NCBI GenBank assembly: GCA_964522665.1 | Contig: CAZFVY010000008.1 | Coordinates: forward strand, 29,655 to 93,654 | Direction of reading: 5' to 3' | Length of the DNA stretch: 64,000 bases | Origin: an uncultured Verrucomicrobiota bacterium | Lineage (GTDB): Bacteria > Verrucomicrobiota > Verrucomicrobiia > Limisphaerales > CAZFVY01 | In this document: one piece after another, positions 1 through 64,000 of the stretch | How positions within the stretch are numbered: position 1 is the first letter of the stretch | How the letters are laid out: every line of letters begins with the position of its first letter | Notes under the pieces: model-generated | The model's input: the letters and a program-made list of their open reading frames with translations, nothing else | The model's database searches: none | Told to the model about the DNA's origin: nothing | Position numbers and translations under genes: made by a program

Positions 1-2
1 CG

Positions 3-581
3 TGGATCGACCCGGAACCCCTTAAGGAAAAATTCCTTCGCCTCGCCTCCGACGTTCATCCCGATCGCGTCCACGAAGCGAGCGCCGCGGACAAAGCGGA
101 AGCGAATCGGCGCTACGCGGAATTCAACGCCGCGTACCAATGCCTGCGCGATCCGAAAGAACGCCTGGGCCACCTTCTGACGTTGGAACTTGGAGCTAAG
201 CCGCAAGGACTCGAGCGAGTGACGCCCGAACTCATGGACACGTTCGTCGAGATCAATCAACTCGGCCGCGAGGTCGATCGCTTCCTCGCGGAACGCGCCA
301 ACGTCCAATCCCCGATGCTCAAGGTCCGGTTTTTCGAGCGCGGCATGGAATGGAGCGATCGCCTAAGCGCGGCCCTCCGGCGCCTCAACGAAGATTTTGC
401 GAGCCTCGCGACCGAGCTAAAGCAGATGAACGCGGTCTGGCAATCCGCCCCGCCGGACGGCTCCCCGGAGCGCGCCTCGTCGCTGCCGTTGAACCGAGCC
501 GAAGAAATTTATCGCGCCCTGAGTTACAACCGCCGGTGGGCGGCGCAACTGCTGGAGCGGGTCGGGCAACTGGTATTCTGA
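3..581 (+). CDS. J-domain co-chaperone (DnaJ/HscB-like); 5' end lies outside the window
   Basis: Translation from nt 3 reads WIDPEPLKEKFLRLASDVHPDRVHEASAADKAEANRRYAEFNAAYQCLRDPKERLGHLL, which contains the J-domain HPD tripeptide. It is in frame and continuous with track ORF 183..581, whose TTG is internal. Confidence 0.6.
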   Translation, partial: WIDPEPLKEKFLRLASDVHPDRVHEASAADKAEANRRYAEFNAAYQCLRDPKERLGHLLTLELGAKPQGLERVTPELMDTFVEINQLGREVDRFLAERANVQSPMLKVRFFERGMEWSDRLSAALRRLNEDFASLATELKQMNAVWQSAPPDGSPERASSLPLNRAEEIYRALSYNRRWAAQLLERVGQLVF

Positions 582-1016
582 AAGGAAAATCGGGCCGTTG
601 ATCCGACGCGGCTACCTCTCGCATAATCAGCGTTTTCTAAGGGATGCTCCGATCTCGCCCGCCAAAGTATCTCGCGCGCGATGGGAGGGGCGAGCTCGAG
701 ATGTTGCGGGATTCTGGCGTTTTGGCTTGCGTGGACAAGTGAATCGGTCCCAGCCTTGCAGGCCGGAAGAACTATAATTGGGAACGATTTCCTGGGATTT
801 CGCTGCGCTCCATCCCCGGCTATCCCATTGCGGGCTTTCAGCCCGTTGCGAACTGACGCTTCGGACGATGGCGACCCAAAACGTCAACCACTCGAAGTTG
901 CGCCGCGCGAAAAAGTGAGCGTGGCCGGTCGCAACTCCGCGCTTGCATTTCCCCAATGTTCGGCTAGCTTCCGGCTTCCGCTGCCGGGAAAACTCTGGTC
1001 GGCGGCAATTGATTTT

Positions 1017-1574
1017 ATGGCATCTGCAAATGACATTCGAAAAGGCATGGCGTTGAATTACAACGGCGACATCGCCGTCGTCCTGGAAAGCCAGCACCGC
1101 ACGCCGGGCAACCTGCGCGCGTTCGTCCAGGCGACGTTGCGCAGCCTGCGCACCGGCAAATCGTTCGACGTCCGCTTCAGTTCGACGGAAAAAATCGACG
1201 TCGTGCCGATGACGACCCGCAAGATGGATTTCAGCTACAAGGACCGCGAGGATTTCGTCTTTTCGGACCCGGACACCTACGAAACGGTGACGGTCTCGCC
1301 TGAGATCGTTGGCGACGCGAAGAACTACCTCATTGAGAACGCCGTGGTCACCATGACGTTCGTGGAAGACAAGCCGGTGCAGATCGAAATGCCGTCCAAC
1401 GTCATTCTGAAGGTGACCGACGCGCCCGAAGGCATCCGCGGCGACTCGGCGAACAATGTGCAGAAGCTCATTGTCCTGGAGACGGGGATCAGCGTTCAAG
1501 CTCCCCTCTTCATCAAGACCGGCGAGAAGATCAAGATCGACACACGGACCGGCAAATACATGGAACGAGCCTAA
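1017..1574 (+). CDS. efp: translation elongation factor P
   Basis: The ATG at 1017 sits inside track ORF 681..1574. MASANDIRKGMALNYNGDIAVVLESQHRTPGNLRAFVQATLRSLRTGKSFDVRF... is a full-length, 185-aa EF-P-type sequence. The upstream part of the ORF is low-quality read-through. Confidence 0.95.
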   Translation: MASANDIRKGMALNYNGDIAVVLESQHRTPGNLRAFVQATLRSLRTGKSFDVRFSSTEKIDVVPMTTRKMDFSYKDREDFVFSDPDTYETVTVSPEIVGDAKNYLIENAVVTMTFVEDKPVQIEMPSNVILKVTDAPEGIRGDSANNVQKLIVLETGISVQAPLFIKTGEKIKIDTRTGKYMERA

Positions 1575-1609
1575 TTTGGCGCCGTTCCCCGGTTACCGCC
1601 CAAGCAGCA

Positions 1610-2656
1610 TTACGCCTCCGGCGTCAACGCCGGACGAACCCCAAATTTCTTCGCCAGGGCGAGCGTCACGCTCAAAGATTTGACGCCGCCGGTGCAGGTC
1701 GCGTCCGAGAGCGAGGCCGCCGCCAGACAGACACCGGTCAGCAGACAGCGGGTCAAGTCCCAACCTTCATGCAGGCCGAGCAGGGTTCCCGCGCAGAACG
1801 CGTCACCGGCGCCCGCGGTGCCCGCGATATATTTGTCGGGCAACTTCAATGAGGATTGCCAATAATCCTTCCCATCGCGCGTCCGCGCGAAGGCCCCTTC
1901 GGGAAAATGGATCACCACGACTTCGCGCACACCGCATTGCAACATCGCCCCGGCGGCGTGGCGCAAAGCCACGGTGTCGAGCTTGCCGTCGGGTCGGCGG
2001 ATCTTGAATCCCGTCGTCTTGCCGGCCTCGATCTCGTTCAAGATACAATAATCCACATGCTTGAGCGCCGGGCTGACGATCTTCGCAAACCGGTCGCTGT
2101 CCTCGCTGACCACATCGACGCTGGTTTTCAGGCCGGCGGACTGTGCGTTGGCGAGAAGGCGCGCCGCCTGGGTGCCGTATTTTTTGTCCGGCAGGTCGAG
2201 CGCGTCCAAAAGCAGGAGGTAGCCGAGGTGAAAGATGCGCGCGCTGATTTTCGCAAAATCCAGATCCTCACCGCGCCAGAGGGAATTGGCGCCGCGATGA
2301 TGAAAGAACGTGCGCCGGCCGCCGTTGAGCTCCGTCATGACATCGGTGTAGGAAGTCGGCGCGGCGGCGCTCGCGCGCAAGTTCCGGGTACTGATGCCCC
2401 GCTTTTCGCAATCGTCGATGATCTGCTGGCCCAAGGCGTCTTTGCCGACGAACCCCGCGGCGAAAAGCGGTATTCCGGCCTCGGATTTGGCGAGGTCGAT
2501 CAAGACGTTGTAGGGCGCGCCACCGGTTCCCTGGCTCTGGCCGCGGATGTTGGCCAGTTGTTCGGCCTGCGGATAGACGTCGATCATCTTGACCTGATCG
2601 ATAATCCAGTTGCCGCCGGCCAATAGCCCATTGCGTGACTTCGCTTTACTTTTCAT
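1610..2656 (-). CDS. PfkB-family carbohydrate kinase (ribokinase-like)
   Basis: C-terminal PfkB signature AGTAGAGDAFCAGTLLG and ribokinase-like length. The ATG at 2656 (MKSKAKS) is preferred over the TTG at 2677. Confidence 0.8.
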   Translation of the reverse strand: MKSKAKSRNGLLAGGNWIIDQVKMIDVYPQAEQLANIRGQSQGTGGAPYNVLIDLAKSEAGIPLFAAGFVGKDALGQQIIDDCEKRGISTRNLRASAAAPTSYTDVMTELNGGRRTFFHHRGANSLWRGEDLDFAKISARIFHLGYLLLLDALDLPDKKYGTQAARLLANAQSAGLKTSVDVVSEDSDRFAKIVSPALKHVDYCILNEIEAGKTTGFKIRRPDGKLDTVALRHAAGAMLQCGVREVVVIHFPEGAFARTRDGKDYWQSSLKLPDKYIAGTAGAGDAFCAGTLLGLHEGWDLTRCLLTGVCLAAASLSDATCTGGVKSLSVTLALAKKFGVRPALTPEA

Positions 2657-2890
2657 CGCCGCCAGTTCTCGTAACAATCATAGTCTTGCTTGGAAAATCC
2701 GACCCGCTCGCCCTCGAACGCGGTGGATTGATCGTTGTTGTCTCTACCGGATTGGCTTGGCGCAAGGCAAGAGTTAAACTTGGGTGAGCTGCCTTGGCCT
2801 AAACGGAAATCAACGCCGCCGCAATGTCTTCGGAATCGCAGTCGTGGGAAATAGCTGCGTTTGCCGCCAGAATCTGGCAGGATTTCGACG

Positions 2891-4432
2891 ATGCCCGTAA
2901 TCGACGCCTCCGATAAGCGCCTCAGAACTGGATTGATACTCCTGGTGGCGGCGCTCTGGCTCGGGTTGTGCAACCAACTTCGGGTCGAGTGGTCGATCAA
3001 CTCGCAATACAGCTACGGCTGGGGGGTGCCGCTGTTGGGCCTTTATCTGTTTTGGAAACGCTGGCAGTGCCGGCCCGACCCGCAACCCGGCCCCACGCCG
3101 ACCAGCGCGGCCTTGGCGGCGCTCGTTTTGCTCTCCCTTTTGCTGCCGGTCCGACTCATCGAGGAAGCCAATCCGGATTGGCGGCCGGTAAGCTGGCTCT
3201 ATGCCCTGATGGTCACGAGCCTGACCTGGCTGGCGGTCTGGTACACCGGCGGGCGGGCGTGGGGACGGCACTTTTTTGTGCCGATCGTGTTCATGCTCGT
3301 GGCGGTCCCGTGGCCCACGCCAATTGAAGAGTATTTCATTCAGGGGTTGATGCGCGACGTTGCCGGGGCGACGGTCGAGGCCCTCAATTGGTTGGGTATC
3401 CCCGCGGTGCAGCAAGGCAATTTGATCAAGCTGCCGTCCGGCGTGATTGGGGTGAGCGAAGCCTGCAGTGGCGTCCGGTCGTTTCAGGCGACGTTGATGT
3501 CCGGCATTTTTCTGGGTGAACTGTATCGATTTGGCCGAAGGCGGCGGCTGCTCTTCGTATTCCTGGCGGCCGCGATGGCGCTCGTCTTCAACTTCGTGCG
3601 GACCTTTGCCCTCACCTGGATTGGGGTTCGAAACGGAACCAGCAGCCTGCTCTCCTGGCACGACCCGGCGGGCTATTTTGTCTGGATGTTGGCCTTCTTT
3701 GTCCTGTGGATCATCGCCGCGCGTTGGCGGGGAGCGCGCTTCGAAGTGATGCCGGCGCCGTCAGTCCGCGGGAGCCGGCCGCGGCGCCTGCCAGCTCTGG
3801 CGCTGATCACCGTGGCGGTCTGGCTGCTCGCCGTGGAGGGGCTGACCGCGGCCTGGTATCGCTCGCACGAGTCGGGGCTGGTGCTCAATCGAGCGTGGAC
3901 CCTCGAATGGCCGAAGCAGGACCCCGGGTTTCATTTCGAGCCGATCCCCGAGGAAGTGCGGTTGATCCTCCGCTTTAACACGGGGCAGAATGGGGTCTGG
4001 GACCGGAAAGACGGAACCCGGTGGCTGATGTATTATTTCAAATGGTCGCCCGGCCGGGCGGCGGCGCAATTGGCGGCGAACCATTCGCCGGTCGCCTGCC
4101 TGCCGGCCAGCGGCCTAACCCTGGTGTCGGAGGACGGCTGGCGCAAGGTCGCCGCGGATGGATTAGAGCTGCCGTTTCACGGGTATGTTTTTGATAACCA
4201 TGGTGAGCCGTGGCACGTCTATTTCTGCCTTTGGGAGGATCGGTTTTCCGTGCAAAACGGACCGGAACGAGGCGGCGATTTCGGGCGCTGGAGCCGGCTC
4301 AAGGCCGTGCTCGACGGTCGCCGGCATCTCGGCCAGGAGGTGCTCGAGATCGCCATCCTCGGCGCCCACGACCCGGCGACCGCCATGGCGCAAATGCGCG
4401 CGGAACTGCCGAAAATGATCCATTTGCGGTGA
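2891..4432 (+). CDS. exosortase-family transpeptidase with a ~200-aa C-terminal soluble extension (possibly EpsI-like)
   Basis: Polytopic membrane N-terminal half carrying the exosortase motifs VSEACSGVRS (Cys), FNFVRTFALTW (Arg) and SWHDPAGYF (His). The ATG at 2891 is preferred over the TTG at 2861. Confidence 0.75.
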   Translation: MPVIDASDKRLRTGLILLVAALWLGLCNQLRVEWSINSQYSYGWGVPLLGLYLFWKRWQCRPDPQPGPTPTSAALAALVLLSLLLPVRLIEEANPDWRPVSWLYALMVTSLTWLAVWYTGGRAWGRHFFVPIVFMLVAVPWPTPIEEYFIQGLMRDVAGATVEALNWLGIPAVQQGNLIKLPSGVIGVSEACSGVRSFQATLMSGIFLGELYRFGRRRRLLFVFLAAAMALVFNFVRTFALTWIGVRNGTSSLLSWHDPAGYFVWMLAFFVLWIIAARWRGARFEVMPAPSVRGSRPRRLPALALITVAVWLLAVEGLTAAWYRSHESGLVLNRAWTLEWPKQDPGFHFEPIPEEVRLILRFNTGQNGVWDRKDGTRWLMYYFKWSPGRAAAQLAANHSPVACLPASGLTLVSEDGWRKVAADGLELPFHGYVFDNHGEPWHVYFCLWEDRFSVQNGPERGGDFGRWSRLKAVLDGRRHLGQEVLEIAILGAHDPATAMAQMRAELPKMIHLR

Positions 4433-4453
4433 ATCGCGAAGACCGCGGCCACG

Positions 4454-6169
4454 ATGTCAAGCCCGCCCCCAGCCTATCCCACCCCAGCCGCGACGCCTCG
4501 GTTGCAACGATCCTGGCTGGCGCTCGCGCTGGTCGGAGTGCTGGCGTTCGCGGCGTTGCTGGCGGCCCGGCCGACTTATCGCGCGGTCAAGCGGTGGCGC
4601 GCGCGCGGCCTGGCGGATCAGGCGGAAAAATTTCTCCTCGCGCAAAAATGGAAAGAAGCGTCTGAAAAGGCGCAAGCCGCCTACCAATTGAATCCCGTTG
4701 ACCCACGGACGCTCCGCGTCGTCGCGCGCCTGTATGCCGACTCGGGCAACGAACTCGCGCTCAGTTTCTGGGATAGTCTCATCGCGATGGGCCAAGCCAC
4801 CCCGGACGATCGTCGTGCCTTGGTTCGATTGGCGCTGCAACTGGGCCGCTTGGAACCGGCCGCCAAGCAGATTGGCCCGCTGCTCGAATTGGCGCCGGAC
4901 GATGGCCCGACTCTGGAACTCGCGGCGGACGTGGCGGCCGCGCAAGGCGATTTGGCGGCCGCCCTGAAATACGCCCGGCGCGCCACCGCCCTCGAACCCG
5001 GCCAACCGGCGCCGCAACTGGCGCTCGGCCGCCTGCTCCTTGCTTCAACGAACGTCGCCGACCAGGCCGAGGCGCGCCGCCTGCTCCTGCCGCTGGCCAC
5101 CGGCCGGGACCAGAACGCGTTGGACGCCTTAATTCTGATGACGCGTCTGCGGGACCTTACCTGGCCGGACGCCACTTTTCTCGTCGAACGCCTCACGCGG
5201 CATCCCTTGACGACGGTCGATTACCAAACCCAGGCGGCGGAACTGTTGATTCGGCAACGCCCCGCGGAACGGACGCGCTTCATCGATCGCCTGTTGAACG
5301 AGTACCGCGTCGCCGAGCCGAAGGAACGCCTGGCGCTGGCGCGCTGGCTCAACGCGCAGAAGGAATACGGGCGTTTGCTCGACTGGATTCCGTTGAACGA
5401 GGCCCGGCAGGATCGTGACCTTTACATGCTCCGGCTGGACGCCCAAGCGGCGCTCGGCCGCTGGGCCGAAATCGGCGAAACGTTGGAGAGCAAACCGACC
5501 CCTTTGGAGGGTTGGGTGACTGAACTTTACCGGGCGCGCGTCGCGCAGCAAACCGGACAGACGGAAGAGGCCGCATTGCAGTGGCGGCGCGTGCAATTGG
5601 ACGTGCCGCGCAAGGCGGCGACCCTGCGCTACGTGGCTCAATACGCGGAACAAACCGGCGAGCTTGACGAGGCCACGAAAGCGTATCGCCGCCTGGCCGA
5701 GCTGCCCGAAAGCGCCGCGGACGCCTACGCCGGCCTGATGCGATTGGCGGATCGCAACGGCTCGACCCGGACCGCGCGCGATCTGGTCAAGGAGTTTACG
5801 CGGATCGCGCCCGACAACGCCTTTGCGCGCGCCGATCTCGCGTATCTGAATCTGCTGCTCGGGGACGACGTGCCGGCGGCGGCCGAGGTGAGCCGCCAGC
5901 TTTATGAGAGCAACACTAATTTCGTCGCTTATCGGGTGACGCGCGCGCTCGCGCTGTTCGAGCTAAAGGAAACCAAGAACGCCCAACGGTTGTTGGCGGC
6001 GACGACGAACGATTGGTCCACGGCGCCGGCCGGCTGGCAGGCGATCCGCGCGGCGATCATTGGCGGCGCCGGAGACGCGACCGAAGCCCGGCGCCTGGCG
6101 CGCGCCATCCCCGCCGACCGCCTCCGTCCGGAGGAACGCGATTTGCTTCAACCGTGGGCGGCGCCGTAA
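4454..6169 (+). CDS. TPR-repeat protein with an N-terminal membrane anchor
   Basis: N-terminal hydrophobic helix (WLALALVGVLAFAALLAA) followed by degenerate 34-aa helical TPR-like repeats. It starts 21 nt after the exosortase stop. Confidence 0.6.
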   Translation: MSSPPPAYPTPAATPRLQRSWLALALVGVLAFAALLAARPTYRAVKRWRARGLADQAEKFLLAQKWKEASEKAQAAYQLNPVDPRTLRVVARLYADSGNELALSFWDSLIAMGQATPDDRRALVRLALQLGRLEPAAKQIGPLLELAPDDGPTLELAADVAAAQGDLAAALKYARRATALEPGQPAPQLALGRLLLASTNVADQAEARRLLLPLATGRDQNALDALILMTRLRDLTWPDATFLVERLTRHPLTTVDYQTQAAELLIRQRPAERTRFIDRLLNEYRVAEPKERLALARWLNAQKEYGRLLDWIPLNEARQDRDLYMLRLDAQAALGRWAEIGETLESKPTPLEGWVTELYRARVAQQTGQTEEAALQWRRVQLDVPRKAATLRYVAQYAEQTGELDEATKAYRRLAELPESAADAYAGLMRLADRNGSTRTARDLVKEFTRIAPDNAFARADLAYLNLLLGDDVPAAAEVSRQLYESNTNFVAYRVTRALALFELKETKNAQRLLAATTNDWSTAPAGWQAIRAAIIGGAGDATEARRLARAIPADRLRPEERDLLQPWAAP

Positions 6170-6323
6170 ACCCGCGGCTTGGGGCGAGAAATCGGTTGCG
6201 TCCACAGCCGGTTCGAATCGAACGGCCTGGAATCGACGGTGAGCGAATTGAACATGCGGCCCGTTCCGGGCGTCAGAGTATTGCCGACGCTGATGTGATT
6301 GAGTAGCTTTAACCCACGCGAGC

Positions 6324-7544
6324 ATGATCCACGCACCTTCACTGCCCCAATTCTCGACCCTCCAGGCCTTTGACCATCAATCGCAGACCCGGCTCGTCTT
6401 CGGCGTGGAGAGCCTGCAGCGCCTCGGACGACTGGCCCGCGAACTCTCCGCGAGCCGCGTCCTGCTCGTGACCGATCCCGGAATCGTGGCGGCTGGCCAC
6501 GCGGCGCGCGCCCTCAAAATCCTGGAGGGAGCGGGGCTGAAAGTAGCGATGTTTGATCGCACGGAGGAGAATCCGACCACGACCTGCGTCGAAGAGTGCG
6601 TCGCGGCCGCCAAAGCCGCCGGCATCGATACGCTCGTAGCGTTGGGCGGCGGCAGCAGCATGGACACCGCCAAGGGATGCAATTTCGTGCTCACGAACGG
6701 CGGCCGGATGCAGGATTATTGGGGCGTCGGCAAGGCGGCGCTGCCGATGTTGCCGATGATCGCGATCCCCACCACGGCCGGGACGGGCAGCGAATGCCAA
6801 TCGTTCGCGCTCATCGCCGACGCGCAGACCCATCAGAAGATGGCCTGCGGTGACCCCAAAGCCGCCGCCCGGATCGCCATTCTCGACCCGACGCTGACGC
6901 TTTCGCAGCCGCCCCGGGTAACCGCCTACACCGGGATCGACGCGATCGCGCACGTCGTTGAAACGGCCGTCACGATCAAACGCAACGCGTTTTCACTCAT
7001 GTGCGCGCACGAAGGGTTCAAGCTTACAGTCCCAAGCCTGCCGCGCGTGTTTCGCGACCCGACTGACTTGGAAGCCCGGGGCCGCATGCTTCTCGGCGCC
7101 GCGTTCGCGGGGATCGCCATCGAAAATAGTATGTTGGGGGCGGCTCATTCGGCGGCGAATCCCTTGACCGCCCGGTACGGCATCGCGCACGGTCAAGCCG
7201 TCGGGATGATGCTCCCGGCGGTCGTTCGCTTTAACGGCGAGGACCCGGCGGCGCTGCAAGCGTACGCGGAACTCGCCTCCGCTCCTGAAATCGCCTGCGT
7301 CAGCGACGGTCTTGAGGTGGCGCTGGAGGCCTTGATCGGCCATTTGGAGGCGCTTCTCGATACGATCGGGATGCCGCGCTCACTCGCGGATTGCGGCGTG
7401 GAACGGTCAATGATTCCGGCGATGGCGTTGGAAGCGGCTGGCCAATGGACGGCCGGATTTAATCCGCGCAAGGTCACCGCGGAAGATTTCGCCGGACTTT
7501 ACGAAGCGGCCTTCGAGCCGCGCGGGGGAACGGCGCGGGTTTGA
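6324..7544 (+). CDS. iron-containing (group III) alcohol dehydrogenase
   Basis: Motifs GGGSSMDTAKG, PTTAGTGSE and AHSAANPLTARYGIAHGQAVG; length 406 aa. Confidence 0.85.
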   Translation: MIHAPSLPQFSTLQAFDHQSQTRLVFGVESLQRLGRLARELSASRVLLVTDPGIVAAGHAARALKILEGAGLKVAMFDRTEENPTTTCVEECVAAAKAAGIDTLVALGGGSSMDTAKGCNFVLTNGGRMQDYWGVGKAALPMLPMIAIPTTAGTGSECQSFALIADAQTHQKMACGDPKAAARIAILDPTLTLSQPPRVTAYTGIDAIAHVVETAVTIKRNAFSLMCAHEGFKLTVPSLPRVFRDPTDLEARGRMLLGAAFAGIAIENSMLGAAHSAANPLTARYGIAHGQAVGMMLPAVVRFNGEDPAALQAYAELASAPEIACVSDGLEVALEALIGHLEALLDTIGMPRSLADCGVERSMIPAMALEAAGQWTAGFNPRKVTAEDFAGLYEAAFEPRGGTARV

Positions 7545-7604
7545 CCCGCTGGCCATCACCATAACTCCTCTTCCATCTCAGCTCTCCCACCGCCGATTTT
7601 CGAT

Positions 7605-7814
7605 TCACATTCCCATCCGGTGGAGCACGTACATCGCGAGCATCACGAAAACGCAAATCAGCGACATCGTCATAGCGCTGGGCGCGAAATACGACGCGAG
7701 CAAAATGGCCAAGCCTCCGAGAAACGGCAGGATCGCGGCCTGTTTCTTCGCGTAAACGATCATGGCCACGCCCAGCGAACCCCAAACCAGCGACGCAAAT
7801 AAATAGTTGGCCAT
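7605..7814 (-). CDS. small hydrophobic membrane protein (69 aa, 2-3 TM), unknown function
   Basis: ATG start and an almost entirely hydrophobic sequence (MANYLFASLVWGSLGVAMIVYAKKQAAILPFLGGLAILLASYF...). No family was recognised. Confidence 0.4.
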   Translation of the reverse strand: MANYLFASLVWGSLGVAMIVYAKKQAAILPFLGGLAILLASYFAPSAMTMSLICVFVMLAMYVLHRMGM

Positions 7815-7853
7815 GAGACGCCTTGGCCGCGGTAAAAAATTGACGACCGACCG

Positions 7854-8204
7854 CTATGGAGAAGCGGGGCTGAAGTTAAACTCAGCCAGCCGGACAATCA
7901 CCTCGTAAACGACCCACACCGCCAGCACGAGCAACATGCCTTGGAAGACGGTCAACCGACGCCGCCCGGCCGGCGCGAGCTTCTTCCAGAGCCGACGCCA
8001 GGCGGAGCGCCTGAAGCTGTGCCCGCAATGAGAACAGGCCGGGGCCACTCGATCATTGCGGCGCCCACAATGATGGCAGGTGATAAACAAGCGCGAACCA
8101 CAACTTTCACATGCCTTGACCGTGGACAGGTTGACGTGATGGCATTTCGCGCACGTGACCGGGCGGGTCGCGCGAAATTCACTGTTCACAGGATTCGACT
8201 TCAT
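7854..8204 (-). CDS. double zinc-ribbon protein with a C-terminal TM helix
   Basis: Four CxxC pairs (CAKC..CESC..CHHC..CSHC) followed by the hydrophobic helix VFQGMLLVLAVWVVYEVIV. The ATG at 8204 is one codon inside the TTG at 8207. Confidence 0.5.
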   Translation of the reverse strand: MKSNPVNSEFRATRPVTCAKCHHVNLSTVKACESCGSRLFITCHHCGRRNDRVAPACSHCGHSFRRSAWRRLWKKLAPAGRRRLTVFQGMLLVLAVWVVYEVIVRLAEFNFSPASP

Positions 8205-8236
8205 CAACCAAACTCGAGGACGAAATGTCCCGGCGC

Positions 8237-9382
8237 CTACGGCTTCGCGTCTCCCCCGTGAGACTGCTTGCGCTTTTCCAACTGCGTTTTCAAATAAAGG
8301 TCTGGCGGCGCTTGCTTCCAGGCTGTGAGCCAGAGATTAGCCAGCAGTTGCGACGACGCAAGTAATTGTTCGTTGAGGAATTCACGACCGTCCACCACCA
8401 ATGGCCCTTCGCCGGTCAATTTGCCCTCCTTTTCCAACCGGTAGAGCGGCTCAACTTTGGTCTGTTGTTGCGCGATGAAACCCAGCGCCACCGGAAAGAC
8501 ATCTTCGTGGCGAATTTGCGAATCGCCAGGCCACACCAGATGCGCCGGGGTTACCTTGGCCTTGAGAGCGGCGAGGTCGAGGCCCGCTTTTTGGAAGAAG
8601 CCACCGTCGATCCACGCGTGGATCGTGCGATTCGTCGTGTAACCGTTCGGATTCTCGCCGACCCAGCCATTGAAGTGTTTCGTGGTGTGGAGCGGCTGGC
8701 CCGCGTCGCCGACGAAATGCCCCATGACCCCCATGAGGTAAATCACATTCGCTTCGGCGTTGGCCACCTCTTCGGGCGTACCGTCGGCGGCGTATTCCTT
8801 CAAATAGGAAAACGCCGACTTCACCTTGGCGTAGTATTCGGTGATGGTCCAGGGCAGGAAACCAATCAACTCGCGCGTGTGGTCCGTATTACGCAACGGA
8901 TCGATCGGCGCAAAAGCGGAGGGACGAGTCGCGCGGGCGACCGCCAATTGGGCGGCGAATTCGTAGCGGAAATGGGTCAACGCGCGTGGCTCAATGTGGC
9001 AAAGCTCCAACTCTTCGAGGTCGAAATAATGGTCCGGCCCATTGCCGTTGCGCAGCGGCAAATCCCACGCGTTGCGCCACCGATCCGGTTCACCGCTTAA
9101 AAACGCGATCCGCTCCTGCGCTTCCGGCGTCCGCGTGAATTTCGGAAAATCATCAGGCAATGCCGCGAGCGCCAACTGATTGACCGCGCGATGCCCCTCG
9201 TAGTCCCACGCGAGAGCGGCGGGCGGCGCGAGCAGCCAGACGGAAATGACGACGACCGCCGCTAGGGAAAAGTGCCTCAGCCCGAGAACCGGCCGGCCGC
9301 CACGCCGCGGTCGGGAAGGCAGGACTTTTGCGCCGCCATCTAACTTCCATTGGGCGGACGAAAGGCCCACGCCACGCCTCAT
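8237..9382 (-). CDS. S1/P1-nuclease / zinc phospholipase-C-superfamily protein, secreted
   Basis: The signal peptide ends ..PPAALA, so the mature N-terminus starts WDYEGHRAV (an N-terminal Trp and His, as in P1 nuclease). The motif HFVGDAGQPLHTTKHF matches the H-x-x-D-x-x-Q-P-L-H zinc site. The start (ATG 9382 or TTG 9406) is uncertain. Confidence 0.65.
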   Translation of the reverse strand: MRRGVGLSSAQWKLDGGAKVLPSRPRRGGRPVLGLRHFSLAAVVVISVWLLAPPAALAWDYEGHRAVNQLALAALPDDFPKFTRTPEAQERIAFLSGEPDRWRNAWDLPLRNGNGPDHYFDLEELELCHIEPRALTHFRYEFAAQLAVARATRPSAFAPIDPLRNTDHTRELIGFLPWTITEYYAKVKSAFSYLKEYAADGTPEEVANAEANVIYLMGVMGHFVGDAGQPLHTTKHFNGWVGENPNGYTTNRTIHAWIDGGFFQKAGLDLAALKAKVTPAHLVWPGDSQIRHEDVFPVALGFIAQQQTKVEPLYRLEKEGKLTGEGPLVVDGREFLNEQLLASSQLLANLWLTAWKQAPPDLYLKTQLEKRKQSHGGDAKP

Positions 9383-9724
9383 CCTCAAAAAGTTTATCGC
9401 ATTCAAATCGCGCTATCATTTGAAGCATAATTTGACGTTCGGTTCAAATCGAAAAGGACGCCTTTCTTCCGCTCGCGGGTCTGGCGCGCCCGTGGCGGAC
9501 GCGAGAAAGCCCGATAACTCGCAATACCCCGCAGCGCCAGCCCAGCGTCCGAGTTCGGCGCGTGCGCCTCGGAAGGCGGCAAGCGCCAGACGCACGCTCG
9601 CGTTGCCGTTCATCCCATTCCGTCCCATCCATTCGCATTCTCTCGCATTGCTTCCCCGGCGAGGCCGGGCGACTCCCGCCAACTTCAAGCTGCAAATCCG
9701 CGTGGGTTGGAGTAGGCTCGCGCC

Positions 9725-10591
9725 ATGAAGATCATCACGGACGAACGCTGCGTGGGCTATTCATCGCCGGGACACCCCGAACGCCCGGCGCGCATCACCG
9801 GCACGCTCGAATTGCTGCGGCGGCAGACTGAATTACCGATCACTTGGGACAAGCCGCTGGAGGTTCCGGAAGCAAGCATCTTGCGGGCGCATACCGCGGA
9901 ACACCTGGCGCATGTCAAGTCGGCCCACGCGGCCTTCGACGGTGACACGCCGGCGCACCCCGGGATTTTCGACCATGCCACCCGTTCCGTCGGCGGCGGT
10001 TTGCAGGCTTTGAAAGCGGCGCGGGCGAGCGAGACCGCGTTCAGCCTGCTGCGCCCGCCAGGGCATCATGCCACGAGCGAGCGGGCGATGGGCTTCTGCT
10101 ACCTCAACTCCATCGCGATCGCGGTCCTCGAGGCGGCGGCGACCGGCTCGAACCGCGTCGCCGTATTCGACTTCGACGTGCATCACGGCAACGGCACGGA
10201 AGCCATCCTGCTCGACCGCCCGAAGGTGGCCTTCTATTCGATACATCAACATCCCTGTTATCCCGGTACGGGGACGGCGGACGTGGGGAGCAATTGTCAC
10301 AATTATCCGGTTCCGCCGGCGACGCCGCGTGACGAATATCGAAAGATTCTCACGCGCGCGTTCGACGACCTTAAGAAGTTTAAGCCGGACATGATCGCGG
10401 TCTCGGCCGGATTTGACGCCTACGCCCGCGATCCGCTCGCGCAGGAGACGCTGGAGGCGGAGGATTATCATTGGCTCGGCCAAACCATTCGCGGCCTTGG
10501 CGTACCGGCCTTTAGTCTGTTGGAAGGTGGATATAGCCGCGATTTGCCGGAATTGATCCTCGCGTATTTGAAAGGGCTGGAAGGAAAGTGA
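9725..10591 (+). CDS. histone deacetylase-family (arginase-fold) deacetylase
   Basis: Motifs LRPPGHHA, FDFDVHHGNGT and SAGFDAY..DPL; length 288 aa. Confidence 0.9.
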   Translation: MKIITDERCVGYSSPGHPERPARITGTLELLRRQTELPITWDKPLEVPEASILRAHTAEHLAHVKSAHAAFDGDTPAHPGIFDHATRSVGGGLQALKAARASETAFSLLRPPGHHATSERAMGFCYLNSIAIAVLEAAATGSNRVAVFDFDVHHGNGTEAILLDRPKVAFYSIHQHPCYPGTGTADVGSNCHNYPVPPATPRDEYRKILTRAFDDLKKFKPDMIAVSAGFDAYARDPLAQETLEAEDYHWLGQTIRGLGVPAFSLLEGGYSRDLPELILAYLKGLEGK

Positions 10592-10690
10592 CACCGTCAC
10601 CGAGCAGCTCGGGTGGGGTGTCGGCGGTTCTCTAAAACGGGCGAGCGTCGCCTCGTTTCAACCGCTGAGCCGGTGTCGCCGGCGGCGGCG

Positions 10691-12868
10691 TTACGCTCGC
10701 ATCGCGCCAATCGCCGGGTCGGTTTTGCTGGGGCGGTTGGTCTCCAGGTGACCGGCAAACTGCCGCAAGAACTGAGCGTCGCCCGCCAGCGTCACTGACA
10801 GATCGTACCAGTGATCGGACGCGGCCAAGTCCCAGATGTCGCGCGCACTGGCTCCCGCGGCGACCCGAATCGCGCGCCGCCACGCCTGGCCGCCTGCGAC
10901 GCGATATGGCTCGGCCAGCGTGATTTCAAAATCGCACGGGGACGCTCCGCGATTCTCCAGAATTAGCGTCACCTGCCCAGCGGCGGCGGCGTATTCGAGT
11001 CGGATGTCCGCGCTCTGAACCGCGGCGCCCGCCGCAACATCACCGCGGAAGCGGCGGAAGAATCCGTTGGGGCCGTGCAGGCTGAGATCGAGCGCCGAAA
11101 GCGTTGAAGCGTCGTGCCATTGGCTCGTCGAGTAGTTCTGCCCGCTTCCGATGGTATAACGCCACGGTCCGCCACGGTCGGTATTATCATACACTTGGAA
11201 CGCGACCCCGGCGGTTCCAGCGTTGGCCATTTCAATCCAGAATTTGCCGTCGGTTACGCGGCCGTGGGCGTGAAGCTCGTAGGGGAGCGGCCGCGCGGGG
11301 CGTTGAGCGGCGTCCTGCGCGGTCGGCGCCTGTCGCGTCGGAATCGTCAGCTTTGCCGCGGCGCGCGACCGGGCCACGCGTTGGAGAAAGTCCGCCGTGC
11401 TGGGCAGATTGAGGCCGGTCCAATCCTGATTGGGCGTGTGGAAATCGAACGTGGAAGTCAAATCCCCACAAATGGTTCGGCGCCAGTCGCTGATGTTCTC
11501 CTCGCGCACGCCGAAGCGCCGTTCCAGAAACCGCAGCGTGGAAGTGTGATCGAAGACCTCCGAGCAAACCCACCCGCCGCGCGACCACGGCGAAACGATG
11601 ATCGCGGGCACCCGCATCCCCAAGCCGACCGGATGCGCGCCTAAGTTGGAGAATTTGCGATCCCGGTACTCCTTCGCTTCCCCGGCGACGGAAACCGTGC
11701 TGTAACCTTCGCTTGGATGCAAGGGCGGCAGCGGCGGCGGCAGGTGGTCGAAGAACCCGCCGGTTTCGTCGTAGTTGATGATAAACGCGGTCTTGGCGAA
11801 CATTTCGGGATGGTCCACGAGCGCCTCGATGAGTTGGGCGCAAATGTGTTCGCCTTTTGACGGCTCGTGCTCGGGGTGCTCAGAAAGCTCGGCCGCGGTA
11901 ACGATCCAGGAGACTTGCGGAAGTTGTCCCGACGCGAGGTCCGCGCGAAAGGCGGCGACCAGTTGCTCGCCGTCGGAGCGTTTGCAGTCGCGGCCGTTGG
12001 GGATGTGCTCCGACACCCATGAGCGGCCCCGGCGGTAGAGCGGTGAATTCTTATCGCTCATTCCCCGGAAAGGCGCGAATACGGAAAGCAGGTTGTCCTG
12101 AAAATTGTCGTATTCCTGATATACCTTCCAACTGATCCCCCGCTCTTCCAGCCGCTCCGGGTAAGTTTTCCAGGGCAACGGACCACGAGGGAGCGGCTTG
12201 TCGGTCGCCATGTCGGACGTCGGCGTTTGGGCCTCGCCATAGTTGTCCATCTCGGGATCGCCGAGCGCCTTGCCGCCGCCGTTGCAACCAGTCCAGAGGT
12301 GCATCCGATTGGGATAGGTTTGCGTCAACGTCGAGCAATGATAGTGGTCGCAAATCGTGAACGCGCTCGCCAGCGCGTAGTAGAACGGCAGGTCCTTCGC
12401 CGTGTAATGGACCATGCGCTGGTGCAATTCCTGGCTGTGGCCCCATTGATCAAACTTGCCGCCATTCAGAATTGTCAGACTCGCCTGATGCCCTTGGTTC
12501 GAGCCATCCACTCGAAAAGATCGCGTCGCGGACGAATCACCGTGGAACGGCATCACGTAGCCGTCCGGGTGCTGCGCGCCGGGTTGCCGCCAAACCGACG
12601 CGCCGCCCGGCAAGCGGATCGCGCGCGGGTCGCCGAAACCGCGCACGCCATTCAAGGCCCCAAAATAGTGGTCGAACGAGCGATTCTCCTGCATGAAGAT
12701 CACGACGTGCTCGACGTCCATGATCGAGCCGGTCGCGTTGTTCGCGGGCACCGCGAGCGCCCGTCGAACCGTGACGGGGATGAGTGACAGCGCGGAGCCT
12801 GCGGCGACCGCCCCCGCGGTGAGCTTGAGGAAACGACGCCGGTGAATGGGCGGTCCAGAAAAATTCAT
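10691..12868 (-). CDS. phosphocholine-type (non-haemolytic) phospholipase C / phosphoesterase family, Tat-secreted
   Basis: Twin-arginine signal MNFSGPPIHRRRFLKLTAGAVAAG and the phosphoesterase motif VVIFMQENRSFDHYFG. Length ~725 aa with a duplicated C-terminal domain. The ATG at 12868 is preferred over the ORF start at 12913. Confidence 0.85.
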   Translation of the reverse strand: MNFSGPPIHRRRFLKLTAGAVAAGSALSLIPVTVRRALAVPANNATGSIMDVEHVVIFMQENRSFDHYFGALNGVRGFGDPRAIRLPGGASVWRQPGAQHPDGYVMPFHGDSSATRSFRVDGSNQGHQASLTILNGGKFDQWGHSQELHQRMVHYTAKDLPFYYALASAFTICDHYHCSTLTQTYPNRMHLWTGCNGGGKALGDPEMDNYGEAQTPTSDMATDKPLPRGPLPWKTYPERLEERGISWKVYQEYDNFQDNLLSVFAPFRGMSDKNSPLYRRGRSWVSEHIPNGRDCKRSDGEQLVAAFRADLASGQLPQVSWIVTAAELSEHPEHEPSKGEHICAQLIEALVDHPEMFAKTAFIINYDETGGFFDHLPPPLPPLHPSEGYSTVSVAGEAKEYRDRKFSNLGAHPVGLGMRVPAIIVSPWSRGGWVCSEVFDHTSTLRFLERRFGVREENISDWRRTICGDLTSTFDFHTPNQDWTGLNLPSTADFLQRVARSRAAAKLTIPTRQAPTAQDAAQRPARPLPYELHAHGRVTDGKFWIEMANAGTAGVAFQVYDNTDRGGPWRYTIGSGQNYSTSQWHDASTLSALDLSLHGPNGFFRRFRGDVAAGAAVQSADIRLEYAAAAGQVTLILENRGASPCDFEITLAEPYRVAGGQAWRRAIRVAAGASARDIWDLAASDHWYDLSVTLAGDAQFLRQFAGHLETNRPSKTDPAIGAMRA

Positions 12869-12940
12869 TTTCACAACGGCGGAAACGTAGTTCTCACCGC
12901 CGCCCGGGCGCAAGCAAGCAGAAGCAAAGGCGCCAATTTG

Positions 12941-14869
12941 TCACTTCAACTCGAGGCGGCCCCAATCTTCCGGACGACCCTGCACGCCGGGGCGGGGCGA
13001 CCAGGCGATGCGCGATTTGTTGATGTTTTCGCCGGGCGCCGCGTCGCGTTTGTCGCCGTCGTAGATGATTAAATTGAAGCCGAGCGTTTTGCCCGGGCGA
13101 TAGACGAAACCGATCTCCTCGAACGGTATCGCCGCCTGGACGCGGTAGCCATCCGGCGTGCGCGCTGACGCCAAGCGCGTGCGCGGCGCGGTTTCCTCAA
13201 CCAGTCCCTGCCGCGCGTCCGCGTCGCGCGCGCCGCGCACGGCGCCGGTCGAATCGAACGGAAAGATGCCCAGTTTGTAGCAACCCATCGTGTGTTCGGC
13301 GCCACCGACGGGGTCGAGGCAGATCTCGACGGAATCGCTACGCCAATGGCCTTTGATGTCGTTGGGCGCGATGTTCGAGACCACGACGTCATCCTTGACG
13401 ATCACGTCCACGAACAAACGCCGCCGATCGTGCGCCAGATGGAACACCGCGCTGCTGTCGGCTTCGCCCGTCACTTTGCCCTCGGCGAGATCAGTCGGGT
13501 TCACGCGCAACGCCGGAATTGTCTCCCAGCCGCGATCGGTTCCATCGATGGCTGGCGCCGTTGAGACGCGCGCGACCGTGGCGCGGGGAACCAGATGCAC
13601 GCGCGCGACCGCCTGGCGAGCCGCGCCGGGAAGGGTCAATATTGCAGTAAGATCAACATCTTGGTGGGAGCCCGCCGGCGGCGTCACCTGAAATTGAAAG
13701 CTGACATTGGTTTGCCCCGCCGCGCGAACGGCCTGGCGCGGCGGAGCGACCACCCAGCCCGCCGGCGCGGCCAGCGCGATCTCACCGCGCAAGGGCGTGG
13801 ACTCGCGATTCGCCAACTCGAGGCGCAAAACATTCGCCTGCCCGGCGACCAGCGGCAGATCGGCCTGGAATTTGGCCGCGACGTGTTCGATCCGCTGCGC
13901 TTTGACCCAGCGCAGATACTCCGCGACCGCGGGACGTGGGACAAAGGTGAGTTCGAGTGGGGGTGGATTGGACGGCGCCACAAATGCGATTGGGGTCGCA
14001 GCGGCATCAGGAATGGGCAACCCGCGCAAGAGATCGTCCTCCTCCAGGCCGGTAACCGGCACGCAACTCTTGACCAACGTCAGCGTCTGCGGCCGCCGCA
14101 GCCACGGCGCGTTCGCAAAGTTGCCGAATCCCTGAGATCGATGATTCGAGCCGGCCAGCGCCGCCACTTGGCCGGGCGTTCGCCCATCCGGCAGCGAACG
14201 ATCCATCGCGATGCGGACGAGGACCCCGCCGCTGTCGCCCCCGTAATACAGCTTGCGCGGTTGCCAGACGGTGAGTCCTTCTTTGGTCAGTTGCTCGGGA
14301 AAGCGCCGCGCGTCCGCGGCCGCGCTAAAGGCCTCGGTCGCCAACACAGCGGCAGCTTGATGATGCCCATGCTGACCAGGGCGCGGCGCGGGATTCATGG
14401 TCACGATCACCTCGGGGCGGAGCGTTCGCACCAAGCGGACCAATTTGCCGAGCGTTTCTTCCCGTCCCCAATTCTGAAACGTCGCCGCGAGACTCTCGGT
14501 GTAAGCCCAATCAAGGCGGTCCAGAAAGAAGCAATAACGGACCCCAATCGTGTTGAGCGCGTCGCGCAGTTCCGCTTCTCGCAGAACGCCCAGCGCCGCG
14601 CCCCACTGCGTCCCGACCATATTGCCGCCCCCTTCCCCGCGCGTGCAATAAACGTTTGCCACGACCCCGCCTTTGCCGCGCGCGTACCAGGCCAGCGCGC
14701 CCGCGACGCCGGTCTCGTCGTCGGGATGCGCGAAGACCGCCATAATGTCGGTCTTCAACAAGGCGGCGCCCTGCTTGGGGAGAGCCGCGGGTTCGGCGGC
14801 CACGAGCGGCGCCGAGGCTAAGGCCAAGACAAGGGCGAGCCATTGATGAGGGAACGGATTTAGATTCAC
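12941..14869 (-). CDS. PIG-L/LmbE-family deacetylase fused to NEW3-like and CBM9/DOMON-like domains, secreted
   Basis: The AVFAHPDDE motif plus HHQAA fits PIG-L. The C-terminus (APAIDGTDRGWETIP...DSVEICLDP...GFNLIIYDGD) is CBM9-like. A GTG at 14869 gives a clean signal peptide (NLNPFPHQWLALVLALASAPLVAAEP). The track ORF instead starts at a TTG at 14992. Confidence 0.7.
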   Translation of the reverse strand: MNLNPFPHQWLALVLALASAPLVAAEPAALPKQGAALLKTDIMAVFAHPDDETGVAGALAWYARGKGGVVANVYCTRGEGGGNMVGTQWGAALGVLREAELRDALNTIGVRYCFFLDRLDWAYTESLAATFQNWGREETLGKLVRLVRTLRPEVIVTMNPAPRPGQHGHHQAAAVLATEAFSAAADARRFPEQLTKEGLTVWQPRKLYYGGDSGGVLVRIAMDRSLPDGRTPGQVAALAGSNHRSQGFGNFANAPWLRRPQTLTLVKSCVPVTGLEEDDLLRGLPIPDAAATPIAFVAPSNPPPLELTFVPRPAVAEYLRWVKAQRIEHVAAKFQADLPLVAGQANVLRLELANRESTPLRGEIALAAPAGWVVAPPRQAVRAAGQTNVSFQFQVTPPAGSHQDVDLTAILTLPGAARQAVARVHLVPRATVARVSTAPAIDGTDRGWETIPALRVNPTDLAEGKVTGEADSSAVFHLAHDRRRLFVDVIVKDDVVVSNIAPNDIKGHWRSDSVEICLDPVGGAEHTMGCYKLGIFPFDSTGAVRGARDADARQGLVEETAPRTRLASARTPDGYRVQAAIPFEEIGFVYRPGKTLGFNLIIYDGDKRDAAPGENINKSRIAWSPRPGVQGRPEDWGRLELK

Positions 14870-14947
14870 AAAAATAGATTTACCCGGAGCGATGTCGAAA
14901 GGCAGCCCCAAACGGAGATTTGGCAGGCGGCTAGACGCAACATAGCG

Positions 14948-14975
14948 TGGACGAAGATGGACGAAGATGGACGAG
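14948..14975. repeat. 10-bp tandem repeat (atggacgaag, ~2.7 copies)
   Basis: The direct read is gtggacgaagatggacgaagatggacgag. It is followed at ~15008-15025 by the palindrome gcgggtctgcgacccgc. Confidence 0.6.
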
Positions 14976-15189
14976 CTTAGGCGAATCGGCAAGCGCGGGG
15001 ACGGAGCGCGGGTCTGCGACCCGCAGTGGCGGCTTCCCGCAGCCGGCGTCCTTCGAGCGAGATGCCCGTTCGGGGTTAGGCCGTGCTGCGGTTCACAGAA
15101 CCGCGCGCCGGGAGGAGAGGGAACGCAGGGCGGAATGAGTCACCCATAGGTTCCGCCGGTTGCCTCCGGTTGCGGCCCTCAAAAATACG

Positions 15190-16047
15190 TCAATTCCGCT
15201 TGGTTGAGGTCCGCTCGGCGAGCCAAATCACGTCCGGGTTATTTGGTGAGGCGTAGTTCAACTGCAGATTGTTGTTATAATGAATGGGCGGTTTGGTGCG
15301 CGCGTCCAGCCAGCGGCGAATTTGGGCGTGGCCGTCGGCGAAGGAGATGCCCGCCGCGCCGTTGTGATAGGCGGCCGGAACGTCGATCACCCGCGCCGCG
15401 GCCGGATTTTCGACCATTTGATTCGCAAAACCGCCAGCGTTGATCCCGTCCGGATGTTCGTCCAGCAACACGAACAGCCCCGAGGGTCCGGGCGTGGTCA
15501 TGTCGCTGGTCTTCAGGTAGGTCTGGTAGGTCTTTTGCTGGTCGTTGTAGTTTGGTGGCGCCAGCCAACCGCCCGGCCCACCGAAGGCCTGGCTCATGCT
15601 CATGCTGCGCACGCGGGGATAGACGTTCGCGCCAAATTTTACCGTGCTTCGATCCGCCGGGCACTTGTAAACCCCGGCGGCGTGCAAATAAGGGCCGAAG
15701 GCCGCGTATTTCGGGTCGATCAAATAAAGGATGTTCGTGTTATCGGGGCTCGAATAATCGAGCCAACCCCAGACCCAGGCATGCGGCTCGGTCCCCGTGT
15801 TGCCGGGCGCCGTCACGTAGCCGTTATTATCGTCGGCGTACATGATCCAGACCACCTGCAACTGCTTCAAATTGCTCATGCACTGAATCCCCTGCGCCTT
15901 TGTCTTGGCCTTGCCCAAGGCGGGCAACAGCATGCTCGCCAAAATCGCGATGATCGCGATCACGACCAGCAGTTCGATCAGGGTAAACCCATCGCGGCGG
16001 AGGTAACGCCTCTTGCCGCCGTCAGAATTGGCGCGGTTCAGCATCAT
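15190..16047 (-). CDS. prepilin-type N-terminal cleavage/methylation-domain protein (H-X9-DG / DUF1559-like pseudopilin)
   Basis: N-terminal [33 protein letters not shown] and C-terminal H-x9-DG-like motif ([15 protein letters not shown]). The start was chosen at MMLNRAN (16047); the ORF extends to 16131. Confidence 0.8.
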
Positions 16048-16127
16048 AAAGGAGAGTGCGGTAATCATTACCGGAAGGGGCAAGTATTGGCCAGCAGAAT
16101 CGACCGCAAAATCGGCTAACAAAAGGA

Positions 16128-16607
16128 TCACTTCTTAATCGCGTTGAACTGTTCCCGGATCGCTTCAACTCGCCGCCGGTTGACGCCGTAGTCGGAAGTT
16201 CCCACGCGGGAGGCTGAGCGAACTTGAATGACGGCGCCCGTGGCGAAAAACTCGACGTCATCGGCGAATCGAAAAAACGCGCTGCGGAATTCGGCGCGCA
16301 GGTAGCCATTCGTTTCGAGGACGAGCGTGGCCCGCGGTTGATGGCGCAGCACCTCTTTTAATGAGGCAAGCGCCGGCGCGGAGGGGCCGGTAAAATGGAG
16401 CGGTTCGATCAAGTGTCGGCGGTCCTCGCTCTCGCTCGAAACGCAGTTCGGCGAATCGGGACAGCCAGCGAGTCTTCCGCCTTGCAACCCCAAATCGGTC
16501 GGCGCGGACGAAAACCCGTTAAACGCGATCAAGCCAACGACGAGCAGCGCCGGAACGATGACGGCCGCTCGCGCCATCCGACCAATAATTCCCATTCGCC
16601 CCGCCAT
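16128..16607 (-). CDS. DUF1499-family protein
   Basis: N-terminal anchor followed by [11 protein letters not shown] and the RFADDVEF pattern typical of DUF1499; 159 aa. Confidence 0.55.
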
Positions 16608-16838
16608 AATTCGTATCGTTGACGATCTTCGACTCTCGCTCGGCGGTCAACGGTGAACGACCAGCACCAACTTGAATAACTTGTGAATTACGGCCGCTTG
16701 AGGCACGGCGTTGGCCGAAGCAAGGTTCTAAGGTGGCCCGAAACCCGGTTGCCGCCGGTCAGCGACGGGGATAGTCTCGCCGGGAAATGATTCCGAAGAG
16801 AACCGCGTCGGGAAGCGTCGGATACTTAAGACCATGAT

Positions 16839-19800
16839 ATGATGCCGATGGATCGAATTGAAACCGACGCGCGGTCGGTGACGCCCGTGGCGCCGCCGTC
16901 GCTCGCGACGATTCTTCGCGCCGCTCGTCGCTCGCGCGCGCTGCCGACGATCGCGCTCTCGGTCATTTTCCTCGCGGCAGGGGCAGGCCGGCTTTCGGCG
17001 CAGGAAGGCAAGCCCGCGGCCACTAGCAAGATCGAGTTCGACCGCGACATCCGGCCGATCCTCTCGGACAATTGCTACAAGTGCCACGGCCCGGACGAGA
17101 AGGCCCGGAAAGCCAAGCTCCGGCTCGATACGAAGGAGGGCGCGTTCCGCGTCAAGGATGGCAAGACGGTGATCGTCGCCGGCAAGAGCGCGGAGAGCGA
17201 AATCGTCCGCCGCATCACCAGCCACGATCCGGACGAGTTGATGCCGCCCCCGGACTCGAACCGCAAATTGACACTGAAGCAGATCGACCTCCTGCGGCGC
17301 TGGGTCGATCAAGGCGCGAAGTGGGCGACGCATTGGGCATTCAATCCGATCCAAGTCACCGCTCCACCCAGCGTCAAAAACAAGAATTGGCCGGTCAACG
17401 CAATCGACCGGTTCGTCCTGGCCCGGCTCGAACGCGAGAAACTGGCGCCGTCGCCCGCGGCCGATCGGGAGCGGCTACTGCGCCGCGTCACGTTCGATCT
17501 CACCGGATTGCCGCCGACGCCCGGCGAGCGCGAAGCGTTCCTCGCGGATCATTCGCCCAACGCCTACGAAGCCATCGTGGATCGCCTGCTGCGTTCACCG
17601 CGCTTCGGCGAGCGGATGGCGACGCGCTGGCTCGACCTTGCGCGTTACGCCGACACCTACGGTTACCAGATGGACGCGCCGCGGCCGATGTGGCCGTATC
17701 GCGATTGGGTCATCAAGGCGTTCAACGAAAACCTGCCGTTCGACCAATTCGTGACCTGGCAACTGGCCGGCGACCTCCTGCCCAACGCGACGCGGGAGCA
17801 ACGCCTCGCCACGGCGTTCAATCGGCTCCACTTGCAGAATGAAGAGGGCGGCGTGGTCGAGGAGGAGTTCCGGGTGGCTTACGTGGTGGATCGCGTCGAT
17901 ACGTTCGGCACGGCTTTTCTCGGTCTGACGTTTGAATGCACCCGTTGCCACGACCACAAGTTCGACCCGCTCACGATGCGCGATTTCTATTCGCTCTTCG
18001 CGATGTTTCAGAATATCGATGAGTCGGGGCAGAATCCCTACACGGGTTTCGTCGTCACGACGCCCGCGCCGTCGTTGTTGCTCACGGACGACGCGACCGA
18101 CGCCCGGCTGGCCGACCTCGCTCGGCAAATCGACGCCAAGGAGCGCCAAATCGGAGCCTTGCGCGAAGCGGCCCGGAGCGCGTTCAGCGAATGGGTCAAG
18201 ACCAAGCCGGCGGCGCCTCCCCTGCCCCAGCCGATGGCGGCGTTCACATTCGACGGTCTTAAGGACGGCGTATTGACGAATCGCGTCGATGCCGCCAAAC
18301 CCGGGCACGCCCACGAAAGTCCGACGCTCATCGCCGGCCACGCGGGACAAGCCGCCGAATTTGATGGCGAAAGCGGGTTTACCTTTCCTGGTTTGGGACA
18401 CTTCAATCGGACCGACGCCTTTTCGATGTCGCTCTGGCTGCGACCGCCGGCGGCGGCCGAGCGGCAGGTTGTTCTGCATCACACCAAGGCGCCGGTGGAC
18501 GCGGGCAGCCGCGGCTACGAATTGCTGCTGGAGGACGGCCGGCCCGCGGTCGGCATCCACCACCAGTGGCCGGGCAGTTCGCTCAAAGTGCGGGCGAAGA
18601 ACGCGCTGCCGACCAACGCGTGGACCCAGGTGGCTTTCACTTACGACGGCTCCAGCCACGCGGCGGGCGTGCGGATCTACCTCGACGGGCGGCCCGTGGA
18701 GACCGAGGTTATTCGCGACAAGCTTCGCAAGGACATCACCTACAACGGCGGCGAGCCGGATCTGGAAATTGGTTTTCGTTTTCGCGACGCCGGTTTCAAG
18801 GGGGGCGCGGTGGACGACTTCCAGATCTTCAATCGCGCTCTCACCCCGATTGAGATGGCGCAAGTCGCCGGACGGAACGAGTTGCAACTGGCCTGGACGA
18901 CGAAGCCCGACGCGCTGTCGCCGGAACAGAAGGAACGCTTGCTCGATTACTACGCCGCGGAAGTTTATCCACCGGGCCGCCAACACGCGGCGGAACTGGC
19001 CGGTCTGCGCGTCGAGCAGAATCGCGTCGTCGATCCTCTTCCGGAAATCATGGTCATGGAGGAATTGCCGCAACCCAAGCCCGCCTATCTCCTGAAGCGT
19101 GGGGCCTACGACGCGCACGGCGACCCGGTAACGGCGAACACGCCGGGAATCCTGCCGCCGTTGCCCGCGGCCGCCCCACGGAACCGGTTGGGCCTGGCCC
19201 AATGGTTGATTTCGGCCGACAACCCGATGTTGGCGCGGGTCACCGTCAACCGCGCCTGGCAGATGATGTTCGGCCGCGGGATCGTCGAGACCGCCGACAA
19301 TTTCGGAGCGCAAGGCGCCTTGCCGACGCATCCCGAGTTGCTCGACTGGCTCGCGCGCGATTTCACCACTTCGGGATGGAATTACAAGGCGCTGCTCAAG
19401 CGCATCGCGATGTCAGCCACCTACCGCCAATCATCGCAGGCCAGCCCGGAGGCGCTCGCGCGCGACCCGGCCAATCGGCTGCTGGCGCGCGGCCCGGCCC
19501 GCCGCTTGACCGCCGAAATGATTCGCGACCAAGCGCTGGCGGACAGCGGCTTGCTCGTGGAGAAACTTGGCGGTCCCAGCGTCAAGCCGTACCAACCGGC
19601 CGGGTTGTGGGAGATCGCCGCGAGCAATCCGCACTACGACCAAGGGCACGGCGACGAGCTGCATCGGCGCAGTCTCTATACGTTCTGGCGCCGGACGATT
19701 CCCCCGCCCGCGATGATCTCGTTCGACGCGCCGGAACGAAATGTCTGCAGCGTCAATCGCCAGAGCACGAGCACGCCGCTCCAGGCGTTGACGCTGCTGA

Positions 19801-20120
19801 ATGATCCGCAGATCGTCGAGGCCGCGCGCCATCTGAGCGAACGGATGCTCGCGACGGGTGGCGCCAGTTTGGACGACCAGATCTCCTGGGCATTCCGGCT
19901 CGTCACCACGCGGCAGCCCAAGCCCGCGGAATTGGCCGTCCTCAAACGGCTTTTCGCCGAACAGCGCGAGCTTTTCGCCGCCGATCCGCAAGCCGCCGCC
20001 CGCCTGCTCGCGGTCGGCGAAAGCGCCAACGACCCCTCGCTGCCGCCCGCGGATTTGGCCGCCGGAACGGCGCTGGCGGAGGCGCTGCTGAACCACGACG
20101 ACGCGATCATGGAGCGCTAG
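16839..20120 (+). CDS. PSCyt (CxxCH) / DUF1549 / LamG-like / DUF1553 protein (PSD1-type)
   Basis: N-terminal haem-c-like [19 protein letters not shown], central [13 protein letters not shown], an inserted concanavalin/LamG-like block (FSMSLWLRP...VAFTYDG...IYLDG) and a C-terminal DUF1553-like region. Confidence 0.85.
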
Positions 20121-20139
20121 CCACTTTGAGAACGACCTT

Positions 20140-21591
20140 ATGAATTGCTCGCACATTAATTTCGCGATGAATCGCCGCGACTTCTTCGGCCGGTTCGCGC
20201 TCGGCCTGGGCGGGGCCGCGCTCTCCTCGTTGTTCGATTCCGCGCTGCTGGCCGCGCCGCCCGCCACGCCGAATCCGTTTCGCGGGATTCTGACGGAGCC
20301 GCATTTTACCCCGAAGGCGAAACGGATCATTTACCTTTTCATGAGTGGCGGGCCGTCGCAACTCGACCTGTTCGATTACAAACCAGTCTTGAACGAACGC
20401 AACGGGCAGGACCTCCCCGCCAGCGTCCGCATGGGACAACGTCTGACGGGGATGTCCGCGAATCAAGCGACGCTGCCGATGGCCGGGTCGATCTTCAAGT
20501 TCGCCCAACACGGCGCCAGCCGGGCTTGGATCAGCGAACTGATGCCGTGGACGGCCAAAATGGCGGACGACCTCTGCTTCGTGAAATCGATGCACACCGA
20601 GGCGATCAACCACGACCCGGCGATCACATTTTTTCAGACCGGCTCCCAATTCGCCGGACGTCCGAGCATCGGCGCGTGGCTGAGCTACGGGCTGGGCAGC
20701 GCGAACGAAACGCTACCGACCTTCGTGGTCCTGATCTCGAAGGACCGCATTGATCAACCGCTCTACGCCCGGCTTTGGGGCAACGGATTTCTTCCGAGCA
20801 TTCACCAGGGCGTGCAGTTCCGCAGCGGGAAGGACCCGGTGCTTTACCTGCAAAACCCGGACGGCGTTTCCGGCGCCAGCCGGCGCCAGATGCTCGACCG
20901 TCTGGCGGAGTTGAATCGTCTGCAATTCGAGGACTTGGGCGACCCCGAAATCAACGCCCGGGCCGCGCAATACGAGATGGCCTACCGGATGCAGACGAGC
21001 GTGCCGGACGTGATGAACGTCGCGGATGAACCGGCGAGCGTGTTGGAACTTTACGGGCCGGACGCGAAGAATCCGGGGACGTTTGCGGCAAACTGCCTCC
21101 TCGCGCGGCGTCTGGCCGAGCGCAACGTCCGTTTCATTCAGCTTTACCATCCCGGTTGGGACCATCACGGCAACTTGCCGAACGGGATCCGCCGCCAGGC
21201 CAAAGACGTCGATCAAGCGGCCTACGGGCTGGTCACCGATCTCAAGCAGCGCGGGTTGCTCGACGAGACGCTCGTAGTCTGGGGCGGCGAGTTTGGCCGG
21301 ACGAATTATTCCCAAGGGAAACTGACGAAGGACGATTACGGTCGGGATCATCATCCCCGCTGTTTCACCGCCTGGCTTACTGGCGCCGGAATCAAGCGCG
21401 GCATCTCCTACGGCGCGACGGATGATTTCGGTTACAACGTCGCCGATAATCCGGTCCACGTGCATGACCTTCAGGCGACCATTTTGCAGCAATTGGGGAT
21501 CGATCACACGAAGTTGACCTTCCGATTTCAGGGACGCGATTTTCGGCTCACGGACGTGAGTGGAGAGGTAGTCAAACCGATTCTGGCATGA
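20140..21591 (+). CDS. DUF1501 protein (sulfatase/alkaline-phosphatase superfamily), Tat signal
   Basis: [19 protein letters not shown] twin-arginine signal, then [13 protein letters not shown] and a C-terminal GRDHHP / RLTDV pattern. It starts 19 nt after the upstream gene's stop. Confidence 0.85.
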
Positions 21592-21604
21592 TATAAACGG
21601 CGCG

Positions 21605-24600
21605 ATGACCCAAACCATCCGCCAATTCAATCGGCGCCACCTGGGCGTGGCGCTGGCGGTGGCCGCTCTGTTCACCACCGCCGCGCGGGCGCGCGATCGC
21701 ATCGGCGTCCCGGAAGACCATCCTCGCCGGATCGAGCACGGCTTGCGGCTTTTCCAACAATACGTCCGCGGACTCCTCACGACGAAGTGCATTGAATGCC
21801 ACGGCGCCGAAAAGAAAAAGGGCGGTCTTGATCTCTCGACGCGCGAAGGGTTGCTCAAGGGCGGCGACGACGGCGAGGTGATTATTCCCTTCAACGCGGA
21901 TCAAAGCCGTCTCCTGCGCCTGTTGCGCCACGAAGAAGAGCCTTACATGCCGAATAAAAAGGCGGCGCTCGCCCGGGAGCAGATCGCCAAAATCACCGAG
22001 TGGATCGACGACGGCGCGCCCTACGACAAACCGCTCGTGGATCGCCCAACGCTCACGCGCGACCGCTCCGTCGTCACCGACGAAGACCGCCGTTGGTGGG
22101 CCTTCCAGCCGCTGACTCGGCCCAAGCCACCCCAGATTGACGCGGCGCCGGTTAAGCCCCAAAACCCGATCGACCAATTCATTCTGTCCAAGGCGGCGGG
22201 GATGGCGCTGTCGCCCGTGGCGGACAGACGGACGCTGGCGCGCCGCGCTTATCTCGACTTGTTGGGCCTGCCGCCGTCACCGGACGAAGTGGAGACCTTC
22301 ACGCGCGACGAATCGCCGGACGCCTGGCCGCGCCTGATTGACCAACTCCTGGCTTCGCCGCGCTACGGCGAACGTTGGGCGCGGTATTGGCTCGACGTGG
22401 CTCGCTTCGCCGAGAGTTCCGGCTTTGAGCATGACTACGATCGACCGGGAGCTTTTCAATTTCGCGATTTCGTCATCCGCGCGTTGAATGACGACCTGCC
22501 GTTCGACCAATTCGCGCGCTGGCAACTGGCCGGGGATGAGTTCGCGCCGGACGATCCGCTGGCGCTGACGGCGACCGGCTTCCTCGGCGCGGGCGTTTTT
22601 CCGACCCAGATCACCGCCAACGAGGTCGAACGTACGCGCTACGACGCGCTCGACGACATGCTGGCGACGACCGGCTCGGCGTTCCTCGGATTGACAATCG
22701 GTTGCGCGCGTTGCCACGACCATAAGTACGATCCAATTCCGACACGCGACTACTATCGAATGTTGTCCGCCTTTACGGCGACCGTGCGGAGCGTCGTTGA
22801 CCTGGACGTTGAGCCTGGGCGGACCCACCGGCTCGTGGAGAAATGGGCGGCCGATTATGTGCCGCTGTTGACTGACCTGAATCATTATGAAGCCGCCTTA
22901 CAGCCGCGCTTTGAGGCTTGGCTGGCCAGCGGCGCGCGGAACTTGGCCGAAGCGCGGTGGGCGACGCTCAACGTCACCACCCTAACTTCGAAAACAGGCG
23001 CCACCTTCAAGCGCCTCGCGGACGGCTCGTTCCTCGCGGAAGGTAAAAACGGCGACCAGGACGAATACATTTTGACCGGCTTAGCCTCCGGCCCGCGGTT
23101 GGCCGGGTTGCGGCTCGACGCGCTCGCCGATGCCTCACTCCCCAAGTCTGGCCCGGGGCGCGCTGAAAACGGAAACTTCGGCCTGAGCCGCGTCCGCGTG
23201 TTCTGCGCGGCGGGCGGGACGAACGAAGCGCAAGAGATACCGCTGACGGGGCCGCGAGCTGATTTTGAGCAGAACACGTCGAACCTGTCGATCGCCAGTT
23301 CGTTGGACGATAATCCGTCCAGCGGTTGGGCCGTCGATGGACAAATCGGCAAAGACCATGCGGCCGCGTTTAAGTTCGAGCGGCCGATCGACGCGCCGAC
23401 CGGCGCGTCCCTGACCGTCACGCTCGAGTTTCGCGTCAACACCCGCCACAACCTCGGCCGTTTTCGCGTTTCGACGTCCGCGCGCGAGGACGCCGGCTTG
23501 AAAGAGGAGGCGCTCCCGGCGTCGATCGCCGCCCTGCTGGCGCGGGCCAAGGCGGGCGGCGCCGCGGAGACTTGGTCGGCCGCCGAACGGGCGAGCCTGT
23601 TCGGTTGGTGGAAGCGATCCGATCCGGGCTGGGCCGAACGCTCGGCCCGTCTCGAGCGCCATCGCGCGACGCAGCCGACCGGCCTGACCAAGGCGCTGAT
23701 ATGCGCCGAAGGGCATGAACCGCTCCGTTACCATTCGCAAGGCGCCGACTTTTTCAAGGAGACGTATTATCTCAAACGCGGAAACACCGACCTCAAAGAC
23801 GGCGTCGCGACGGAGGGCTTTCTCCAGGCGTTGATGCGCGGCGCCGATGGCCCGTCCCGGTGGCAATGGAACCCACCACCCGGCGCGCTTTACTCCGGTC
23901 GCCGGCGCTCGCTTGCCAATTGGCTGACTGACACCGATCACGGCGCGGGTAACCTGCTGGCGCGCGTCGCCGTCAACCGCCTCTGGCAACATCATTTCGG
24001 GCGCGGAATCGTGCCGACGCCCAACGATTTCGGGCACGCGGGCGACCCGCCGTCGCACCCGGAGTTGCTCGATTGGCTCGCGGGTCAATTGATCGATCAC
24101 CAATGGAAGCTCAAATCGATGCACCGTCTGCTCATGACGAGCGCGACATATATGCAGGCATGCGTGCATGACCCGCGCAAAGAAAGCGCCGACCCGGACG
24201 ATCATTTGTTCGTCCGCCGCGCGCCCCAACGCCTGGAGGGCGAGGCGATCCGCGATGCGATGCTGTCCGTTTCCGGCCAACTTGACCCGGCGATGTTCGG
24301 TCCCGGGACCAAGGACGAACGGAGCCGTCGGCGCAGCATCTACTTCACCATCAAACGGAGCCAATTGGTCGGCTCGATGGTCGTCTTTGATCAACCCGAG
24401 CCGTTGGTCAGCCAGGGCGCCCGGCCAACCACCACCGTGGCGCCCCAGGCGTTGTTGCTCATGAACAGCCCGCAAGTTCGCGATTGGGCGGACGCGCTTG
24501 CCCGGCGGATGCGCCGGGAGACGGCCGACGTGAACGATCTCGCGGCGCTCACCCGTCGCGGTTACGCCTTGACCCTGGGCCGGCCGCCGACGCCGGACGA

Positions 24601-24739
24601 ACTCTCGGAAAGCGCCGAGTTTCTGCGCCGGCAGGCCCGGAGCTACGCCGCCGATTCGCGGCCCGACGCGAACGCGCTGGCGCTGGTCGATTTTGCCCAA
24701 GTCCTTTTCGGCTTGAACGAATTCATCTATGAAAACTGA
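21605..24739 (+). CDS. PSCyt (CxxCH) / DUF1549 / DUF1553 protein, second copy
   Basis: CIECHGAEKKKGGLDLSTREG, IGCARCHDHKYDP and a different central insert (NPSSGWAVDGQIGKDHAAAFKFERP, jelly-roll-like). Confidence 0.85.
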   Translation: MTQTIRQFNRRHLGVALAVAALFTTAARARDRIGVPEDHPRRIEHGLRLFQQYVRGLLTTKCIECHGAEKKKGGLDLSTREGLLKGGDDGEVIIPFNADQSRLLRLLRHEEEPYMPNKKAALAREQIAKITEWIDDGAPYDKPLVDRPTLTRDRSVVTDEDRRWWAFQPLTRPKPPQIDAAPVKPQNPIDQFILSKAAGMALSPVADRRTLARRAYLDLLGLPPSPDEVETFTRDESPDAWPRLIDQLLASPRYGERWARYWLDVARFAESSGFEHDYDRPGAFQFRDFVIRALNDDLPFDQFARWQLAGDEFAPDDPLALTATGFLGAGVFPTQITANEVERTRYDALDDMLATTGSAFLGLTIGCARCHDHKYDPIPTRDYYRMLSAFTATVRSVVDLDVEPGRTHRLVEKWAADYVPLLTDLNHYEAALQPRFEAWLASGARNLAEARWATLNVTTLTSKTGATFKRLADGSFLAEGKNGDQDEYILTGLASGPRLAGLRLDALADASLPKSGPGRAENGNFGLSRVRVFCAAGGTNEAQEIPLTGPRADFEQNTSNLSIASSLDDNPSSGWAVDGQIGKDHAAAFKFERPIDAPTGASLTVTLEFRVNTRHNLGRFRVSTSAREDAGLKEEALPASIAALLARAKAGGAAETWSAAERASLFGWWKRSDPGWAERSARLERHRATQPTGLTKALICAEGHEPLRYHSQGADFFKETYYLKRGNTDLKDGVATEGFLQALMRGADGPSRWQWNPPPGALYSGRRRSLANWLTDTDHGAGNLLARVAVNRLWQHHFGRGIVPTPNDFGHAGDPPSHPELLDWLAGQLIDHQWKLKSMHRLLMTSATYMQACVHDPRKESADPDDHLFVRRAPQRLEGEAIRDAMLSVSGQLDPAMFGPGTKDERSRRRSIYFTIKRSQLVGSMVVFDQPEPLVSQGARPTTTVAPQALLLMNSPQVRDWADALARRMRRETADVNDLAALTRRGYALTLGRPPTPDELSESAEFLRRQARSYAADSRPDANALALVDFAQVLFGLNEFIYEN

Positions 24740-26195
24740 ACCGACCCTGCCCCACGGTTTTCACGCCGCGATGAGCCGGCGTGAACTTCTGCAAAAGGCG
24801 GGCGGCGGATTGGGCTGGCTCGCGCTGGCGTCGATGTTTGATCGCGCGGGATTGGTGGCCGCCGCGGCGCCGTCGCTGAATCCGTTGGCGCCGAAAAGTC
24901 CGCGGTTCAAGCCGCGGGCCAAGGCGGTCATCTGGCTCTTCATGAACGGCGGCCCGAGTCAGGTTGATACGTTCGACTACAAACCGGGGCTGGCCAAATT
25001 CGACGGCAAAAAGCTCGACGGCTTCGACAATAAAACGGGCTTCTTTCAGGACGCGGTCGGTCCGTTGATGAAATCACCATTCGACTGGCGCCAGCATGGG
25101 CAAAGCGGGACGTGGGTCAGCAGTCTGTTTCCGCACTTGGCCCGGCACGTCGATAAGATGGCGTTCATTCACTCCTGTTGGACGCAATCGAACAATCATA
25201 GCCCCGCGCTCTTCATGATGAACACGGGCGTCACGCGCATGGGCTATCCCTGCGTCGGTTCGTGGGTGACGTACGGCCTCGGGTCCCAATGCGACAATCT
25301 GCCCAGCTTCGTCGTGATGAGCGACCCGCTCAATCGCGGCCTGCCGAAAGGCAACGCGCTGAATTGGGGCGCCGGTTTCCTGCCGACCGTCTATCAGGGC
25401 ACGTGGCTGCGCCCGCAAGGCGAGCCGATCGATAATCTGAAACGTCCCGCGGCGCTGACCGACGAGCGGCAGCGGGCGCAACTCGACCTGCTGGCCCGGC
25501 TGAATCAACGTCAGGCGGAGAACTCGCCGGTCGAAAGCGAACTGGCGGCGCGCATCGAAAGTTTTGAACTCGCCTACCGGATGCAGACCGCGGCGCCCGA
25601 GGCGTTCGAGGTAAAAAGCGAACCGGAGCACATCCAGAAGCTCTATGGCCTTGACCAAAAACATTGCGCCCACTTCGCCGCGCAATGCCTGATGGCGCGC
25701 CGCATGGTTGAGCGGGGCGTCCGCTTCGTGCAGATTTATTCCGGAGGGATGGACAACCAGCTTAGTTGGGATTGCCACGGAGATCTCGTGGGCAATCACG
25801 GCGGCTTCGCCCGCGAGACGGATCAGCCGGTCGCCGCGCTGTTAGCCGACCTCGAACAGCGCGGCCTCCTCGAAGACACTTTGGTCATTTGGGGCGGTGA
25901 ATTCGGCCGCCTCCCGCTTTCCCAAAAAGGCGACAAACCGGGGCGCGATCATAACCCGCACGCCTTCACCGTCTGGCTCGCCGGCGGCGGCGCTCGTGGG
26001 GGAACCCACTATGGTGAGACCGACGAGATCGGCTTCAAGGCCGCGGTGGACAAAGTCCACGTCCGCGATTTTCACGCGACGATCCTGGCCGCGCTCGGCT
26101 TGGAACACCGCAATCTCACCTTCCGCTTTCAGGGGCTAGACCAGCGCCTGACGGGCGTCGAAGAAGCCCGCGTGGTTCACGAAGTCCTCGCCTGA
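24729..26195 (+). CDS. DUF1501 protein, second copy, Tat signal
   Basis: MSRRELLQKAGGGLGWLALA, GGPSQVDTFDYKP, GRDHNP and RLTGV. The track start at 24729 overlaps the upstream gene by 11 nt; an alternative ATG lies at 24771. Confidence 0.85.
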   Translation: MKTEPTLPHGFHAAMSRRELLQKAGGGLGWLALASMFDRAGLVAAAAPSLNPLAPKSPRFKPRAKAVIWLFMNGGPSQVDTFDYKPGLAKFDGKKLDGFDNKTGFFQDAVGPLMKSPFDWRQHGQSGTWVSSLFPHLARHVDKMAFIHSCWTQSNNHSPALFMMNTGVTRMGYPCVGSWVTYGLGSQCDNLPSFVVMSDPLNRGLPKGNALNWGAGFLPTVYQGTWLRPQGEPIDNLKRPAALTDERQRAQLDLLARLNQRQAENSPVESELAARIESFELAYRMQTAAPEAFEVKSEPEHIQKLYGLDQKHCAHFAAQCLMARRMVERGVRFVQIYSGGMDNQLSWDCHGDLVGNHGGFARETDQPVAALLADLEQRGLLEDTLVIWGGEFGRLPLSQKGDKPGRDHNPHAFTVWLAGGGARGGTHYGETDEIGFKAAVDKVHVRDFHATILAALGLEHRNLTFRFQGLDQRLTGVEEARVVHEVLA

Positions 26196-26270
26196 GTGGT
26201 CACGCGGCGCGCGGTATTTCAGATAATGCCGCACTTAGCGCCGGGCGTGCTTGGCGTCACTTGCGGACTC

Positions 26271-28565
26271 CTACGGCAAGTACGCGCGAAAGAAACGGGA
26301 GCCGGGCGAACTGGATTGCGGATCGATGAAGATCAGGTCGGTGAAAGCGTTGTTGGTCCAAACCGGGGTCCAATTCACCAGGTCGGTTGAACTTTCGACC
26401 ACCACTGATCCGCCGACCGGCCCGGCGAGCATGAATCTGAATTGGCCATTATAAAAGCCCAAGGATGGTCCGCTCGTGATGATCAGCCGGGCCAGCGACC
26501 CGGGCGGCGGGGGAACCTCGTGTCCCGACCGAATCAGGTTGTTCCCGTCGTCAGCGATGTAAACTGTTCCCGAGGCGTCCACGGCCACGCCCGTCGGATA
26601 AGAGAACCGCGCGGCGCTACCGACGCCATCCGCGTCACCGAGATTCGCGGTGAGTCCCGCGAGGGTTGACGTATGGCCGTCCGCCGTGATTTTGCGAAGT
26701 TTGGCGCCAAGACTCTCGGTCACGTAAACGTTCCCCGATCGGTCCACGGCCACCCCAATCGGTTCCCAAAAGAGCGCGTCGGCTACGGTCCCATCCTTCG
26801 TCCCGGTTACACCCGCCTGGCCGGCCAGCGTGGTCACGTCTCCCGCCGCGGTGATCTTCCGAATGACCTGACTGCCCGAATCGGCGACATACAGGTTGCC
26901 GGGCGAGTCGGCCGCGATGCCGAAGGGCCGGTTGAAGAGCGCCTGATCGCCCGTTCCATCAGCCCAGCCAAAGACGCCGGCCACGCCTGCCAGCGTTGTC
27001 ACCAGGCCATCGGGCGTTACCTTCCGAATGGTGTGGTCAACAAAATCGGTGACATAGACGTTGCCAGCGCCGTCCACCGCGACGCCCCGCGGTGAGTTAA
27101 ACTGCGCGGCGCTCCCGCTTCCATCCGCGCTGCCGGCGGCGCCCGGCGAGCCGGCGAGGGTAGTCACCACGCCGCTCGGCGATATTTTCCGAATCGTGTA
27201 ATTGCCGGCGTCCGCCACGTAGAGATTGCCGGCGCTGTCCAAAGCCGCGCCTTGGGGCGAGGTGAACCGCGCGGCGCTTCCGACCCCGTCCGCGCTGCCG
27301 CTGTTTCCCGGCGATCCGGCGAACGTCGAGACGACGCCGGCCGGAGTTATCTTTCGGATCGTATTGTTCCCCGAGTCAGTCACGAAGAGATTGGTAGAGC
27401 TATCGACCGCGATGCCGAAGGGTAGGTTGAAGAGCGCGATGTTCCCCGGTCCATCAGCGTAACCCACCGTCTCGTTGCTCCCCGCCAACGTCGTCACGGC
27501 CCCAGCGGGCGTCACCTTCCGAATCGCGTTTTGGTCCGACACGATTAACGCGCCAGACGGATCCAATGCCAAACCCGCGATGATCGAAAACCGCGCGACG
27601 TTCCGGGGACCGTCCGTCGTGCCTCCTTGGCCACCTCCCCCAACCAGCGTAGTCACCGCGCCCGCCGGAGTGACCTTGCGAATCGCGTTATTGAAAATAT
27701 CTCCAACATAGAGGTTGCCCGCGGCGTCCACCGCCACGCCGGACGGAACCACGAACCGCGCGTCGGCGCCCACGCCATCAACGTAGCCCCACTGGCCCAG
27801 CGTGCCCGCAAATACTGTCACTTCCCCATTCGTCCCCACCTTTTGAATCGTGTTGTTGTTCGCCCCCGCGACATAGACATTTCCACTGACATCCACCCCG
27901 ACGCCACCATACGGAATCGGGGGCTCGGTATATTGCGGGTCGATTTGGGGCGACAAAGTCGCCAGGGTCGTCACGACTCCCGCCGCGGTCACCTCCCGGA
28001 CGACGTTGTTGGTCTGATCCAGTACAAACAGGTTGCCGAGGCGATCGACCGCGATGCCTGACGGAAGATTAAAACGCGCGTCAGAACCCACGCCATCGGA
28101 ACTCCCCTGGCGGCCAGCCAACCCGGCGAACGTCGTGACCGTACCCGTCGCGGTCACCTTCCGGATTGTGTGATCGCCGAATTCCGTCACGTAGAGGTTG
28201 CCTGCGCCGTCGATCGCGATACCAGTTGGGCCATAGAATCGCGCGCCGCTACCGGCGCCATCCACGCTGCCTTGCGCCCCGGCGACGCCCGCCAGGGTAG
28301 TCACGACGCCCGCCGGCGTGACCTTGCGAATCGTGCAGTTCCGTGAGTCCGCGACAAACGCGTTACCGGCGCCGTCCACGGCCATGCCGCGAGCGCCGAA
28401 GAAGCGCGCCGTTGCGCCTGTGCCGTCCACGCTCCCATACCCCGCGCTCCCGGCGATCGTCGTGATGGCATAGGGCGTTGGGTAATTGGTCTGGGCGGAG
28501 GATTGAAGCGCCGACACCAGAAGAACGGCGACGGCAAGAGCCGCCAAAACATAATGTTTTTTCAT
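26271..28565 (-). CDS. secreted NHL/beta-propeller repeat protein, paralogue 1
   Basis: Signal peptide MKKHYVLAALAVAVLLVSALQSSAQ, then ~13 units resembling IRKVTPAGVVTTLAG..G..GSADG.GS.ARF..P.G.AVD..GNLYV.D..N. The C-terminal module ends STDLVNWTPV...SRFFRAYLP. The ATG at 28565 lies inside track ORF ..28616. Confidence 0.8.
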   Translation of the reverse strand: MKKHYVLAALAVAVLLVSALQSSAQTNYPTPYAITTIAGSAGYGSVDGTGATARFFGARGMAVDGAGNAFVADSRNCTIRKVTPAGVVTTLAGVAGAQGSVDGAGSGARFYGPTGIAIDGAGNLYVTEFGDHTIRKVTATGTVTTFAGLAGRQGSSDGVGSDARFNLPSGIAVDRLGNLFVLDQTNNVVREVTAAGVVTTLATLSPQIDPQYTEPPIPYGGVGVDVSGNVYVAGANNNTIQKVGTNGEVTVFAGTLGQWGYVDGVGADARFVVPSGVAVDAAGNLYVGDIFNNAIRKVTPAGAVTTLVGGGGQGGTTDGPRNVARFSIIAGLALDPSGALIVSDQNAIRKVTPAGAVTTLAGSNETVGYADGPGNIALFNLPFGIAVDSSTNLFVTDSGNNTIRKITPAGVVSTFAGSPGNSGSADGVGSAARFTSPQGAALDSAGNLYVADAGNYTIRKISPSGVVTTLAGSPGAAGSADGSGSAAQFNSPRGVAVDGAGNVYVTDFVDHTIRKVTPDGLVTTLAGVAGVFGWADGTGDQALFNRPFGIAADSPGNLYVADSGSQVIRKITAAGDVTTLAGQAGVTGTKDGTVADALFWEPIGVAVDRSGNVYVTESLGAKLRKITADGHTSTLAGLTANLGDADGVGSAARFSYPTGVAVDASGTVYIADDGNNLIRSGHEVPPPPGSLARLIITSGPSLGFYNGQFRFMLAGPVGGSVVVESSTDLVNWTPVWTNNAFTDLIFIDPQSSSPGSRFFRAYLP

Positions 28566-28645
28566 TGGATTACCCGGAAGATGAACCATTCCCTTTCCAG
28601 AGCGTTGCCAACTCATACCTCAACCCACGCTCACATTCAAGCAGC
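28566..28645 (-). promoter_or_regulatory. 5' leader of NHL paralogue 1, conserved with the leader of paralogue 2
   Basis: A hand alignment of 28566-28645 against 32172-32251 gives 66/80 identical positions with no gaps, running straight into the ATG. Confidence 0.4.
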
Positions 28646-28744
28646 GAACGGGTCGAGCACGCAGACTATACACAGCGTCATAAATAATTGCGCATACAGC
28701 TCTGATGTGTTTCATTGTGGCTATGAAGCCACTGAAAATTCGAG

Positions 28745-28771
28745 GGGCTGTTTGAATGCTGGAAACAGCCC
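28745..28771 (-). terminator. candidate stem-loop terminator downstream of the pseudopilin-like gene
   Basis: A 9-bp perfect stem (gggctgttt / aaacagccc) with a 9-nt loop lies ~100 nt after the stop at 28867. On the minus strand it is followed by only a weak T-run (ctcgaattttc). Confidence 0.3.
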
Positions 28772-28866
28772 AACGAAACCCTCAGAAGGTTGTGCGGCGT
28801 TGCTTAACATGCGTATTTATTTATGACGCTCTGTATAATTCTGCATTCCAATCACGCGACGTCCGA

Positions 28867-29700
<834 letters not shown>

Positions 29701-29864
29701 CCAACGCGCAACCATACCACTCTCCCGCGCTATTTCAAGCTTGAGCCACACGCTCGGTCGCCCGCCTTGATATCCTCGCAAAATCCAAATCGAACGGCAA
29801 CTTCGGTCGATCCCAATTGAATTTCCCGGTTAGCCGCACGCGACACAAACTGCAGGCGATCCGG

Positions 29865-32171
29865 CTATTGGGATCGGGCGCGATAGAAACGCCGTGAAAA
29901 CGTGGCGCTCCGCGTGTCGATAAAACTCAGCCCGTCGATCACAAGGTTGGTTTCGATCGGGAGCCAGCTCGCCAAATCGGTCGAGGCTTCGATGACCACG
30001 GAGGAGCCGGCGGGCGCCGAAACGTTGAAGCCGAAGGAGCCACCGTCAAACCCGAGGCCGATCCCGTTCACGATTATCGGCGGCGTCGCCAGCCCTGCGA
30101 CCGGATAACCCTTCCGAATCAGGTTGTTTCCCGTGTCGGCAATGTAGATATTGCCGAGCCGATCGACCGCGATGCCGACCGGGTCCACAAAGCGCGCGGC
30201 GTTCCCGATGCCGTCCTCACTGCCGAAGGCCATGGCGCCTGCGATGGTCGTCACCACGCCATCGGGAGTGACCTTGCGAATCCGCCCGAGAGCCTCAGTG
30301 ACGAAGAGGTTGCCGGAGGCATCCACCGCCAAGCCTTGCGGACTCTCGAAGCGCGCGTTAATTCCAATCCCATCCGGCGGGCCGTAGGTCGAGCCGGCCA
30401 ATCCGGCCAAGGTCGTCACCACCCCAGCCGAGGTTATTTTACGAATGGTTTGGTTGCCGGAATCGGCGACGAAGAGATTCCCCGCGCCATCGACCGCGAT
30501 GCCAATCGGTTTGTAAAAGCGAGCGTCGCTATTGGTCCCATCATCGCTGCCAGAGAGGCCCGCCAGACCGGCCAATGTAGTCACGACACCAGCGGGCGTC
30601 ACTTTGCGAATCGTCGCGTCATCCAAGTCGGTAACGTAGATATTCCCCGCCGGGTCCACGGCCAGGCCACGGAGCGTGTTGAACTGCGCGGCGCTGCCAG
30701 TCCCATCCGCGCTGCCCGCGACGCCCGGCGAGCCAGCCACGGTGGTCACGATGTCCGCCGGTGTCAGCTTCCGAATCGTGTGATTGCCGGCGTCGGCCAC
30801 ATAGAGATTGCCCGCCTTGTCCAGCGCCGCGCCCCGGGGTGAATTGAATCGCGCGGCGCTTCCGGCGCCGTCGGCGCTGCCGCCAATCGCGACGCCAACA
30901 TCATTGAATTGAGCCGAACCAGCCAAGGTGGTCACCACGCCGGCCGGTGTCACTTTTCGAATCGTGTTGCTTTCGTACTCCGCGACAAAAATGCTCCCCG
31001 CGTTGTCCACCACGATGCCGTCGGGGCCGGAGAACAGCGCCGCTCGCCCGGTTCCGTCCGCGATTCCCAAACCTGGATCCGACCCCGCCAACGTGGTCAC
31101 TGCGGCATCCGGCGTTACCTTTCGGATCGTGTCCTCATCCGCCACATAAAGATTGCCCGCGGCATCCATCGCCATGCCGCCGGGGATTCCGAACCGCGCC
31201 TCGCTCCCCACGCCGTCTTTGAGAGCCTGATCCCCCGCGAGTCCCGCGAAAGTGCTTACGGCGCCCGCAGGCGTGATTTTGCGAATAGTCCCATTCATGA
31301 AGTCACCGACGTAGAGATTGCCACCTGGGTCCGTTACCACGCCGGCCGGCAGAATGAACCGCGCGGCGCTTCCCACGCCGTCGGCGGCGCCGGGATGTCC
31401 GACTTCTCCCGCCAAGAATGAGACCCCGCCGCTTGGCGTCACTTTTTGGACGGTGTTATTGCCCGCGCCGGAAACATAGATGTTTCCCAATTTGTCCACC
31501 GCGACCCCCGCCTCATTCATGATTTCAATACCGTCAAACAGGAAGATCGCATCGGCGTTGGTCGCCAAGGCGGCGACGGTCGTCACGGCTCCGTCTGGGG
31601 AAACCTTCCGAAGCACCGGCGGCGCTTGGTCCAAAACAAACAGGTTTCCGGCGGAGTCCATCGCGATTCCGCTGGGAGAATTAAACCGCGCTTCGTTTCC
31701 CACCCCATCGACGTATCCGGGAGGCCCGAACCGACCCGCGAAGGTCGTGACAGCGCCGGTCGGCGTGATCTTCCGAACGGTATGCTCGTCCGTCGCATAG
31801 AGGTTTCCTTGGGCATCGATCACCAAACCGTCGGGGTTAAAAAATCGAGCGGCGCTGCCGGTTCCATCGACACTCCCCTGGCTACCTACCGCTCCGGCAA
31901 ACGTCGTGACCACGCCCGCAGGCGTGACTTTTCGGATCGTCAAATTTCCGCTATCTGCCACGAAGACATTACCCGCGCTATCCACCGCGAGGCCAGTAAT
32001 GCTCTTAAAGTGCGCCTCCGCGCCCGTCCCGTCCGCGCTTCCCGGACCGGTATTTCCCGCCAGCGTGGTGATGACGTAAGGCGCCGGGTAGTTGGTTTGG
32101 GCGACGGATTCAAGGGCGAACAGAGGAAGAACAGCGACGGCAAGAGCCGCCAGAACAAAATGTTTCTTCAT
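29865..32171 (-). CDS. secreted NHL/beta-propeller repeat protein, paralogue 2
   Basis: MKKHFVLAALAVAVLPLFALESVAQTNYPAPYVITTLAG is near-identical to the paralogue 1 N-terminus. It has the same repeat unit, and the C-terminal module ends STDLASWLPI...RRFYRARSQ. Confidence 0.8.
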   Translation of the reverse strand: MKKHFVLAALAVAVLPLFALESVAQTNYPAPYVITTLAGNTGPGSADGTGAEAHFKSITGLAVDSAGNVFVADSGNLTIRKVTPAGVVTTFAGAVGSQGSVDGTGSAARFFNPDGLVIDAQGNLYATDEHTVRKITPTGAVTTFAGRFGPPGYVDGVGNEARFNSPSGIAMDSAGNLFVLDQAPPVLRKVSPDGAVTTVAALATNADAIFLFDGIEIMNEAGVAVDKLGNIYVSGAGNNTVQKVTPSGGVSFLAGEVGHPGAADGVGSAARFILPAGVVTDPGGNLYVGDFMNGTIRKITPAGAVSTFAGLAGDQALKDGVGSEARFGIPGGMAMDAAGNLYVADEDTIRKVTPDAAVTTLAGSDPGLGIADGTGRAALFSGPDGIVVDNAGSIFVAEYESNTIRKVTPAGVVTTLAGSAQFNDVGVAIGGSADGAGSAARFNSPRGAALDKAGNLYVADAGNHTIRKLTPADIVTTVAGSPGVAGSADGTGSAAQFNTLRGLAVDPAGNIYVTDLDDATIRKVTPAGVVTTLAGLAGLSGSDDGTNSDARFYKPIGIAVDGAGNLFVADSGNQTIRKITSAGVVTTLAGLAGSTYGPPDGIGINARFESPQGLAVDASGNLFVTEALGRIRKVTPDGVVTTIAGAMAFGSEDGIGNAARFVDPVGIAVDRLGNIYIADTGNNLIRKGYPVAGLATPPIIVNGIGLGFDGGSFGFNVSAPAGSSVVIEASTDLASWLPIETNLVIDGLSFIDTRSATFSRRFYRARSQ

Positions 32172-32251
32172 TGGATTACCCGGAAGACGAACAATTCCCT
32201 TTCCAGAGTGTCATCAACCTATACCTCAACCTTGGCTCAAATACAAGCGGC
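32172..32251 (-). promoter_or_regulatory. 5' leader of NHL paralogue 2, conserved with the leader of paralogue 1
   Basis: See 28566-28645: 66/80 identity by hand alignment. Confidence 0.4.
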
Positions 32252-32322
32252 CAGCGCAGCCTTCGTGCATCACCCACCCGGATGCCGCGATGATTCGCCC
32301 TCCGAAATAACCGACGGCCCCA

Positions 32323-34602
32323 CTACGGCGTACGCGCCCGATAAAATCGGGCTGAGTAAACGCCACTCTGCGGATCGCCGAACGTGAGGCTACCCGCCGG
32401 GCTGTTGGTGGAAATCGGAAGCCAGTGCGTCAAATCGGTCGAGGCTTCGATGACCAATCCATCCCCTTCCCAGCCGATCACGTTGAAACCAAATCCGCTG
32501 GCCGTGAAACCCAACGTTGGTCCCGTCACGATACTCGGCACGGCCACCGGCTGGCCCATGCGGATTTGGTTGTTTCCCGTGTCGGCGACGTAAATGTTCC
32601 CCGCGCCGTCCACGGCGATGCCGCGCGGCCCCGAAAACTGCGCCGCTCGTCCGACGCCGTCCGCGCTGCCGGGATTCCCGGCGCTTCCGGCAAGGGTCGA
32701 AACGATTCCGTCCGGCGTTATCTTGCGGACCCGGCTGGCGCCAAGCTCGGCCACATAGACATTCCCGGCGCCGTCCACCGCCACGCCGTAAGGCGCTGAA
32801 AACCGGGCGCTACTCCCCACCCCGTCCGAATCGCCCGAAATCCCCGCCGAGCCGGCCAGCGTCGTCGCCGCGCCCGTGGGGGTGATCTTCCTCACCGTAT
32901 GGTTGCCCGAATCAGCCACGTACAAATTGGCGGAGCCGTCCACCGCCACGCCGGACGGGGCGTTGAAGCGGGCGGCGGCGCCGGTGCCGTCGGCGCTGCC
33001 CGGAGCGCCAGCCAGCCCGGCGACGGTCGTCACGACGCCGGCGGTGGTCACTTGCCGGATCGTATCGTTGCCAAGATCGGCGACGAAGAGGCTGGCGACG
33101 CCGTCGAACGCAAGCCCGGCGGGATTGAGAAATCGGGCGGCACGTCCGGCGCCGTCGGCGCTGCCACCTACGCGGGGTGAACCGGCCAGCGTCGTTACCG
33201 CGCCGAACGGATCAATCATTCGAATCGTGCTATTGCCCGAGTCGGACACGTAAACGTTTCCCGAAGGATCCGCCGCCACTCCCGCGGGAGCGGTAAATCC
33301 AGCGGCAGTGCGAAATCCATCGGCGATACCGGGAAGGCCATTTCCACTCCCCGCCAGCTTGGTGACGCGTCCGGTCGCCGTGGATAGCTCAGTGATGAGG
33401 TTGTGGCCCGCGTCGGCGACGTAGAGATGGCCAGCGGCATCCGCGGCCACGCCAGACGGACCTTTGAATCCCCCGATCGAATCACCGTTGTCCCTCCCTG
33501 CTAAAGTGGTCACGTCACCCGCCAGAGTAACGCGACGAACGGAATCCTCGTCGGTCACGATGAGGGCGTCCGAACCAGCCAGCGCGACGCCGCGCGGACC
33601 GAAAAACCGGGCTTCACTACCGGATGCGTCCGTGCTGCCATAGGCCCCGGGCCACCCCGCCAGCGTCGTCACGTCGCCGGACGGCGCTACCATGCGGATC
33701 GTATAGTTCAGCAACTCGCCAACGTAGAGGTTCCCGTTCGAATCCACGGCCACTCCGGTAGGAAACTGAAATCGCGCTTCGCTTCCCCGCCCGTTCGCGC
33801 TACCCCACTGGCCCAATTTTCCCGCGAACACCGACACCACACCGTCCGACGTCACCTTCTGGATGGTGTTGTTCCCCGCGCCCGAGACATAGACGTTTCC
33901 CGCATTATCCACCGCCACGCCGCAATAATGATAATCCGGTGGCAAACCAGGTGTAGGAATGGAATACTGCGGGTCAATCTCGGTCGCGAGCGCGGCTAGC
34001 GTCGTCACCACTCCCGCCGGCGTGACTTTTCGAATGACGGGCGCAGCCTGATCGACCAAAAAAAGATTCCCGGCGGCATCCGCCGCAATGGCCGAGGGGA
34101 AATAAAAGCGCGCTTCGCTGCCCGCCCCATCCACGTCGCCGGGATGTCCGGCCAAGCCCGCGAACGTGGTGACTACACCGTCCAGGGTCACTTTCCGAAT
34201 CGTGTGGATGGTCCAATCCGTGACGTAGAGATTATCCGCTCGATCGATCGTCAAACCGGCCGGGATGTAAAACCGCGCGGCGCTGCCGGTCCCATCCGCG
34301 GCGCCAAGGTGGCCGCTTAGGCCGGCCAGGGTCGTCACGATTCCGGCGGGTGTGATCTTCCGTATCGAGTTATTGCCGGAGTCCGCCACGTACACGTTGC
34401 CAGCCCGGTCCATGGCTGTCCCGATGACGTCATAAAAGCGAGCCGTGCTGCCGGGGCCGTCCGCGCCCCCCGGACCCGCCGGGCCAGGCAAAGTTGTGAT
34501 GGCGTACGGCGTGTAGCTGGATTGGGCGAAGCTCGGCGAATCACTTAAAAGGATGGTGAGAAAGCTCAGCGCCATAAGCGCGATATATTTTTCCATCTTC
34601 AT
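32323..34602 (-). CDS. secreted NHL/beta-propeller repeat protein, paralogue 3
   Basis: Signal peptide MKMEKYIALMALSFLTILLSDSPSFAQ and the same repeat unit. The C-terminal module ends STDLTHWLPI...ARFYRARTP. The ATG at 34602 lies inside track ORF ..34650. Confidence 0.8.
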   Translation of the reverse strand: MKMEKYIALMALSFLTILLSDSPSFAQSSYTPYAITTLPGPAGPGGADGPGSTARFYDVIGTAMDRAGNVYVADSGNNSIRKITPAGIVTTLAGLSGHLGAADGTGSAARFYIPAGLTIDRADNLYVTDWTIHTIRKVTLDGVVTTFAGLAGHPGDVDGAGSEARFYFPSAIAADAAGNLFLVDQAAPVIRKVTPAGVVTTLAALATEIDPQYSIPTPGLPPDYHYCGVAVDNAGNVYVSGAGNNTIQKVTSDGVVSVFAGKLGQWGSANGRGSEARFQFPTGVAVDSNGNLYVGELLNYTIRMVAPSGDVTTLAGWPGAYGSTDASGSEARFFGPRGVALAGSDALIVTDEDSVRRVTLAGDVTTLAGRDNGDSIGGFKGPSGVAADAAGHLYVADAGHNLITELSTATGRVTKLAGSGNGLPGIADGFRTAAGFTAPAGVAADPSGNVYVSDSGNSTIRMIDPFGAVTTLAGSPRVGGSADGAGRAARFLNPAGLAFDGVASLFVADLGNDTIRQVTTAGVVTTVAGLAGAPGSADGTGAAARFNAPSGVAVDGSANLYVADSGNHTVRKITPTGAATTLAGSAGISGDSDGVGSSARFSAPYGVAVDGAGNVYVAELGASRVRKITPDGIVSTLAGSAGNPGSADGVGRAAQFSGPRGIAVDGAGNIYVADTGNNQIRMGQPVAVPSIVTGPTLGFTASGFGFNVIGWEGDGLVIEASTDLTHWLPISTNSPAGSLTFGDPQSGVYSARFYRARTP

Positions 34603-34861
34603 ACCCAATGCCAGAAAGTATCCCTTATTCTCGAGGCGCGTGCTACCCATACGTCAAAAGCACATCATTTGCAAGAGTCCGCCGAGACACCGGACGGGCC
34701 CGTGATCGCCAACGTCAAGCGGCCGGCGGCGACGAACGCCGCCTTGGTGTCCGGCGAAAGAGAAGCCTTGGCGCCCGGCCATACCGAGCGCTAGCGTAGC
34801 GCGAATCATGCGCGCCACGACCGCGAAAATCGTTTTGGCGCCGTTTATTTAGCATTATCCC

Positions 34862-35953
34862 ATGAACTCGAATATGACCCGCCGAGATTTTGTCCGCGCC
34901 GCCAGCGTTGCCACGCTCGCCGCCGCCACGCCCGCCGTTCTGGCGCAAACGAAAACGCTGACCTTCGGCCTCGTCGGCTGCGCGCACATTCACACGCCGA
35001 ATTACGTCGGCATTCTGAAGAATCGGAAGGACGTGAAGGTGAAATCGGTTTGGGATCACGACGGCCCGCGGGCGGAAATGAACGCCAAGGAACTCGGCGC
35101 GCAAACGGTGGCCCAGGCCGAGGCGATCTGGTCCGACCCGGAAATCACCGCGGTGGTCATCTGCTCGGAGACCAACCGGCATCATGATTTGGTGATCGCG
35201 GCCGCCAAGGCGGGCAAACACATGTTCGCCGAGAAGCCGCTCGGCATCACGGCCAAGGAGAGTTTCGCGATGGCGGATGCCATCGAGAAGGCGAACGTCC
35301 TTTTCACCACCGGTTACTTCATGCGCACCGACCCGAAACACCTCTTTCTCAAGGAGGAAATCGCGAAGGGTCATTTTGGCAAAATCACCCGGGCGCGCGG
35401 CTCGAATTGCCACGGCGGCTCGCTCGGCCATTGGTTCGACAAGGAATGGCGCTGGATGGCCGACCCCAAGATCGCCGGCGTCGGCGCGTTCGGCGACCTC
35501 GGCACGCACAAACTCGACATCCTGATGTGGCTGCTCGGAGACATCGATTCCGTGACCGCGCAGGTCAAGGTGGTGACCGGCAACTACGGCGATTGCGATG
35601 AGTCGGGCGAAGCGTTGATCCAATTCAAGAGCGGCGTCCTCGGCACGCTCGCGGCCGGCTGGGTGGACGTGGATGATCCGGTGCAACTCTTGATCAGCGG
35701 CACCGAAGGCCACGCGGTCGTCATGAACAATCAGCTTTACTACAACACCAAGCATGTCCCCGAAGCCGATGGCAAGGAAGCCTACCGCAAACTGCCGCCT
35801 CGGTTGCGGGAACCTATGCATCAGTTCGTGGACGCCGTCGCCGGCGACAAGAGCCAGCCGCTGGTGAAGCCGCGCGAAGCCGCCGCGCGCGTCAGCGTGA
35901 TGGAGGCAATGTATAATGCCGCCCGCCATCATAATTGGGCGAAGCCCGCGTAA
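34862..35953 (+). CDS. Gfo/Idh/MocA-family oxidoreductase with Tat signal
   Basis: MTRRDFVRAASVATLAAATPAVLAQ, then the Rossmann start FGLVGCAHIHTP; 363 aa. Confidence 0.85.
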   Translation: MNSNMTRRDFVRAASVATLAAATPAVLAQTKTLTFGLVGCAHIHTPNYVGILKNRKDVKVKSVWDHDGPRAEMNAKELGAQTVAQAEAIWSDPEITAVVICSETNRHHDLVIAAAKAGKHMFAEKPLGITAKESFAMADAIEKANVLFTTGYFMRTDPKHLFLKEEIAKGHFGKITRARGSNCHGGSLGHWFDKEWRWMADPKIAGVGAFGDLGTHKLDILMWLLGDIDSVTAQVKVVTGNYGDCDESGEALIQFKSGVLGTLAAGWVDVDDPVQLLISGTEGHAVVMNNQLYYNTKHVPEADGKEAYRKLPPRLREPMHQFVDAVAGDKSQPLVKPREAAARVSVMEAMYNAARHHNWAKPA

Positions 35954-36004
35954 GCCGCGCGGTGACCGCCCGCCCAGCGGATAGCTTCTCATCGTTAGAC
36001 GCCG

Positions 36005-38554
36005 ATGTTACGCCGGGCCGTCCGCCTCTGTCGCCTCGCCGCCTTGGCGTTCCTGTGGACGGCCGGCGGCGACCGGTGCGTCGCCGCGCCCCTTGATCAC
36101 CAGCGACTCCTGGAGGCGCAAACCTTCTGGGACAATCGCGATTGGGACTGGTACCTGGCGAATATCCCGTTCCTCGACACGCCTGACGCGGAGATCAATA
36201 CGACCTACTATTACCGGTGGGAATTGGTCACCAAACACATGGTGTACGGTTCGCCGGCGTCAGGCTATAATTTCACGGAATTCATCAATCGGCCGTTTTG
36301 GTCCGGGGCGTACGGCTCGATCAGTTGTCCCGCCGGACACCAACTTTACGAATTGCGCTGGTTGCGCGATCCCCGCTACGCGCGCGACTACACGCGCTAC
36401 TGGTTTGACACGCCCGGGGCGCAGCCCAATCGGTATAGCGTCTGGTTGGCGGACGCCGCCTGGGCCGTCCACTCGGTCCAACCGGACCCGCGGTTCATCA
36501 TCAGTCTGCTCCCCAAGCTGGTCCGGGATTATGAAGCTTGGGAACGGCGCCAGTTCGTTCCCGAGGCGGGCCTCTTCTGGCAGACCGGGCACGATGACGG
36601 CATGGAGTATAACATCAACAGCCGCCAGACGCAGGATCCCGTGCGGGGCGCGCCCGGCTACCGCGTCACGTTGAACAGCTATCTCTGGGCGGGCGCCCAG
36701 GCCATCGCCCGCGCCGCCACGCTCGCCGGTGACCGCGAAACGGCCCAACGATTTGCAGAGAAGGCCGCGCTCATCAAGACGAACCTGCAGGCCAAGTTGT
36801 GGGACCCGAAACGAAATTTCTTTTTCGAGATGTACCGCCAGGACGAGACCCGCGACGGGTCTAACATCAAGGCAGGCACGTTGACCTATCAAAGCGGCCG
36901 TTTCGCCGGGGACCCGCACGGGCGCGAACTTTACGGCTACGTGCCGTGGCAGTTTAACTTGCCCGACCCCGGCTTCGAATCCGCGTGGCAATACCTGATG
37001 GATCGCGATTACTTTTTCGCCGATTTCGGCCCGACCACCGTCGAGCGCCACGACCCGATGTTTTTTCTCGCCGACACCTGCTGCTACTGGAGCGGACAAT
37101 CCTGGCCTTACGCGACGACCCAGACCCTCAAAGCGCTGGCGAATCTGCTAAACAATTATCAGCAGAAGTGGATCAACCAGGACGATTATTTTCGCCTGTT
37201 GAAAGTCTATACCGCCACCCAGCGCAAGGACGGTCGGCCCTACATCGCGGAGGCGTGCTACCCGGACACCGGCTCGTGGGAACACCACGACAGCTACGAC
37301 CACAGCGAGCACTACTTCCATTCGGGCTACACCGATTTGATCATCACGGGACTCATTGGCTTGCATCCACGGGATGATGAGACGATCGAGGTTAGCCCGC
37401 TGGCGCCCGCATCGTGGGACTATTTTGCCCTCGATAACGTCTCCTATCACGGACGCGAGTTGGCGATTTATTGGGACAAGACTGGCGCGCGCTACGGCCT
37501 CGGGGCCGGTTTACATCTGTTAGCGGACGGCGCGGAAATCGTCTCGACCGCGGACTTGGGGCCGCTGGTCGCGACGCTGCCGAGGATTTCCCGCCCGCGC
37601 CAAGCGTCGCCTCCGCCGTCCATGAATTTTGCGGTGAACAACGAAGGAACTCATTTCCCCGTCGTGACCGCCTCCTACTCGAACTCGCGCTACCCGCTGG
37701 CCAAGCTCAACGACGGCAATTATTGGTACCACGTTTCACCGCCGAACCGTTGGACCTTTGAAGGCTCGACCAACGCGACCGATTGGTGCGCGATCGACTT
37801 CGGCGCCAAACGGCGGATCGACACCGTAAAACTCTATCTCCTCGACGATGGCGACCGCGTCGCGCCGCCCGCCAGCTTTCAAATCGAATACTGGGCGGGG
37901 AACCGTTGGCAGCCGGTCGCGGACGACCAACATATCCCGTCAACGCCCACCGGCCACCGCGCCAACGTCACGACTTTCGCCGCGGTGGAGACGGATAAAG
38001 TGCGCGCGGTTTTCAACCATCGCGAGGGCGCCGCCACCGGGTTGAGCGAGTTTGAGGCGTGGGGACCGAACGTCGCCCGGTATCAACCGCCGCCGGCGCC
38101 GGTCGGCAATCTTGCCTTAAACTCGACCGGCGAGGGCTATCCGAAAGCTTCGGCCTCGTTCACGTCAGACTACGACCACGTGGAAATGGTGAACGACGGT
38201 CGAATCTTTCTAACCGGGCCGCCCGACAATCGCTGGACCGCGTATGGCTCGCCGAACCCAACTGATTGGGTGGAAATCGACTTCGGCGCCGAAAAAACGG
38301 TCGGACACGCGGACCTCTACATTTACGATGATCATGGCGGCGTCCAAACGCCGGCCGGATACGAGTTGCAATACTGGACCGGCGACAACTGGAAGAACAT
38401 CGAAGGCGTTGCGAAGACTCCGTCTGCGCCGATCGGCGGCACGATCAATACCGCCGCCTTCCCCGCCGTCAAAACATCCAAGCTGCGGGTCACGTTCACC
38501 CACCAAGGCAAATCGCGAACTGGCTTGACCGAGCTTGAATTGTGGGAGAAGTGA
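36005..38554 (+). CDS. glycoside-hydrolase-like protein ((alpha/alpha)6 six-hairpin type) with two C-terminal F5/8 type C (discoidin) domains
   Basis: Signal peptide, then a ~520-aa helical-barrel-like region whose family was not confidently assigned. Two discoidin-like units each end in GLSEFEAWG / GLTELELWE and carry W..IDFG...I..V.LY motifs. Confidence 0.6.
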   Translation: MLRRAVRLCRLAALAFLWTAGGDRCVAAPLDHQRLLEAQTFWDNRDWDWYLANIPFLDTPDAEINTTYYYRWELVTKHMVYGSPASGYNFTEFINRPFWSGAYGSISCPAGHQLYELRWLRDPRYARDYTRYWFDTPGAQPNRYSVWLADAAWAVHSVQPDPRFIISLLPKLVRDYEAWERRQFVPEAGLFWQTGHDDGMEYNINSRQTQDPVRGAPGYRVTLNSYLWAGAQAIARAATLAGDRETAQRFAEKAALIKTNLQAKLWDPKRNFFFEMYRQDETRDGSNIKAGTLTYQSGRFAGDPHGRELYGYVPWQFNLPDPGFESAWQYLMDRDYFFADFGPTTVERHDPMFFLADTCCYWSGQSWPYATTQTLKALANLLNNYQQKWINQDDYFRLLKVYTATQRKDGRPYIAEACYPDTGSWEHHDSYDHSEHYFHSGYTDLIITGLIGLHPRDDETIEVSPLAPASWDYFALDNVSYHGRELAIYWDKTGARYGLGAGLHLLADGAEIVSTADLGPLVATLPRISRPRQASPPPSMNFAVNNEGTHFPVVTASYSNSRYPLAKLNDGNYWYHVSPPNRWTFEGSTNATDWCAIDFGAKRRIDTVKLYLLDDGDRVAPPASFQIEYWAGNRWQPVADDQHIPSTPTGHRANVTTFAAVETDKVRAVFNHREGAATGLSEFEAWGPNVARYQPPPAPVGNLALNSTGEGYPKASASFTSDYDHVEMVNDGRIFLTGPPDNRWTAYGSPNPTDWVEIDFGAEKTVGHADLYIYDDHGGVQTPAGYELQYWTGDNWKNIEGVAKTPSAPIGGTINTAAFPAVKTSKLRVTFTHQGKSRTGLTELELWEK

Positions 38555-38618
38555 CCCAACAAAATTGGGCGGCCGGAATTGCATTTACGCCGAGTCTTAG
38601 TCATCATCCGCGCTGGCG

Positions 38619-40235
38619 ATGAATCGGCGAGATTTTCTGCGGGCGAGCGCGCTGAGCGGGATGCAAGCCATGCTTGGCCCCTTCGGGTTGGCGCGGCACG
38701 TATTCGGCGAAGCGCGGCGGTCGCCCGAGGTGAGGCCGTTCGAGTGGGATGAAGCCACAATCGCGCAGCTTCAAACCGCCCTTGCCGCTGGCCGCGAAAC
38801 CGCCGCCACGCTGACTCACAAATACCTCCATCGCATCGCGGAAATCGACCAACGCGGACCCGAACTCAAGGCCGTGCTCGAGACGAACCCGGACGCGATG
38901 GCCATCGCCCGCTCGCTGGACGCCGAGCGCAAGGCCAAAGGCCCGCGTGGGCCGCTCCACGGCATTCCCGTGCTCGTCAAAGACAATCTCGACACCCATG
39001 ACCGGATGATGACGACGGCGGGATCCCTCGCGCTCCTCGGCTCGAGGCCGGCGCGGGACAGCTTCGTGGTCGAACGATTGCGCGCCGCCGGCGCCGTCAT
39101 TCTCGGAAAAACAAATTTGAGCGAGTGGGCCAATTTTCGTTCCTCGCGTTCGTCGAGCGGTTGGAGCGGACGGGGTGGCCAGACCAAGAACCCTTACGCG
39201 CTTGACCGCAATCCGTCAGGATCAAGCTCCGGCTCGGGCGCCGCGGTCGCCGCGAACTTGTGCGCCGTGGCCATCGGCACTGAAACCGATGGTTCGATTA
39301 TTTCGCCGTCCACGGTCAATGGCATTGTCGGCCTCAAGCCAACCGTCGGCTTGGTCAGCCGCGCCGGCATCATTCCAATCTCCGCGAGCCAGGACACCGC
39401 CGGCCCGATGGCGCGCACCGTGACCGACGCGGCCATTCTCCTCAGCGCGATCGCCGGCATCGATCCGCGCGACCAGGCCACCGCGCTAAGCAGTGGGAAA
39501 ATGGAGAGCGATTACACCAAGTTCCTGCGTCCGGACGGACTGCGCGGCGCGCGCATTGGCGTCGTGCGGCGCCTTTTTCAACCGGGCGCGCGATCCGAAG
39601 GACTGATGACGGCGGTGATCGCGGCGATGAAGGAGCAAGGCGCCGAAATCATCGACCCAACTGATATTCCGACGCTTGGTCAATTTGGGGACTCGGAATT
39701 CGAAGTATTGCTTTACGAGTTCAAGGCGGGCCTGAACGCGTATCTCGCCCAACTCGGTCCGAGCGCGCCGGTGCGCACGCTCGAAGAAATCATCGCGTTC
39801 AACGAGGCGAACAAAGCGAAGGAACTGCCCTTCTTCGGGCAGGAGACTTTCCTGAAAGCCCAAGCGAAGGGACCACTCACGGAGCCGGCCTATCTCGAAG
39901 CCGTCGCGAAGAATCATCGCCTGGCCCGCGCCGAAGGGATCGACGCCGTCATGACCGAATTGCGGCTCGACGCCCTCGTCGGACCGTCCGGCGGCCCCGC
40001 CGGCAAGACTGATTTGATCTACGGTGACCGCGGCGTCGGCGGCAGCTCGTCACTCGCCGCGGTTGCCGGCTATCCAAACATCACCGTGCCCGCCGGAGCC
40101 GTCGCCGGTTTGCCCGCGGGAATCTCCTTCTTCGGCCGCGCGTTCAGTGAGCCAACGCTCCTTCGCCTCGCGTACGCCTTCGAGCAGGCCACTCGCCATC
40201 GGCGGCCGCCGAAGTTTCTGGCGACCGTCGGCTGA
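38619..40235 (+). CDS. amidase-signature (AS) family amidase, Tat signal
   Basis: MNRRDFLRASALSG, GIPVLVKDN and GGSSSGSGAAVAANL (Ser-cisSer-Lys signature). Confidence 0.85.
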   Translation: MNRRDFLRASALSGMQAMLGPFGLARHVFGEARRSPEVRPFEWDEATIAQLQTALAAGRETAATLTHKYLHRIAEIDQRGPELKAVLETNPDAMAIARSLDAERKAKGPRGPLHGIPVLVKDNLDTHDRMMTTAGSLALLGSRPARDSFVVERLRAAGAVILGKTNLSEWANFRSSRSSSGWSGRGGQTKNPYALDRNPSGSSSGSGAAVAANLCAVAIGTETDGSIISPSTVNGIVGLKPTVGLVSRAGIIPISASQDTAGPMARTVTDAAILLSAIAGIDPRDQATALSSGKMESDYTKFLRPDGLRGARIGVVRRLFQPGARSEGLMTAVIAAMKEQGAEIIDPTDIPTLGQFGDSEFEVLLYEFKAGLNAYLAQLGPSAPVRTLEEIIAFNEANKAKELPFFGQETFLKAQAKGPLTEPAYLEAVAKNHRLARAEGIDAVMTELRLDALVGPSGGPAGKTDLIYGDRGVGGSSSLAAVAGYPNITVPAGAVAGLPAGISFFGRAFSEPTLLRLAYAFEQATRHRRPPKFLATVG

Positions 40236-40354
40236 GTTGGTCGGTAGATTTTTCGAGCGCCCAGTTCGGGAGAAAACTCGAGCGTCGGAGCGGAGACGTT
40301 CGAGGTCGTTCAGAAGTTGAATCGGTCGACCATTTCTGCGATCTTCAACGCAAC

Positions 40355-41647
40355 ATGCGCCACCGAACGATTGATCCAAAGCTGTTCGTAACCAACCGGC
40401 AGCGGTTGAAAAGCCTGCTCCTGCCCAATTCACTCGCGGTCATCAACGCCAATGACATTCCGCAAACCAACGCGGACGGGAGCTTGATCATGACGCCCAA
40501 CAGCGATCTGTTCTACCTCACGGGAGTGGAACAGGAGCAAACGATGCTGGTCCTCTGCCCTGACGCGGATGAGGAGAAGCACCGCGAAGTCCTGTTCTTG
40601 CGCGAGCCGGCGCCGGAAGCGGAGTTGTGGGAAGGCCACAAATTGAGCGAGGACGAAGCGCGCAAGCTGACGGGAGTCGCAAACGTGGAGTGGTTGTCCG
40701 ATTTCCCGCGCCTGTTCCATCGGCTCATGTGCGAATCCGAGCATGTCTATCTGAATACGAACGAGCACAAGCGCGCGGTGGTCGAGGTCGAGACCCGGGA
40801 CGCCCGCTTCGTCGCGGAAACGCAACGGCGGTATCCTCTGCACGATTACCAACGCCTGGCGCGCGTCATGCACCGGTTGCGCGCCGTGAAGAGCGATTTC
40901 GAGGTGGATCTGATCCGCGAGGCGGCTGGCATTACCGAGCGCGCGTTTCGGCGGGTCTTAGAATTCCTGGAACCCGACCGCACCGAAACCGAAGTCGAGG
41001 CGGAATTCGCGCACGAATTCATCCGCAGTGGCGCGCGGTTCGCGTATTCTCCGATCGTCGCCGGCGGGGCGAACGCGCTTTGCCTGCACTATATCGCCAA
41101 TTCCGAGGTCTGCCGCAAAGGCGATCTGCTGTTGCTCGACGTGGCGGCCGCGTATGCGAACTATAATTCGGACATGACCCGCACCATTCCAGTCAGCGGC
41201 CGATTTTCGCGCCGACAAAAGCAGGTGTACAACGCCGTGCTGCGAGTCCTGCGCCAGTCGATCGTCGGCCTGACGCCCGGAAAAAAGCCAAAGGACTGGC
41301 AGAAGGAAGGCGAACAAATGGTCGAGCAGGAGTTGCTCGCGCTGGGGCTGCTGACGCCACGCGAGGTCAAGCGGCAAGACCCGGGCAATCCGGCGGTGAA
41401 ACGCTACTTCATGCACGGCCTGGGCCATCCGCTGGGACTAGACGTGCATGACGTCGGTTTTACCACGGAGCCATTCCAAGCGGGTTGGGTGATGACGGTC
41501 GAGCCGGCGATCTATATCCGTGAAGAAGGCTTCGCCGTTCGCCTCGAGAACAACGTGTTGTTAACCAATGATGGACCGGTGGATTTAATGGCGAGTATTC
41601 CCATCGAAGCCGACGAAATTGAAGAGTTGATGAACCGCGGACAGTAG
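40355..41647 (+). CDS. pepP: Xaa-Pro aminopeptidase (M24B)
   Basis: N-terminal creatinase/AMP_N-like domain plus M24 metal ligands (LLLDVAAAY..NYNSDMTRT, HGLGHPLGLDVHD, VEPAIY..RLEN). Confidence 0.8.
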   Translation: MRHRTIDPKLFVTNRQRLKSLLLPNSLAVINANDIPQTNADGSLIMTPNSDLFYLTGVEQEQTMLVLCPDADEEKHREVLFLREPAPEAELWEGHKLSEDEARKLTGVANVEWLSDFPRLFHRLMCESEHVYLNTNEHKRAVVEVETRDARFVAETQRRYPLHDYQRLARVMHRLRAVKSDFEVDLIREAAGITERAFRRVLEFLEPDRTETEVEAEFAHEFIRSGARFAYSPIVAGGANALCLHYIANSEVCRKGDLLLLDVAAAYANYNSDMTRTIPVSGRFSRRQKQVYNAVLRVLRQSIVGLTPGKKPKDWQKEGEQMVEQELLALGLLTPREVKRQDPGNPAVKRYFMHGLGHPLGLDVHDVGFTTEPFQAGWVMTVEPAIYIREEGFAVRLENNVLLTNDGPVDLMASIPIEADEIEELMNRGQ

Positions 41648-41663
41648 TCGGCAAATCGAAACT

Positions 41664-42566
41664 ATGAAACCTTACTGGCAAGGCGTATTCCCCGCCGTCA
41701 CCACGCAACTCAAGAAGGATCAATCGCTGGACCTGGAAGCCACCGCCCGGCACGTCGAGGCGCTGATCGAGTCCCGCGTTTCCGGATTAATCATGCTCGG
41801 TTCGCTGGGAGAAAATCAGACGCTCGAGCCGGACGAAAAACGACGGGTCATCGAAGCGACGGTGAAGCAGGCCCACGGCCGTCTGACGGTGCTCAGCGGC
41901 GTGGCGGAAACAACGACCGCCAGCGCGTGCCGTTACGTCCGCGATTGCGAAAAACTCGGCGCGACCGGTTTTATGCTGATGCCGGCGATGATCTACAAAG
42001 GCGATCCGCGCGAAACGGCGACCCATTTCCGAACGGTGGCCAAAGCGACCGGGCTGCCGATCATGATCTACAACAACCCGATCAGCTACGCGAACGACAT
42101 CACGCCCGCGCGCTTCGCCGAATTGGCCGACGTGAAGAATTTCGTCGCGCTGAAGGAAAGCTCGGGGGACGTGCGGCGGATCACCGACCTGCGCAATACG
42201 GTCGGGGATCGATACGCGATCTTCACCGGCGTGGATGACCTTGCGCTGGAGAGCGCCATCCTCGGGATTGACGGTTGGGTGGCCGGAGCGGGCATCGCGA
42301 TGCCGCGCGAGAACCAGTATTTTTGGGAGCTAACCCGCAAGGGGCAATGGGACAAAGCGCGCGAAATCTACCGCTGGTTCACGCCGCTCATGCATCTGGA
42401 TACGCACGTCAAATTCGTGCAGTACATCAAACTCGCCGTCCAGGAATGCGGGCTGGGAACCGAATGGGTGCGACAACCCCGCCTGCCGCTGATCGGGGCC
42501 GAACGGAAACAGGTCTTGAAAGTGATTCACGATTGCATCGCGCGGCGGCCCAAATTTCCCAAATGA
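41664..42566 (+). CDS. DHDPS/NAL-family lyase, likely 1-pyrroline-4-hydroxy-2-carboxylate deaminase by context
   Basis: DapA-family length (300 aa) and pattern, including the Schiff-base Lys context FVALKESSGD. The specific role is inferred from the neighbouring Hyp-epimerase and FAD-dehydrogenase genes. Confidence 0.7.
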   Translation: MKPYWQGVFPAVTTQLKKDQSLDLEATARHVEALIESRVSGLIMLGSLGENQTLEPDEKRRVIEATVKQAHGRLTVLSGVAETTTASACRYVRDCEKLGATGFMLMPAMIYKGDPRETATHFRTVAKATGLPIMIYNNPISYANDITPARFAELADVKNFVALKESSGDVRRITDLRNTVGDRYAIFTGVDDLALESAILGIDGWVAGAGIAMPRENQYFWELTRKGQWDKAREIYRWFTPLMHLDTHVKFVQYIKLAVQECGLGTEWVRQPRLPLIGAERKQVLKVIHDCIARRPKFPK

Positions 42567-43492
42567 GCGTCAAACGCGTAATAATCGTTGACTCCCACAC
42601 CGGCGGCGAGCCGACCCGCGTCGTCGTCAGCGGCGGGCCGGACCTCGGCGGCGGTAGCGCCGCTGACCAACTCAACGTCTTTCGCGAGAGCCACGACGCC
42701 TTTCGTTCGGCCATCGTTAACGAGCCGCGCGGATCAGACGTCATGGTAGGCGCGCTTTTGGTCGAGCCGCGTGACCGTTCGTGCGTCACCGGGGTGATTT
42801 TTTTCAACAACGTCGGTTACCTCGGCATGTGCGGACATGGGACCATCGGTCTCATGGTTACGCTCGCGCATCTCGGACGCATCGAGCCGGGCGAATATCG
42901 TCTCGAAACAACGGTTGGCATCGTGACCGCGACGCTTCGGGCGGACGGCCAAGTCGCGGTGAACAACGTACCGAGCTATCGGAAGGCCAAGGCGGTAGTC
43001 GTTCACGTCCCCGAAATCGGGCCGGTCACCGGAGACGTCGCGTGGGCCGGGAACTGGTTCTTTCTCGTGGGAGACCACGGGCAGAATCTGGATTTGGCCA
43101 ACGTCGAGACGCTTACCGACTACGCGTGGCGGGTTCGGCAAGCCGTAAACGCCCAAGGCTATCCCGAGGTCGATCACGTCGAACTGTTCGGCCCACCTCG
43201 GATGGCCGGCGCAAACTCTCGGAATTTTGTGCTCTGTCCCGGCAAGGCTTATGATCGCTCGCCTTGTGGCACGGGCACCAGCGCGAAATTGGCCTGTTTG
43301 GCCGCCGACGGCAAACTCGGTGAAGGGGAGCCGTGGGTGCAGGAAAGCATCATCGGCAGCGCTTTCACCGGCCACTACCACCGCGTGGGAGACGAGATCA
43401 TGGCGACGATTGTCGGAAACGCGTTCATCACGAGCGAAGCCACGCTCGTGTTGGACCATCGCGATCCTTTTTGTTGGGGCATTCGGTCATGA
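42563..43492 (+). CDS. proline racemase-family enzyme, likely 4-hydroxyproline 2-epimerase
   Basis: MSVKRVIIVDSHTGGEPTRVV, with both catalytic Cys contexts present (GMCGHGTIG and DRSPCGTGTSA). The ATG at 42563 overlaps the upstream stop (ATGA). The track ORF's 5' extension from 42275 runs inside the upstream gene. Confidence 0.8.
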   Translation: MSVKRVIIVDSHTGGEPTRVVVSGGPDLGGGSAADQLNVFRESHDAFRSAIVNEPRGSDVMVGALLVEPRDRSCVTGVIFFNNVGYLGMCGHGTIGLMVTLAHLGRIEPGEYRLETTVGIVTATLRADGQVAVNNVPSYRKAKAVVVHVPEIGPVTGDVAWAGNWFFLVGDHGQNLDLANVETLTDYAWRVRQAVNAQGYPEVDHVELFGPPRMAGANSRNFVLCPGKAYDRSPCGTGTSAKLACLAADGKLGEGEPWVQESIIGSAFTGHYHRVGDEIMATIVGNAFITSEATLVLDHRDPFCWGIRS

Positions 43493-43562
43493 ATCGCGGC
43501 CGCGGGCACGCCCTTGTGCCCAGGCGAAAGCGGTCCGACTGACGGCTCGCCAAAACCTGAAC

Positions 43563-44825
43563 ATGTCGAAGGAAGTTCTCATCATTGGCGGCGGCGTGAT
43601 CGGTCTCTGCACGGCGTACTACGCCGCGCGAGCGGGGCATCGGGTGACGGTAATCGAGCGCGGAGCGAGCGATCATGATGGCTGCTCGTTCGGCAACGCC
43701 GGCATGATTGTTCCGAGTCATTTTGTGCCGCTCGCGGCGCCGGGAATGGTCGCGCTCGGTCTGAAATGGATGGGCAATCCCGAGAGTCCCTTTTACGTCA
43801 AACCGCGGTTAGACTGGGACCTGCTACGCTGGGGTTGGAAATTCTACCGCGCGGCGAACGCGGCTCACGTGGCGCGCAGCGCGCCGCTGCTGCGCGATCT
43901 GCACTTGGCCAGTCGCGCCTGCTTCGAGGAATTGGCGGAGCTGCCCGGCGCCGATTTTGGTTTAACCCAGAAGGGCCTGCTGATGCTTTGTCAGACCGCG
44001 CACGCGTTGGACGAGGAGGCCAAGACCGCCGAACAGGCACGCCGCCTCGGAGTGCCGGCAGAGGTACTTGACGCCCGACAAACCGCGCTGCTCGAGCCAA
44101 ACGTGCGGATGAGCATCGCCGGCTCGGTTTACTTCCCCAAGGATTGCCACCTGACGCCGGCGCGGTTCATGGCCTGCCTTAAAAATCAACTCGACTCGGC
44201 CGGCGTTCAATTTAAGTGGCACACGGAAGTCGTCGGCTGGCGAGTGAACGGCGCGGGCACGCGGATCAACGGCGCGCAAACCAACCGCGGCGAACAGACC
44301 GCTGACGAATACGTCATTTGCGGCGGCTCCTGGTCGCCGCTCATCGCGCGAGGCCTGGGCATGCACCTGCCGATGCAGGCGGGCAAAGGCTACAGTCTTA
44401 CTTTGACTCAGCCCCGCAAATTGCCAACCATTTGCGCCATTTTGTGCGAAGCCAGAGTGGCGGTCACGCCAATGGGTGGCGCACTACGTTTCGGCGGCAC
44501 GATGGAGCTTGCCGGCCTCGACGAGACAATCAACCCGGTGCGAGTGCAAGGCATCATCAAATCGGCCGTCAAATACTACCCGGAGTTTACGCCGGCTGAT
44601 TTCGACCAGGCGCCAGCCTGGCGTGGCTTGCGCCCCTGCTCTCCCGATGGCCTGCCGTATCTCGGACGTTCGGCGCGCTACGCGAACCTAACCGTCGCGA
44701 CCGGTCATTCCATGATGGGGTTGAGTTTGGGACCGATCACGGGCAAGTTGACGGCGGAGGCGCTCTCGGGCCAGCCGCCCAGCATCGGCATCGAGGCGCT
44801 TCGACCGGATCGCTACGAAAAATGA
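43563..44825 (+). CDS. FAD-dependent D-amino-acid/D-hydroxyproline dehydrogenase-like oxidoreductase (DAO family)
   Basis: MSKEVLIIGGGVIGLCTAYYAARAGHRVTVIE is a dinucleotide-binding fold. The ATG at 43563 lies inside track ORF 43227..44825. Confidence 0.75.
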   Translation: MSKEVLIIGGGVIGLCTAYYAARAGHRVTVIERGASDHDGCSFGNAGMIVPSHFVPLAAPGMVALGLKWMGNPESPFYVKPRLDWDLLRWGWKFYRAANAAHVARSAPLLRDLHLASRACFEELAELPGADFGLTQKGLLMLCQTAHALDEEAKTAEQARRLGVPAEVLDARQTALLEPNVRMSIAGSVYFPKDCHLTPARFMACLKNQLDSAGVQFKWHTEVVGWRVNGAGTRINGAQTNRGEQTADEYVICGGSWSPLIARGLGMHLPMQAGKGYSLTLTQPRKLPTICAILCEARVAVTPMGGALRFGGTMELAGLDETINPVRVQGIIKSAVKYYPEFTPADFDQAPAWRGLRPCSPDGLPYLGRSARYANLTVATGHSMMGLSLGPITGKLTAEALSGQPPSIGIEALRPDRYEK

Positions 44826-45778
44826 AGGCCATCGATTCACCCACGCATTCGCCCAACCGCGCCGACGCGGTCTTGTCACTCATCGGGAACACTCCGCTCG
44901 TGCCGCTCGTCTTCCGCGCGGAAGGAGTCACGATCTACGCCAAATGCGAATTCCGGAATCCAAGCGGCAGCGTCAAAGACCGTCTCGCCAAGACGATCAT
45001 TCTCGACGCTGAGGAGCGCGGTCTGCTCCGCCCCGACTCAATCATCCTCGAATGCACCAGCGGAAACACCGGGATCGCCCTGGCGATGGTCGGCGCCGCG
45101 AAGGGTTATCGGGTCACGATCTTGATGTCGCAGGGCGCGAGCGAAGAACGGCGCCGGCTGATCCGCCAACTCGGCGCCGAACTGATTCTTTTCCAGAGCG
45201 AGGGGCGTTACCAAACCGGCATCGACATGTCGCGACGCATGGCGGAAGCGGACATGCGGTATTTTCTGCCCCGCCAATTCGAAAACCCGTTGAACGTCGA
45301 GGATCATGAACACGGCACCGGCCAGGAAATCCTCGCGCAAGCGGACGGCCCGATCGACGCGTTCGTCGCCGGCTTTGGCACCGGCGGGACGCTGGCCGGC
45401 TGTGGCCGGGCGATCAAGGCGCGCTACCCGCAAGCCCGCATCCTGGCGATGGAACCGGCCGAAGCCGCGTTGCTGGCGGGCGAATGTCCCTGCTGTCATT
45501 TCATCGAAGGCGTCGCCGATGGTTTCATTCCTCCTTTGCTGCGGAACGCGCCGCTGGACGGTGAAGTAAAGATCGGGAGCGAGCAGGCGATGGCGATGAC
45601 CCGCCGGTTGCATCGCGAATTTGGCCTGCTCGTCGGCACCTCATCCGGAGCAAACGTCGCGGCGGCGCTGGAGGTCGCCCGGCAAATCGGCCCCAAGGGC
45701 CGAATCGTAACGATTCTCTGCGACCGGGCAGAGCGCTACTTTAGCACGGCGCTGTTCACTCCGGCCAAGAATGAGTAG
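44822..45778 (+). CDS. cysteine synthase-family (fold type II PLP) enzyme
   Basis: NPSGSVKDR (PLP Lys), CTSGNTGIALAMVGA and GFGTGGTLAG. The ATG overlaps the upstream stop by 4 nt. Confidence 0.8.
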   Translation: MKAIDSPTHSPNRADAVLSLIGNTPLVPLVFRAEGVTIYAKCEFRNPSGSVKDRLAKTIILDAEERGLLRPDSIILECTSGNTGIALAMVGAAKGYRVTILMSQGASEERRRLIRQLGAELILFQSEGRYQTGIDMSRRMAEADMRYFLPRQFENPLNVEDHEHGTGQEILAQADGPIDAFVAGFGTGGTLAGCGRAIKARYPQARILAMEPAEAALLAGECPCCHFIEGVADGFIPPLLRNAPLDGEVKIGSEQAMAMTRRLHREFGLLVGTSSGANVAAALEVARQIGPKGRIVTILCDRAERYFSTALFTPAKNE

Positions 45779-45903
45779 CGGACGGTGGCCGAACTGATGA
45801 CGGATCGTTGGCCTGCCAGCGACGCCGAGCGCGCTCGCCCCCATCGGCCGGCAAGTCGGGTTGACTTTAAAGCGCCAATTTTCCAAGATCGAGCATCACG
45901 GAA

Positions 45904-47376
45904 TTGAAAATGATACGCAAATCTCTCTCCTTATTGCTTTTCACTTGCCTGGCCGCCGGCCTGTTCGCGCCGGCCGTCAACGCCGCGGGCCCGGCAGACC
46001 AACCTTTCCTGCACCCGTTATTCAGCGACAACGTGGTCCTGCAACGTGGCATCCAGATCCCGGTGTGGGGCTGGACCGAGCCCGGCAAGGAAGTCACGGT
46101 GCGCTTGGGCGGTCGGGCGACGACCGTGGTGGCGGACGCGGACGGCAAATGGATGGCCAAGCTAAACCGCTTTCGCGCGGGCGGCCCCTATACGATGACC
46201 GTCGATGGGCTGGAATCGGTAACGCTGACCAACGTCATGATTGGTGACGTCTGGCTCTGTTCCGGCCAGTCCAATATGGAAATGGGCGTCCAAAAGGCGT
46301 TCGACCCGGCGAACGAAGTCGCGCAGGCCGATCATCCGAACATTCGTCTTTTCACCGTCCCGAAAGTGATTGCCCGGACGCCTCAATCCACCGTCAATGG
46401 GCGCTGGCTCCCTTGCAGCCCGGAGACGATCGTCAAAGGAGTTTGGGGCGGATTTTCGGCGGTCGGTTATTTCTTCGGTCGCGATCTCCACCGGGATTTA
46501 GGCGTGCCGATTGGACTCATTCATAGTTCCTGGGGCGGCACTCCCGCCGAGGCCTGGACCAGCGCCGAGGGATTGAAGACGATGGCCGACTTCCGGTCCG
46601 CCGTGACGCAGTTTCAGGAAGCGGCGGCGGGGCAGACCGGACCCGTCACCAACAATAATCCCAACGTCACGACTGTGCTTTACAACGGCATGATCGCGCC
46701 CCTCATCCCCTTCGGCATCAAAGGGGCGATCTGGTATCAAGGCGAGTCCAACGCTTCACGGGCTAAGCAATACCGCACGCTGCTGCCGACGATGATTCGG
46801 GATTGGCGCGATCGTTTTGAGGTCGGCAATTTTCCGTTCTTGATCGTCCAATTGGCCAATTTTCAACGCGTGAAACCCGAACCCGCCGAATCGTCCTGGG
46901 CCGAATTGCGGGAGGCGCAATCGATGACCGCGCAAAATGAACCTAATGCCGGTTTGGCGATCGCCATCGACATTGGCAACGCGGTTGACATCCATCCCCG
47001 CAACAAACAAGAAGTCGGCCGGAGGCTTGCGTTGACCGCGGAAGCGATCGCTTACGGCAGACACGTCGAATACTCGGGGCCGGCGTATCGTTCGATGAAG
47101 ATCAAGGGGAACATGATCCGGCTTAGATTTGATCATGCGAAAGGCGGATTGGTGGCTAAAGGCGCGAAACTCGAGGGTTTTGCGATCGCCGGGAGTGATC
47201 GGCATTATGTCTGGGCGGACGCCACGATCGACGGCTCGACCGTCATCGTCTCTTCACCCAAGGTGGCCAACCCGGTTTCCGTTCGCTACGCCTGGGCTGA
47301 GAATCCGGTTTGCAACCTTTACAACAAAGCTGATTTGCCCGCGTCGCCCTTCCGCACGGAAGAAAAAGCGCCGTAA
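45904..47376 (+). CDS. sialate O-acetylesterase-like SGNH/DUF303 carbohydrate esterase, secreted
   Basis: Signal peptide, GDVWLCSGQSNME, GAIWYQGESN and a C-terminal beta-sandwich; 490 aa. Confidence 0.7.
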   Translation: MKMIRKSLSLLLFTCLAAGLFAPAVNAAGPADQPFLHPLFSDNVVLQRGIQIPVWGWTEPGKEVTVRLGGRATTVVADADGKWMAKLNRFRAGGPYTMTVDGLESVTLTNVMIGDVWLCSGQSNMEMGVQKAFDPANEVAQADHPNIRLFTVPKVIARTPQSTVNGRWLPCSPETIVKGVWGGFSAVGYFFGRDLHRDLGVPIGLIHSSWGGTPAEAWTSAEGLKTMADFRSAVTQFQEAAAGQTGPVTNNNPNVTTVLYNGMIAPLIPFGIKGAIWYQGESNASRAKQYRTLLPTMIRDWRDRFEVGNFPFLIVQLANFQRVKPEPAESSWAELREAQSMTAQNEPNAGLAIAIDIGNAVDIHPRNKQEVGRRLALTAEAIAYGRHVEYSGPAYRSMKIKGNMIRLRFDHAKGGLVAKGAKLEGFAIAGSDRHYVWADATIDGSTVIVSSPKVANPVSVRYAWAENPVCNLYNKADLPASPFRTEEKAP

Positions 47377-47506
47377 CGACAAACCGCATACTACTCCGTT
47401 TTCGCGAGCAGGAACCGGCGGTGAGACTGTTCTCTACCCCCATTACCGACACGCGGGTCGCCGGGGGCGCCGCGACAACTTCCCCAGCGAGCGACGTATT
47501 TAGATT

Positions 47507-48694
47507 TTACTGCGCTTCCACCGGGTCCTCCATCAACGCGTTGAACAACGATTGCGGGGACGCCGGGGCGAATTGGCCCGGGATGCTCTGGCCGCCGGAA
47601 AGGTAGAGGATCGGAAGCTGCGCTCCGAGCAGGAGATTCCAGAATTTGCTCCACCGCGTCTCTTCATCAAGGTGACTCAGGATGACCCCGGTGATCGGCA
47701 GCGCGCTAAAGATGCGCGATTGCGCCAGCAAGTGACCTAGGTCGTAAGCCGCGTTCAACACCAAAAAGACCTGGGCGGGACCGATTTCGCGGAGCAGCTT
47801 GCCGACCGATTCGAGACTGACGGCGTCGTCCGTGGGCACCCCGGGAAGGTCCACAAATTGGATGCCGTGATCGCCGCCGGCCAATTCCGGGTTCCAGACG
47901 CGCTCGACCGGAATCCCGAGAATTTCCCCGTGAATGCTGAGAAACTCGGCGGTGTTGGCGGTGTGGCCGTCGAGACGCCAGACGCGCGTGGACTGGGTGC
48001 CTAACAACGCTTCCTGCGTGAGCCATTTGCAGAGACAGGTGCTCTTGCCAACTCCCGGCGCGCCGACCAGCGCCCGCACGCCCGTCGGCGCGATTTGCGC
48101 CCGCGCGGCCAGCCGGTTCCAGTATTGGAGTAGGAATTCCTGCACTAGAGCGAACTCCTCGCGCAAAGTGCCGGGCCGCGCCCCGCCCGACTGAGTATGC
48201 ACCTGATCCACCAGCCACTGCGCGTGCAACGGCAACACGCCGAGATTCTCCAGCATGCGCGTTAATTCCCATTCCGGTCCGGGCGAGGACGCCACGACGG
48301 GCGCGGGCGGTTCCGGCGCCCGGCGCCCTGGGTGTGGGATGGGCGACCGCATCGGCCGGGCGGTCGGCCGCTCCGCGGCGGTCAAGGGACGACGCGCGGG
48401 CGCCGGCGGTTCCGCCATCGCCCGAGCCTCGGGGATCGGCGCCGCGACTTGCCGTTGCAAGGCGTCCAGCTTGCGATTCAGCCGCGCAAACGTCTCCCGC
48501 TCCGTTTCTTGCGGAGCGCTCGGACGTTCGGGAACGGTGGCTTGGACCTCGATCTGGGGCTTCTTCCAGATGCGGCTCAATCCCGGCGCCGGCGTCTTGC
48601 GAATGTTGACGATGATCGCGTCCGGTCCCAGTCGGCGGTGAATCTCCGCCAGCGCCTCCGCCGCCGAATTGGCCAGAATGGTGACGATTTTCAT
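47507..48694 (-). CDS. flhF: flagellar biosynthesis GTPase FlhF
   Basis: N-terminal MKIVTILANSAAEALAEIHRRLGPDAIIVNIRK, a Pro/Ala-rich B-domain and an SRP-type GTPase (LVGAPGVGKST...DLPG...LSHLDE). The ATG at 48694 lies inside track ORF ..48742. Confidence 0.85.
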   Translation of the reverse strand: MKIVTILANSAAEALAEIHRRLGPDAIIVNIRKTPAPGLSRIWKKPQIEVQATVPERPSAPQETERETFARLNRKLDALQRQVAAPIPEARAMAEPPAPARRPLTAAERPTARPMRSPIPHPGRRAPEPPAPVVASSPGPEWELTRMLENLGVLPLHAQWLVDQVHTQSGGARPGTLREEFALVQEFLLQYWNRLAARAQIAPTGVRALVGAPGVGKSTCLCKWLTQEALLGTQSTRVWRLDGHTANTAEFLSIHGEILGIPVERVWNPELAGGDHGIQFVDLPGVPTDDAVSLESVGKLLREIGPAQVFLVLNAAYDLGHLLAQSRIFSALPITGVILSHLDEETRWSKFWNLLLGAQLPILYLSGGQSIPGQFAPASPQSLFNALMEDPVEAQ

Positions 48695-48826
48695 CGGAAT
48701 CGCCGTCCCCGCAGTTCTTGCGCCGTCCCCTCGACCGCGCATCGACGCTCCGTTGCGACGAAGAAACCGTCACACTCTTCCATCGGATAAGGACACCTCA
48801 CGAATGAAATGAATTGCGTTTCCAAA

Positions 48827-49483
48827 TTAGGCTAACGGACCCGCTTGGCGTTTTCGTCGAGCAATTCCCTTTCCGGGGCCGCTTGAGTCTAAATCCTGGT
48901 CGATCCCCAAGATCAACACTGGAATATCGATGTTTGAAACGCCCCGCTTCTCAAGGTCCCAAACGAACTGCTCAAAGTAGCTCACTCCGCTGCTCATCTC
49001 TTCAGCCAACGTTTTGACCGGGACGATCTCAATACCAGTATCGATGTGTCCAAGGTTTTTGAAAATCGTCATTTTCGCCGCGACGTTATACACCATGAAA
49101 GAATACTTGCCGAACTGCACTTCAATTCCCAGTCTGCGCTTAATAAAGTCCATTTCTCGGAATGCCCCTCGCCGAAGGTCCTTTGGCGTGTAGCCCTGAG
49201 TGTAAAACCTCGTCGGATAGTCACATTTTACCCGCAGAGATTTCCATTCACGCTTGAAAAGTATCTCCTTGAAACATTCATTGAGGGCGACGGGAGAGAA
49301 AAGCATCGTGCCGGGCATCGATTTCTCTTTGCTTTCTTTTGTTCTGCACGCCAAGGCATCGATAGCCTTAATCGCATCTTTGACCTCCACAAGGAGGTCT
49401 GGATATATTGATTCAACTACGCTCTGCCCATCGTTAAACGAATAAATTCCGGCTATTCGCACGTTTTCTCCTCCTGTAACCAT
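48827..49483 (-). CDS. type IIP restriction endonuclease, BglII/BamHI fold
   Basis: REMDFIKRRLGIEVQFGKYSF reproduces the BglII D-x8-E-x-Q catalytic spacing (recalled BglII: DFGKRDTLVEVQF). The later IEIVPVK...IPVLILGI resembles the BglII/BamHI C-terminal strands. An alternative GTG start at 49462 is preceded by GGAGGAG. Confidence 0.6.
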   Translation of the reverse strand: MVTGGENVRIAGIYSFNDGQSVVESIYPDLLVEVKDAIKAIDALACRTKESKEKSMPGTMLFSPVALNECFKEILFKREWKSLRVKCDYPTRFYTQGYTPKDLRRGAFREMDFIKRRLGIEVQFGKYSFMVYNVAAKMTIFKNLGHIDTGIEIVPVKTLAEEMSSGVSYFEQFVWDLEKRGVSNIDIPVLILGIDQDLDSSGPGKGIARRKRQAGPLA

Positions 49484-50433
49484 TCCTTGGGAATCTGTGC
49501 CACTTTCTCGGTTCCCTTAGGCTGCCACACTGGCTTGCCCAGCGGTCGGTAGGGAAGGTCCCCGCTCAAGAGGAGGTTCATTCTGTACCTCGCCTCGTCA
49601 ACGTATTTCTGTTCGCGTTCGCAACCCATCGCCCTCCGTTTATGACGCACGGCGGCTAGCATCGCCGACCCGACCCCTGAGAAAGGGTCGAGGACCCAAT
49701 CACTCTCGTTTGTCATGGCCAGAACGCACCGTTCCACGAGTTCGATTGGAAATTGACACGGATGAATGGTTTTCTCCGGATGATTGGCTTTAACATTTGG
49801 GATACTCCAGAGGCCGACTTCCCATTCCTTGGCCATCAGTTTCCAAATGTCACTAGGGTTCTTGCCAAGGGGATTTCCAGACGGCAGTCCGTAATTGGGG
49901 CCTGGGCGAAAATTGGTTTTGCCCGGATACTTGGAAGGCACTCGAACCGGGTCCAAATTGAACGTGTACTCTTCTCCCTTGGTAAACCAGAGCAAAGTCT
50001 CGTATCGACCAGAAAACCTTACGGAACAATGCAAACCGTGATCGAATGTCCAAATAATGCGGTTACGAAGCTGGAGTCCGAGCTTCTTAAATATCGGATA
50101 AAACCAAATGTCGAGCGGGAATACCTCCGCCTTATCGACGTAATTTCCGACCTGCCAACAAAGTGAACCGCCATTCGCCAAAACACGAACCAACTGTTCC
50201 AATATTGGCTGGAGCTCGTCGAGGTAGCGTTCCAACTTCACCGCGACTTCGTACTCCTTGCCAATATTGTACGGCGGGGAAGTTATTATGAGCTTTGCGA
50301 ATCCGTCCGGGCAAGTTCTGAGCGTGTCGAAAGATTCACCGACCGCAAACACGATTTCAGCGGTCGCATCGAAACGGTCGGCGATGGCCCGACGATCTTC
50401 CTCGAACAACGACGGTTGAACTGTCTTAGACAC
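49453..50433 (-). CDS. beta-class DNA methyltransferase (SPPY motif IV; probably N4-cytosine)
   Basis: N-terminal motif IV IITSPPYNIGKEY and C-terminal motif I VLDPFSGVGSAMLAA, which is the beta permutation. It overlaps the nuclease ORF by 10-31 nt. Confidence 0.85.
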   Translation of the reverse strand: MSKTVQPSLFEEDRRAIADRFDATAEIVFAVGESFDTLRTCPDGFAKLIITSPPYNIGKEYEVAVKLERYLDELQPILEQLVRVLANGGSLCWQVGNYVDKAEVFPLDIWFYPIFKKLGLQLRNRIIWTFDHGLHCSVRFSGRYETLLWFTKGEEYTFNLDPVRVPSKYPGKTNFRPGPNYGLPSGNPLGKNPSDIWKLMAKEWEVGLWSIPNVKANHPEKTIHPCQFPIELVERCVLAMTNESDWVLDPFSGVGSAMLAAVRHKRRAMGCEREQKYVDEARYRMNLLLSGDLPYRPLGKPVWQPKGTEKVAQIPKEWLQEEKTCE

Positions 50434-50521
50434 AGGCGGAGCCTATCACCTTGCGTCGATCAGCGTCAATCGCGGCAGGCGTCGTTTCACGGTCAAAATG
50501 GAGCGTTTGCCTCTGCGCGGC

Positions 50522-52654
50522 CTACCCCATCGCCGGAATCGATCCCGCGGACTGCAGGTCGATTCGGGGGGGCAGTTCTTCGTAGGCGAGAAAGGCGAGT
50601 TCGGGGAAATTCGCGGAGAAGAATCGGCGCAGACCGAGGCGGATCACCGCGGAACAGATCAGTACTGGGGGACGGCCTTCGGCGAGCATCGGTTGGACGG
50701 CGCGGGTCAGGTGGTAAGTGATGTGTTGCGCCATCTTGGGGTCGAGGAAAAGCGCGGTTTCATTCGGCGTTTGCCGGATGCCTTTCGCGATTTCTTCCTC
50801 GAGCCACGGGTCGATCGTGATCGATTGCAAGGCGCCCAATTCGTTCTGGTAATTCTTGACGATCTGCGGACCGAGGGCGCGGCGCGCCTGCTCAGCCAAC
50901 TCGTCGGGATTCTTGGTGACCGCGGCCGAGTCCGCGACTTTTTCGAGGATGCCGACCAGGTTGCGGATCGATACGCCCTCACTGAGGAGGTTTTGCAGGA
51001 TGCGCTGAATCTGTCCGGTGTTCAGCAGCGCCGGCACCAATTCGTTGACGAGCGCCGGGTGATTGGTCTTGAGGTTTTCGAGGAGCACTTGGACGTCCTG
51101 ACGGCTGAGCACCTGATTGCAGCAGCGTTTGATCGTTTCGCTGAGATGCGTCACGAGGACCGAGGCGGCATCGACGATGGTAAAACCAGCGATTTCCGCG
51201 TTCTTTCGCTCGACTTCGTTGATCCAGGTGGCCGGAAGTTGGAACACCGGCTCGGTCGTGGGAATACCGTGGAGCACGACTTTGCTGTTGCCGGTGTTCA
51301 TCGCGAGCAGATAGCCCGGCTTCACTTCCCCGCGGGCGATCATGTGACCGCGCAGGAGGAATCGATATTCGTTGGAACCTAACTGCAAGTTATCGCGCAA
51401 CCGAATCGGCGGAATGACGAAGCCCATTTCCTGGACGAAATTGCGCCGCACGCCGGTGACCCGCTCGAGCAAGTCGCCGCCCTTGCGTGAATCCGCGAGC
51501 GAGACCAACCCGTAGCCCAATTCGATCTGAAGGGTATCGACGTTGAGCAGAGCCTCGAGCTTCTCCGGCTGAGCGGGACGCGCGCCCGCGTCGGCCGGTT
51601 TGGCTCCCGCCGCGTCTCCGGCCGCGGCTCCGGCCCCCGCCGCCGCGGGACCAAAATCCATCGGCGCCGTCGGGTTGGTCGCCAGCCCGCTGCGCTTCAG
51701 GAAGTAGTACATCACGTAAAAAACGCCCGACAACGTGACGAACGGCAGGAACGGCAGCCCGGGCGCCAAGCCAAGGACCAACATCGAAGCCGAGAGAATC
51801 GCCAGCACGCGCGGATAGAAAAACAACTGTTTGGTCAGGCTGAAGCCGAGGTTTTCCTTCGCGGCCGCGCGCGTCACCAGGATACCGGCGGCGGTCGAAG
51901 TGATCAGCGCCGGGACTTGCGAGACCAGACCGTCACCGATGGAGAGGATCGTGTAGCGTTGGAGCGCGTCCACTAGCGGCATCCCCTTTTGCAATACCCC
52001 GATGCCGAAACCACCCAAGACGTTGATCATCGTGATCAGGATCGCGGCGACGGCGTCCCCGCGGACGAATTTGCTGGCGCCGTCCATCGCTCCGTAAAAA
52101 TCGGCTTCCTGCTGCACCGCCATGCGGCGGGCGCGGGCGACATCTTCCTTGATCAGGCCGGCGTTGAGTTCGGCGTCGATGGACATCTGCTTACCGGGCA
52201 ACGCGTCCAACGTAAACCGAGCGGCGACTTCCGCGATACGGCCCGCGCCCTTCGTAATGACGATGAAGTTAATGACCGTCAGGATGAGGAAGACGACGGC
52301 GCCCACGACGTAATTGCCGCCCACGACGTAATTGCCGAAGGCGTTAATGACCTGGCCGGCATAACCGTTGAGGAGAATCAGTCGCGTCGAGGCGACGTTC
52401 AACCCCAGACGAAACAGCGTTATCACCAGCAGCAAGGTCGGAAATCCGCTGAACGCGGAGGCCTCCTTCAGGTACAGAATGACCAACAGAATCAGCATCG
52501 ACAACGCGATGCTCAAGCTCAAGAGGAGGTCCAGCAGGAACGCGGGCACCGGCTGGATCAGCAACAGCAAGGTGCCGAACAGGAAGACGACCAATCCCAG
52601 ATCGCCGTAACTCCAGAATTTCTTGACTGGAGCGCTGAGGGAGGCCGAACTCAT
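50522..52654 (-). CDS. flhA: flagellar type III export gate protein FlhA
   Basis: 710 aa; TM domain with FPTLLLVITLFRLGLNVASTRLIL and GNYVVG, plus a cytoplasmic FlhA_C domain. Confidence 0.95.
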   Translation of the reverse strand: MSSASLSAPVKKFWSYGDLGLVVFLFGTLLLLIQPVPAFLLDLLLSLSIALSMLILLVILYLKEASAFSGFPTLLLVITLFRLGLNVASTRLILLNGYAGQVINAFGNYVVGGNYVVGAVVFLILTVINFIVITKGAGRIAEVAARFTLDALPGKQMSIDAELNAGLIKEDVARARRMAVQQEADFYGAMDGASKFVRGDAVAAILITMINVLGGFGIGVLQKGMPLVDALQRYTILSIGDGLVSQVPALITSTAAGILVTRAAAKENLGFSLTKQLFFYPRVLAILSASMLVLGLAPGLPFLPFVTLSGVFYVMYYFLKRSGLATNPTAPMDFGPAAAGAGAAAGDAAGAKPADAGARPAQPEKLEALLNVDTLQIELGYGLVSLADSRKGGDLLERVTGVRRNFVQEMGFVIPPIRLRDNLQLGSNEYRFLLRGHMIARGEVKPGYLLAMNTGNSKVVLHGIPTTEPVFQLPATWINEVERKNAEIAGFTIVDAASVLVTHLSETIKRCCNQVLSRQDVQVLLENLKTNHPALVNELVPALLNTGQIQRILQNLLSEGVSIRNLVGILEKVADSAAVTKNPDELAEQARRALGPQIVKNYQNELGALQSITIDPWLEEEIAKGIRQTPNETALFLDPKMAQHITYHLTRAVQPMLAEGRPPVLICSAVIRLGLRRFFSANFPELAFLAYEELPPRIDLQSAGSIPAMG

Positions 52655-53736
52655 GGCGTCACCTTCTGCCCTTCAACGTAATACCGGAACCGGTTGACGC
52701 GATAAACATACGCCAGCACTTCGGCCACCGCCGTGTACATCGCCGCCGGGATTTCCTGCCCCACTTTGCAGTGCTTGAACAAGAACTGCGCGAGCGGTTT
52801 GTTTTCCACAATCGGAATCTTGTATTCTCCGGCCAACTCGCGCAAGCGCAACGCATTCAAACGGGCGCCTTTCGCCACGATGCGCGGCGCTTTCATGGTT
52901 TTGCGGTCATAACGCAGGACGATCGCCAAGTGCGTCGGGTTGGTTATGACCACATCGGCCTTCGGAACTTCCTGCGTCCATTTCTGGCGCAGGATGGCCA
53001 TGCGCCGCTTGCGAATTTCACCTTTGACCAGCGGGTTGCCTTCCGTGCTGCGCGACTCTTCCTTGACTTCCTCCTTGCTCATCATCAGGTCCTGCTGGTT
53101 CTTCCAAAATTTGTAGGCGTAGTCGGCGCCGGCGACGAAGATCATGCCGACGAGCACCCGGGTGCAAATCGACTCCACGGTCGTCACCATGAACTGCACC
53201 ACCTGGCTGAAGTCGGTGGCCGAGTAAAAAATCGGATGGTTCAACAAACCGCGGATGACCGAATAGGTAAAAGCGAAAATTACCAGGAATTTCATGAGCG
53301 AAATTCCCAGGCGGACGATCGAGGGCAGCGGGGCGAAGAATTTCTGGGCGTTCGCCACCGGGTTCAATCGATCCAGATTGAAGCCGATCACGCTGGTCGT
53401 CAGATGAAAACGGCTTTGCAGGCCGCCCGCGATGATGCCAGCAATCGGCACCGCGACGAGCAACGGGAAGACGCACGCGCCCAGCCAGCCGATAAAGACC
53501 GCAAAATACATTTCGACCGAGGTGGTCGAAACGGTCAGGCGGCCCAATTCACCCAGGATTTGTATCATCGAGCCGCTTAAAGTCTGCGAGATCGTGTGGG
53601 CCTGCGAGCTAAGCGTCATCAACCCCGCCCCCAGCACGCAAACCGTCTGGATTTCGGGGCTGCGGGCAAACTGACCTTTGCCCATCGCCTCCCCGGCGCG
53701 CTTCGATGTCGGTTTTTCTGTCTTCTCGCCGTCCAT
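52651..53736 (-). CDS. flhB: flagellar export protein FlhB
   Basis: MDGEKTEKPTSKRAGEAMGKGQFARSPE and the NPTH autocleavage site (VVITNPTHLAIVL). Confidence 0.95.
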   Translation of the reverse strand: MDGEKTEKPTSKRAGEAMGKGQFARSPEIQTVCVLGAGLMTLSSQAHTISQTLSGSMIQILGELGRLTVSTTSVEMYFAVFIGWLGACVFPLLVAVPIAGIIAGGLQSRFHLTTSVIGFNLDRLNPVANAQKFFAPLPSIVRLGISLMKFLVIFAFTYSVIRGLLNHPIFYSATDFSQVVQFMVTTVESICTRVLVGMIFVAGADYAYKFWKNQQDLMMSKEEVKEESRSTEGNPLVKGEIRKRRMAILRQKWTQEVPKADVVITNPTHLAIVLRYDRKTMKAPRIVAKGARLNALRLRELAGEYKIPIVENKPLAQFLFKHCKVGQEIPAAMYTAVAEVLAYVYRVNRFRYYVEGQKVTP

Positions 53737-53740
53737 GCCG

Positions 53741-54505
53741 TTAACTTCCGCTCAGCAACTTGGCCACGTTCAATAGGTCGCCAGGGAGCTGGCGAAGTTG
53801 GTCGGCGATGCGCTCGGCCGCCAAGGTCAGGCTAAAGCCAAACAACCCCAATCCCACGATGATCCGGATCGTGAAGCTTTCGGCAAAAATGTTCATTTGT
53901 GGCACGGCTCGCCCGAGCATCAGCAATACAATACTGACCAAAAAACCAACCGCCATCAAGGGAGCAGCAATTTCCACGCCGAGCAGCAGAATCTTGCTCA
54001 CCCGCACCGTTAAATCGTGCAGCAACGCGTCGCTCAAAACCGCCTTCCCGATCGGCAGCACATCATACGTATGCTGGAAGGCCGCGAGGATTTGCAGATG
54101 GATGTCGAGCGAAAGGAAGAGCATCATAGCCAACAAGTTAAGAATCGCGGCCGGGACCTCGACCGGCACCGAATCGGTCGGGGTCAAGAGCGTGGACATT
54201 TGCAGTCCGATTTCCGTCGAGATGAAGTGCCCGGCCACTTGAATGCTCCAAAATAAAAGTCTCCCCACCGAGCCGAGGAAGTAACCGACCGTCCCCTCCT
54301 TCAGGACAAGAATTACCAATTCACTCAATTGCAACCGGGAAAGATCGACCGGATCGCCCAGGGTCGCGGAGACGAACAACGCGAGCAACGCTCCGACGAC
54401 GATTCGGAGGCGCGTCGGCATATTCGTCGCCGAAAAGACGGGTAGCGCCGCGAGGAAGGCGCTCGCGCGCACGAACACCAGCATCCAGTTCAGGAAAGCG
54501 AGCAC
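53741..54505 (-). CDS. fliR: flagellar export protein FliR
   Basis: 254-aa polytopic membrane protein in the position between fliQ and flhB, with a FliR-like pattern. Confidence 0.85.
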   Translation of the reverse strand: MLAFLNWMLVFVRASAFLAALPVFSATNMPTRLRIVVGALLALFVSATLGDPVDLSRLQLSELVILVLKEGTVGYFLGSVGRLLFWSIQVAGHFISTEIGLQMSTLLTPTDSVPVEVPAAILNLLAMMLFLSLDIHLQILAAFQHTYDVLPIGKAVLSDALLHDLTVRVSKILLLGVEIAAPLMAVGFLVSIVLLMLGRAVPQMNIFAESFTIRIIVGLGLFGFSLTLAAERIADQLRQLPGDLLNVAKLLSGS

Positions 54506-54546
54506 GAGCCGAGGTCTTCAGGTTTGACGCCGCCAGGCGTCGGTGA

Positions 54547-54816
54547 TTAGTGCACCATTAAGGGCATGCGATTGACCATTTCGACCGTGAAGTCGAGCAG
54601 CGAACGCAGCAGCCACGGCAGCGCGATGAACAAGACGCCGACGACCGCCAGCGCTTTTGGCACGAACGTCATCGTCTGCTCCTGGAGCGACGTCACCGCC
54701 TGAAACAAGCTCACTAGGATACCGACGATCATCGCCGTCATGAGAAACGGCGCGGCCAGAATGATGGCCTCCGTCATCATTTTCTTGAGAACTTCGATCG
54801 CGTAATCGGGCGTCAT
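54547..54816 (-). CDS. fliQ: flagellar export protein FliQ
   Basis: 89 aa with the typical FliQ sequence MTPDYAIEVLKKMMTEAIILAAPFL...QEQTMTFVPK. Confidence 0.95.
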   Translation of the reverse strand: MTPDYAIEVLKKMMTEAIILAAPFLMTAMIVGILVSLFQAVTSLQEQTMTFVPKALAVVGVLFIALPWLLRSLLDFTVEMVNRMPLMVH

Positions 54817-54818
54817 GG

Positions 54819-55691
54819 TCAGAATCCAAAACTCACGGCCAGGGAATGCACGATCAGCGACCAGCCATCCACCAGAACAAACAGGAGGATTTTGATCGGC
54901 ATGGAAATCGTCGCCGGTGGCAGGAAGAGCAGACCCAAGCTCATCAGCACGATTGCGACCACGAAATCGACGAGGATGAACGGGATGAAGAGCAAGAAGC
55001 CCATCTGAAACCCGGTGCGCATTTCACTGAGCACGAACCCCGGGATGACGACCTGCAGCGGGAGTTTATCCGCCGTCGTCGGGGCGAGCCGCGCTAGGCC
55101 GACGAAGAATTCGACGTCCTTCGGCCGCGCCTGCCGCAGCATGAATTCCCGCATGTGGCCCGTGGCCCGCTCGAGCGCGACTTGGCTCGTGATTGTTCCC
55201 GCCGAATACGGTTGCAGCGCGTCCGCGTTGATCTTGTCGTACGTGGGCGCCATGATGAAGAAAGTCAGGAAGAGGGAAAACCCGATCATCAACTGACTCG
55301 CCGGCGAACCTTGCAGGGAGAGCGCGGTGCGCAGAAACGAAAAGACAATCACGATTCGCGTGAAGCAGGTCATCATCATCACCAGTGACGGGGCCACCGT
55401 CAGCAGCGTCATGATGAACAGGACACGAATCGCAATATCGATGTCCTTCGGCTGATTGGGCAGCTTAAAGCCGAAGCTTAAATCAGTTCCCGTGATGCTA
55501 TTGGTGCCGGCCTGCGCCCACGCCGAGACCCCGCCGGCCAGCAGGCAACCGAGGACGATCAAGCTCAACCGGAACCATCGGCCCCGCAAAACGGCGGGCA
55601 GAGCGCGCGGCCACACTTGAACGCGGGCCGATGATTCGCCGGAACCGGGACCGTTGTCGAACGCGGTGGAATTTGCCAACGCCACGCTCAT
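54819..55691 (-). CDS. fliP: flagellar export protein FliP
   Basis: Conserved FliP core (TSFTRIVIV-like TCFTRIVIVFSFLRTALSLQ, PNQ..IGFSLFLTFFIMAP). The ATG at 55691 overlaps the fliO stop (ATGA). The track ORF's extension to 55952 overlaps fliO. Confidence 0.9.
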   Translation of the reverse strand: MSVALANSTAFDNGPGSGESSARVQVWPRALPAVLRGRWFRLSLIVLGCLLAGGVSAWAQAGTNSITGTDLSFGFKLPNQPKDIDIAIRVLFIMTLLTVAPSLVMMMTCFTRIVIVFSFLRTALSLQGSPASQLMIGFSLFLTFFIMAPTYDKINADALQPYSAGTITSQVALERATGHMREFMLRQARPKDVEFFVGLARLAPTTADKLPLQVVIPGFVLSEMRTGFQMGFLLFIPFILVDFVVAIVLMSLGLLFLPPATISMPIKILLFVLVDGWSLIVHSLAVSFGF

Positions 55692-56137
55692 GCCTTCGGC
55701 CCTTTCTGGAGCGTGGCGTCCAGCTTCTCGGCAAAGGTCGGGCCTCCGCTCGGCGCTGAACCTTCCGGCTCGTCGGGCAAGGGACATAAAAGATTGATCC
55801 CCGTGGCTGAAACGGCGACGAGAAAACGGTGATGCATGTATGCGACGACGATCAGATTGTTGCGCTGGCCCATCGGCTTGCTCTCCAGAATGCGCAATTG
55901 GGCCGGACCAGCTTGATAGAGTGGAAACCAGCGCGACTTTTTGAATGCCCAAGCCCCACCCAGCAGCAGCGCCGTGACCAGCATCAGCGCGCCGATGACC
56001 CGAAGAAACATCTCGATCGAGCCAGTCGAGGAATCGCCGAACGACGGAACGTTTGTGAGGCTACTGGCCGACTGTGCGGCGAAAGCCGGCGCGCTGAGCA
56101 GCAGCCACGCCAGACCGAGGCGCCGATGCATCTTCAT
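55688..56137 (-). CDS. fliO: flagellar protein FliO/FliZ
   Basis: Signal-like N-terminus, a single TM (FLRVIGALMLVTALLLGGAWAF) and LRILESKPMGQRNNLIVVAY...LVAVSATGINLL. Its position is between fliN and fliP. Confidence 0.6.
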   Translation of the reverse strand: MKMHRRLGLAWLLLSAPAFAAQSASSLTNVPSFGDSSTGSIEMFLRVIGALMLVTALLLGGAWAFKKSRWFPLYQAGPAQLRILESKPMGQRNNLIVVAYMHHRFLVAVSATGINLLCPLPDEPEGSAPSGGPTFAEKLDATLQKGPKA

Positions 56138-56403
56138 GGCCCGGTCGGTTTGCCTAGGATTTCGGTAATCTTAATGCCAAAATTGTCTTCGACGACCACG
56201 ACCTCGCCCCGCGCGACCAGTTTCTGGTTCACGTACAGATCGACCGAGGCGTTCGCCGATTTATCCAATTGCACGACGGAGCCGATGTTCAGCGCCAGCA
56301 AGTCGCGCATCGTGATCTGCGAACTGCCCAACTCGACGGTGAGCTTGATCGGCACATCGAGGAGGAACTCCAACGTTGACGGGTTTTCAATCGCAGTAGT
56401 CAT
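56134..56403 (-). CDS. fliN: flagellar motor switch protein FliN (SpoA domain only)
   Basis: LLDVPIKLTVELGSSQITMRDLLALNIGSVVQLDKSANASVDLYVNQKLVARGEVVVVEDNFGIKITEI. Confidence 0.9.
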   Translation of the reverse strand: MTTAIENPSTLEFLLDVPIKLTVELGSSQITMRDLLALNIGSVVQLDKSANASVDLYVNQKLVARGEVVVVEDNFGIKITEILGKPTGP

Positions 56404-56406
56404 ATC

Positions 56407-57399
56407 TTATCGCAACCCTTCCGAGGTCAGAATTTTGGTGATTTCGATCGCGCACTTGGGTCCGGCGCTGCCGTAGCGGCCGACGTATTTCGGCACCGCC
56501 GCCAGGCGAACCTCCACCTGATTCAGCAGGTTCGTCTTGACCGGGATGATGTCTCCTTTTTTCAAATTGATCAAATCGCGCGTCGAGATTTCCAAGCCGC
56601 GCCATTCGGCGCTGACCGGCAGGCGGATGTCATCGTAGGCCGGATTCCACCGGGGCGTCACCAGTTCCTTGACCGGCTTCTCCTTCTTCATCAAATCCGT
56701 GTCGATCGTCAACTGGCGCACCAGCGGATCAAGCATCTTGATCGGCATGACCATCTGCATCTGCTCGATGCAATCGCCGATGCCAGCCTCCATTTTGAGG
56801 ACGTAAAAAATTTCGTCGGGCGGCCCTATTTGGAGGAAACGCGGGTTGCTCTCCACGCCCAGCAGGCCGGGGCGCAACTCGTCCATGCTCTTCCAGTGCG
56901 TGCACCATTCCTTGATGGCGATCATCGCCACCTGGTTGACCAGCGCGATTTCAACCTCGCGCAAGGGACGGTTCGCGTTGACCGAGAATCCTTTGCCACC
57001 GAGCATGCGATCCGCGATCACCAAGCCGAGCGGTTGGGGCACATCCAAGAAACCGATGCCGCGCAACGGCTCGATCTTGAACATCACCATGTGGCGCGGG
57101 GCTGGGGCGGCGTCGGCGAATTTCGGCAGCGTGGTGGTGTCCACCGAAATCAGTTCCAACGTGAAATCGATGCGGAGAAAAAGCGATAGGCGCGCGCCCA
57201 AGCCGCGAATGGCCCCCTCGTTGTGGGCCTTGAAACGATGCAGATCGGTCGCTGAGAGGGCGGCTGGCTGGCCCAAGCCGAACTTGCGGATACGGCTGGC
57301 CGGAACGTTGGTCTTCGCCCCGCGAAAGGTGAAGATCCCAATAGGGCGGTCAGCCGCCGCCGCTTGGGGGACCGTCGATGGACCAGCGCGAGGAGTCAT
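56407..57399 (-). CDS. fliM: flagellar motor switch protein FliM
   Basis: 330 aa with a FliM middle domain and a C-terminal SpoA-like domain (LNLKKGDIIPV...VEVRLAAVPKYVGRYG). Its position is between fliL and fliN. Confidence 0.85.
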   Translation of the reverse strand: MTPRAGPSTVPQAAAADRPIGIFTFRGAKTNVPASRIRKFGLGQPAALSATDLHRFKAHNEGAIRGLGARLSLFLRIDFTLELISVDTTTLPKFADAAPAPRHMVMFKIEPLRGIGFLDVPQPLGLVIADRMLGGKGFSVNANRPLREVEIALVNQVAMIAIKEWCTHWKSMDELRPGLLGVESNPRFLQIGPPDEIFYVLKMEAGIGDCIEQMQMVMPIKMLDPLVRQLTIDTDLMKKEKPVKELVTPRWNPAYDDIRLPVSAEWRGLEISTRDLINLKKGDIIPVKTNLLNQVEVRLAAVPKYVGRYGSAGPKCAIEITKILTSEGLR

Positions 57400-57407
57400 G
57401 GCGAGAC

Positions 57408-58172
57408 CTATTGGATAAGCATCTCGGTAATGAGCACTTCACCGACCGCTCCTCCGCCTAAGATTTGGTTATATTCGCCGAGCAGTTCCCGGCGCAGCAG
57501 CTCCCGAAACCCGAGCAAATGAAGCTCTTCCATCGATTTGCTCGAGAGCACGCGGCTGGTCGCGTCAAACAACCGGTATTTATTCAAATTCATCCGCTTG
57601 ACCAGATCAGACGTGTTGCTGCCGCGGAGATAAATCTCGGCGACGCAATAACGTTTGCCTTCGGTGCCGGCAATGTTCACCGAGACCTTATCGGCGATCG
57701 CCTCGTCCGTGGTCCCTTCATAGACGATCTTCGCGACCTTGGCCTCACCCTTTTCCGGGTTGCTTTCCTTGCGCATGAAGCAGGTCACGTAACGTCTCGT
57801 CAGCGGGATGGCCAAGCCATCGCAGACCGACTCGCTGAACGTCGATTTGCCCTCGGACTTCCCTTCGGATTTGCCTTCCGATTTACCCTCGGACTTGCCC
57901 TCCGCTTTGCCCTCGGCGGCTGGCTCAGCCTTTTCGCTCGATTCGGCGGGCTTCTCCTTCGCCGCCTCCGTCGCCTCGGTCTTTTTAGCGACGGCGGCGG
58001 TCTTGGGCGCACTGCCCAAACGGGGCAGGATCAGCTTGAACGTCACCCACGCCAAGACCGGCATGAGGACGATCGTCGCGACGAGCGGGATGAAGGCGGG
58101 CAGGCCGCGGCCCCCGCCGCCTTCGGCTTCGCCCGTCGGCGCGACTGCTGGTTGTGGATTTTCCGCGGCCAT
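57408..58172 (-). CDS. fliL: FliL-like basal-body-associated protein with a low-complexity linker
   Basis: N-terminal TM (FIPLVATIVLMPVLAWVTFKLIL), an (EGKS)n linker and a C-terminal FliL-like domain (...YCVAEIYLRG...ELLGEYNQILGGGAVGEVLITEMLIQ). Its position is between flgE and fliM. Confidence 0.65.
   Translation of the reverse strand: MAAENPQPAVAPTGEAEGGGGRGLPAFIPLVATIVLMPVLAWVTFKLILPRLGSAPKTAAVAKKTEATEAAKEKPAESSEKAEPAAEGKAEGKSEGKSEGKSEGKSEGKSTFSESVCDGLAIPLTRRYVTCFMRKESNPEKGEAKVAKIVYEGTTDEAIADKVSVNIAGTEGKRYCVAEIYLRGSNTSDLVKRMNLNKYRLFDATSRVLSSKSMEELHLLGFRELLRRELLGEYNQILGGGAVGEVLITEMLIQ
57846..57917. repeat. 12-bp in-frame tandem repeat inside fliL encoding (E/A)GKS units
   Basis: The plus strand reads ccctcggacttcccttcggatttgccttccgatttaccctcggacttgccctccgctttgccctcggc. 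The protein reads AEGKAEGKSEGKSEGKSEGKSEGKS. Confidence 0.8.
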
Positions 58173-58185
58173 ATCGAAACTGAGA

Positions 58186-59127
58186 TTATCTTACTACGCC
58201 GATGACCTGTTGCAAGACATCATCGCTCGCCGTGACAACTTTCGCATTGGCCTGCAAGGCGCGTTGCGCGGTGATGAGGTTCGTGAACTCGCGGGAAATA
58301 TCGACGTTCGAGATTTCCAAGGAGCCAGACTCGATCTTGCCGAGGCTGTCGCTCTGCGCTGGCGCGCCATTGCTAATCGCGACCGAGGGACCGCCCGCGG
58401 TAAGACCCGAATAAAGGTTATTACCCTCTTTCAAGAGCGCCTGCGGATTATTAAACCGGACCAAGGCGATTTGACCGCGGATGTATTGCGAACCGTCCGT
58501 CAACAACACGTTGATATTACCGCTGGAGTCGATATTGATCGCGGAAATGCCAGCAGTCGCGGAGCTCGGGGGTAAGCCCGGACCATTCGGCGGCGCGGCT
58601 TGCAGCACTGCCGAAGAAGCATTCGACATCAGGATGTCTGAGCTAGCGGAAACAAACTGGCCATTTAGGGTCGGGAACTGCGTGTTACTAGCCTGCGGCG
58701 TAGTCTGGCCTTGGACGCGGTAGCCGAGCGAATTCACCAAATAGCCGTTATCGTCCACGTGGAAATCACCGGCGCGAGTCGCGTAAACCTCCTGGCTGGG
58801 GCTCGCGGTGTTTTTGACGAGGAAGTAGCCATCGCCATTGATTGCCAAGTCGGTGGAGACGCCGGTCTGGTCGATGGCGCCCTGGCTGAAGTCAGTTTCG
58901 ATGCTCGAGACTTGAGCGCCATTACCGACTTGGATCGGCGCGGTGCCCGAAGCGTTCGCGGTGTCGCCCGTGCCCGGTTTGAGGGTCTGAAGCAAGGTAT
59001 CCGAGAAATCAACCCGGCCCGCTTTGTACGAGGTGGTGTTGATGTTCGCCAGGTTGTTGCCGATGGTGTCGAGCGCGACCTGAAATTGCCGAATTCCAGA
59101 GGCGCCTGTTTCGAGTGAACGTTCCAT
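58186..59127 (-). CDS. flgE: flagellar hook protein FlgE (short form, 313 aa)
   Basis: N-terminal LETGASGIRQFQVALDTIGNNLANINTTSYK and C-terminal ISREFTNLITAQRALQANAKVVTASDDVLQQVIGV. Confidence 0.85.
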   Translation of the reverse strand: MERSLETGASGIRQFQVALDTIGNNLANINTTSYKAGRVDFSDTLLQTLKPGTGDTANASGTAPIQVGNGAQVSSIETDFSQGAIDQTGVSTDLAINGDGYFLVKNTASPSQEVYATRAGDFHVDDNGYLVNSLGYRVQGQTTPQASNTQFPTLNGQFVSASSDILMSNASSAVLQAAPPNGPGLPPSSATAGISAINIDSSGNINVLLTDGSQYIRGQIALVRFNNPQALLKEGNNLYSGLTAGGPSVAISNGAPAQSDSLGKIESGSLEISNVDISREFTNLITAQRALQANAKVVTASDDVLQQVIGVVR

Positions 59128-59135
59128 AATTTAAC

Positions 59136-59705
59136 TTAAGGTTGAGGATTGGTAGTCGTGTTACTGCTGCTGGTGCTGGGGGTGCCGCTGTTCGCGCCGT
59201 TGGGATCAACGCTTACAACTGAACTCAAATCGTAATTGAACCCATTCACCGTCAATTGCGCGGCCGTCCCGTTCATGGCGATGCCCGTGACGGGCCCGGT
59301 GATCGTCTGGGCCGTGACGCCCGTGCCGACCGTTATCGCGACCTGATGGCCGATCATCGAGATCGCCTCCTGGATCTGCTGATTGCCGCTCATCGTCTTG
59401 ATATCCCCCTCCGTCGTCTGGGCGGTGGAGAGCGAAGTGAATTGGGCCATTTGCGCGGCCATGTCCGTGTCGCTCTGCGGGCTTAACGGGTCCTGATTCT
59501 TCATCTGCGTGACCAGCAGGTTCAGAAAGTCACTCTGCGAGAGCTGCTGATTCGACGAGGGCGCCGCGGCTGCGGTTCCGCCCGTGGTCGTTGACGTGCT
59601 CGAGGTTGAAGTCGAATTCGTCGAGGCGCTCGGGAAGACCGAACTGGCGGGATAATAGCCGGTTGGCAGGGTCCCGGCCGCGAGGGCATCAGTGGTGGTT
59701 GACAT
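59136..59705 (-). CDS. flgD: flagellar hook assembly/capping protein FlgD
   Basis: LSQSDFLNLLVTQMKNQDPLSPQSDTDMAAQMAQFTSL followed by a Tudor/FlgD Ig-like C-terminus. Confidence 0.85.
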   Translation of the reverse strand: MSTTTDALAAGTLPTGYYPASSVFPSASTNSTSTSSTSTTTGGTAAAAPSSNQQLSQSDFLNLLVTQMKNQDPLSPQSDTDMAAQMAQFTSLSTAQTTEGDIKTMSGNQQIQEAISMIGHQVAITVGTGVTAQTITGPVTGIAMNGTAAQLTVNGFNYDLSSVVSVDPNGANSGTPSTSSSNTTTNPQP

Positions 59706-59722
59706 AGTTTATTCCAAAAACA

Positions 59723-62700
59723 TTAAGCCCAAGTTTCGAGCCGCTTATCCCCCGTCGCCGGGGTGGCTGTCACGGTAGGAGCGGCCGGAGCGGGAGGCGC
59801 GCTAACCGCGCCAGCGGCGCCAAAATTCTGCCGGAACTCCTGGCGCATGGCGAGTTCTTCGCCCGTCTGCCGCTGCTGTGGATTTCCTGGATTCGATTGA
59901 TTGAAACTATCCGCGCCCCATTGGGAACCCGTCCCATTCTCGAGCGATTTAAGAGTCACGCCGCGGTCGGCCAGGCGGCTTTGCAGGTCGCCCCAACCGG
60001 CGCCGACGGTCTCCCAATTCCCCTTCTCTAGGCGCGCCTGCACCTGAAGTTGGTTATCTTGGAGTTTCAGGCGCAGATCGATCGTCGTACCGTCATCGGG
60101 ACGGAGCTTGACCACCCAATCATGCGCGCTGGTGGCCCGAAAGCTCTCGACGGTGGACCAAACCTGCTCGGCCAATTTCGCCCCGGTAGTGGCGCCCTCT
60201 CGAGCCGTCGTTCCGGCCACTTCGGCGGGCGCGGCAACCTGATTGGCGGAAGAAAATTGGGCCGCCGTCGAGGCATCTCGCGGTCCAACGGAAACTGAAT
60301 CAGCCCGCGCAGCCCTAGTCGAGCGAATAGGCAAAATCTCCCCACTGTCTTTCTCGGCGCTGTTACTTTTGCCCCCAGAGGGCATATTTTGCCGAGAAAA
60401 ATCAGGGTTATTTTGTCCGTTTTTGCTCATTGCCATCGCTTCTGGGTGTTGAGCATCTGCCATGCCATCGGTCGAACCGGCTGATTCTGCCACGGTCTCG
60501 GGCTTGGCGGCAGGCGCTGACGCCTTCGCGATCTCGCTGGCCCTTGCGGTTCCCACCGCGGAATTCTGGCCGGAGCCGTCCGCGTCCGCTGATGCGGCAT
60601 CCGAGCGAGGCAGGCCCCCAGCCAAAGCCACAGTGGATGGAGCGTTAGCTTGCTCCGCCACCCGTTCGGCGGCCTTGGCCGACCCCGCTGGTCGGGCGGC
60701 GGCGGCCACCAGAGGCTTCTCGGGAGTCACCGACGCCGAAACGCCCGGGGTCACCACCGGATTCGAAATGCTATTTGACGTTCCTGCGGCGGCAGTGGTG
60801 GTCAAAGGTTGAGATTCTGTCGCGAGAGCGGCGGAACCGACCGGCGGGTTGGCCACCGTCGTCCGCAGTCCGCCTCGGAACTCAGCGACGGCCTTCGTGC
60901 CAGCGCGCGCGGATTCATCCACCAAATTAGTCGCTGCAAAATGAGCGCCAGCCGACGCCGCTGGTCGCTCCGCTAAGGCGGGCGTGGCGGGCGTGGCGGG
61001 CGTGGCGGGCGTGGCGGGCGTGGCGGGCGTGGCGGGTGAGGCGGGTGAGGCGGCGACAATGGCTTGGCCTTCAAGATTCGCTGGCGGGTTCGCCGGGGAA
61101 TTCGACGCGAGGCTCATCCCAGTAGCGGGAGGATTCAGCGGCGCGGCGACCACCGGCGTTTCGCCCACGGTTACCGGGGAGGGAGCGATAACCGGCGGCG
61201 CAGTCACCGGCGAGTTGAAGGTTGGGGCCGAAAGCTTGCTACCATCCAACCGATTGGCCCGGGCAAAATCGGCGGCGGATTGAAGGCGGGATTCGCCTCC
61301 CCTTTGCAGGGAATTCGCGCCCACGGTCAACGTCGCTGCCCCCCCGGCCTCGCTCGCGGCTTGAGCCAGTGGTCCGGCTGACGCCCCGCCGGTGGACAAA
61401 TCCGGCGAAATCGTTACCGAGCCATCCGCCAAGGCGCGGCGCAACATCGCCTCTGGGCCTTGGCCGACATCCGATTGGACATCGCCGCCGTCAAATTCAG
61501 TTTCCGCCGACGTTGAAGCCCCTAAATCGGCCGACGGCGGCCGGAAGGTTGAACTCATCGCCATCGCGCGAGCCGCCGCCAAGTTGCCGACCGCGGCGCT
61601 AGAGATCGCCCGCTCCGGGCTAACCCCAGCCGTTGACGGGTTAGCCGCGAATGCCGCGACGTTCATCTGCATCGAGGCTTGGGCCGAGGCATTTGCCGTC
61701 GTCGCCGACAAGGACGCAACCTGAGCCTGGGCGGCCGACGTTGACGCGGCGGCGGCGGTCAGCAGACTAGTAGGCGTGGTCGCCGTCGAATTGGAGGCAA
61801 CGGCTCCGCCGAAATCAGCGACGCTTGCGGCATCCAAAACTGTCGAACCGTCCTCGGAGCTATCAGCGCCGGCGCTCCCACCGCCGGTGGTATCGGTGAG
61901 ATTGTCGCCTAAGTCATTTAAGCCAGCCGCCGAAGCGTTGGAGCCAGCTTGACGGGACGCCAACAGGGGGGCGCCGCCGCCAGCGCCAGCGCCTTTGGCA
62001 GGCGCGCGCCGACCGCCCGCTTCGCGGCGGACCTGACCGATTGGCGATTTCGGTGTTTTCTCGGAAATAGCGTAGGCTGCCAGTAAATCGTCTTTGGTGA
62101 CCGGGGTCTCCTGCTTCGACGTCGGCGGAGCGGCCGGTGGGGGCGGCGGCAGGCCAGGCTGGAGCGCGGCCATCTGCAATTGCGCCTGTTGCTGAATCAA
62201 CGCCGTCGCGCTCGCCGAACTGGCGGCCGGCGGAGCGGCGGGTCCGTCCGACTGTGGGGCCTCGTCCCCGTCGGTGGGCGCGGCGGCGGCTGCAGGCGAT
62301 TCGTCCGTGGCGACGACGACCACGAGCGGAGTCGCGGTCGCGCTGGGGGGGTCCGACGCGGACGATTGAGAAAGGTCCGCCAGCTTCGATTGCGCGCTTA
62401 CCACGAGAGATTTTCCGGAGACGGCAAGCCCCGCGAGCTGGGAAGCGGTACCCGCCCCGGTGGAAAGGTTCGCGGCGGGGTTACTCGCGGCGTCAGTCTC
62501 GCTCGCCGGGGCTTCCGAGGCGGCTTCCGACGTGGCGGCCGGATCGGCGGCGCTCGCGGCGGCTCGTTTCGCTTCGGCCCGACGCAAGGCCGCGCCGGTA
62601 AGGCGAGTCCCGTGGATCATCGCGCCTTGGGGCGAGCTCGGCGCGGGTGAAGCGGCCGACCCGGCGGTCGGGGCTTTCGCGCCTGCGGGCGCGGGGTCGC

Positions 62701-63034
62701 TCGACATCGGGGGCGTCGAACTCGACAACGTCGCCGTAGGATGGTCGTCAACGAAGGTCGGGTTTGACTCATCCGCCGATTTCACCTCTCCCGTGGGAGG
62801 ATGATTCACGGAAGACCATGTCACCGGCGCCGGGGTCGCCCCATCGTCGCCAGCGTCGGTAGAAATCGCGGTTTTCTCCGCGCCAGAGGCCGAAGCTTCA
62901 CGGGTAAAACCGCCGACGGCCTCTTCGAAGGAGCCAGACTGCGGAGTTCCCGCCGCCGGAGCCGGCGCAAGGATATCCAAGAGACTGGCATGTCCCGGGG
63001 CGGCGCCTTGGGCGCTAAGCGAAGCGATATTCAT
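59723..63034 (-). CDS. fliK: FliK-like hook-length control protein, greatly expanded (~1100 aa) Ala/Ser/Pro-rich
   Basis: The C-terminal Flg_hook-like domain is DWVVKLRPDDGTTIDLRLKLQDNQLQVQARLEKGNWETVGAGWGDLQSRLADRGVTLKSLE. Its position is between the ylxF-like gene and flgD. The ATG at 63034 (MNIASLSAQG) avoids overlapping the upstream gene. Confidence 0.7.
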   Translation of the reverse strand: MNIASLSAQGAAPGHASLLDILAPAPAAGTPQSGSFEEAVGGFTREASASGAEKTAISTDAGDDGATPAPVTWSSVNHPPTGEVKSADESNPTFVDDHPTATLSSSTPPMSSDPAPAGAKAPTAGSAASPAPSSPQGAMIHGTRLTGAALRRAEAKRAAASAADPAATSEAASEAPASETDAASNPAANLSTGAGTASQLAGLAVSGKSLVVSAQSKLADLSQSSASDPPSATATPLVVVVATDESPAAAAAPTDGDEAPQSDGPAAPPAASSASATALIQQQAQLQMAALQPGLPPPPPAAPPTSKQETPVTKDDLLAAYAISEKTPKSPIGQVRREAGGRRAPAKGAGAGGGAPLLASRQAGSNASAAGLNDLGDNLTDTTGGGSAGADSSEDGSTVLDAASVADFGGAVASNSTATTPTSLLTAAAASTSAAQAQVASLSATTANASAQASMQMNVAAFAANPSTAGVSPERAISSAAVGNLAAARAMAMSSTFRPPSADLGASTSAETEFDGGDVQSDVGQGPEAMLRRALADGSVTISPDLSTGGASAGPLAQAASEAGGAATLTVGANSLQRGGESRLQSAADFARANRLDGSKLSAPTFNSPVTAPPVIAPSPVTVGETPVVAAPLNPPATGMSLASNSPANPPANLEGQAIVAASPASPATPATPATPATPATPATPALAERPAASAGAHFAATNLVDESARAGTKAVAEFRGGLRTTVANPPVGSAALATESQPLTTTAAAGTSNSISNPVVTPGVSASVTPEKPLVAAAARPAGSAKAAERVAEQANAPSTVALAGGLPRSDAASADADGSGQNSAVGTARASEIAKASAPAAKPETVAESAGSTDGMADAQHPEAMAMSKNGQNNPDFSRQNMPSGGKSNSAEKDSGEILPIRSTRAARADSVSVGPRDASTAAQFSSANQVAAPAEVAGTTAREGATTGAKLAEQVWSTVESFRATSAHDWVVKLRPDDGTTIDLRLKLQDNQLQVQARLEKGNWETVGAGWGDLQSRLADRGVTLKSLENGTGSQWGADSFNQSNPGNPQQRQTGEELAMRQEFRQNFGAAGAVSAPPAPAAPTVTATPATGDKRLETWA
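60978..61053. repeat. 9-bp in-frame tandem repeat inside fliK encoding (PAT)n
   Basis: The plus strand carries (gcgggcgtg) about 6 times, then (gcgggtgag) twice. The protein reads SPASPATPATPATPATPATPATPA. Confidence 0.8.
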
Positions 63035-63059
63035 GGGTTGCTCGGGGCTGAGAAAGTGA

Positions 63060-63851
63060 TCACTGGGCCGCCGGTTTCTTGGCGCCGGTCTGGGGCTTGG
63101 GTAAGCTGGTGTGCAACAGCCGCTGGCCAATTTCCCCCGCCAAGCTCTTCGACTCCGGGTCATCGCTCTCGAACTCGGTGATGACGTCCGCGGCAAATTT
63201 CTTATCCATATACAGCATCATTTTGGCGATGGTGTCGGCAGGGAAAGTCTTCAACCAGGCCTCCGCCTTTTTTGGCGTCATGTTCGTGCAGGTGGCGGCC
63301 ATTTCCGCGAGTTTATTGGTAAGACCGGAGCTCACGAAATCAAATTGCTCCTTGGTCTCTTTTTCCCACAGCGCTTTGGCGGAGTGAACGGCCTGGGTAA
63401 TCGACGCAATCTCCTGCAGTTCCAAGTCCGCCTGCATCTTAAGATCGCGAATGCGCTTTTCCTGCTCGTTCAGCCGGGCCTCCTTCGCGTGGAGCTTGGC
63501 GACCAAATCGGCGACTTCAGGATTGTTGAACGCCAGCGAACCGGCCTCGCCCAGTTGCTTGCGGGTGAATTTCGGCGCGCTATCCGGCGCGGGTGTTTCC
63601 GCCTTGGCCGTTTCCGCGGGCGGCGCCTTGACTTGGTCCTCCGCTGGGGCCGCGTTGGTCCCGTGGGCCATCGGCGGCGCGTTGGTTCCCGCGGCTTTCG
63701 CCGGCTTGGTCGCGTCCACGTTCGTCGAGCCCGGCGCGGTGACGTCGGCGGCGACGGGCGGGCGGAGCTTCCAAAGCACGCCCAGCGTGACGGAGAAAGC
63801 GGCCATGCCGATGAGCGCGGCAAACCATCCCGATTTAAAGAGCTTATTCAT
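63060..63851 (-). CDS. flagellar-operon protein with an MgtE_N-like C-terminal domain (MotE/YlxF/FlbB-like)
   Basis: N-terminal TM, a coiled-coil middle and the C-terminus MTPKKAEAWLKTFPADTIAKMMLYMDKKFAADVITEFE. It occupies the ylxF position between fliJ and fliK. Confidence 0.5.
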   Translation of the reverse strand: MNKLFKSGWFAALIGMAAFSVTLGVLWKLRPPVAADVTAPGSTNVDATKPAKAAGTNAPPMAHGTNAAPAEDQVKAPPAETAKAETPAPDSAPKFTRKQLGEAGSLAFNNPEVADLVAKLHAKEARLNEQEKRIRDLKMQADLELQEIASITQAVHSAKALWEKETKEQFDFVSSGLTNKLAEMAATCTNMTPKKAEAWLKTFPADTIAKMMLYMDKKFAADVITEFESDDPESKSLAGEIGQRLLHTSLPKPQTGAKKPAAQ

Positions 63852-63858
63852 GAGCGTA

Positions 63859-64000
63859 TCATCTCCAACGGAGGGCGAACTTGCTAGAGCTATTTAGGGT
63901 CGCGATGTCGTCCAGGGCCTTCTGTTCGGCGCGGGCGCTGTGGAGTTGGTGGGCGGCCCGGCCCTTGTCGTGCAGTTTTTCCATCAGTTCACGCTTCTGC
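63859..64000 (-). CDS. fliJ: probable FliJ C-terminus (5' end outside the window)
   Basis: The minus-strand frame from 63999 reads QKRELMEKLHDKGRAAHQLHSARAEQKALDDIATLNSSSKFALRWR* (stop at 63861-63859). It is coiled-coil-like, FliJ-like, and in the expected operon position. It is absent from the track because it is short and partial. Confidence 0.4.
   Translation of the reverse strand, partial: QKRELMEKLHDKGRAAHQLHSARAEQKALDDIATLNSSSKFALRWR

Follow-up and report, generated by a model that had tools for sequence, protein, structure and literature searches.

Three Anciently Duplicated Genes for Secreted NHL-Propeller Proteins Next to a DUF1559 Pilin-Like Gene in an Uncultured Verrucomicrobiota Bacterium

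The Locus and Its Genes

The stretch of DNA under study (the window, 64,000 nucleotides of a contig from an uncultured Verrucomicrobiota bacterium) carries three genes for large NHL-repeat proteins on its minus strand, P1 (26271..28565, 764 aa), P2 (29865..32171, 768 aa) and P3 (32323..34602, 759 aa), and open reading frames are indeed present where the first-pass annotation had placed these genes. The products share one architecture, consisting of a Sec signal peptide, 12 NHL blades and a C-terminal β-sandwich, as read from the translation and the Pfam NHL match (E = 1e-56) for P1, from Pfam and AlphaFold for P2, the copy used for the structure model, and from Pfam and the blade alignment for P3, the most diverged copy, with degenerate blades 6 and 7. 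The starts at 28565, 32171 and 34602 yield aligned N-termini (MKKHxVLAALAVAVL / MKMEKYIALMAL in P1–P3), and upstream ATGs that would lengthen P1 and P3 are not kept from copy to copy. The 5′ region of P1 (28402..28650, minus strand), which comprises ≈ 85 nt of upstream sequence, the signal peptide and the start of blade 1, is 77% identical to P2 32008–32256 (repeat family D9, upstream alignment).

Between P2 and P1 lies a DUF1559/H-X9-DG prepilin-like gene (28867..29700, minus strand; 277 aa, or 282 aa with a start at 29715). No further gene occurs within 26271–34650, in line with the earlier statement that no enzyme, transporter or regulator is interleaved; antisense open reading frames inside this interval gave no Pfam match, and a 425-aa open reading frame at 34715–35992 (minus strand) was rejected as a shadow of the real gene on the plus strand. 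A promoter-like site precedes the pilin-like gene (29738–29711), and two hairpins of 9 and 6 bp, the first followed by a short U-run, were read from the sequence shortly downstream of it, at 28717..28771 (minus strand; fold z = −2.7) and may tentatively be regarded as a terminator; the terminator scan did not call them. The element TTGnAn-17-TATnnG in the conserved upstream region of P1–P3 was considered as a promoter and discarded, as it failed the scan criteria. The intergenic folds downstream and upstream of P2 were no more stable than shuffled sequence, the Rfam search of the window returned no RNA family, and the window shows no synteny with any of the related loci.

Signal Peptides and NHL Propellers

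The N-termini of all three proteins read as typical Sec signal peptides without a lipobox cysteine (for example MKKHFVLAALAVAVLPLFALESVAQ, then T), a signal peptide having been noted in each from the sequence, and AlphaFold predicts a helix at residues 2–19 in the signal region; export of the products would proceed via the Sec pathway. What had been described as roughly a dozen units of ≈ 55 aa are exactly 12 blades of this length in each of P1, P2 and P3, corresponding to a DNA period of 165 nt. Both Pfam NHL (PF01436; E = 1e-55 to 1e-63, 180–205 bits at a cut-off of 20) and TEN_NHL (PF25021; E = 1e-42 to 1e-55, 143–186 bits at a cut-off of 27) match the proteins. The AlphaFold model of P2 (mean pLDDT 83) features 12 blades, 11 of them four-stranded and the last three-stranded, followed by the β-sandwich, with a drop in confidence at the junction of blades 6 and 7. 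Foldseek matched single six-blade NHL domains with target TM-scores of 0.79–0.84 over ≈ 310–360 columns, including the designed Pizza6 (0.83) and SOQ1 (0.79), such that profile searches, model and fold comparison agree on the six-bladed propeller type suggested at first reading. From the model, the Foldseek alignment lengths and the blade counts, each protein most likely comprises two six-bladed NHL propellers in tandem, and the blade numbers of relatives (6, 12 or 18) fit such six-blade units.

The PDB matches obtained with Foldseek and phmmer are binding-type NHL propellers, namely Pizza6, SOQ1, NHLRC2, TRIM71/Thin, the PknD sensor and a bacterial teneurin-like NHL domain. With the TEN_NHL, NHLRC2, SOQ1 and PknD-sensor propellers (PF01436, PF25021), P1–P3 have the blade motif, the long DG-x-G-x-x-ARF loop and the six-blade fold (TM ≈ 0.8) in common; in contrast to these, they place two propellers in one secreted chain together with an unnamed C-terminal sandwich, and have no partner domain of the kinase, thioredoxin, TRIM or YD-shell type. 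The best PDB match by sequence is to bacterial teneurin-like proteins (PDB 9ifo/9pt5, E = 4e-41) and runs through the NHL propeller. These proteins are defined by a superfold of FN-plug, NHL and YD-shell (PMC13018210), and an identity with them was rejected, as P1–P3 share only the NHL module with them, without FN-plug, YD shell or toxin domain.

The C-Terminal Domain

The first description of the genes did not include a C-terminal domain of ≈ 72 aa, which follows blade 12 in all three proteins (consensus E[AS]STDLxxWxP...RFYRA). On the minus strand it occupies 26274..26492 in P1 (motif ESSTDLxxWxP...RFFRA; alignments A1 and A3), 29868..30083 in P2 (AlphaFold on an 89-sequence alignment) and 32326..32541 in P3 (alignments), where a core of 53 nt is 85% identical to its P2 counterpart (repeat family D10). 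AlphaFold, given the 89-sequence alignment, models the domain with six strands at a pLDDT of 90, and the P1–P3 C-termini close with RFYRAxxx and carry no transmembrane tail. The domain was unmatched in Pfam, where the 89 aligned sequences gave NHL and SBBP matches only to adjoining propeller parts; in NCBIfam the sole match at E ≤ 10 was that of P1 to a β-1,2-mannosidase model at chance level (E = 0.16), and Foldseek against the PDB gave no significant match (best E-value 0.03).

An exhaustive representative search, on which the architectures given here are based (a word-index profile search gave short fragments only), retrieved 28,267 clusters matching the domain at E ≤ 1e-3. In 128 of the 149 best matches, no more than 5 residues follow the domain, which often occurs in 2–6 tandem copies, is carried by 36 of the 120 highest-ranking NHL homologues, and is found with passengers as different as GH9, BspA-type LRR, DUF5122 and RCC1 propellers, and Ig and MBG domains. 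Since relatives join it to so many other extracellular passengers, it may be a common module for anchoring, sorting or spacing. A functional analogy is offered by the type IX secretion C-terminal domain, likewise a small β-sandwich at the extreme C-terminus of many extracellular passengers, but the domain of P1–P3 matches no Pfam, NCBIfam or PDB entry in sequence or significantly in fold, and the frequent arrangement in 2–6 tandem copies is unlike a secretion signal. A type IX or other named C-terminal sorting domain was rejected, as no Pfam or NCBIfam model matched.

Distribution of the Family

The claim of a lineage-specific expanded family did not hold, as more than 8000 homologues at 45–57% identity were found, and their loci are spread over Verrucomicrobiota, Acidobacteriota, Bacteroidota, Proteobacteria, Actinobacteria, Leptospiria and others. 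The loci of relatives were found by an alignment-based genome scan, a scan with P2 alone as query having returned no relative; for the metagenome scan a four-sequence alignment was used as query, A3 being too diverse. Tandem arrays recur elsewhere in the family, with 1–5 copies of 6, 12 or 18 blades. Relatives also carry recurrent cassettes in which secreted propeller genes are combined with a weakly ECF-sigma-like gene and a gene for a Ser/Thr kinase with a WD40 domain. An ECF-type motif is common to the upstream regions of homologues in two related loci (L085 and L081) and could not be convincingly recognized in the window.

The Pilin-Like Neighbor

The presence of an H-X9-DG prepilin-like gene between the second and first paralogues could be confirmed, with N_methyl (28.6 bits at a cut-off of 21.2), DUF1559 (SBP_bac_10; 40.5 at 23.3, profile positions 2–35 only) and TIGR04294 H-X9-DG (28.2 at 19) all matching above cut-off, as did TIGR02532 (28.1 at 16.3). 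The prepilin motif reads FTLIELLVV, with Glu at +5 and Ala at −1, and the C-terminal motif reads H-X9-DA. The product thereby shares with the DUF1559/H-X9-DG family (PF07596, TIGR04294) the N-terminal methylation motif, the DUF1559 N-terminal region and the C-terminal H-X9-D, and differs in having Ala for Gly twice, at cleavage-site position −1 and in the DG that ends the C-terminal motif. Assignment as the major pseudopilin GspG (TIGR01710) was rejected, the match being confined to the N-terminal helix (39.3 bits at a cut-off of 88.85). The gene is not an orphan either, as a second pseudopilin gene resides 13 kb away at 15190–16131, beside unrelated genes. The closest relatives of the pseudopilin between P2 and P1, P0409 (65% identity) and P0410 (40%), belong to loci without NHL or C-terminal-domain genes; in one of these loci, four pilin genes are clustered behind a BlaI/BlaR1-like pair.

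Weighing the Possible Readings

A tandem array of paralogues, themselves built of internal repeats, in a family that varies in copy number and in number of blades, invites the reading of a contingency or antigenic-variation locus, in which recombination among similar repeats or copies alters repeat number or shuffles surface epitopes. This was the initial proposal, resting on repeats described as highly similar within and between genes. At the DNA level, however, the repeats are not highly similar: P1–P3 are pairwise 54–59% identical in amino acids and 60–64% in nucleotides, identity at third codon positions is 40–45%, and the best 50-codon window between copies reaches 0.81. The longest exact DNA matches measure 19–26 nt between copies and at most 19 nt within one copy, and a search for long near-identical tracts between copies or repeats, the signature of gene conversion, found none. 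The blades are 46–65% identical and keep their positional orthology, including an aberrant blade 4 and a short blade 6, with 12 blades in three of three copies. Along these lines, a second assembly from the same population is collinear over 22.3 kb, with 9 substitutions and no indels or gaps. The divergence of the copies, the 26-nt limit and the positional orthology thus fail to support gene conversion or antigenic variation, a reading that is already largely refuted and appears exceedingly improbable, and the tandem layout implies no variation mechanism here. The duplications that produced P1–P3 are old and the copies evolve independently; one ancestral gene would have given rise to all three. 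A further reading, hinted at in the first-pass annotation, pairs the NHL proteins functionally with the DUF1559 pseudopilin, which would act in a type II/type IV-filament route that exports or displays the C-terminal-domain proteins. The pilin-like gene indeed follows P2 on the same strand at a distance of 164 nt, and other direct adjacencies to a C-terminal-domain gene are seen in L001 (divergent), L097/L109 and L114 (downstream, same strand) and L119 (divergent); among ≈ 55 loci examined, pilin-like genes account for ≈ 5 of ≈ 75–95 genes at the adjacent position and ≈ 3 of ≈ 300–400 at other offsets (independent cases, 5 adjacent and 3 at all other offsets). Against this weak excess, DUF1559 is among the largest gene families of the PVC bacteria (PMC4807772), ≈ 90% of C-terminal-domain loci have no adjacent pilin-like gene (including seven relatives with Pfam-annotated flanks, which have none within 10 kb), the loci of P0409 and P0410 contain no NHL gene, and the second copy in the window has unrelated neighbors. 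The adjacent pilin-like proteins are unrelated to one another in their globular parts, the gene between P2 and P1 has its own promoter-like site and terminator-like hairpin, and the window contains no genes for type II secretion or type IV pilus machinery. A functional pairing is accordingly considered very unlikely, and the pseudopilin is most likely an unrelated neighbor from a hugely expanded PVC family. Hardly less doubtful is a combined reading in which the C-terminal sandwich is an undescribed, PVC-centered sorting or anchoring module of a large surface proteome (≈ 28,000 clusters) with adjacent DUF1559 pseudopilins as part of its display route.

On the other hand, P1–P3 might be periplasmic or secreted propeller enzymes of the ScyE, SMP-30/gluconolactonase or streptogramin-lyase kind. 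ScyE has been linked to a periplasmic step of scytonemin synthesis, which makes a periplasmic enzymatic role of P1–P3 conceivable, and several profiles score above cut-off: SGL/SMP-30 (PF08450) with 60–88 bits at 26 for the whole protein, ScyD/ScyE (NF033206) with 82–94 bits at 80, and Vgb_lyase (PF24684) with 31–55 bits at 50, passed by P1 with 55. The JGI names of homologues follow the same pattern ("sugar lactone lactonase YvrE", "streptogramin lyase"). The scores, however, add up from short matches at repeat level. The enzyme-family models either span 1–1.5 blades or score far under cut-off; the best SGL stretch covers 35–75 residues of a 246-position profile (positions 148–216 or 184–218), with 0–1 stretches passing alone, such that an SMP-30, gluconolactonase or LRE-like identity, which calls for a match across the whole propeller, was rejected. 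Coverage by Vgb_lyase is likewise partial and Vgb(A) (NF000022) reaches 23 bits at a cut-off of 600, which disposes of streptogramin B lyase Vgb for lack of a full-length match above a curated cut-off. The ScyD/ScyE score is summed over 3–4 partial stretches, and although P1–P3 resemble these proteins in being secreted NHL-type propellers just above the subfamily cut-off, they are of double length, from a non-cyanobacterial host and outside any scytonemin gene context, neither scy and ebo nor other pathway genes being present in the window. ScyF (NF035926, NHL/PEP-CTERM) was rejected at 150–169 bits, below its equivalog cut-off of 350, and in view of the missing PEP-CTERM tail. Automatic names such as "lactonase" or "streptogramin lyase" are untrustworthy in this NHL family, since they rest on repeat-level matches. 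Furthermore, the leading PDB matches, whether by sequence or by fold, include no enzyme structure, and all 12 blades keep one consensus, which argues against a single asymmetric active site. Placement in a characterized enzyme family, named by the first-pass annotation as the outcome that would speak against its reading, was not obtained in the HMM and structure searches, where no enzyme family matched over its full length. An enzymatic role is therefore rated as rather improbable, though it deserves more weight than any of the readings above. Exported multi-propeller proteins without a recognizable catalytic family are thus retained from the earlier interpretation, the binding or surface role remaining a best guess and the lineage-specific part being dropped. 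The propellers most likely act as non-catalytic binding or surface proteins and could present ligand-binding platforms on adhesin- or lectin-like proteins of the envelope or cell surface. Overall, with somewhat better than even confidence, we favor three anciently duplicated, independently evolving, Sec-exported double NHL propellers with a small Ig-like C-terminal sandwich, probably in a non-catalytic binding or surface role, and with the pseudopilin as an unrelated neighbor.

Significance

The locus is essentially ordinary, representing a very common, uncharacterized family of secreted double propellers in a Verrucomicrobia-like genome. As originally stated, the finding matters little, adding another case of an abundant secreted NHL-propeller family of soil bacteria beside another DUF1559 gene. 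A by-product of the analysis is the unmodelled C-terminal domain, common to tens of thousands of predicted extracellular proteins. Together with the cassettes of ECF-sigma-like, kinase and propeller genes, this domain could guide work on how the surface proteome of Verrucomicrobia is built up and regulated.

Organization of the locus

Four minus-strand genes occupy 26271-34650, namely P3 (32323-34602, 759 aa), P2 (29865-32171, 768 aa), a pilin-like gene (28867-29700, 277 aa) and P1 (26271-28565, 764 aa), P1-P3 being secreted NHL-repeat paralogues. The array, its repeats and the pilin-like gene, as described in the first-pass annotation, were confirmed, and the start codons assigned there to P1-P3 are correct, as the N-termini align; for P1 and P3, longer upstream ATGs were rejected, the region being conserved between copies as DNA and not as a reading frame. 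Flanking the array are a convergent DUF1501 gene (24729-26195, plus strand) and a divergent GFO/IDH/MocA oxidoreductase gene (34862-35953, plus strand), the TAT-type signal of the latter being a weak, sub-threshold model match. Antisense ORFs within the array gave no family match, and a 425-aa minus-strand ORF (34715-35992), likewise without family match, is a shadow of the overlapping oxidoreductase gene.

The gene content of the window is characteristic of the PVC superphylum and points within it most probably to Verrucomicrobiota: besides two PSCyt/DUF1553 plus DUF1501 pairs, there are genes for flagellar export, a glycoside hydrolase, an exosortase and a further DUF1559 pilin-like protein. 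The two pairs (PSCyt1/PSCyt2/PSD1, i.e. DUF1549/DUF1553, with DUF1501) follow each other at 16839-26195 on the plus strand, the first bearing an extra Laminin_G_3 domain. The exosortase gene (EpsH family) lies at 2861-4432 (plus strand); lacking a PEP-CTERM tail, the NHL proteins are not obvious substrates. Within 47507-55952 (minus strand), where the GC content is lower (0.57-0.59 versus ≈ 0.63 elsewhere), genes for a BglII-like restriction endonuclease (48827-49483, minus) and an N6/N4 DNA methylase (49453-50433, minus) are flanked by an SRP54-type GTPase gene on one side and by FlhA, FlhB and FliP, for flagellar export, on the other. For a 1157-aa ORF at 59723-63196 (minus strand), Pfam gave no match at E ≤ 1e-4.

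Propeller architecture and function

Each of P1-P3 starts with a Sec-type signal peptide without lipobox (for example MKKHFVLAALAVAVLPLFALESVAQ|T), followed by exactly 12 units of ≈ 55 aa, which are mirrored in the DNA by a 165-nt period. Family searches are led by Pfam NHL (E = 1e-55 to 1e-63) together with Teneurin-NHL (E = 1e-42 to 1e-55); among PDB entries, a bacterial teneurin-like protein is the best sequence match, through its NHL module. The AlphaFold model of P2, built on an input alignment of 11 sequences (mean pLDDT 83), comprises a signal helix, 12 blades (11 four-stranded, the last three-stranded) and a separate C-terminal β-sandwich, with a drop in confidence at the blade 6/7 junction. 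Single six-bladed NHL domains align to it in Foldseek with target TM-scores of 0.79-0.84 (Pizza6, the SOQ1 lumenal domain, NHLRC2, Thin/TRIM71), and the blade numbers of relatives cluster at 6, 12 and 18. The model, the alignments and the blade counts therefore suggest that each protein forms two six-bladed propellers in tandem.

Automatic homologue names ("sugar lactone lactonase YvrE", "streptogramin lyase") and certain whole-protein HMM scores point to enzymes, and the cut-off of one enzyme-type model, ScyD/ScyE, is formally exceeded (82-94 bits versus 80), but that score arises by summation of partial stretches. The SGL profile (246 positions) is matched over 35-75 residues only, Vgb(A) reaches 23 bits where 600 are required, ScyF 150-169 where 350 are, and the top PDB matches include no enzyme structure. 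Furthermore, one consensus is common to all 12 blades, into which an asymmetric active site would fit poorly. Catalysis by the array proteins is thus unlikely, and non-catalytic binding is the preferred reading, held with moderate confidence; to this extent the multi-propeller binder proposed in the first-pass annotation remains favoured.

Spread and age of the array

The family had been taken as lineage-specific, which is contradicted by more than 8000 homologues (E ≤ 1e-10, 45-57% identity) and at least 461 genomic loci in Verrucomicrobiota, Acidobacteriota, Bacteroidota, Proteobacteria, Actinobacteria, Leptospiria and others, the nearest NHL relatives belonging to Verrucomicrobia MAGs. Tandem arrays occur in a Leptospiria MAG (L018, five copies), an alphaproteobacterium (L034, three copies), a Verrucomicrobiota MAG (L058, three copies with the C-terminal domain) and beside the related protein P0064 (three genes of 798, 761 and 788 aa). 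The related loci share no neighbouring genes with the window. On the contigs of the relatives P0064, P0069 and P0035 (L085), same-architecture genes recur in cassettes, each combining a small protein (≈ 225-260 aa), a WD40-containing Ser/Thr kinase (≈ 1040-1100 aa) and between one and four genes for secreted propellers of the NHL, DUF5122 or RCC1 type. About four cassettes succeed one another on the P0069 contig; in L085, the small protein shows a faint Sigma70_ECF match, seen in this copy only, and two target genes share an upstream motif. The window holds no such cassette.

Pairwise identity among P1, P2 and P3 is 54-59% for protein and 60-64% for codon-aligned nucleotides (40-45% at third positions), with a maximum of 0.81 in any 50-codon window between copies. 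Exact matches extend to 19-26 nt between copies and to at most 19 nt inside one copy. Between blades of one protein, identity is 46-65%, and many blades have their nearest counterpart at the corresponding position of another copy; an aberrant blade 4 (no GSADG loop, an insertion) and a blade 6 shorter by two residues are common to P1, P2 and P3. This divergence and positional blade orthology show that the array arose by an old whole-gene duplication of a 12-blade ancestor and was not homogenised afterwards. In L084 (ENA ERZ27245399 k141_1481419), a further public assembly from this population, the counterpart of 19865-42171 is collinear over 22.3 kb at 99.96% identity; it lacks indels and differs by nine substitutions, seven of them C>A. 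One C>A change makes P3 codon 441 TGA instead of GGA, so that P3 is called there as two genes; given the C>A bias, sequencing damage is a more probable source than a true allele. Low nucleotide identity, short exact matches and the collinear second assembly leave the proposed gene conversion and antigenic variation unsupported.

The pilin-like gene

The pseudopilin combines a class III signal (RAA|FTLIELLVV), a DUF1559 N-terminal region and the TIGR04294 C-terminal motif as H-X9-DA; tested as GspG, it proved not to be one. DUF1559 is reported to rank among the largest gene families of Planctomycetes and, apparently, to be confined to the PVC superphylum (PMC4807772). Nor is the gene an orphan, as first described: a second DUF1559-type prepilin-like gene (15190-16131, minus strand; N_methyl match, phmmer E = 2e-18 to the first) adjoins DUF1499 and PIG-L/CBM9 genes.

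A functional pairing with the NHL proteins, also put forward earlier, is very improbable. In its favour, among ≈ 55 C-terminal-domain loci, by crude gene calls and in small samples, five independent direct adjacencies to a pilin-like gene (window, L001, L097/L109, L114, L119) stand against three such genes at all other offsets, but the globular parts of the adjacent pilin-like proteins are unrelated to one another. Moreover, the second copy in the window sits beside unrelated genes, the pseudopilin gene has its own promoter-like site upstream and terminator-like hairpins downstream, and no pilin-like gene occurs within 10 kb in seven relatives whose flanks were annotated with Pfam. Reciprocally, the loci of the pseudopilin's nearest relatives carry no NHL or C-terminal-domain gene. 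These relatives include P0410 (40% identity) and P0409 (65%), the latter from a four-pilin cluster in the same metagenome as L084; this tandem cluster (L131, 8867-12292) lies directly 3' of a Penicillinase_R (BlaI-like) and Peptidase_M56 (BlaR1-like) pair.

The C-terminal domain

Overlooked in the first reading was a ≈ 72-aa domain following blade 12, with the motif G-x-F-x-F...E(A/S)STDLxxWxP...RFYRA. Its three window copies have no Pfam match even at E = 10, nor do 89 aligned relatives at E ≤ 0.01, and NCBIfam gave a single chance-level match (P1, E = 0.16). With a deeper alignment, a six-strand Ig/FN3-like sandwich is predicted (pLDDT 90), for which the PDB holds no significant neighbour. 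When 1.84 billion representative proteins were searched with a profile of the domain, 28,267 matched at E ≤ 1e-3, frequently carrying 2-6 copies in tandem; in 128 of the 149 best matches, no more than five residues separate the end of the last copy from the C-terminus. The domain is present in 36 of the 120 best NHL homologues, and the passengers in nine scanned proteins include a GH9 hydrolase, BspA-type LRR, DUF5122 and RCC1 propellers, and Ig and MBG/YDG domains. In L129, a related locus, an unrelated passenger, a Big_5-domain protein (13624-15711, minus strand) convergent to an NHL gene, bears the same domain.

End position, abundance and diversity of passengers suggest a shared C-terminal module that may serve as anchor, sorting signal or spacer. 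The locus consists of known kinds, NHL-repeat secreted proteins and a DUF1559 pilin-like gene, and the unmodelled, very widespread C-terminal domain is its sole mildly novel element.

Follow-up and report, generated by a model that had tools for sequence, protein, structure and literature searches.

The flagellar export cluster of this uncultured verrucomicrobium very probably harbours a horizontally acquired and apparently active restriction-modification (R-M) unit of the BstYI type, which occupies the spacer between flhA and flhF and likely recognises RGATCY. The unit comprises a DNA methyltransferase gene (M) and a restriction endonuclease gene (R) and lies within the 64-kb stretch of DNA that was analysed, referred to here as the window. 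The relevant features are, in the order of transcription:

52651-53736, minus strand: flhB (PF01312, 6e-102)
50522-52654, minus strand: flhA, flagellar export gate gene, 710 aa (Pfam FHIPEP, 1e-255); upstream boundary of the predicted insertion
50434-50521, minus strand: 88-nt spacer from the flhA stop to the M start (GC 0.61)
49453-50433, minus strand: M gene, predicted beta-class N4/N6 DNA methyltransferase, 326 aa (PF01555, 2.2e-46)
49468-49474, minus strand: GGAGGAG Shine-Dalgarno sequence of R, within the 3' end of M (direct sequence reading)
48827-49462, minus strand: R gene, predicted Type IIP restriction endonuclease of the BglII/BstYI family, 211 aa (PF09195, 2.8e-19)
48830-48895, minus strand: C-terminal tail of R, 22 residues (190-211; alignment to homologs)
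48695-48826, minus strand: 132-nt spacer from the R stop to the flhF start, its first ~50 nt AT-rich and the remainder host-like
47507-48694, minus strand: flhF, SRP-type flagellar GTPase, 395 aa from ATG 48694 (TIGR03499 FlhF, 5e-22; PF00448)
48760-50360, no strand assigned: low-GC block marking putative foreign DNA (80-nt windows mostly 0.40-0.55)

The layout agrees in coordinates and strands with the original prediction: all genes lie on the minus strand, and ~1.8 kb separate flhB-flhA (50522-53736) from flhF (47507-48694). This segment contains M and R only, and a third gene would not fit, unlike in the operons of BglII and BamHI, which include a C (controller) gene; control is here seemingly exerted by the overlap of M and R. 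Both FlhA (77-79% amino acid identity to relatives over its full length) and FlhF are complete and can be aligned over their entire length with their counterparts in related genomes, and their coding sequences are undisrupted by the R-M unit. The minus-strand cluster ends with flhF, which bounds the predicted insertion on its downstream side. Within a longer 411-aa flhF open reading frame the TIGR03499 match starts at residue 17, and the FlhF proteins of relatives align from residue 1 of the ATG 48694 start.

The cassette is probably expressed at least partly via read-through from the flagellar cluster, since the two share an orientation, 88 nt separate it from flhA, and neither a terminator nor a promoter belonging to the cassette itself is recognisable. 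A consensus scan of the minus strand of both spacers, blind to non-sigma-70 promoters and to terminators without a T-run, returned neither a terminator nor a sigma-70 promoter, and hence no strong pair of the two that would isolate the cassette. By eye, no convincing match to sigma-54 or sigma-28 motifs was seen in either spacer, and RNA folding relative to shuffled sequences was unusual in neither of them (z = +0.63 for the 88-nt and z = -1.1 for the 132-nt spacer).

A tangible possibility, which we hold a little short of probable, is that the cassette is transcriptionally autonomous, with M and R driven constitutively from a promoter between flhA and M or at the 3' end of flhA, and flhF transcribed from a separate promoter within the 132-nt spacer, leaving the flagellar regulon and restriction uncoupled. 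R-M systems require a steady supply of methyltransferase against self-restriction, and reliance on a conditional flagellar operon would therefore be risky. Directly before the M start, there is a weak TTGACG-N18-TAGGCT with an upstream TG, but the candidate -10 fits at 3/6 positions only, neither spacer contained a sigma-70-like promoter in the consensus scan, and the sequence between flhA and M is not shared by other cassettes. For flhF, a study on Pseudomonas putida describes an internal promoter, PflhF, that supplements PflhA (PMC6424431), and the spacers before flhF reach 270 nt in relatives of the host studied here. Furthermore, the relative L004 carries an opposite-strand insert between fliQ and fliR; the cluster therefore need not be one obligatory transcript, and the tolerance of an antisense insert is in line with an autonomous cassette. 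At the other extreme, it appears very doubtful that a promoterless cassette is made only on the flagellar export transcript, with restriction tracking flagellar synthesis and the R-M unit stabilising the flagellar cluster. If this were true, cells would be armed at the very time at which they expose flagella, which serve flagellotropic phages as receptor, and post-segregational killing by the R-M system would guard the flagellar cluster, including flhF, against deletion.

The assignment of M as a beta-class methyltransferase of the SPPY/FxGxG type at 49453-50433 is borne out by its match to PF01555 (159 bits vs a gathering score of 26.7) and by its motif order, with motif IV (IITSPPYN) near residue 50 and motif I (DPFSGVGS) near residue 250. 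It also matches the PADLOC model MTase_II (2e-67), and its homologs are 74-84% identical. The SPPY motif favours m4C by an established rule of thumb, and the predicted product is therefore probably N4-methylcytosine; the matches to solved structures are ambiguous in this respect, as the m6A enzyme M.RsrI (best, 3e-21) ranks ahead of the m4C enzyme M.PvuII (2e-7). Both m6A and non-m6A partner methyltransferases exist for RGATCY nucleases.

The open reading frame of R spans 48827-49483, of which translation from the GTG at 49460-49462 gives 211 aa. The GGAGGAG reported earlier ahead of this start is indeed present, 5 nt upstream of it; the start aligns to Met1 of BstYI (MRIAGIYS vs MRIVEVYS), and gene callers in independent assemblies call exactly the same 211-aa protein. 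R matches PF09195 at 69.9 bits (curated gathering cutoff 26), with residues 20-195 covering profile positions 3-163 of 163, and the PADLOC model REase_II at 1.9e-41. Compared with solved structures, it is closest to BstYI (1sdo; E 1.6e-37, 39% identity), whereas its similarity to BglII (6.7e-9) and BamHI (0.7) is much weaker. Consequently, the fold relation to BglII and BamHI that had been proposed holds, on the strength of PF09195 and the structure matches to BstYI and BglII, with the refinement that BstYI and not BglII is the nearest enzyme. The D-x8-E-x-Q block whose BglII spacing had been noted is intact: EMDFIKRRLGIEVQF corresponds to D105-x8-E114-x-Q116, aligns to D119/E128/Q130 of BstYI and D84/E93/Q95 of BglII, and its three residues are invariant among 11 R homologs. 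In addition, K119 and S158 of R occupy the positions of BstYI K133 and S172, which work by Samuelson & Xu (2002) and Townson (2005) has reportedly implicated in outer-base recognition.

R thus shares fold and family (PF09195) with BstYI (Geobacillus stearothermophilus Y406; R^GATCY; PDB 1SDO, 1VRR, 2P0J), which it matches end to end from Met1 with the D-x8-E-x-Q and the K133/S172 positions aligned. It differs in 61% of its residues, in the shortening of a ~14-residue loop of BstYI (around 84-115), in the additional 22-residue C-terminal tail and in its source, a mesophilic environmental verrucomicrobium. With BglII (AGATCT) and BamHI (GGATCC) it has in common the alpha/beta PD-(D/E)XK-type core, the GATC-centred palindromes and, for BglII, the spacing of the active-site residues.

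Since the nearest characterised enzyme is BstYI, which recognises RGATCY (PMC2731914), and not BglII, the predicted site of R is degenerate: cleavage by R most likely occurs at R^GATCY, like that by BstYI, and M most likely protects RGATCY. The host DNA is depleted in exactly this sequence over the 64-kb window, where RGATCY occurs 19 times against 42.8 expected (P 3.6e-5) and ranks first in depletion among 32 R/Y-flanked palindrome classes. It accounts for 4.6% of GATC sites in the window vs 16% in cassette-free relatives (Fisher P 6e-9), which show no depletion (93 observed vs 95.1 expected). The deficit extends to each form of the site (observed vs expected: AGATCT 4 vs 7.1, GGATCC 6 vs 15.0, AGATCC/GGATCT 9 vs 20.7), and the four RGATCY hexamers are the rarest of the 16 NGATCN contexts in the window. 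In other carriers of close homologs, pooled over 44 kb only, the ratio was 0.73 (17 vs 23.4, P 0.11), and in small samples from single carriers it was 0.37 for L023 and about 1.0 for L021 and L025. The depletion agrees with an active system specific for RGATCY. It was measured on no more than 64 kb and could also stem from an earlier or different enzyme directed at RGATCY, GGATCC or AGATCT.

We consider it unlikely that R recognises another site, either a subset or neighbour of RGATCY such as AGATCT or GGATCC or another GATC-containing hexamer. R is only 39% identical to BstYI, and specificity within the fold shifts among BamHI, BglII and BstYI, which share one fold but use distinct recognition strategies (PMC2731914). 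However, BstYI is by far the best solved match, every RGATCY hexamer is under-represented, and a second PF09195 enzyme, R.Nph3I of the Nitratiruptor phage NrS-3, cuts RGATCY by experiment (PMC10734518). The Nph3I system resembles the unit described here, by description, as a pair of PF09195 nuclease and methyltransferase; it lies on a mobile element and was called a self-contained mobile R-M unit (PMC10734518). M.Nph3I makes RG(6mA)TCY, and this 6mA blocks R.Nph3I but not BstYI. Unlike this 6mA methyltransferase, M carries SPPY, which suggests m4C.

The R-M pair with its predicted RGATCY specificity appears to be active in vivo, given the signs of purifying selection, the intact catalytic residues and the depletion of RGATCY in the host. 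Relative to the L017 homologs, identity falls from 0.83-0.93 at the first two codon positions to 0.38-0.39 at the third, a pattern by which both M and R are under strong purifying selection. That the pair is no longer active, with R crippled by its tail or M persisting as a solitary epigenetic enzyme, seems decidedly unlikely. Most R homologs stop at residue 189 (…LILGIDA/V), so the 22-residue tail, whose GC3 of 0.41 is unlike that of host and cassette coding sequence, is unique to R here, and degraded copies of the unit exist elsewhere (a shortened R in L019, M without R in L016, a split M in L025). Other R homologs, however, also carry variable C-terminal tails of 8-21 residues; in the present unit neither open reading frame is truncated, the catalytic and AdoMet motifs are intact, the cassette shows zero variation over five assemblies, and the site avoidance again argues against inactivity.

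Several observations support a real horizontal insertion of the cassette between flhA and flhF, as the original prediction had it, and none of the observations named there as refuting it turned up. In all verrucomicrobial relatives with enough flanking sequence, representing six distinct loci (L001, L003, L004, L005, L013, L015; FlhA 64-79% identical), flhA is directly followed by flhF after a spacer of 33-270 nt and none has M or R; overall, the adjacency assumed to be the norm was seen in eight distinct verrucomicrobial relatives without exception. The drop in G+C noted earlier against the flagellar flanks also held: GC is 0.475-0.525 over about 48800-50400 vs 0.58-0.70 in the flanks (sliding window), and GC3 is 0.60 for M and 0.58 for R vs 0.75-0.80 for fliR, flhB, flhA and flhF. 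The GC3 of the cassette is like that of homologs found elsewhere, including other phyla (L017: 0.63 and 0.56), and the closest M and R homologs, from other phyla, viral contigs and plasmids, are 70-84% identical. This low GC3 hints at a recent arrival and the site avoidance suggests long exposure; the two are in tension.

Host homology to relatives (blastn) is lost at 50535 and picks up again at 48697; homology to other cassettes covers 50412-48927, its downstream end being that of the match to L017. The upstream junction therefore lies within 50413-50534 (~120 nt) and the downstream junction within 48698-48926 (~230 nt). The 88-nt spacer aligned neither to relatives nor to foreign cassettes, and comparison of the spacers with the flhA-flhF spacers of relatives and with the flanks of foreign cassettes gave no homology outside the open reading frames; the junctions are therefore bracketed, not mapped. 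Beyond the same strain, a search of genome and metagenome contigs and of 5.8 billion proteins returned no empty site from the same genus, the next FlhF being only 60% identical, and the insertion can accordingly be placed no more precisely than after the divergence from family-level relatives.

Without a same-genus comparator, M and R might be ancestral at this junction and lost from all sampled relatives, but this is highly improbable: every relative lineage sampled would have had to lose the genes and keep nothing but short non-coding spacers, the GC3 of the cassette is about 0.2 below that of the host and the same as in other-phylum homologs, and identity across phyla (70-84%) is far higher than for the flanking FlhF, which reaches 60% at most. 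The source being metagenome-derived, an assembly or binning chimera may come to mind, but its chance is vanishingly small and we take the junction as no chimera, since the identical flhA-M-R-flhF order was reassembled in four other metagenomes (ERZ27245399, ERZ27245402, SRR8543846 and JGI 3300028563; 99.97-100% nucleotide identity), independently and with different pipelines (ENA, Logan, JGI).

The inserted unit belongs to a widespread family, with thousands of M/R homologs at 70-84% identity across phyla. The bare M-R pair occurs at this identity in Planctomycetota, Brocadiia and other Verrucomicrobia, with housekeeping genes on both sides in one Verrucomicrobiae MAG and one Brocadiia contig, and M-R homologs are also carried by viral contigs of IMG/VR and by small plasmids of 8-17 kb. 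At the present locus, no integrase, transposase, phage gene or tRNA/att site adjoins M-R, and on both sides the cassette is bordered by genes of the host that are conserved among relatives, or by housekeeping genes. Among direct repeats shared by the spacers, the best measures 9 nt, and 646/1000 shuffles do equally well; the lack of mobility genes and clear flanking repeats recorded earlier was thus reproduced, with repeats at chance level. The two spacers also hold the arms of an imperfect 23-nt inverted repeat, one arm apiece; considered as element ends or a split hairpin, it was dismissed as chance (101/1000 shuffles match). The most likely route of insertion is illegitimate recombination without target duplication.

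Type II R-M units inserted in operon-like clusters, recognised by comparing genomes, have been described by Furuta, Abe & Kobayashi 2010 (NAR 38:2428; PMC2853133). Like those, the unit here is a bare R-M pair without a mobility gene inside an operon-like structure with intact neighbours (PMC2853133). In contrast to the cases emphasised there, in which long target duplications flank the unit, none is present at this locus, and the target is a flagellar type III export cluster; our literature search gave no relevant account of an R-M unit between flhA and flhF.

Taken together, a bare Type IIP R-M unit of the BglII/BstYI family was very probably acquired horizontally by a verrucomicrobial lineage and landed in the variable non-coding flhA-flhF spacer of fliPQR-flhBA-flhF, leaving the flagellar genes intact. 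M comes first, and R, which has a strong ribosome-binding site of its own, overlaps it by 10 nt (49453-49462). The M-then-R order, abutting or overlapping, recurs in L017-L020, L021-L024 and L026, and the family-conserved overlap would tie nuclease synthesis to prior translation of the methyltransferase.

As a case of horizontal gene transfer the cassette is ordinary and of a kind already known, and it leaves the current understanding of R-M mobility and flagellar gene organisation unchanged. It offers a clean, well-bounded natural case of a minimal R-M unit inside the gene cluster of a conserved multi-gene machine, whose landing left no recognisable mobility machinery or target duplication and which later became fixed in an environmental population. 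As a natural construct, it also lends itself to asking whether defence genes of foreign origin can travel on a flagellar transcript. Finally, it provides a specificity prediction (RGATCY, probably m4C) for the BstYI-like enzymes of an environmental clade that is abundant and uncharacterised, comprising thousands of 70-84% identical homologs in Planctomycetota, Verrucomicrobiota and other phyla.

A Type II restriction-modification (R-M) cassette lies between flhA and flhF on the minus strand, where fliP, fliQ, fliR, flhB, flhA, the methyltransferase gene (M), the nuclease gene (R) and flhF follow one another in this order:

52651-53736, minus strand, flhB (Pfam/NCBIfam FlhB, 6e-102)
50522-52654, minus strand, flhA (FHIPEP, 1e-255)
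49453-50433, minus strand, M, methyltransferase of 326 aa (PF01555, N4/N6 DNA methyltransferase, 2e-46)
GTG start at 49460-49462, minus strand, R, restriction endonuclease (PF09195 'Endonuc-BglII', 2.8e-19)
47507-48694, minus strand, flhF (TIGR03499, 5e-22)

The automatic gene calls of public assemblies start flhF at ATG 48742 (411 aa), adding the segment 48695-48742. Since the TIGR03499 alignment begins only at residue 17 of this longer frame, it supports, together with homology to relatives, a true start at ATG 48694 (395 aa, MKIVTIL…).

We compared the junction with related flagellar loci. Searches with FlhA and FlhF yielded eight distinct verrucomicrobial loci (L001, L002, L003, L004 (= L011 = L012), L005, L013 (= L014), L015 and the distant L006), with 64-79% identity to the window in FlhA and 50-58% in FlhF. 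At each locus with enough flank, flhF directly follows flhA after a non-coding spacer of 33-270 nt, and no M or R homolog lies in between. No FlhF more than 60% identical, other than from the same strain, was found in the largest protein database searched, so the empty junctions compared all come from outside the genus. DNA homology to the relatives extends to 50535 and resumes at 48697, while the foreign cassette nearest in sequence (L017) matches at 72% nucleotide identity over 50412-48927; the inserted DNA therefore measures 1.49-1.84 kb, with its junctions within 50413-50534 and 48698-48926. The GC content across the cassette is 0.475-0.525 vs 0.58-0.70 in the flanks, and GC3 is 0.60 in M and 0.58 in R vs 0.75-0.80 in fliR, flhB, flhA and flhF; M and R homologs in another host have much the same GC3 (0.63 and 0.56). 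Assemblies of four further samples, drawn from three repositories (L007-L010), show the identical flhA-M-R-flhF arrangement at 99.97-100% nucleotide identity, which rules out an assembly artefact and indicates that the cassette is fixed in a strain recurring in the environment.

The methyltransferase carries SPPY ahead of FSGVG, the beta-class order, and PADLOC classed both proteins as Type II R-M components. Among all PDB sequences, R matches best to BstYI (1sdo, E 1.6e-37, residue 2 to end; 39% identity by BLASTP), followed by BglII (6.7e-9) and BamHI (0.7). Its D105, E114 and Q116 align with D119, E128 and Q130 of BstYI and D84, E93 and Q95 of BglII. The counterparts of K119 and S158 in BstYI are K133 and S172, positions reportedly changed in directed-evolution work on BstYI specificity. 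The aligned N-termini (MRIAGIYS vs MRIVEVYS) fix the R start at the GTG, with GGAGGAG lying 5 nt ahead of it, and R thus overlaps the 3' end of M (stop TAG 49453-49455) by 10 nt. The original prediction had read a beta-class SPPY/FxGxG methyltransferase, a nuclease with the D-x8-E-x-Q spacing of BglII and the GGAGGAG before the GTG from the sequence, and its motif proved correct.

The 211-aa R product, also used by independent gene calls, ends in 22 residues unique to the window copy, most homologs having 189 aa. This tail has a non-coding-like composition (GC3 0.41) and likely arose when the stop codon was displaced close to the downstream junction; variable tails occur in other homologs as well. 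Identity to L017 is 83-93% at codon positions 1+2 vs 38-39% at position 3 in M and R, indicating strong purifying selection on both proteins. BstYI recognizes RGATCY (PMC2731914), and cleavage of this site has been demonstrated for R.Nph3I, also of PF09195 (PMC10734518).

Both families are large, with over 5,500 R and at least 8,000 M homologs. The best 100 of each are 70-84% identical, far above the conservation of the flanking FlhF, and their named hosts include Planctomycetota, Candidatus Brocadiia, Phycisphaerales, Deltaproteobacteria and Verrucomicrobiae. The earlier proposal of a horizontally acquired unit, with GC below that of the flagellar flanks, is thus upheld by the empty junctions of relatives, the foreign GC3 and these homologs in other phyla. 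L021 (Verrucomicrobiae MAG) and L023 (Brocadiia contig) carry a bare, co-directional, overlapping M-then-R pair amid housekeeping genes (in L021 a hypothetical gene preceded by recA upstream and glnD downstream; in L023 an aminoacyl-tRNA synthetase upstream), with no mobility genes nearby. Viral contigs in IMG/VR (L026, with R at 77% and M at 79%) and small Spirosoma and Acinetobacter plasmids carry the pair too, so plausible vectors exist. Degraded or partial copies of the family comprise an intact R beside an M split between two frames (L025, 6040-7570), an M without R amid small ORFs and a WGR/DNA-ligase gene (L016, 1709-2944) and a 5'-shortened R call (L019, 1908-2333).

As the original prediction had noted, no integrase or transposase adjoins the cassette; nor does a tRNA or phage gene, and neither direct nor inverted repeats between the two spacers exceed what shuffled controls give. 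Mobile R-M units with long target duplication, and Type II R-M within operon-like structures, have been documented (PMC2853133). The cassette belongs to the second of these, the more general category, but, with repeats at chance level, differs from the mode with long target duplication.

In four relatives (L001, L003, L004, L015), the genes downstream of flhF are co-directional and comprise a FliW-like ORF, a pair of flagellin genes and one for a KOW-domain protein. The cluster in the window ends with flhF, towards which SASA-domain and PALP genes converge (45904-47507), and the 64 kb contain no homolog of fliW or of a flagellin gene. Synteny is thus lost right behind flhF, a second rearrangement breakpoint about 1.3 kb from the cassette. 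L003 (CAMAWP010000001.1), a flagellated verrucomicrobial MAG whose record is titled 'Akkermansia muciniphila', holds a full fliPQR-flhBA-flhF-fliW-flagellin cluster with FlhA 77% identical to that of the window, and its label looks like a taxonomic mis-assignment. In L004 (3626-6125), an insert of about 2.4 kb separates fliQ from fliR. On the opposite strand it encodes ORFs of 327 aa (4409-5392, signal-like N-terminus) and 206 aa (5329-5949), and its GC is slightly higher (0.57-0.58 vs 0.50-0.52). The export cluster of this family has thus been independently interrupted elsewhere and is not necessarily a single obligatory transcript.

Scans of both spacers for terminator-like and sigma-70-like sites, the only promoter class within their reach, found none on the minus strand, and RNA folds were unremarkable; just a weak TTGACG-N18-TAGGCT element stands before M. 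Read-through is plausible in view of the co-orientation, the short spacers (88 and 132 nt) and the absence of such signals. R-M stability normally needs a steady methyltransferase supply, which argues for some constitutive expression. If restriction were functionally tied to flagellar expression, that tie would be unlikely to be exclusive. Work on P. putida describes an internal PflhF promoter (PMC6424431).

RGATCY is rare in the window (19 observed vs 42.8 expected, P 3.6e-5, maximal-order Markov model) and the most depleted of 32 R/Y-flanked palindromic hexamer classes (next class P 0.04); its four hexamers are the rarest of the 16 NGATCN contexts, while GATC as such shows no depletion (410 vs 441 expected). 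Cassette-free relatives (~96 kb) have 93 vs 95.1 expected, and RGATCY makes up 4.6% of GATC sites in the window vs 16% in these relatives (Fisher P 6e-9). Within these 64 kb, the depletion is consistent with an RGATCY-specific nuclease having long exerted selection in this lineage. The avoidance could be older than the present cassette, whose GC3 looks unameliorated. In other hosts of the family the pooled RGATCY ratio is an inconclusive 0.73. Far deeper depletion affects other 6-bp palindromes in the window, namely GTCGAC (1 vs 30.8), CAGCTG (0 vs 6.6) and GGGCCC (3 vs 14.8), which suggests further R-M pressures (SalI-, PvuII-, ApaI-like) on this genome; in relatives, GTCGAC (7 vs 19) and CAGCTG (13 vs 26) are more mildly depleted and GGGCCC is not.

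R and M are members of well-described families (BglII/BstYI nucleases and beta-class PF01555 methyltransferases), and their gene organization is standard for Type IIP systems. The literature searched contains no account of an R-M unit at the flhA-flhF junction; what is missing there is a description, and the system itself is not of a new kind. Specific to the window are the flhA-flhF junction as target, an insertion without signature and the matching avoidance of RGATCY by the host.
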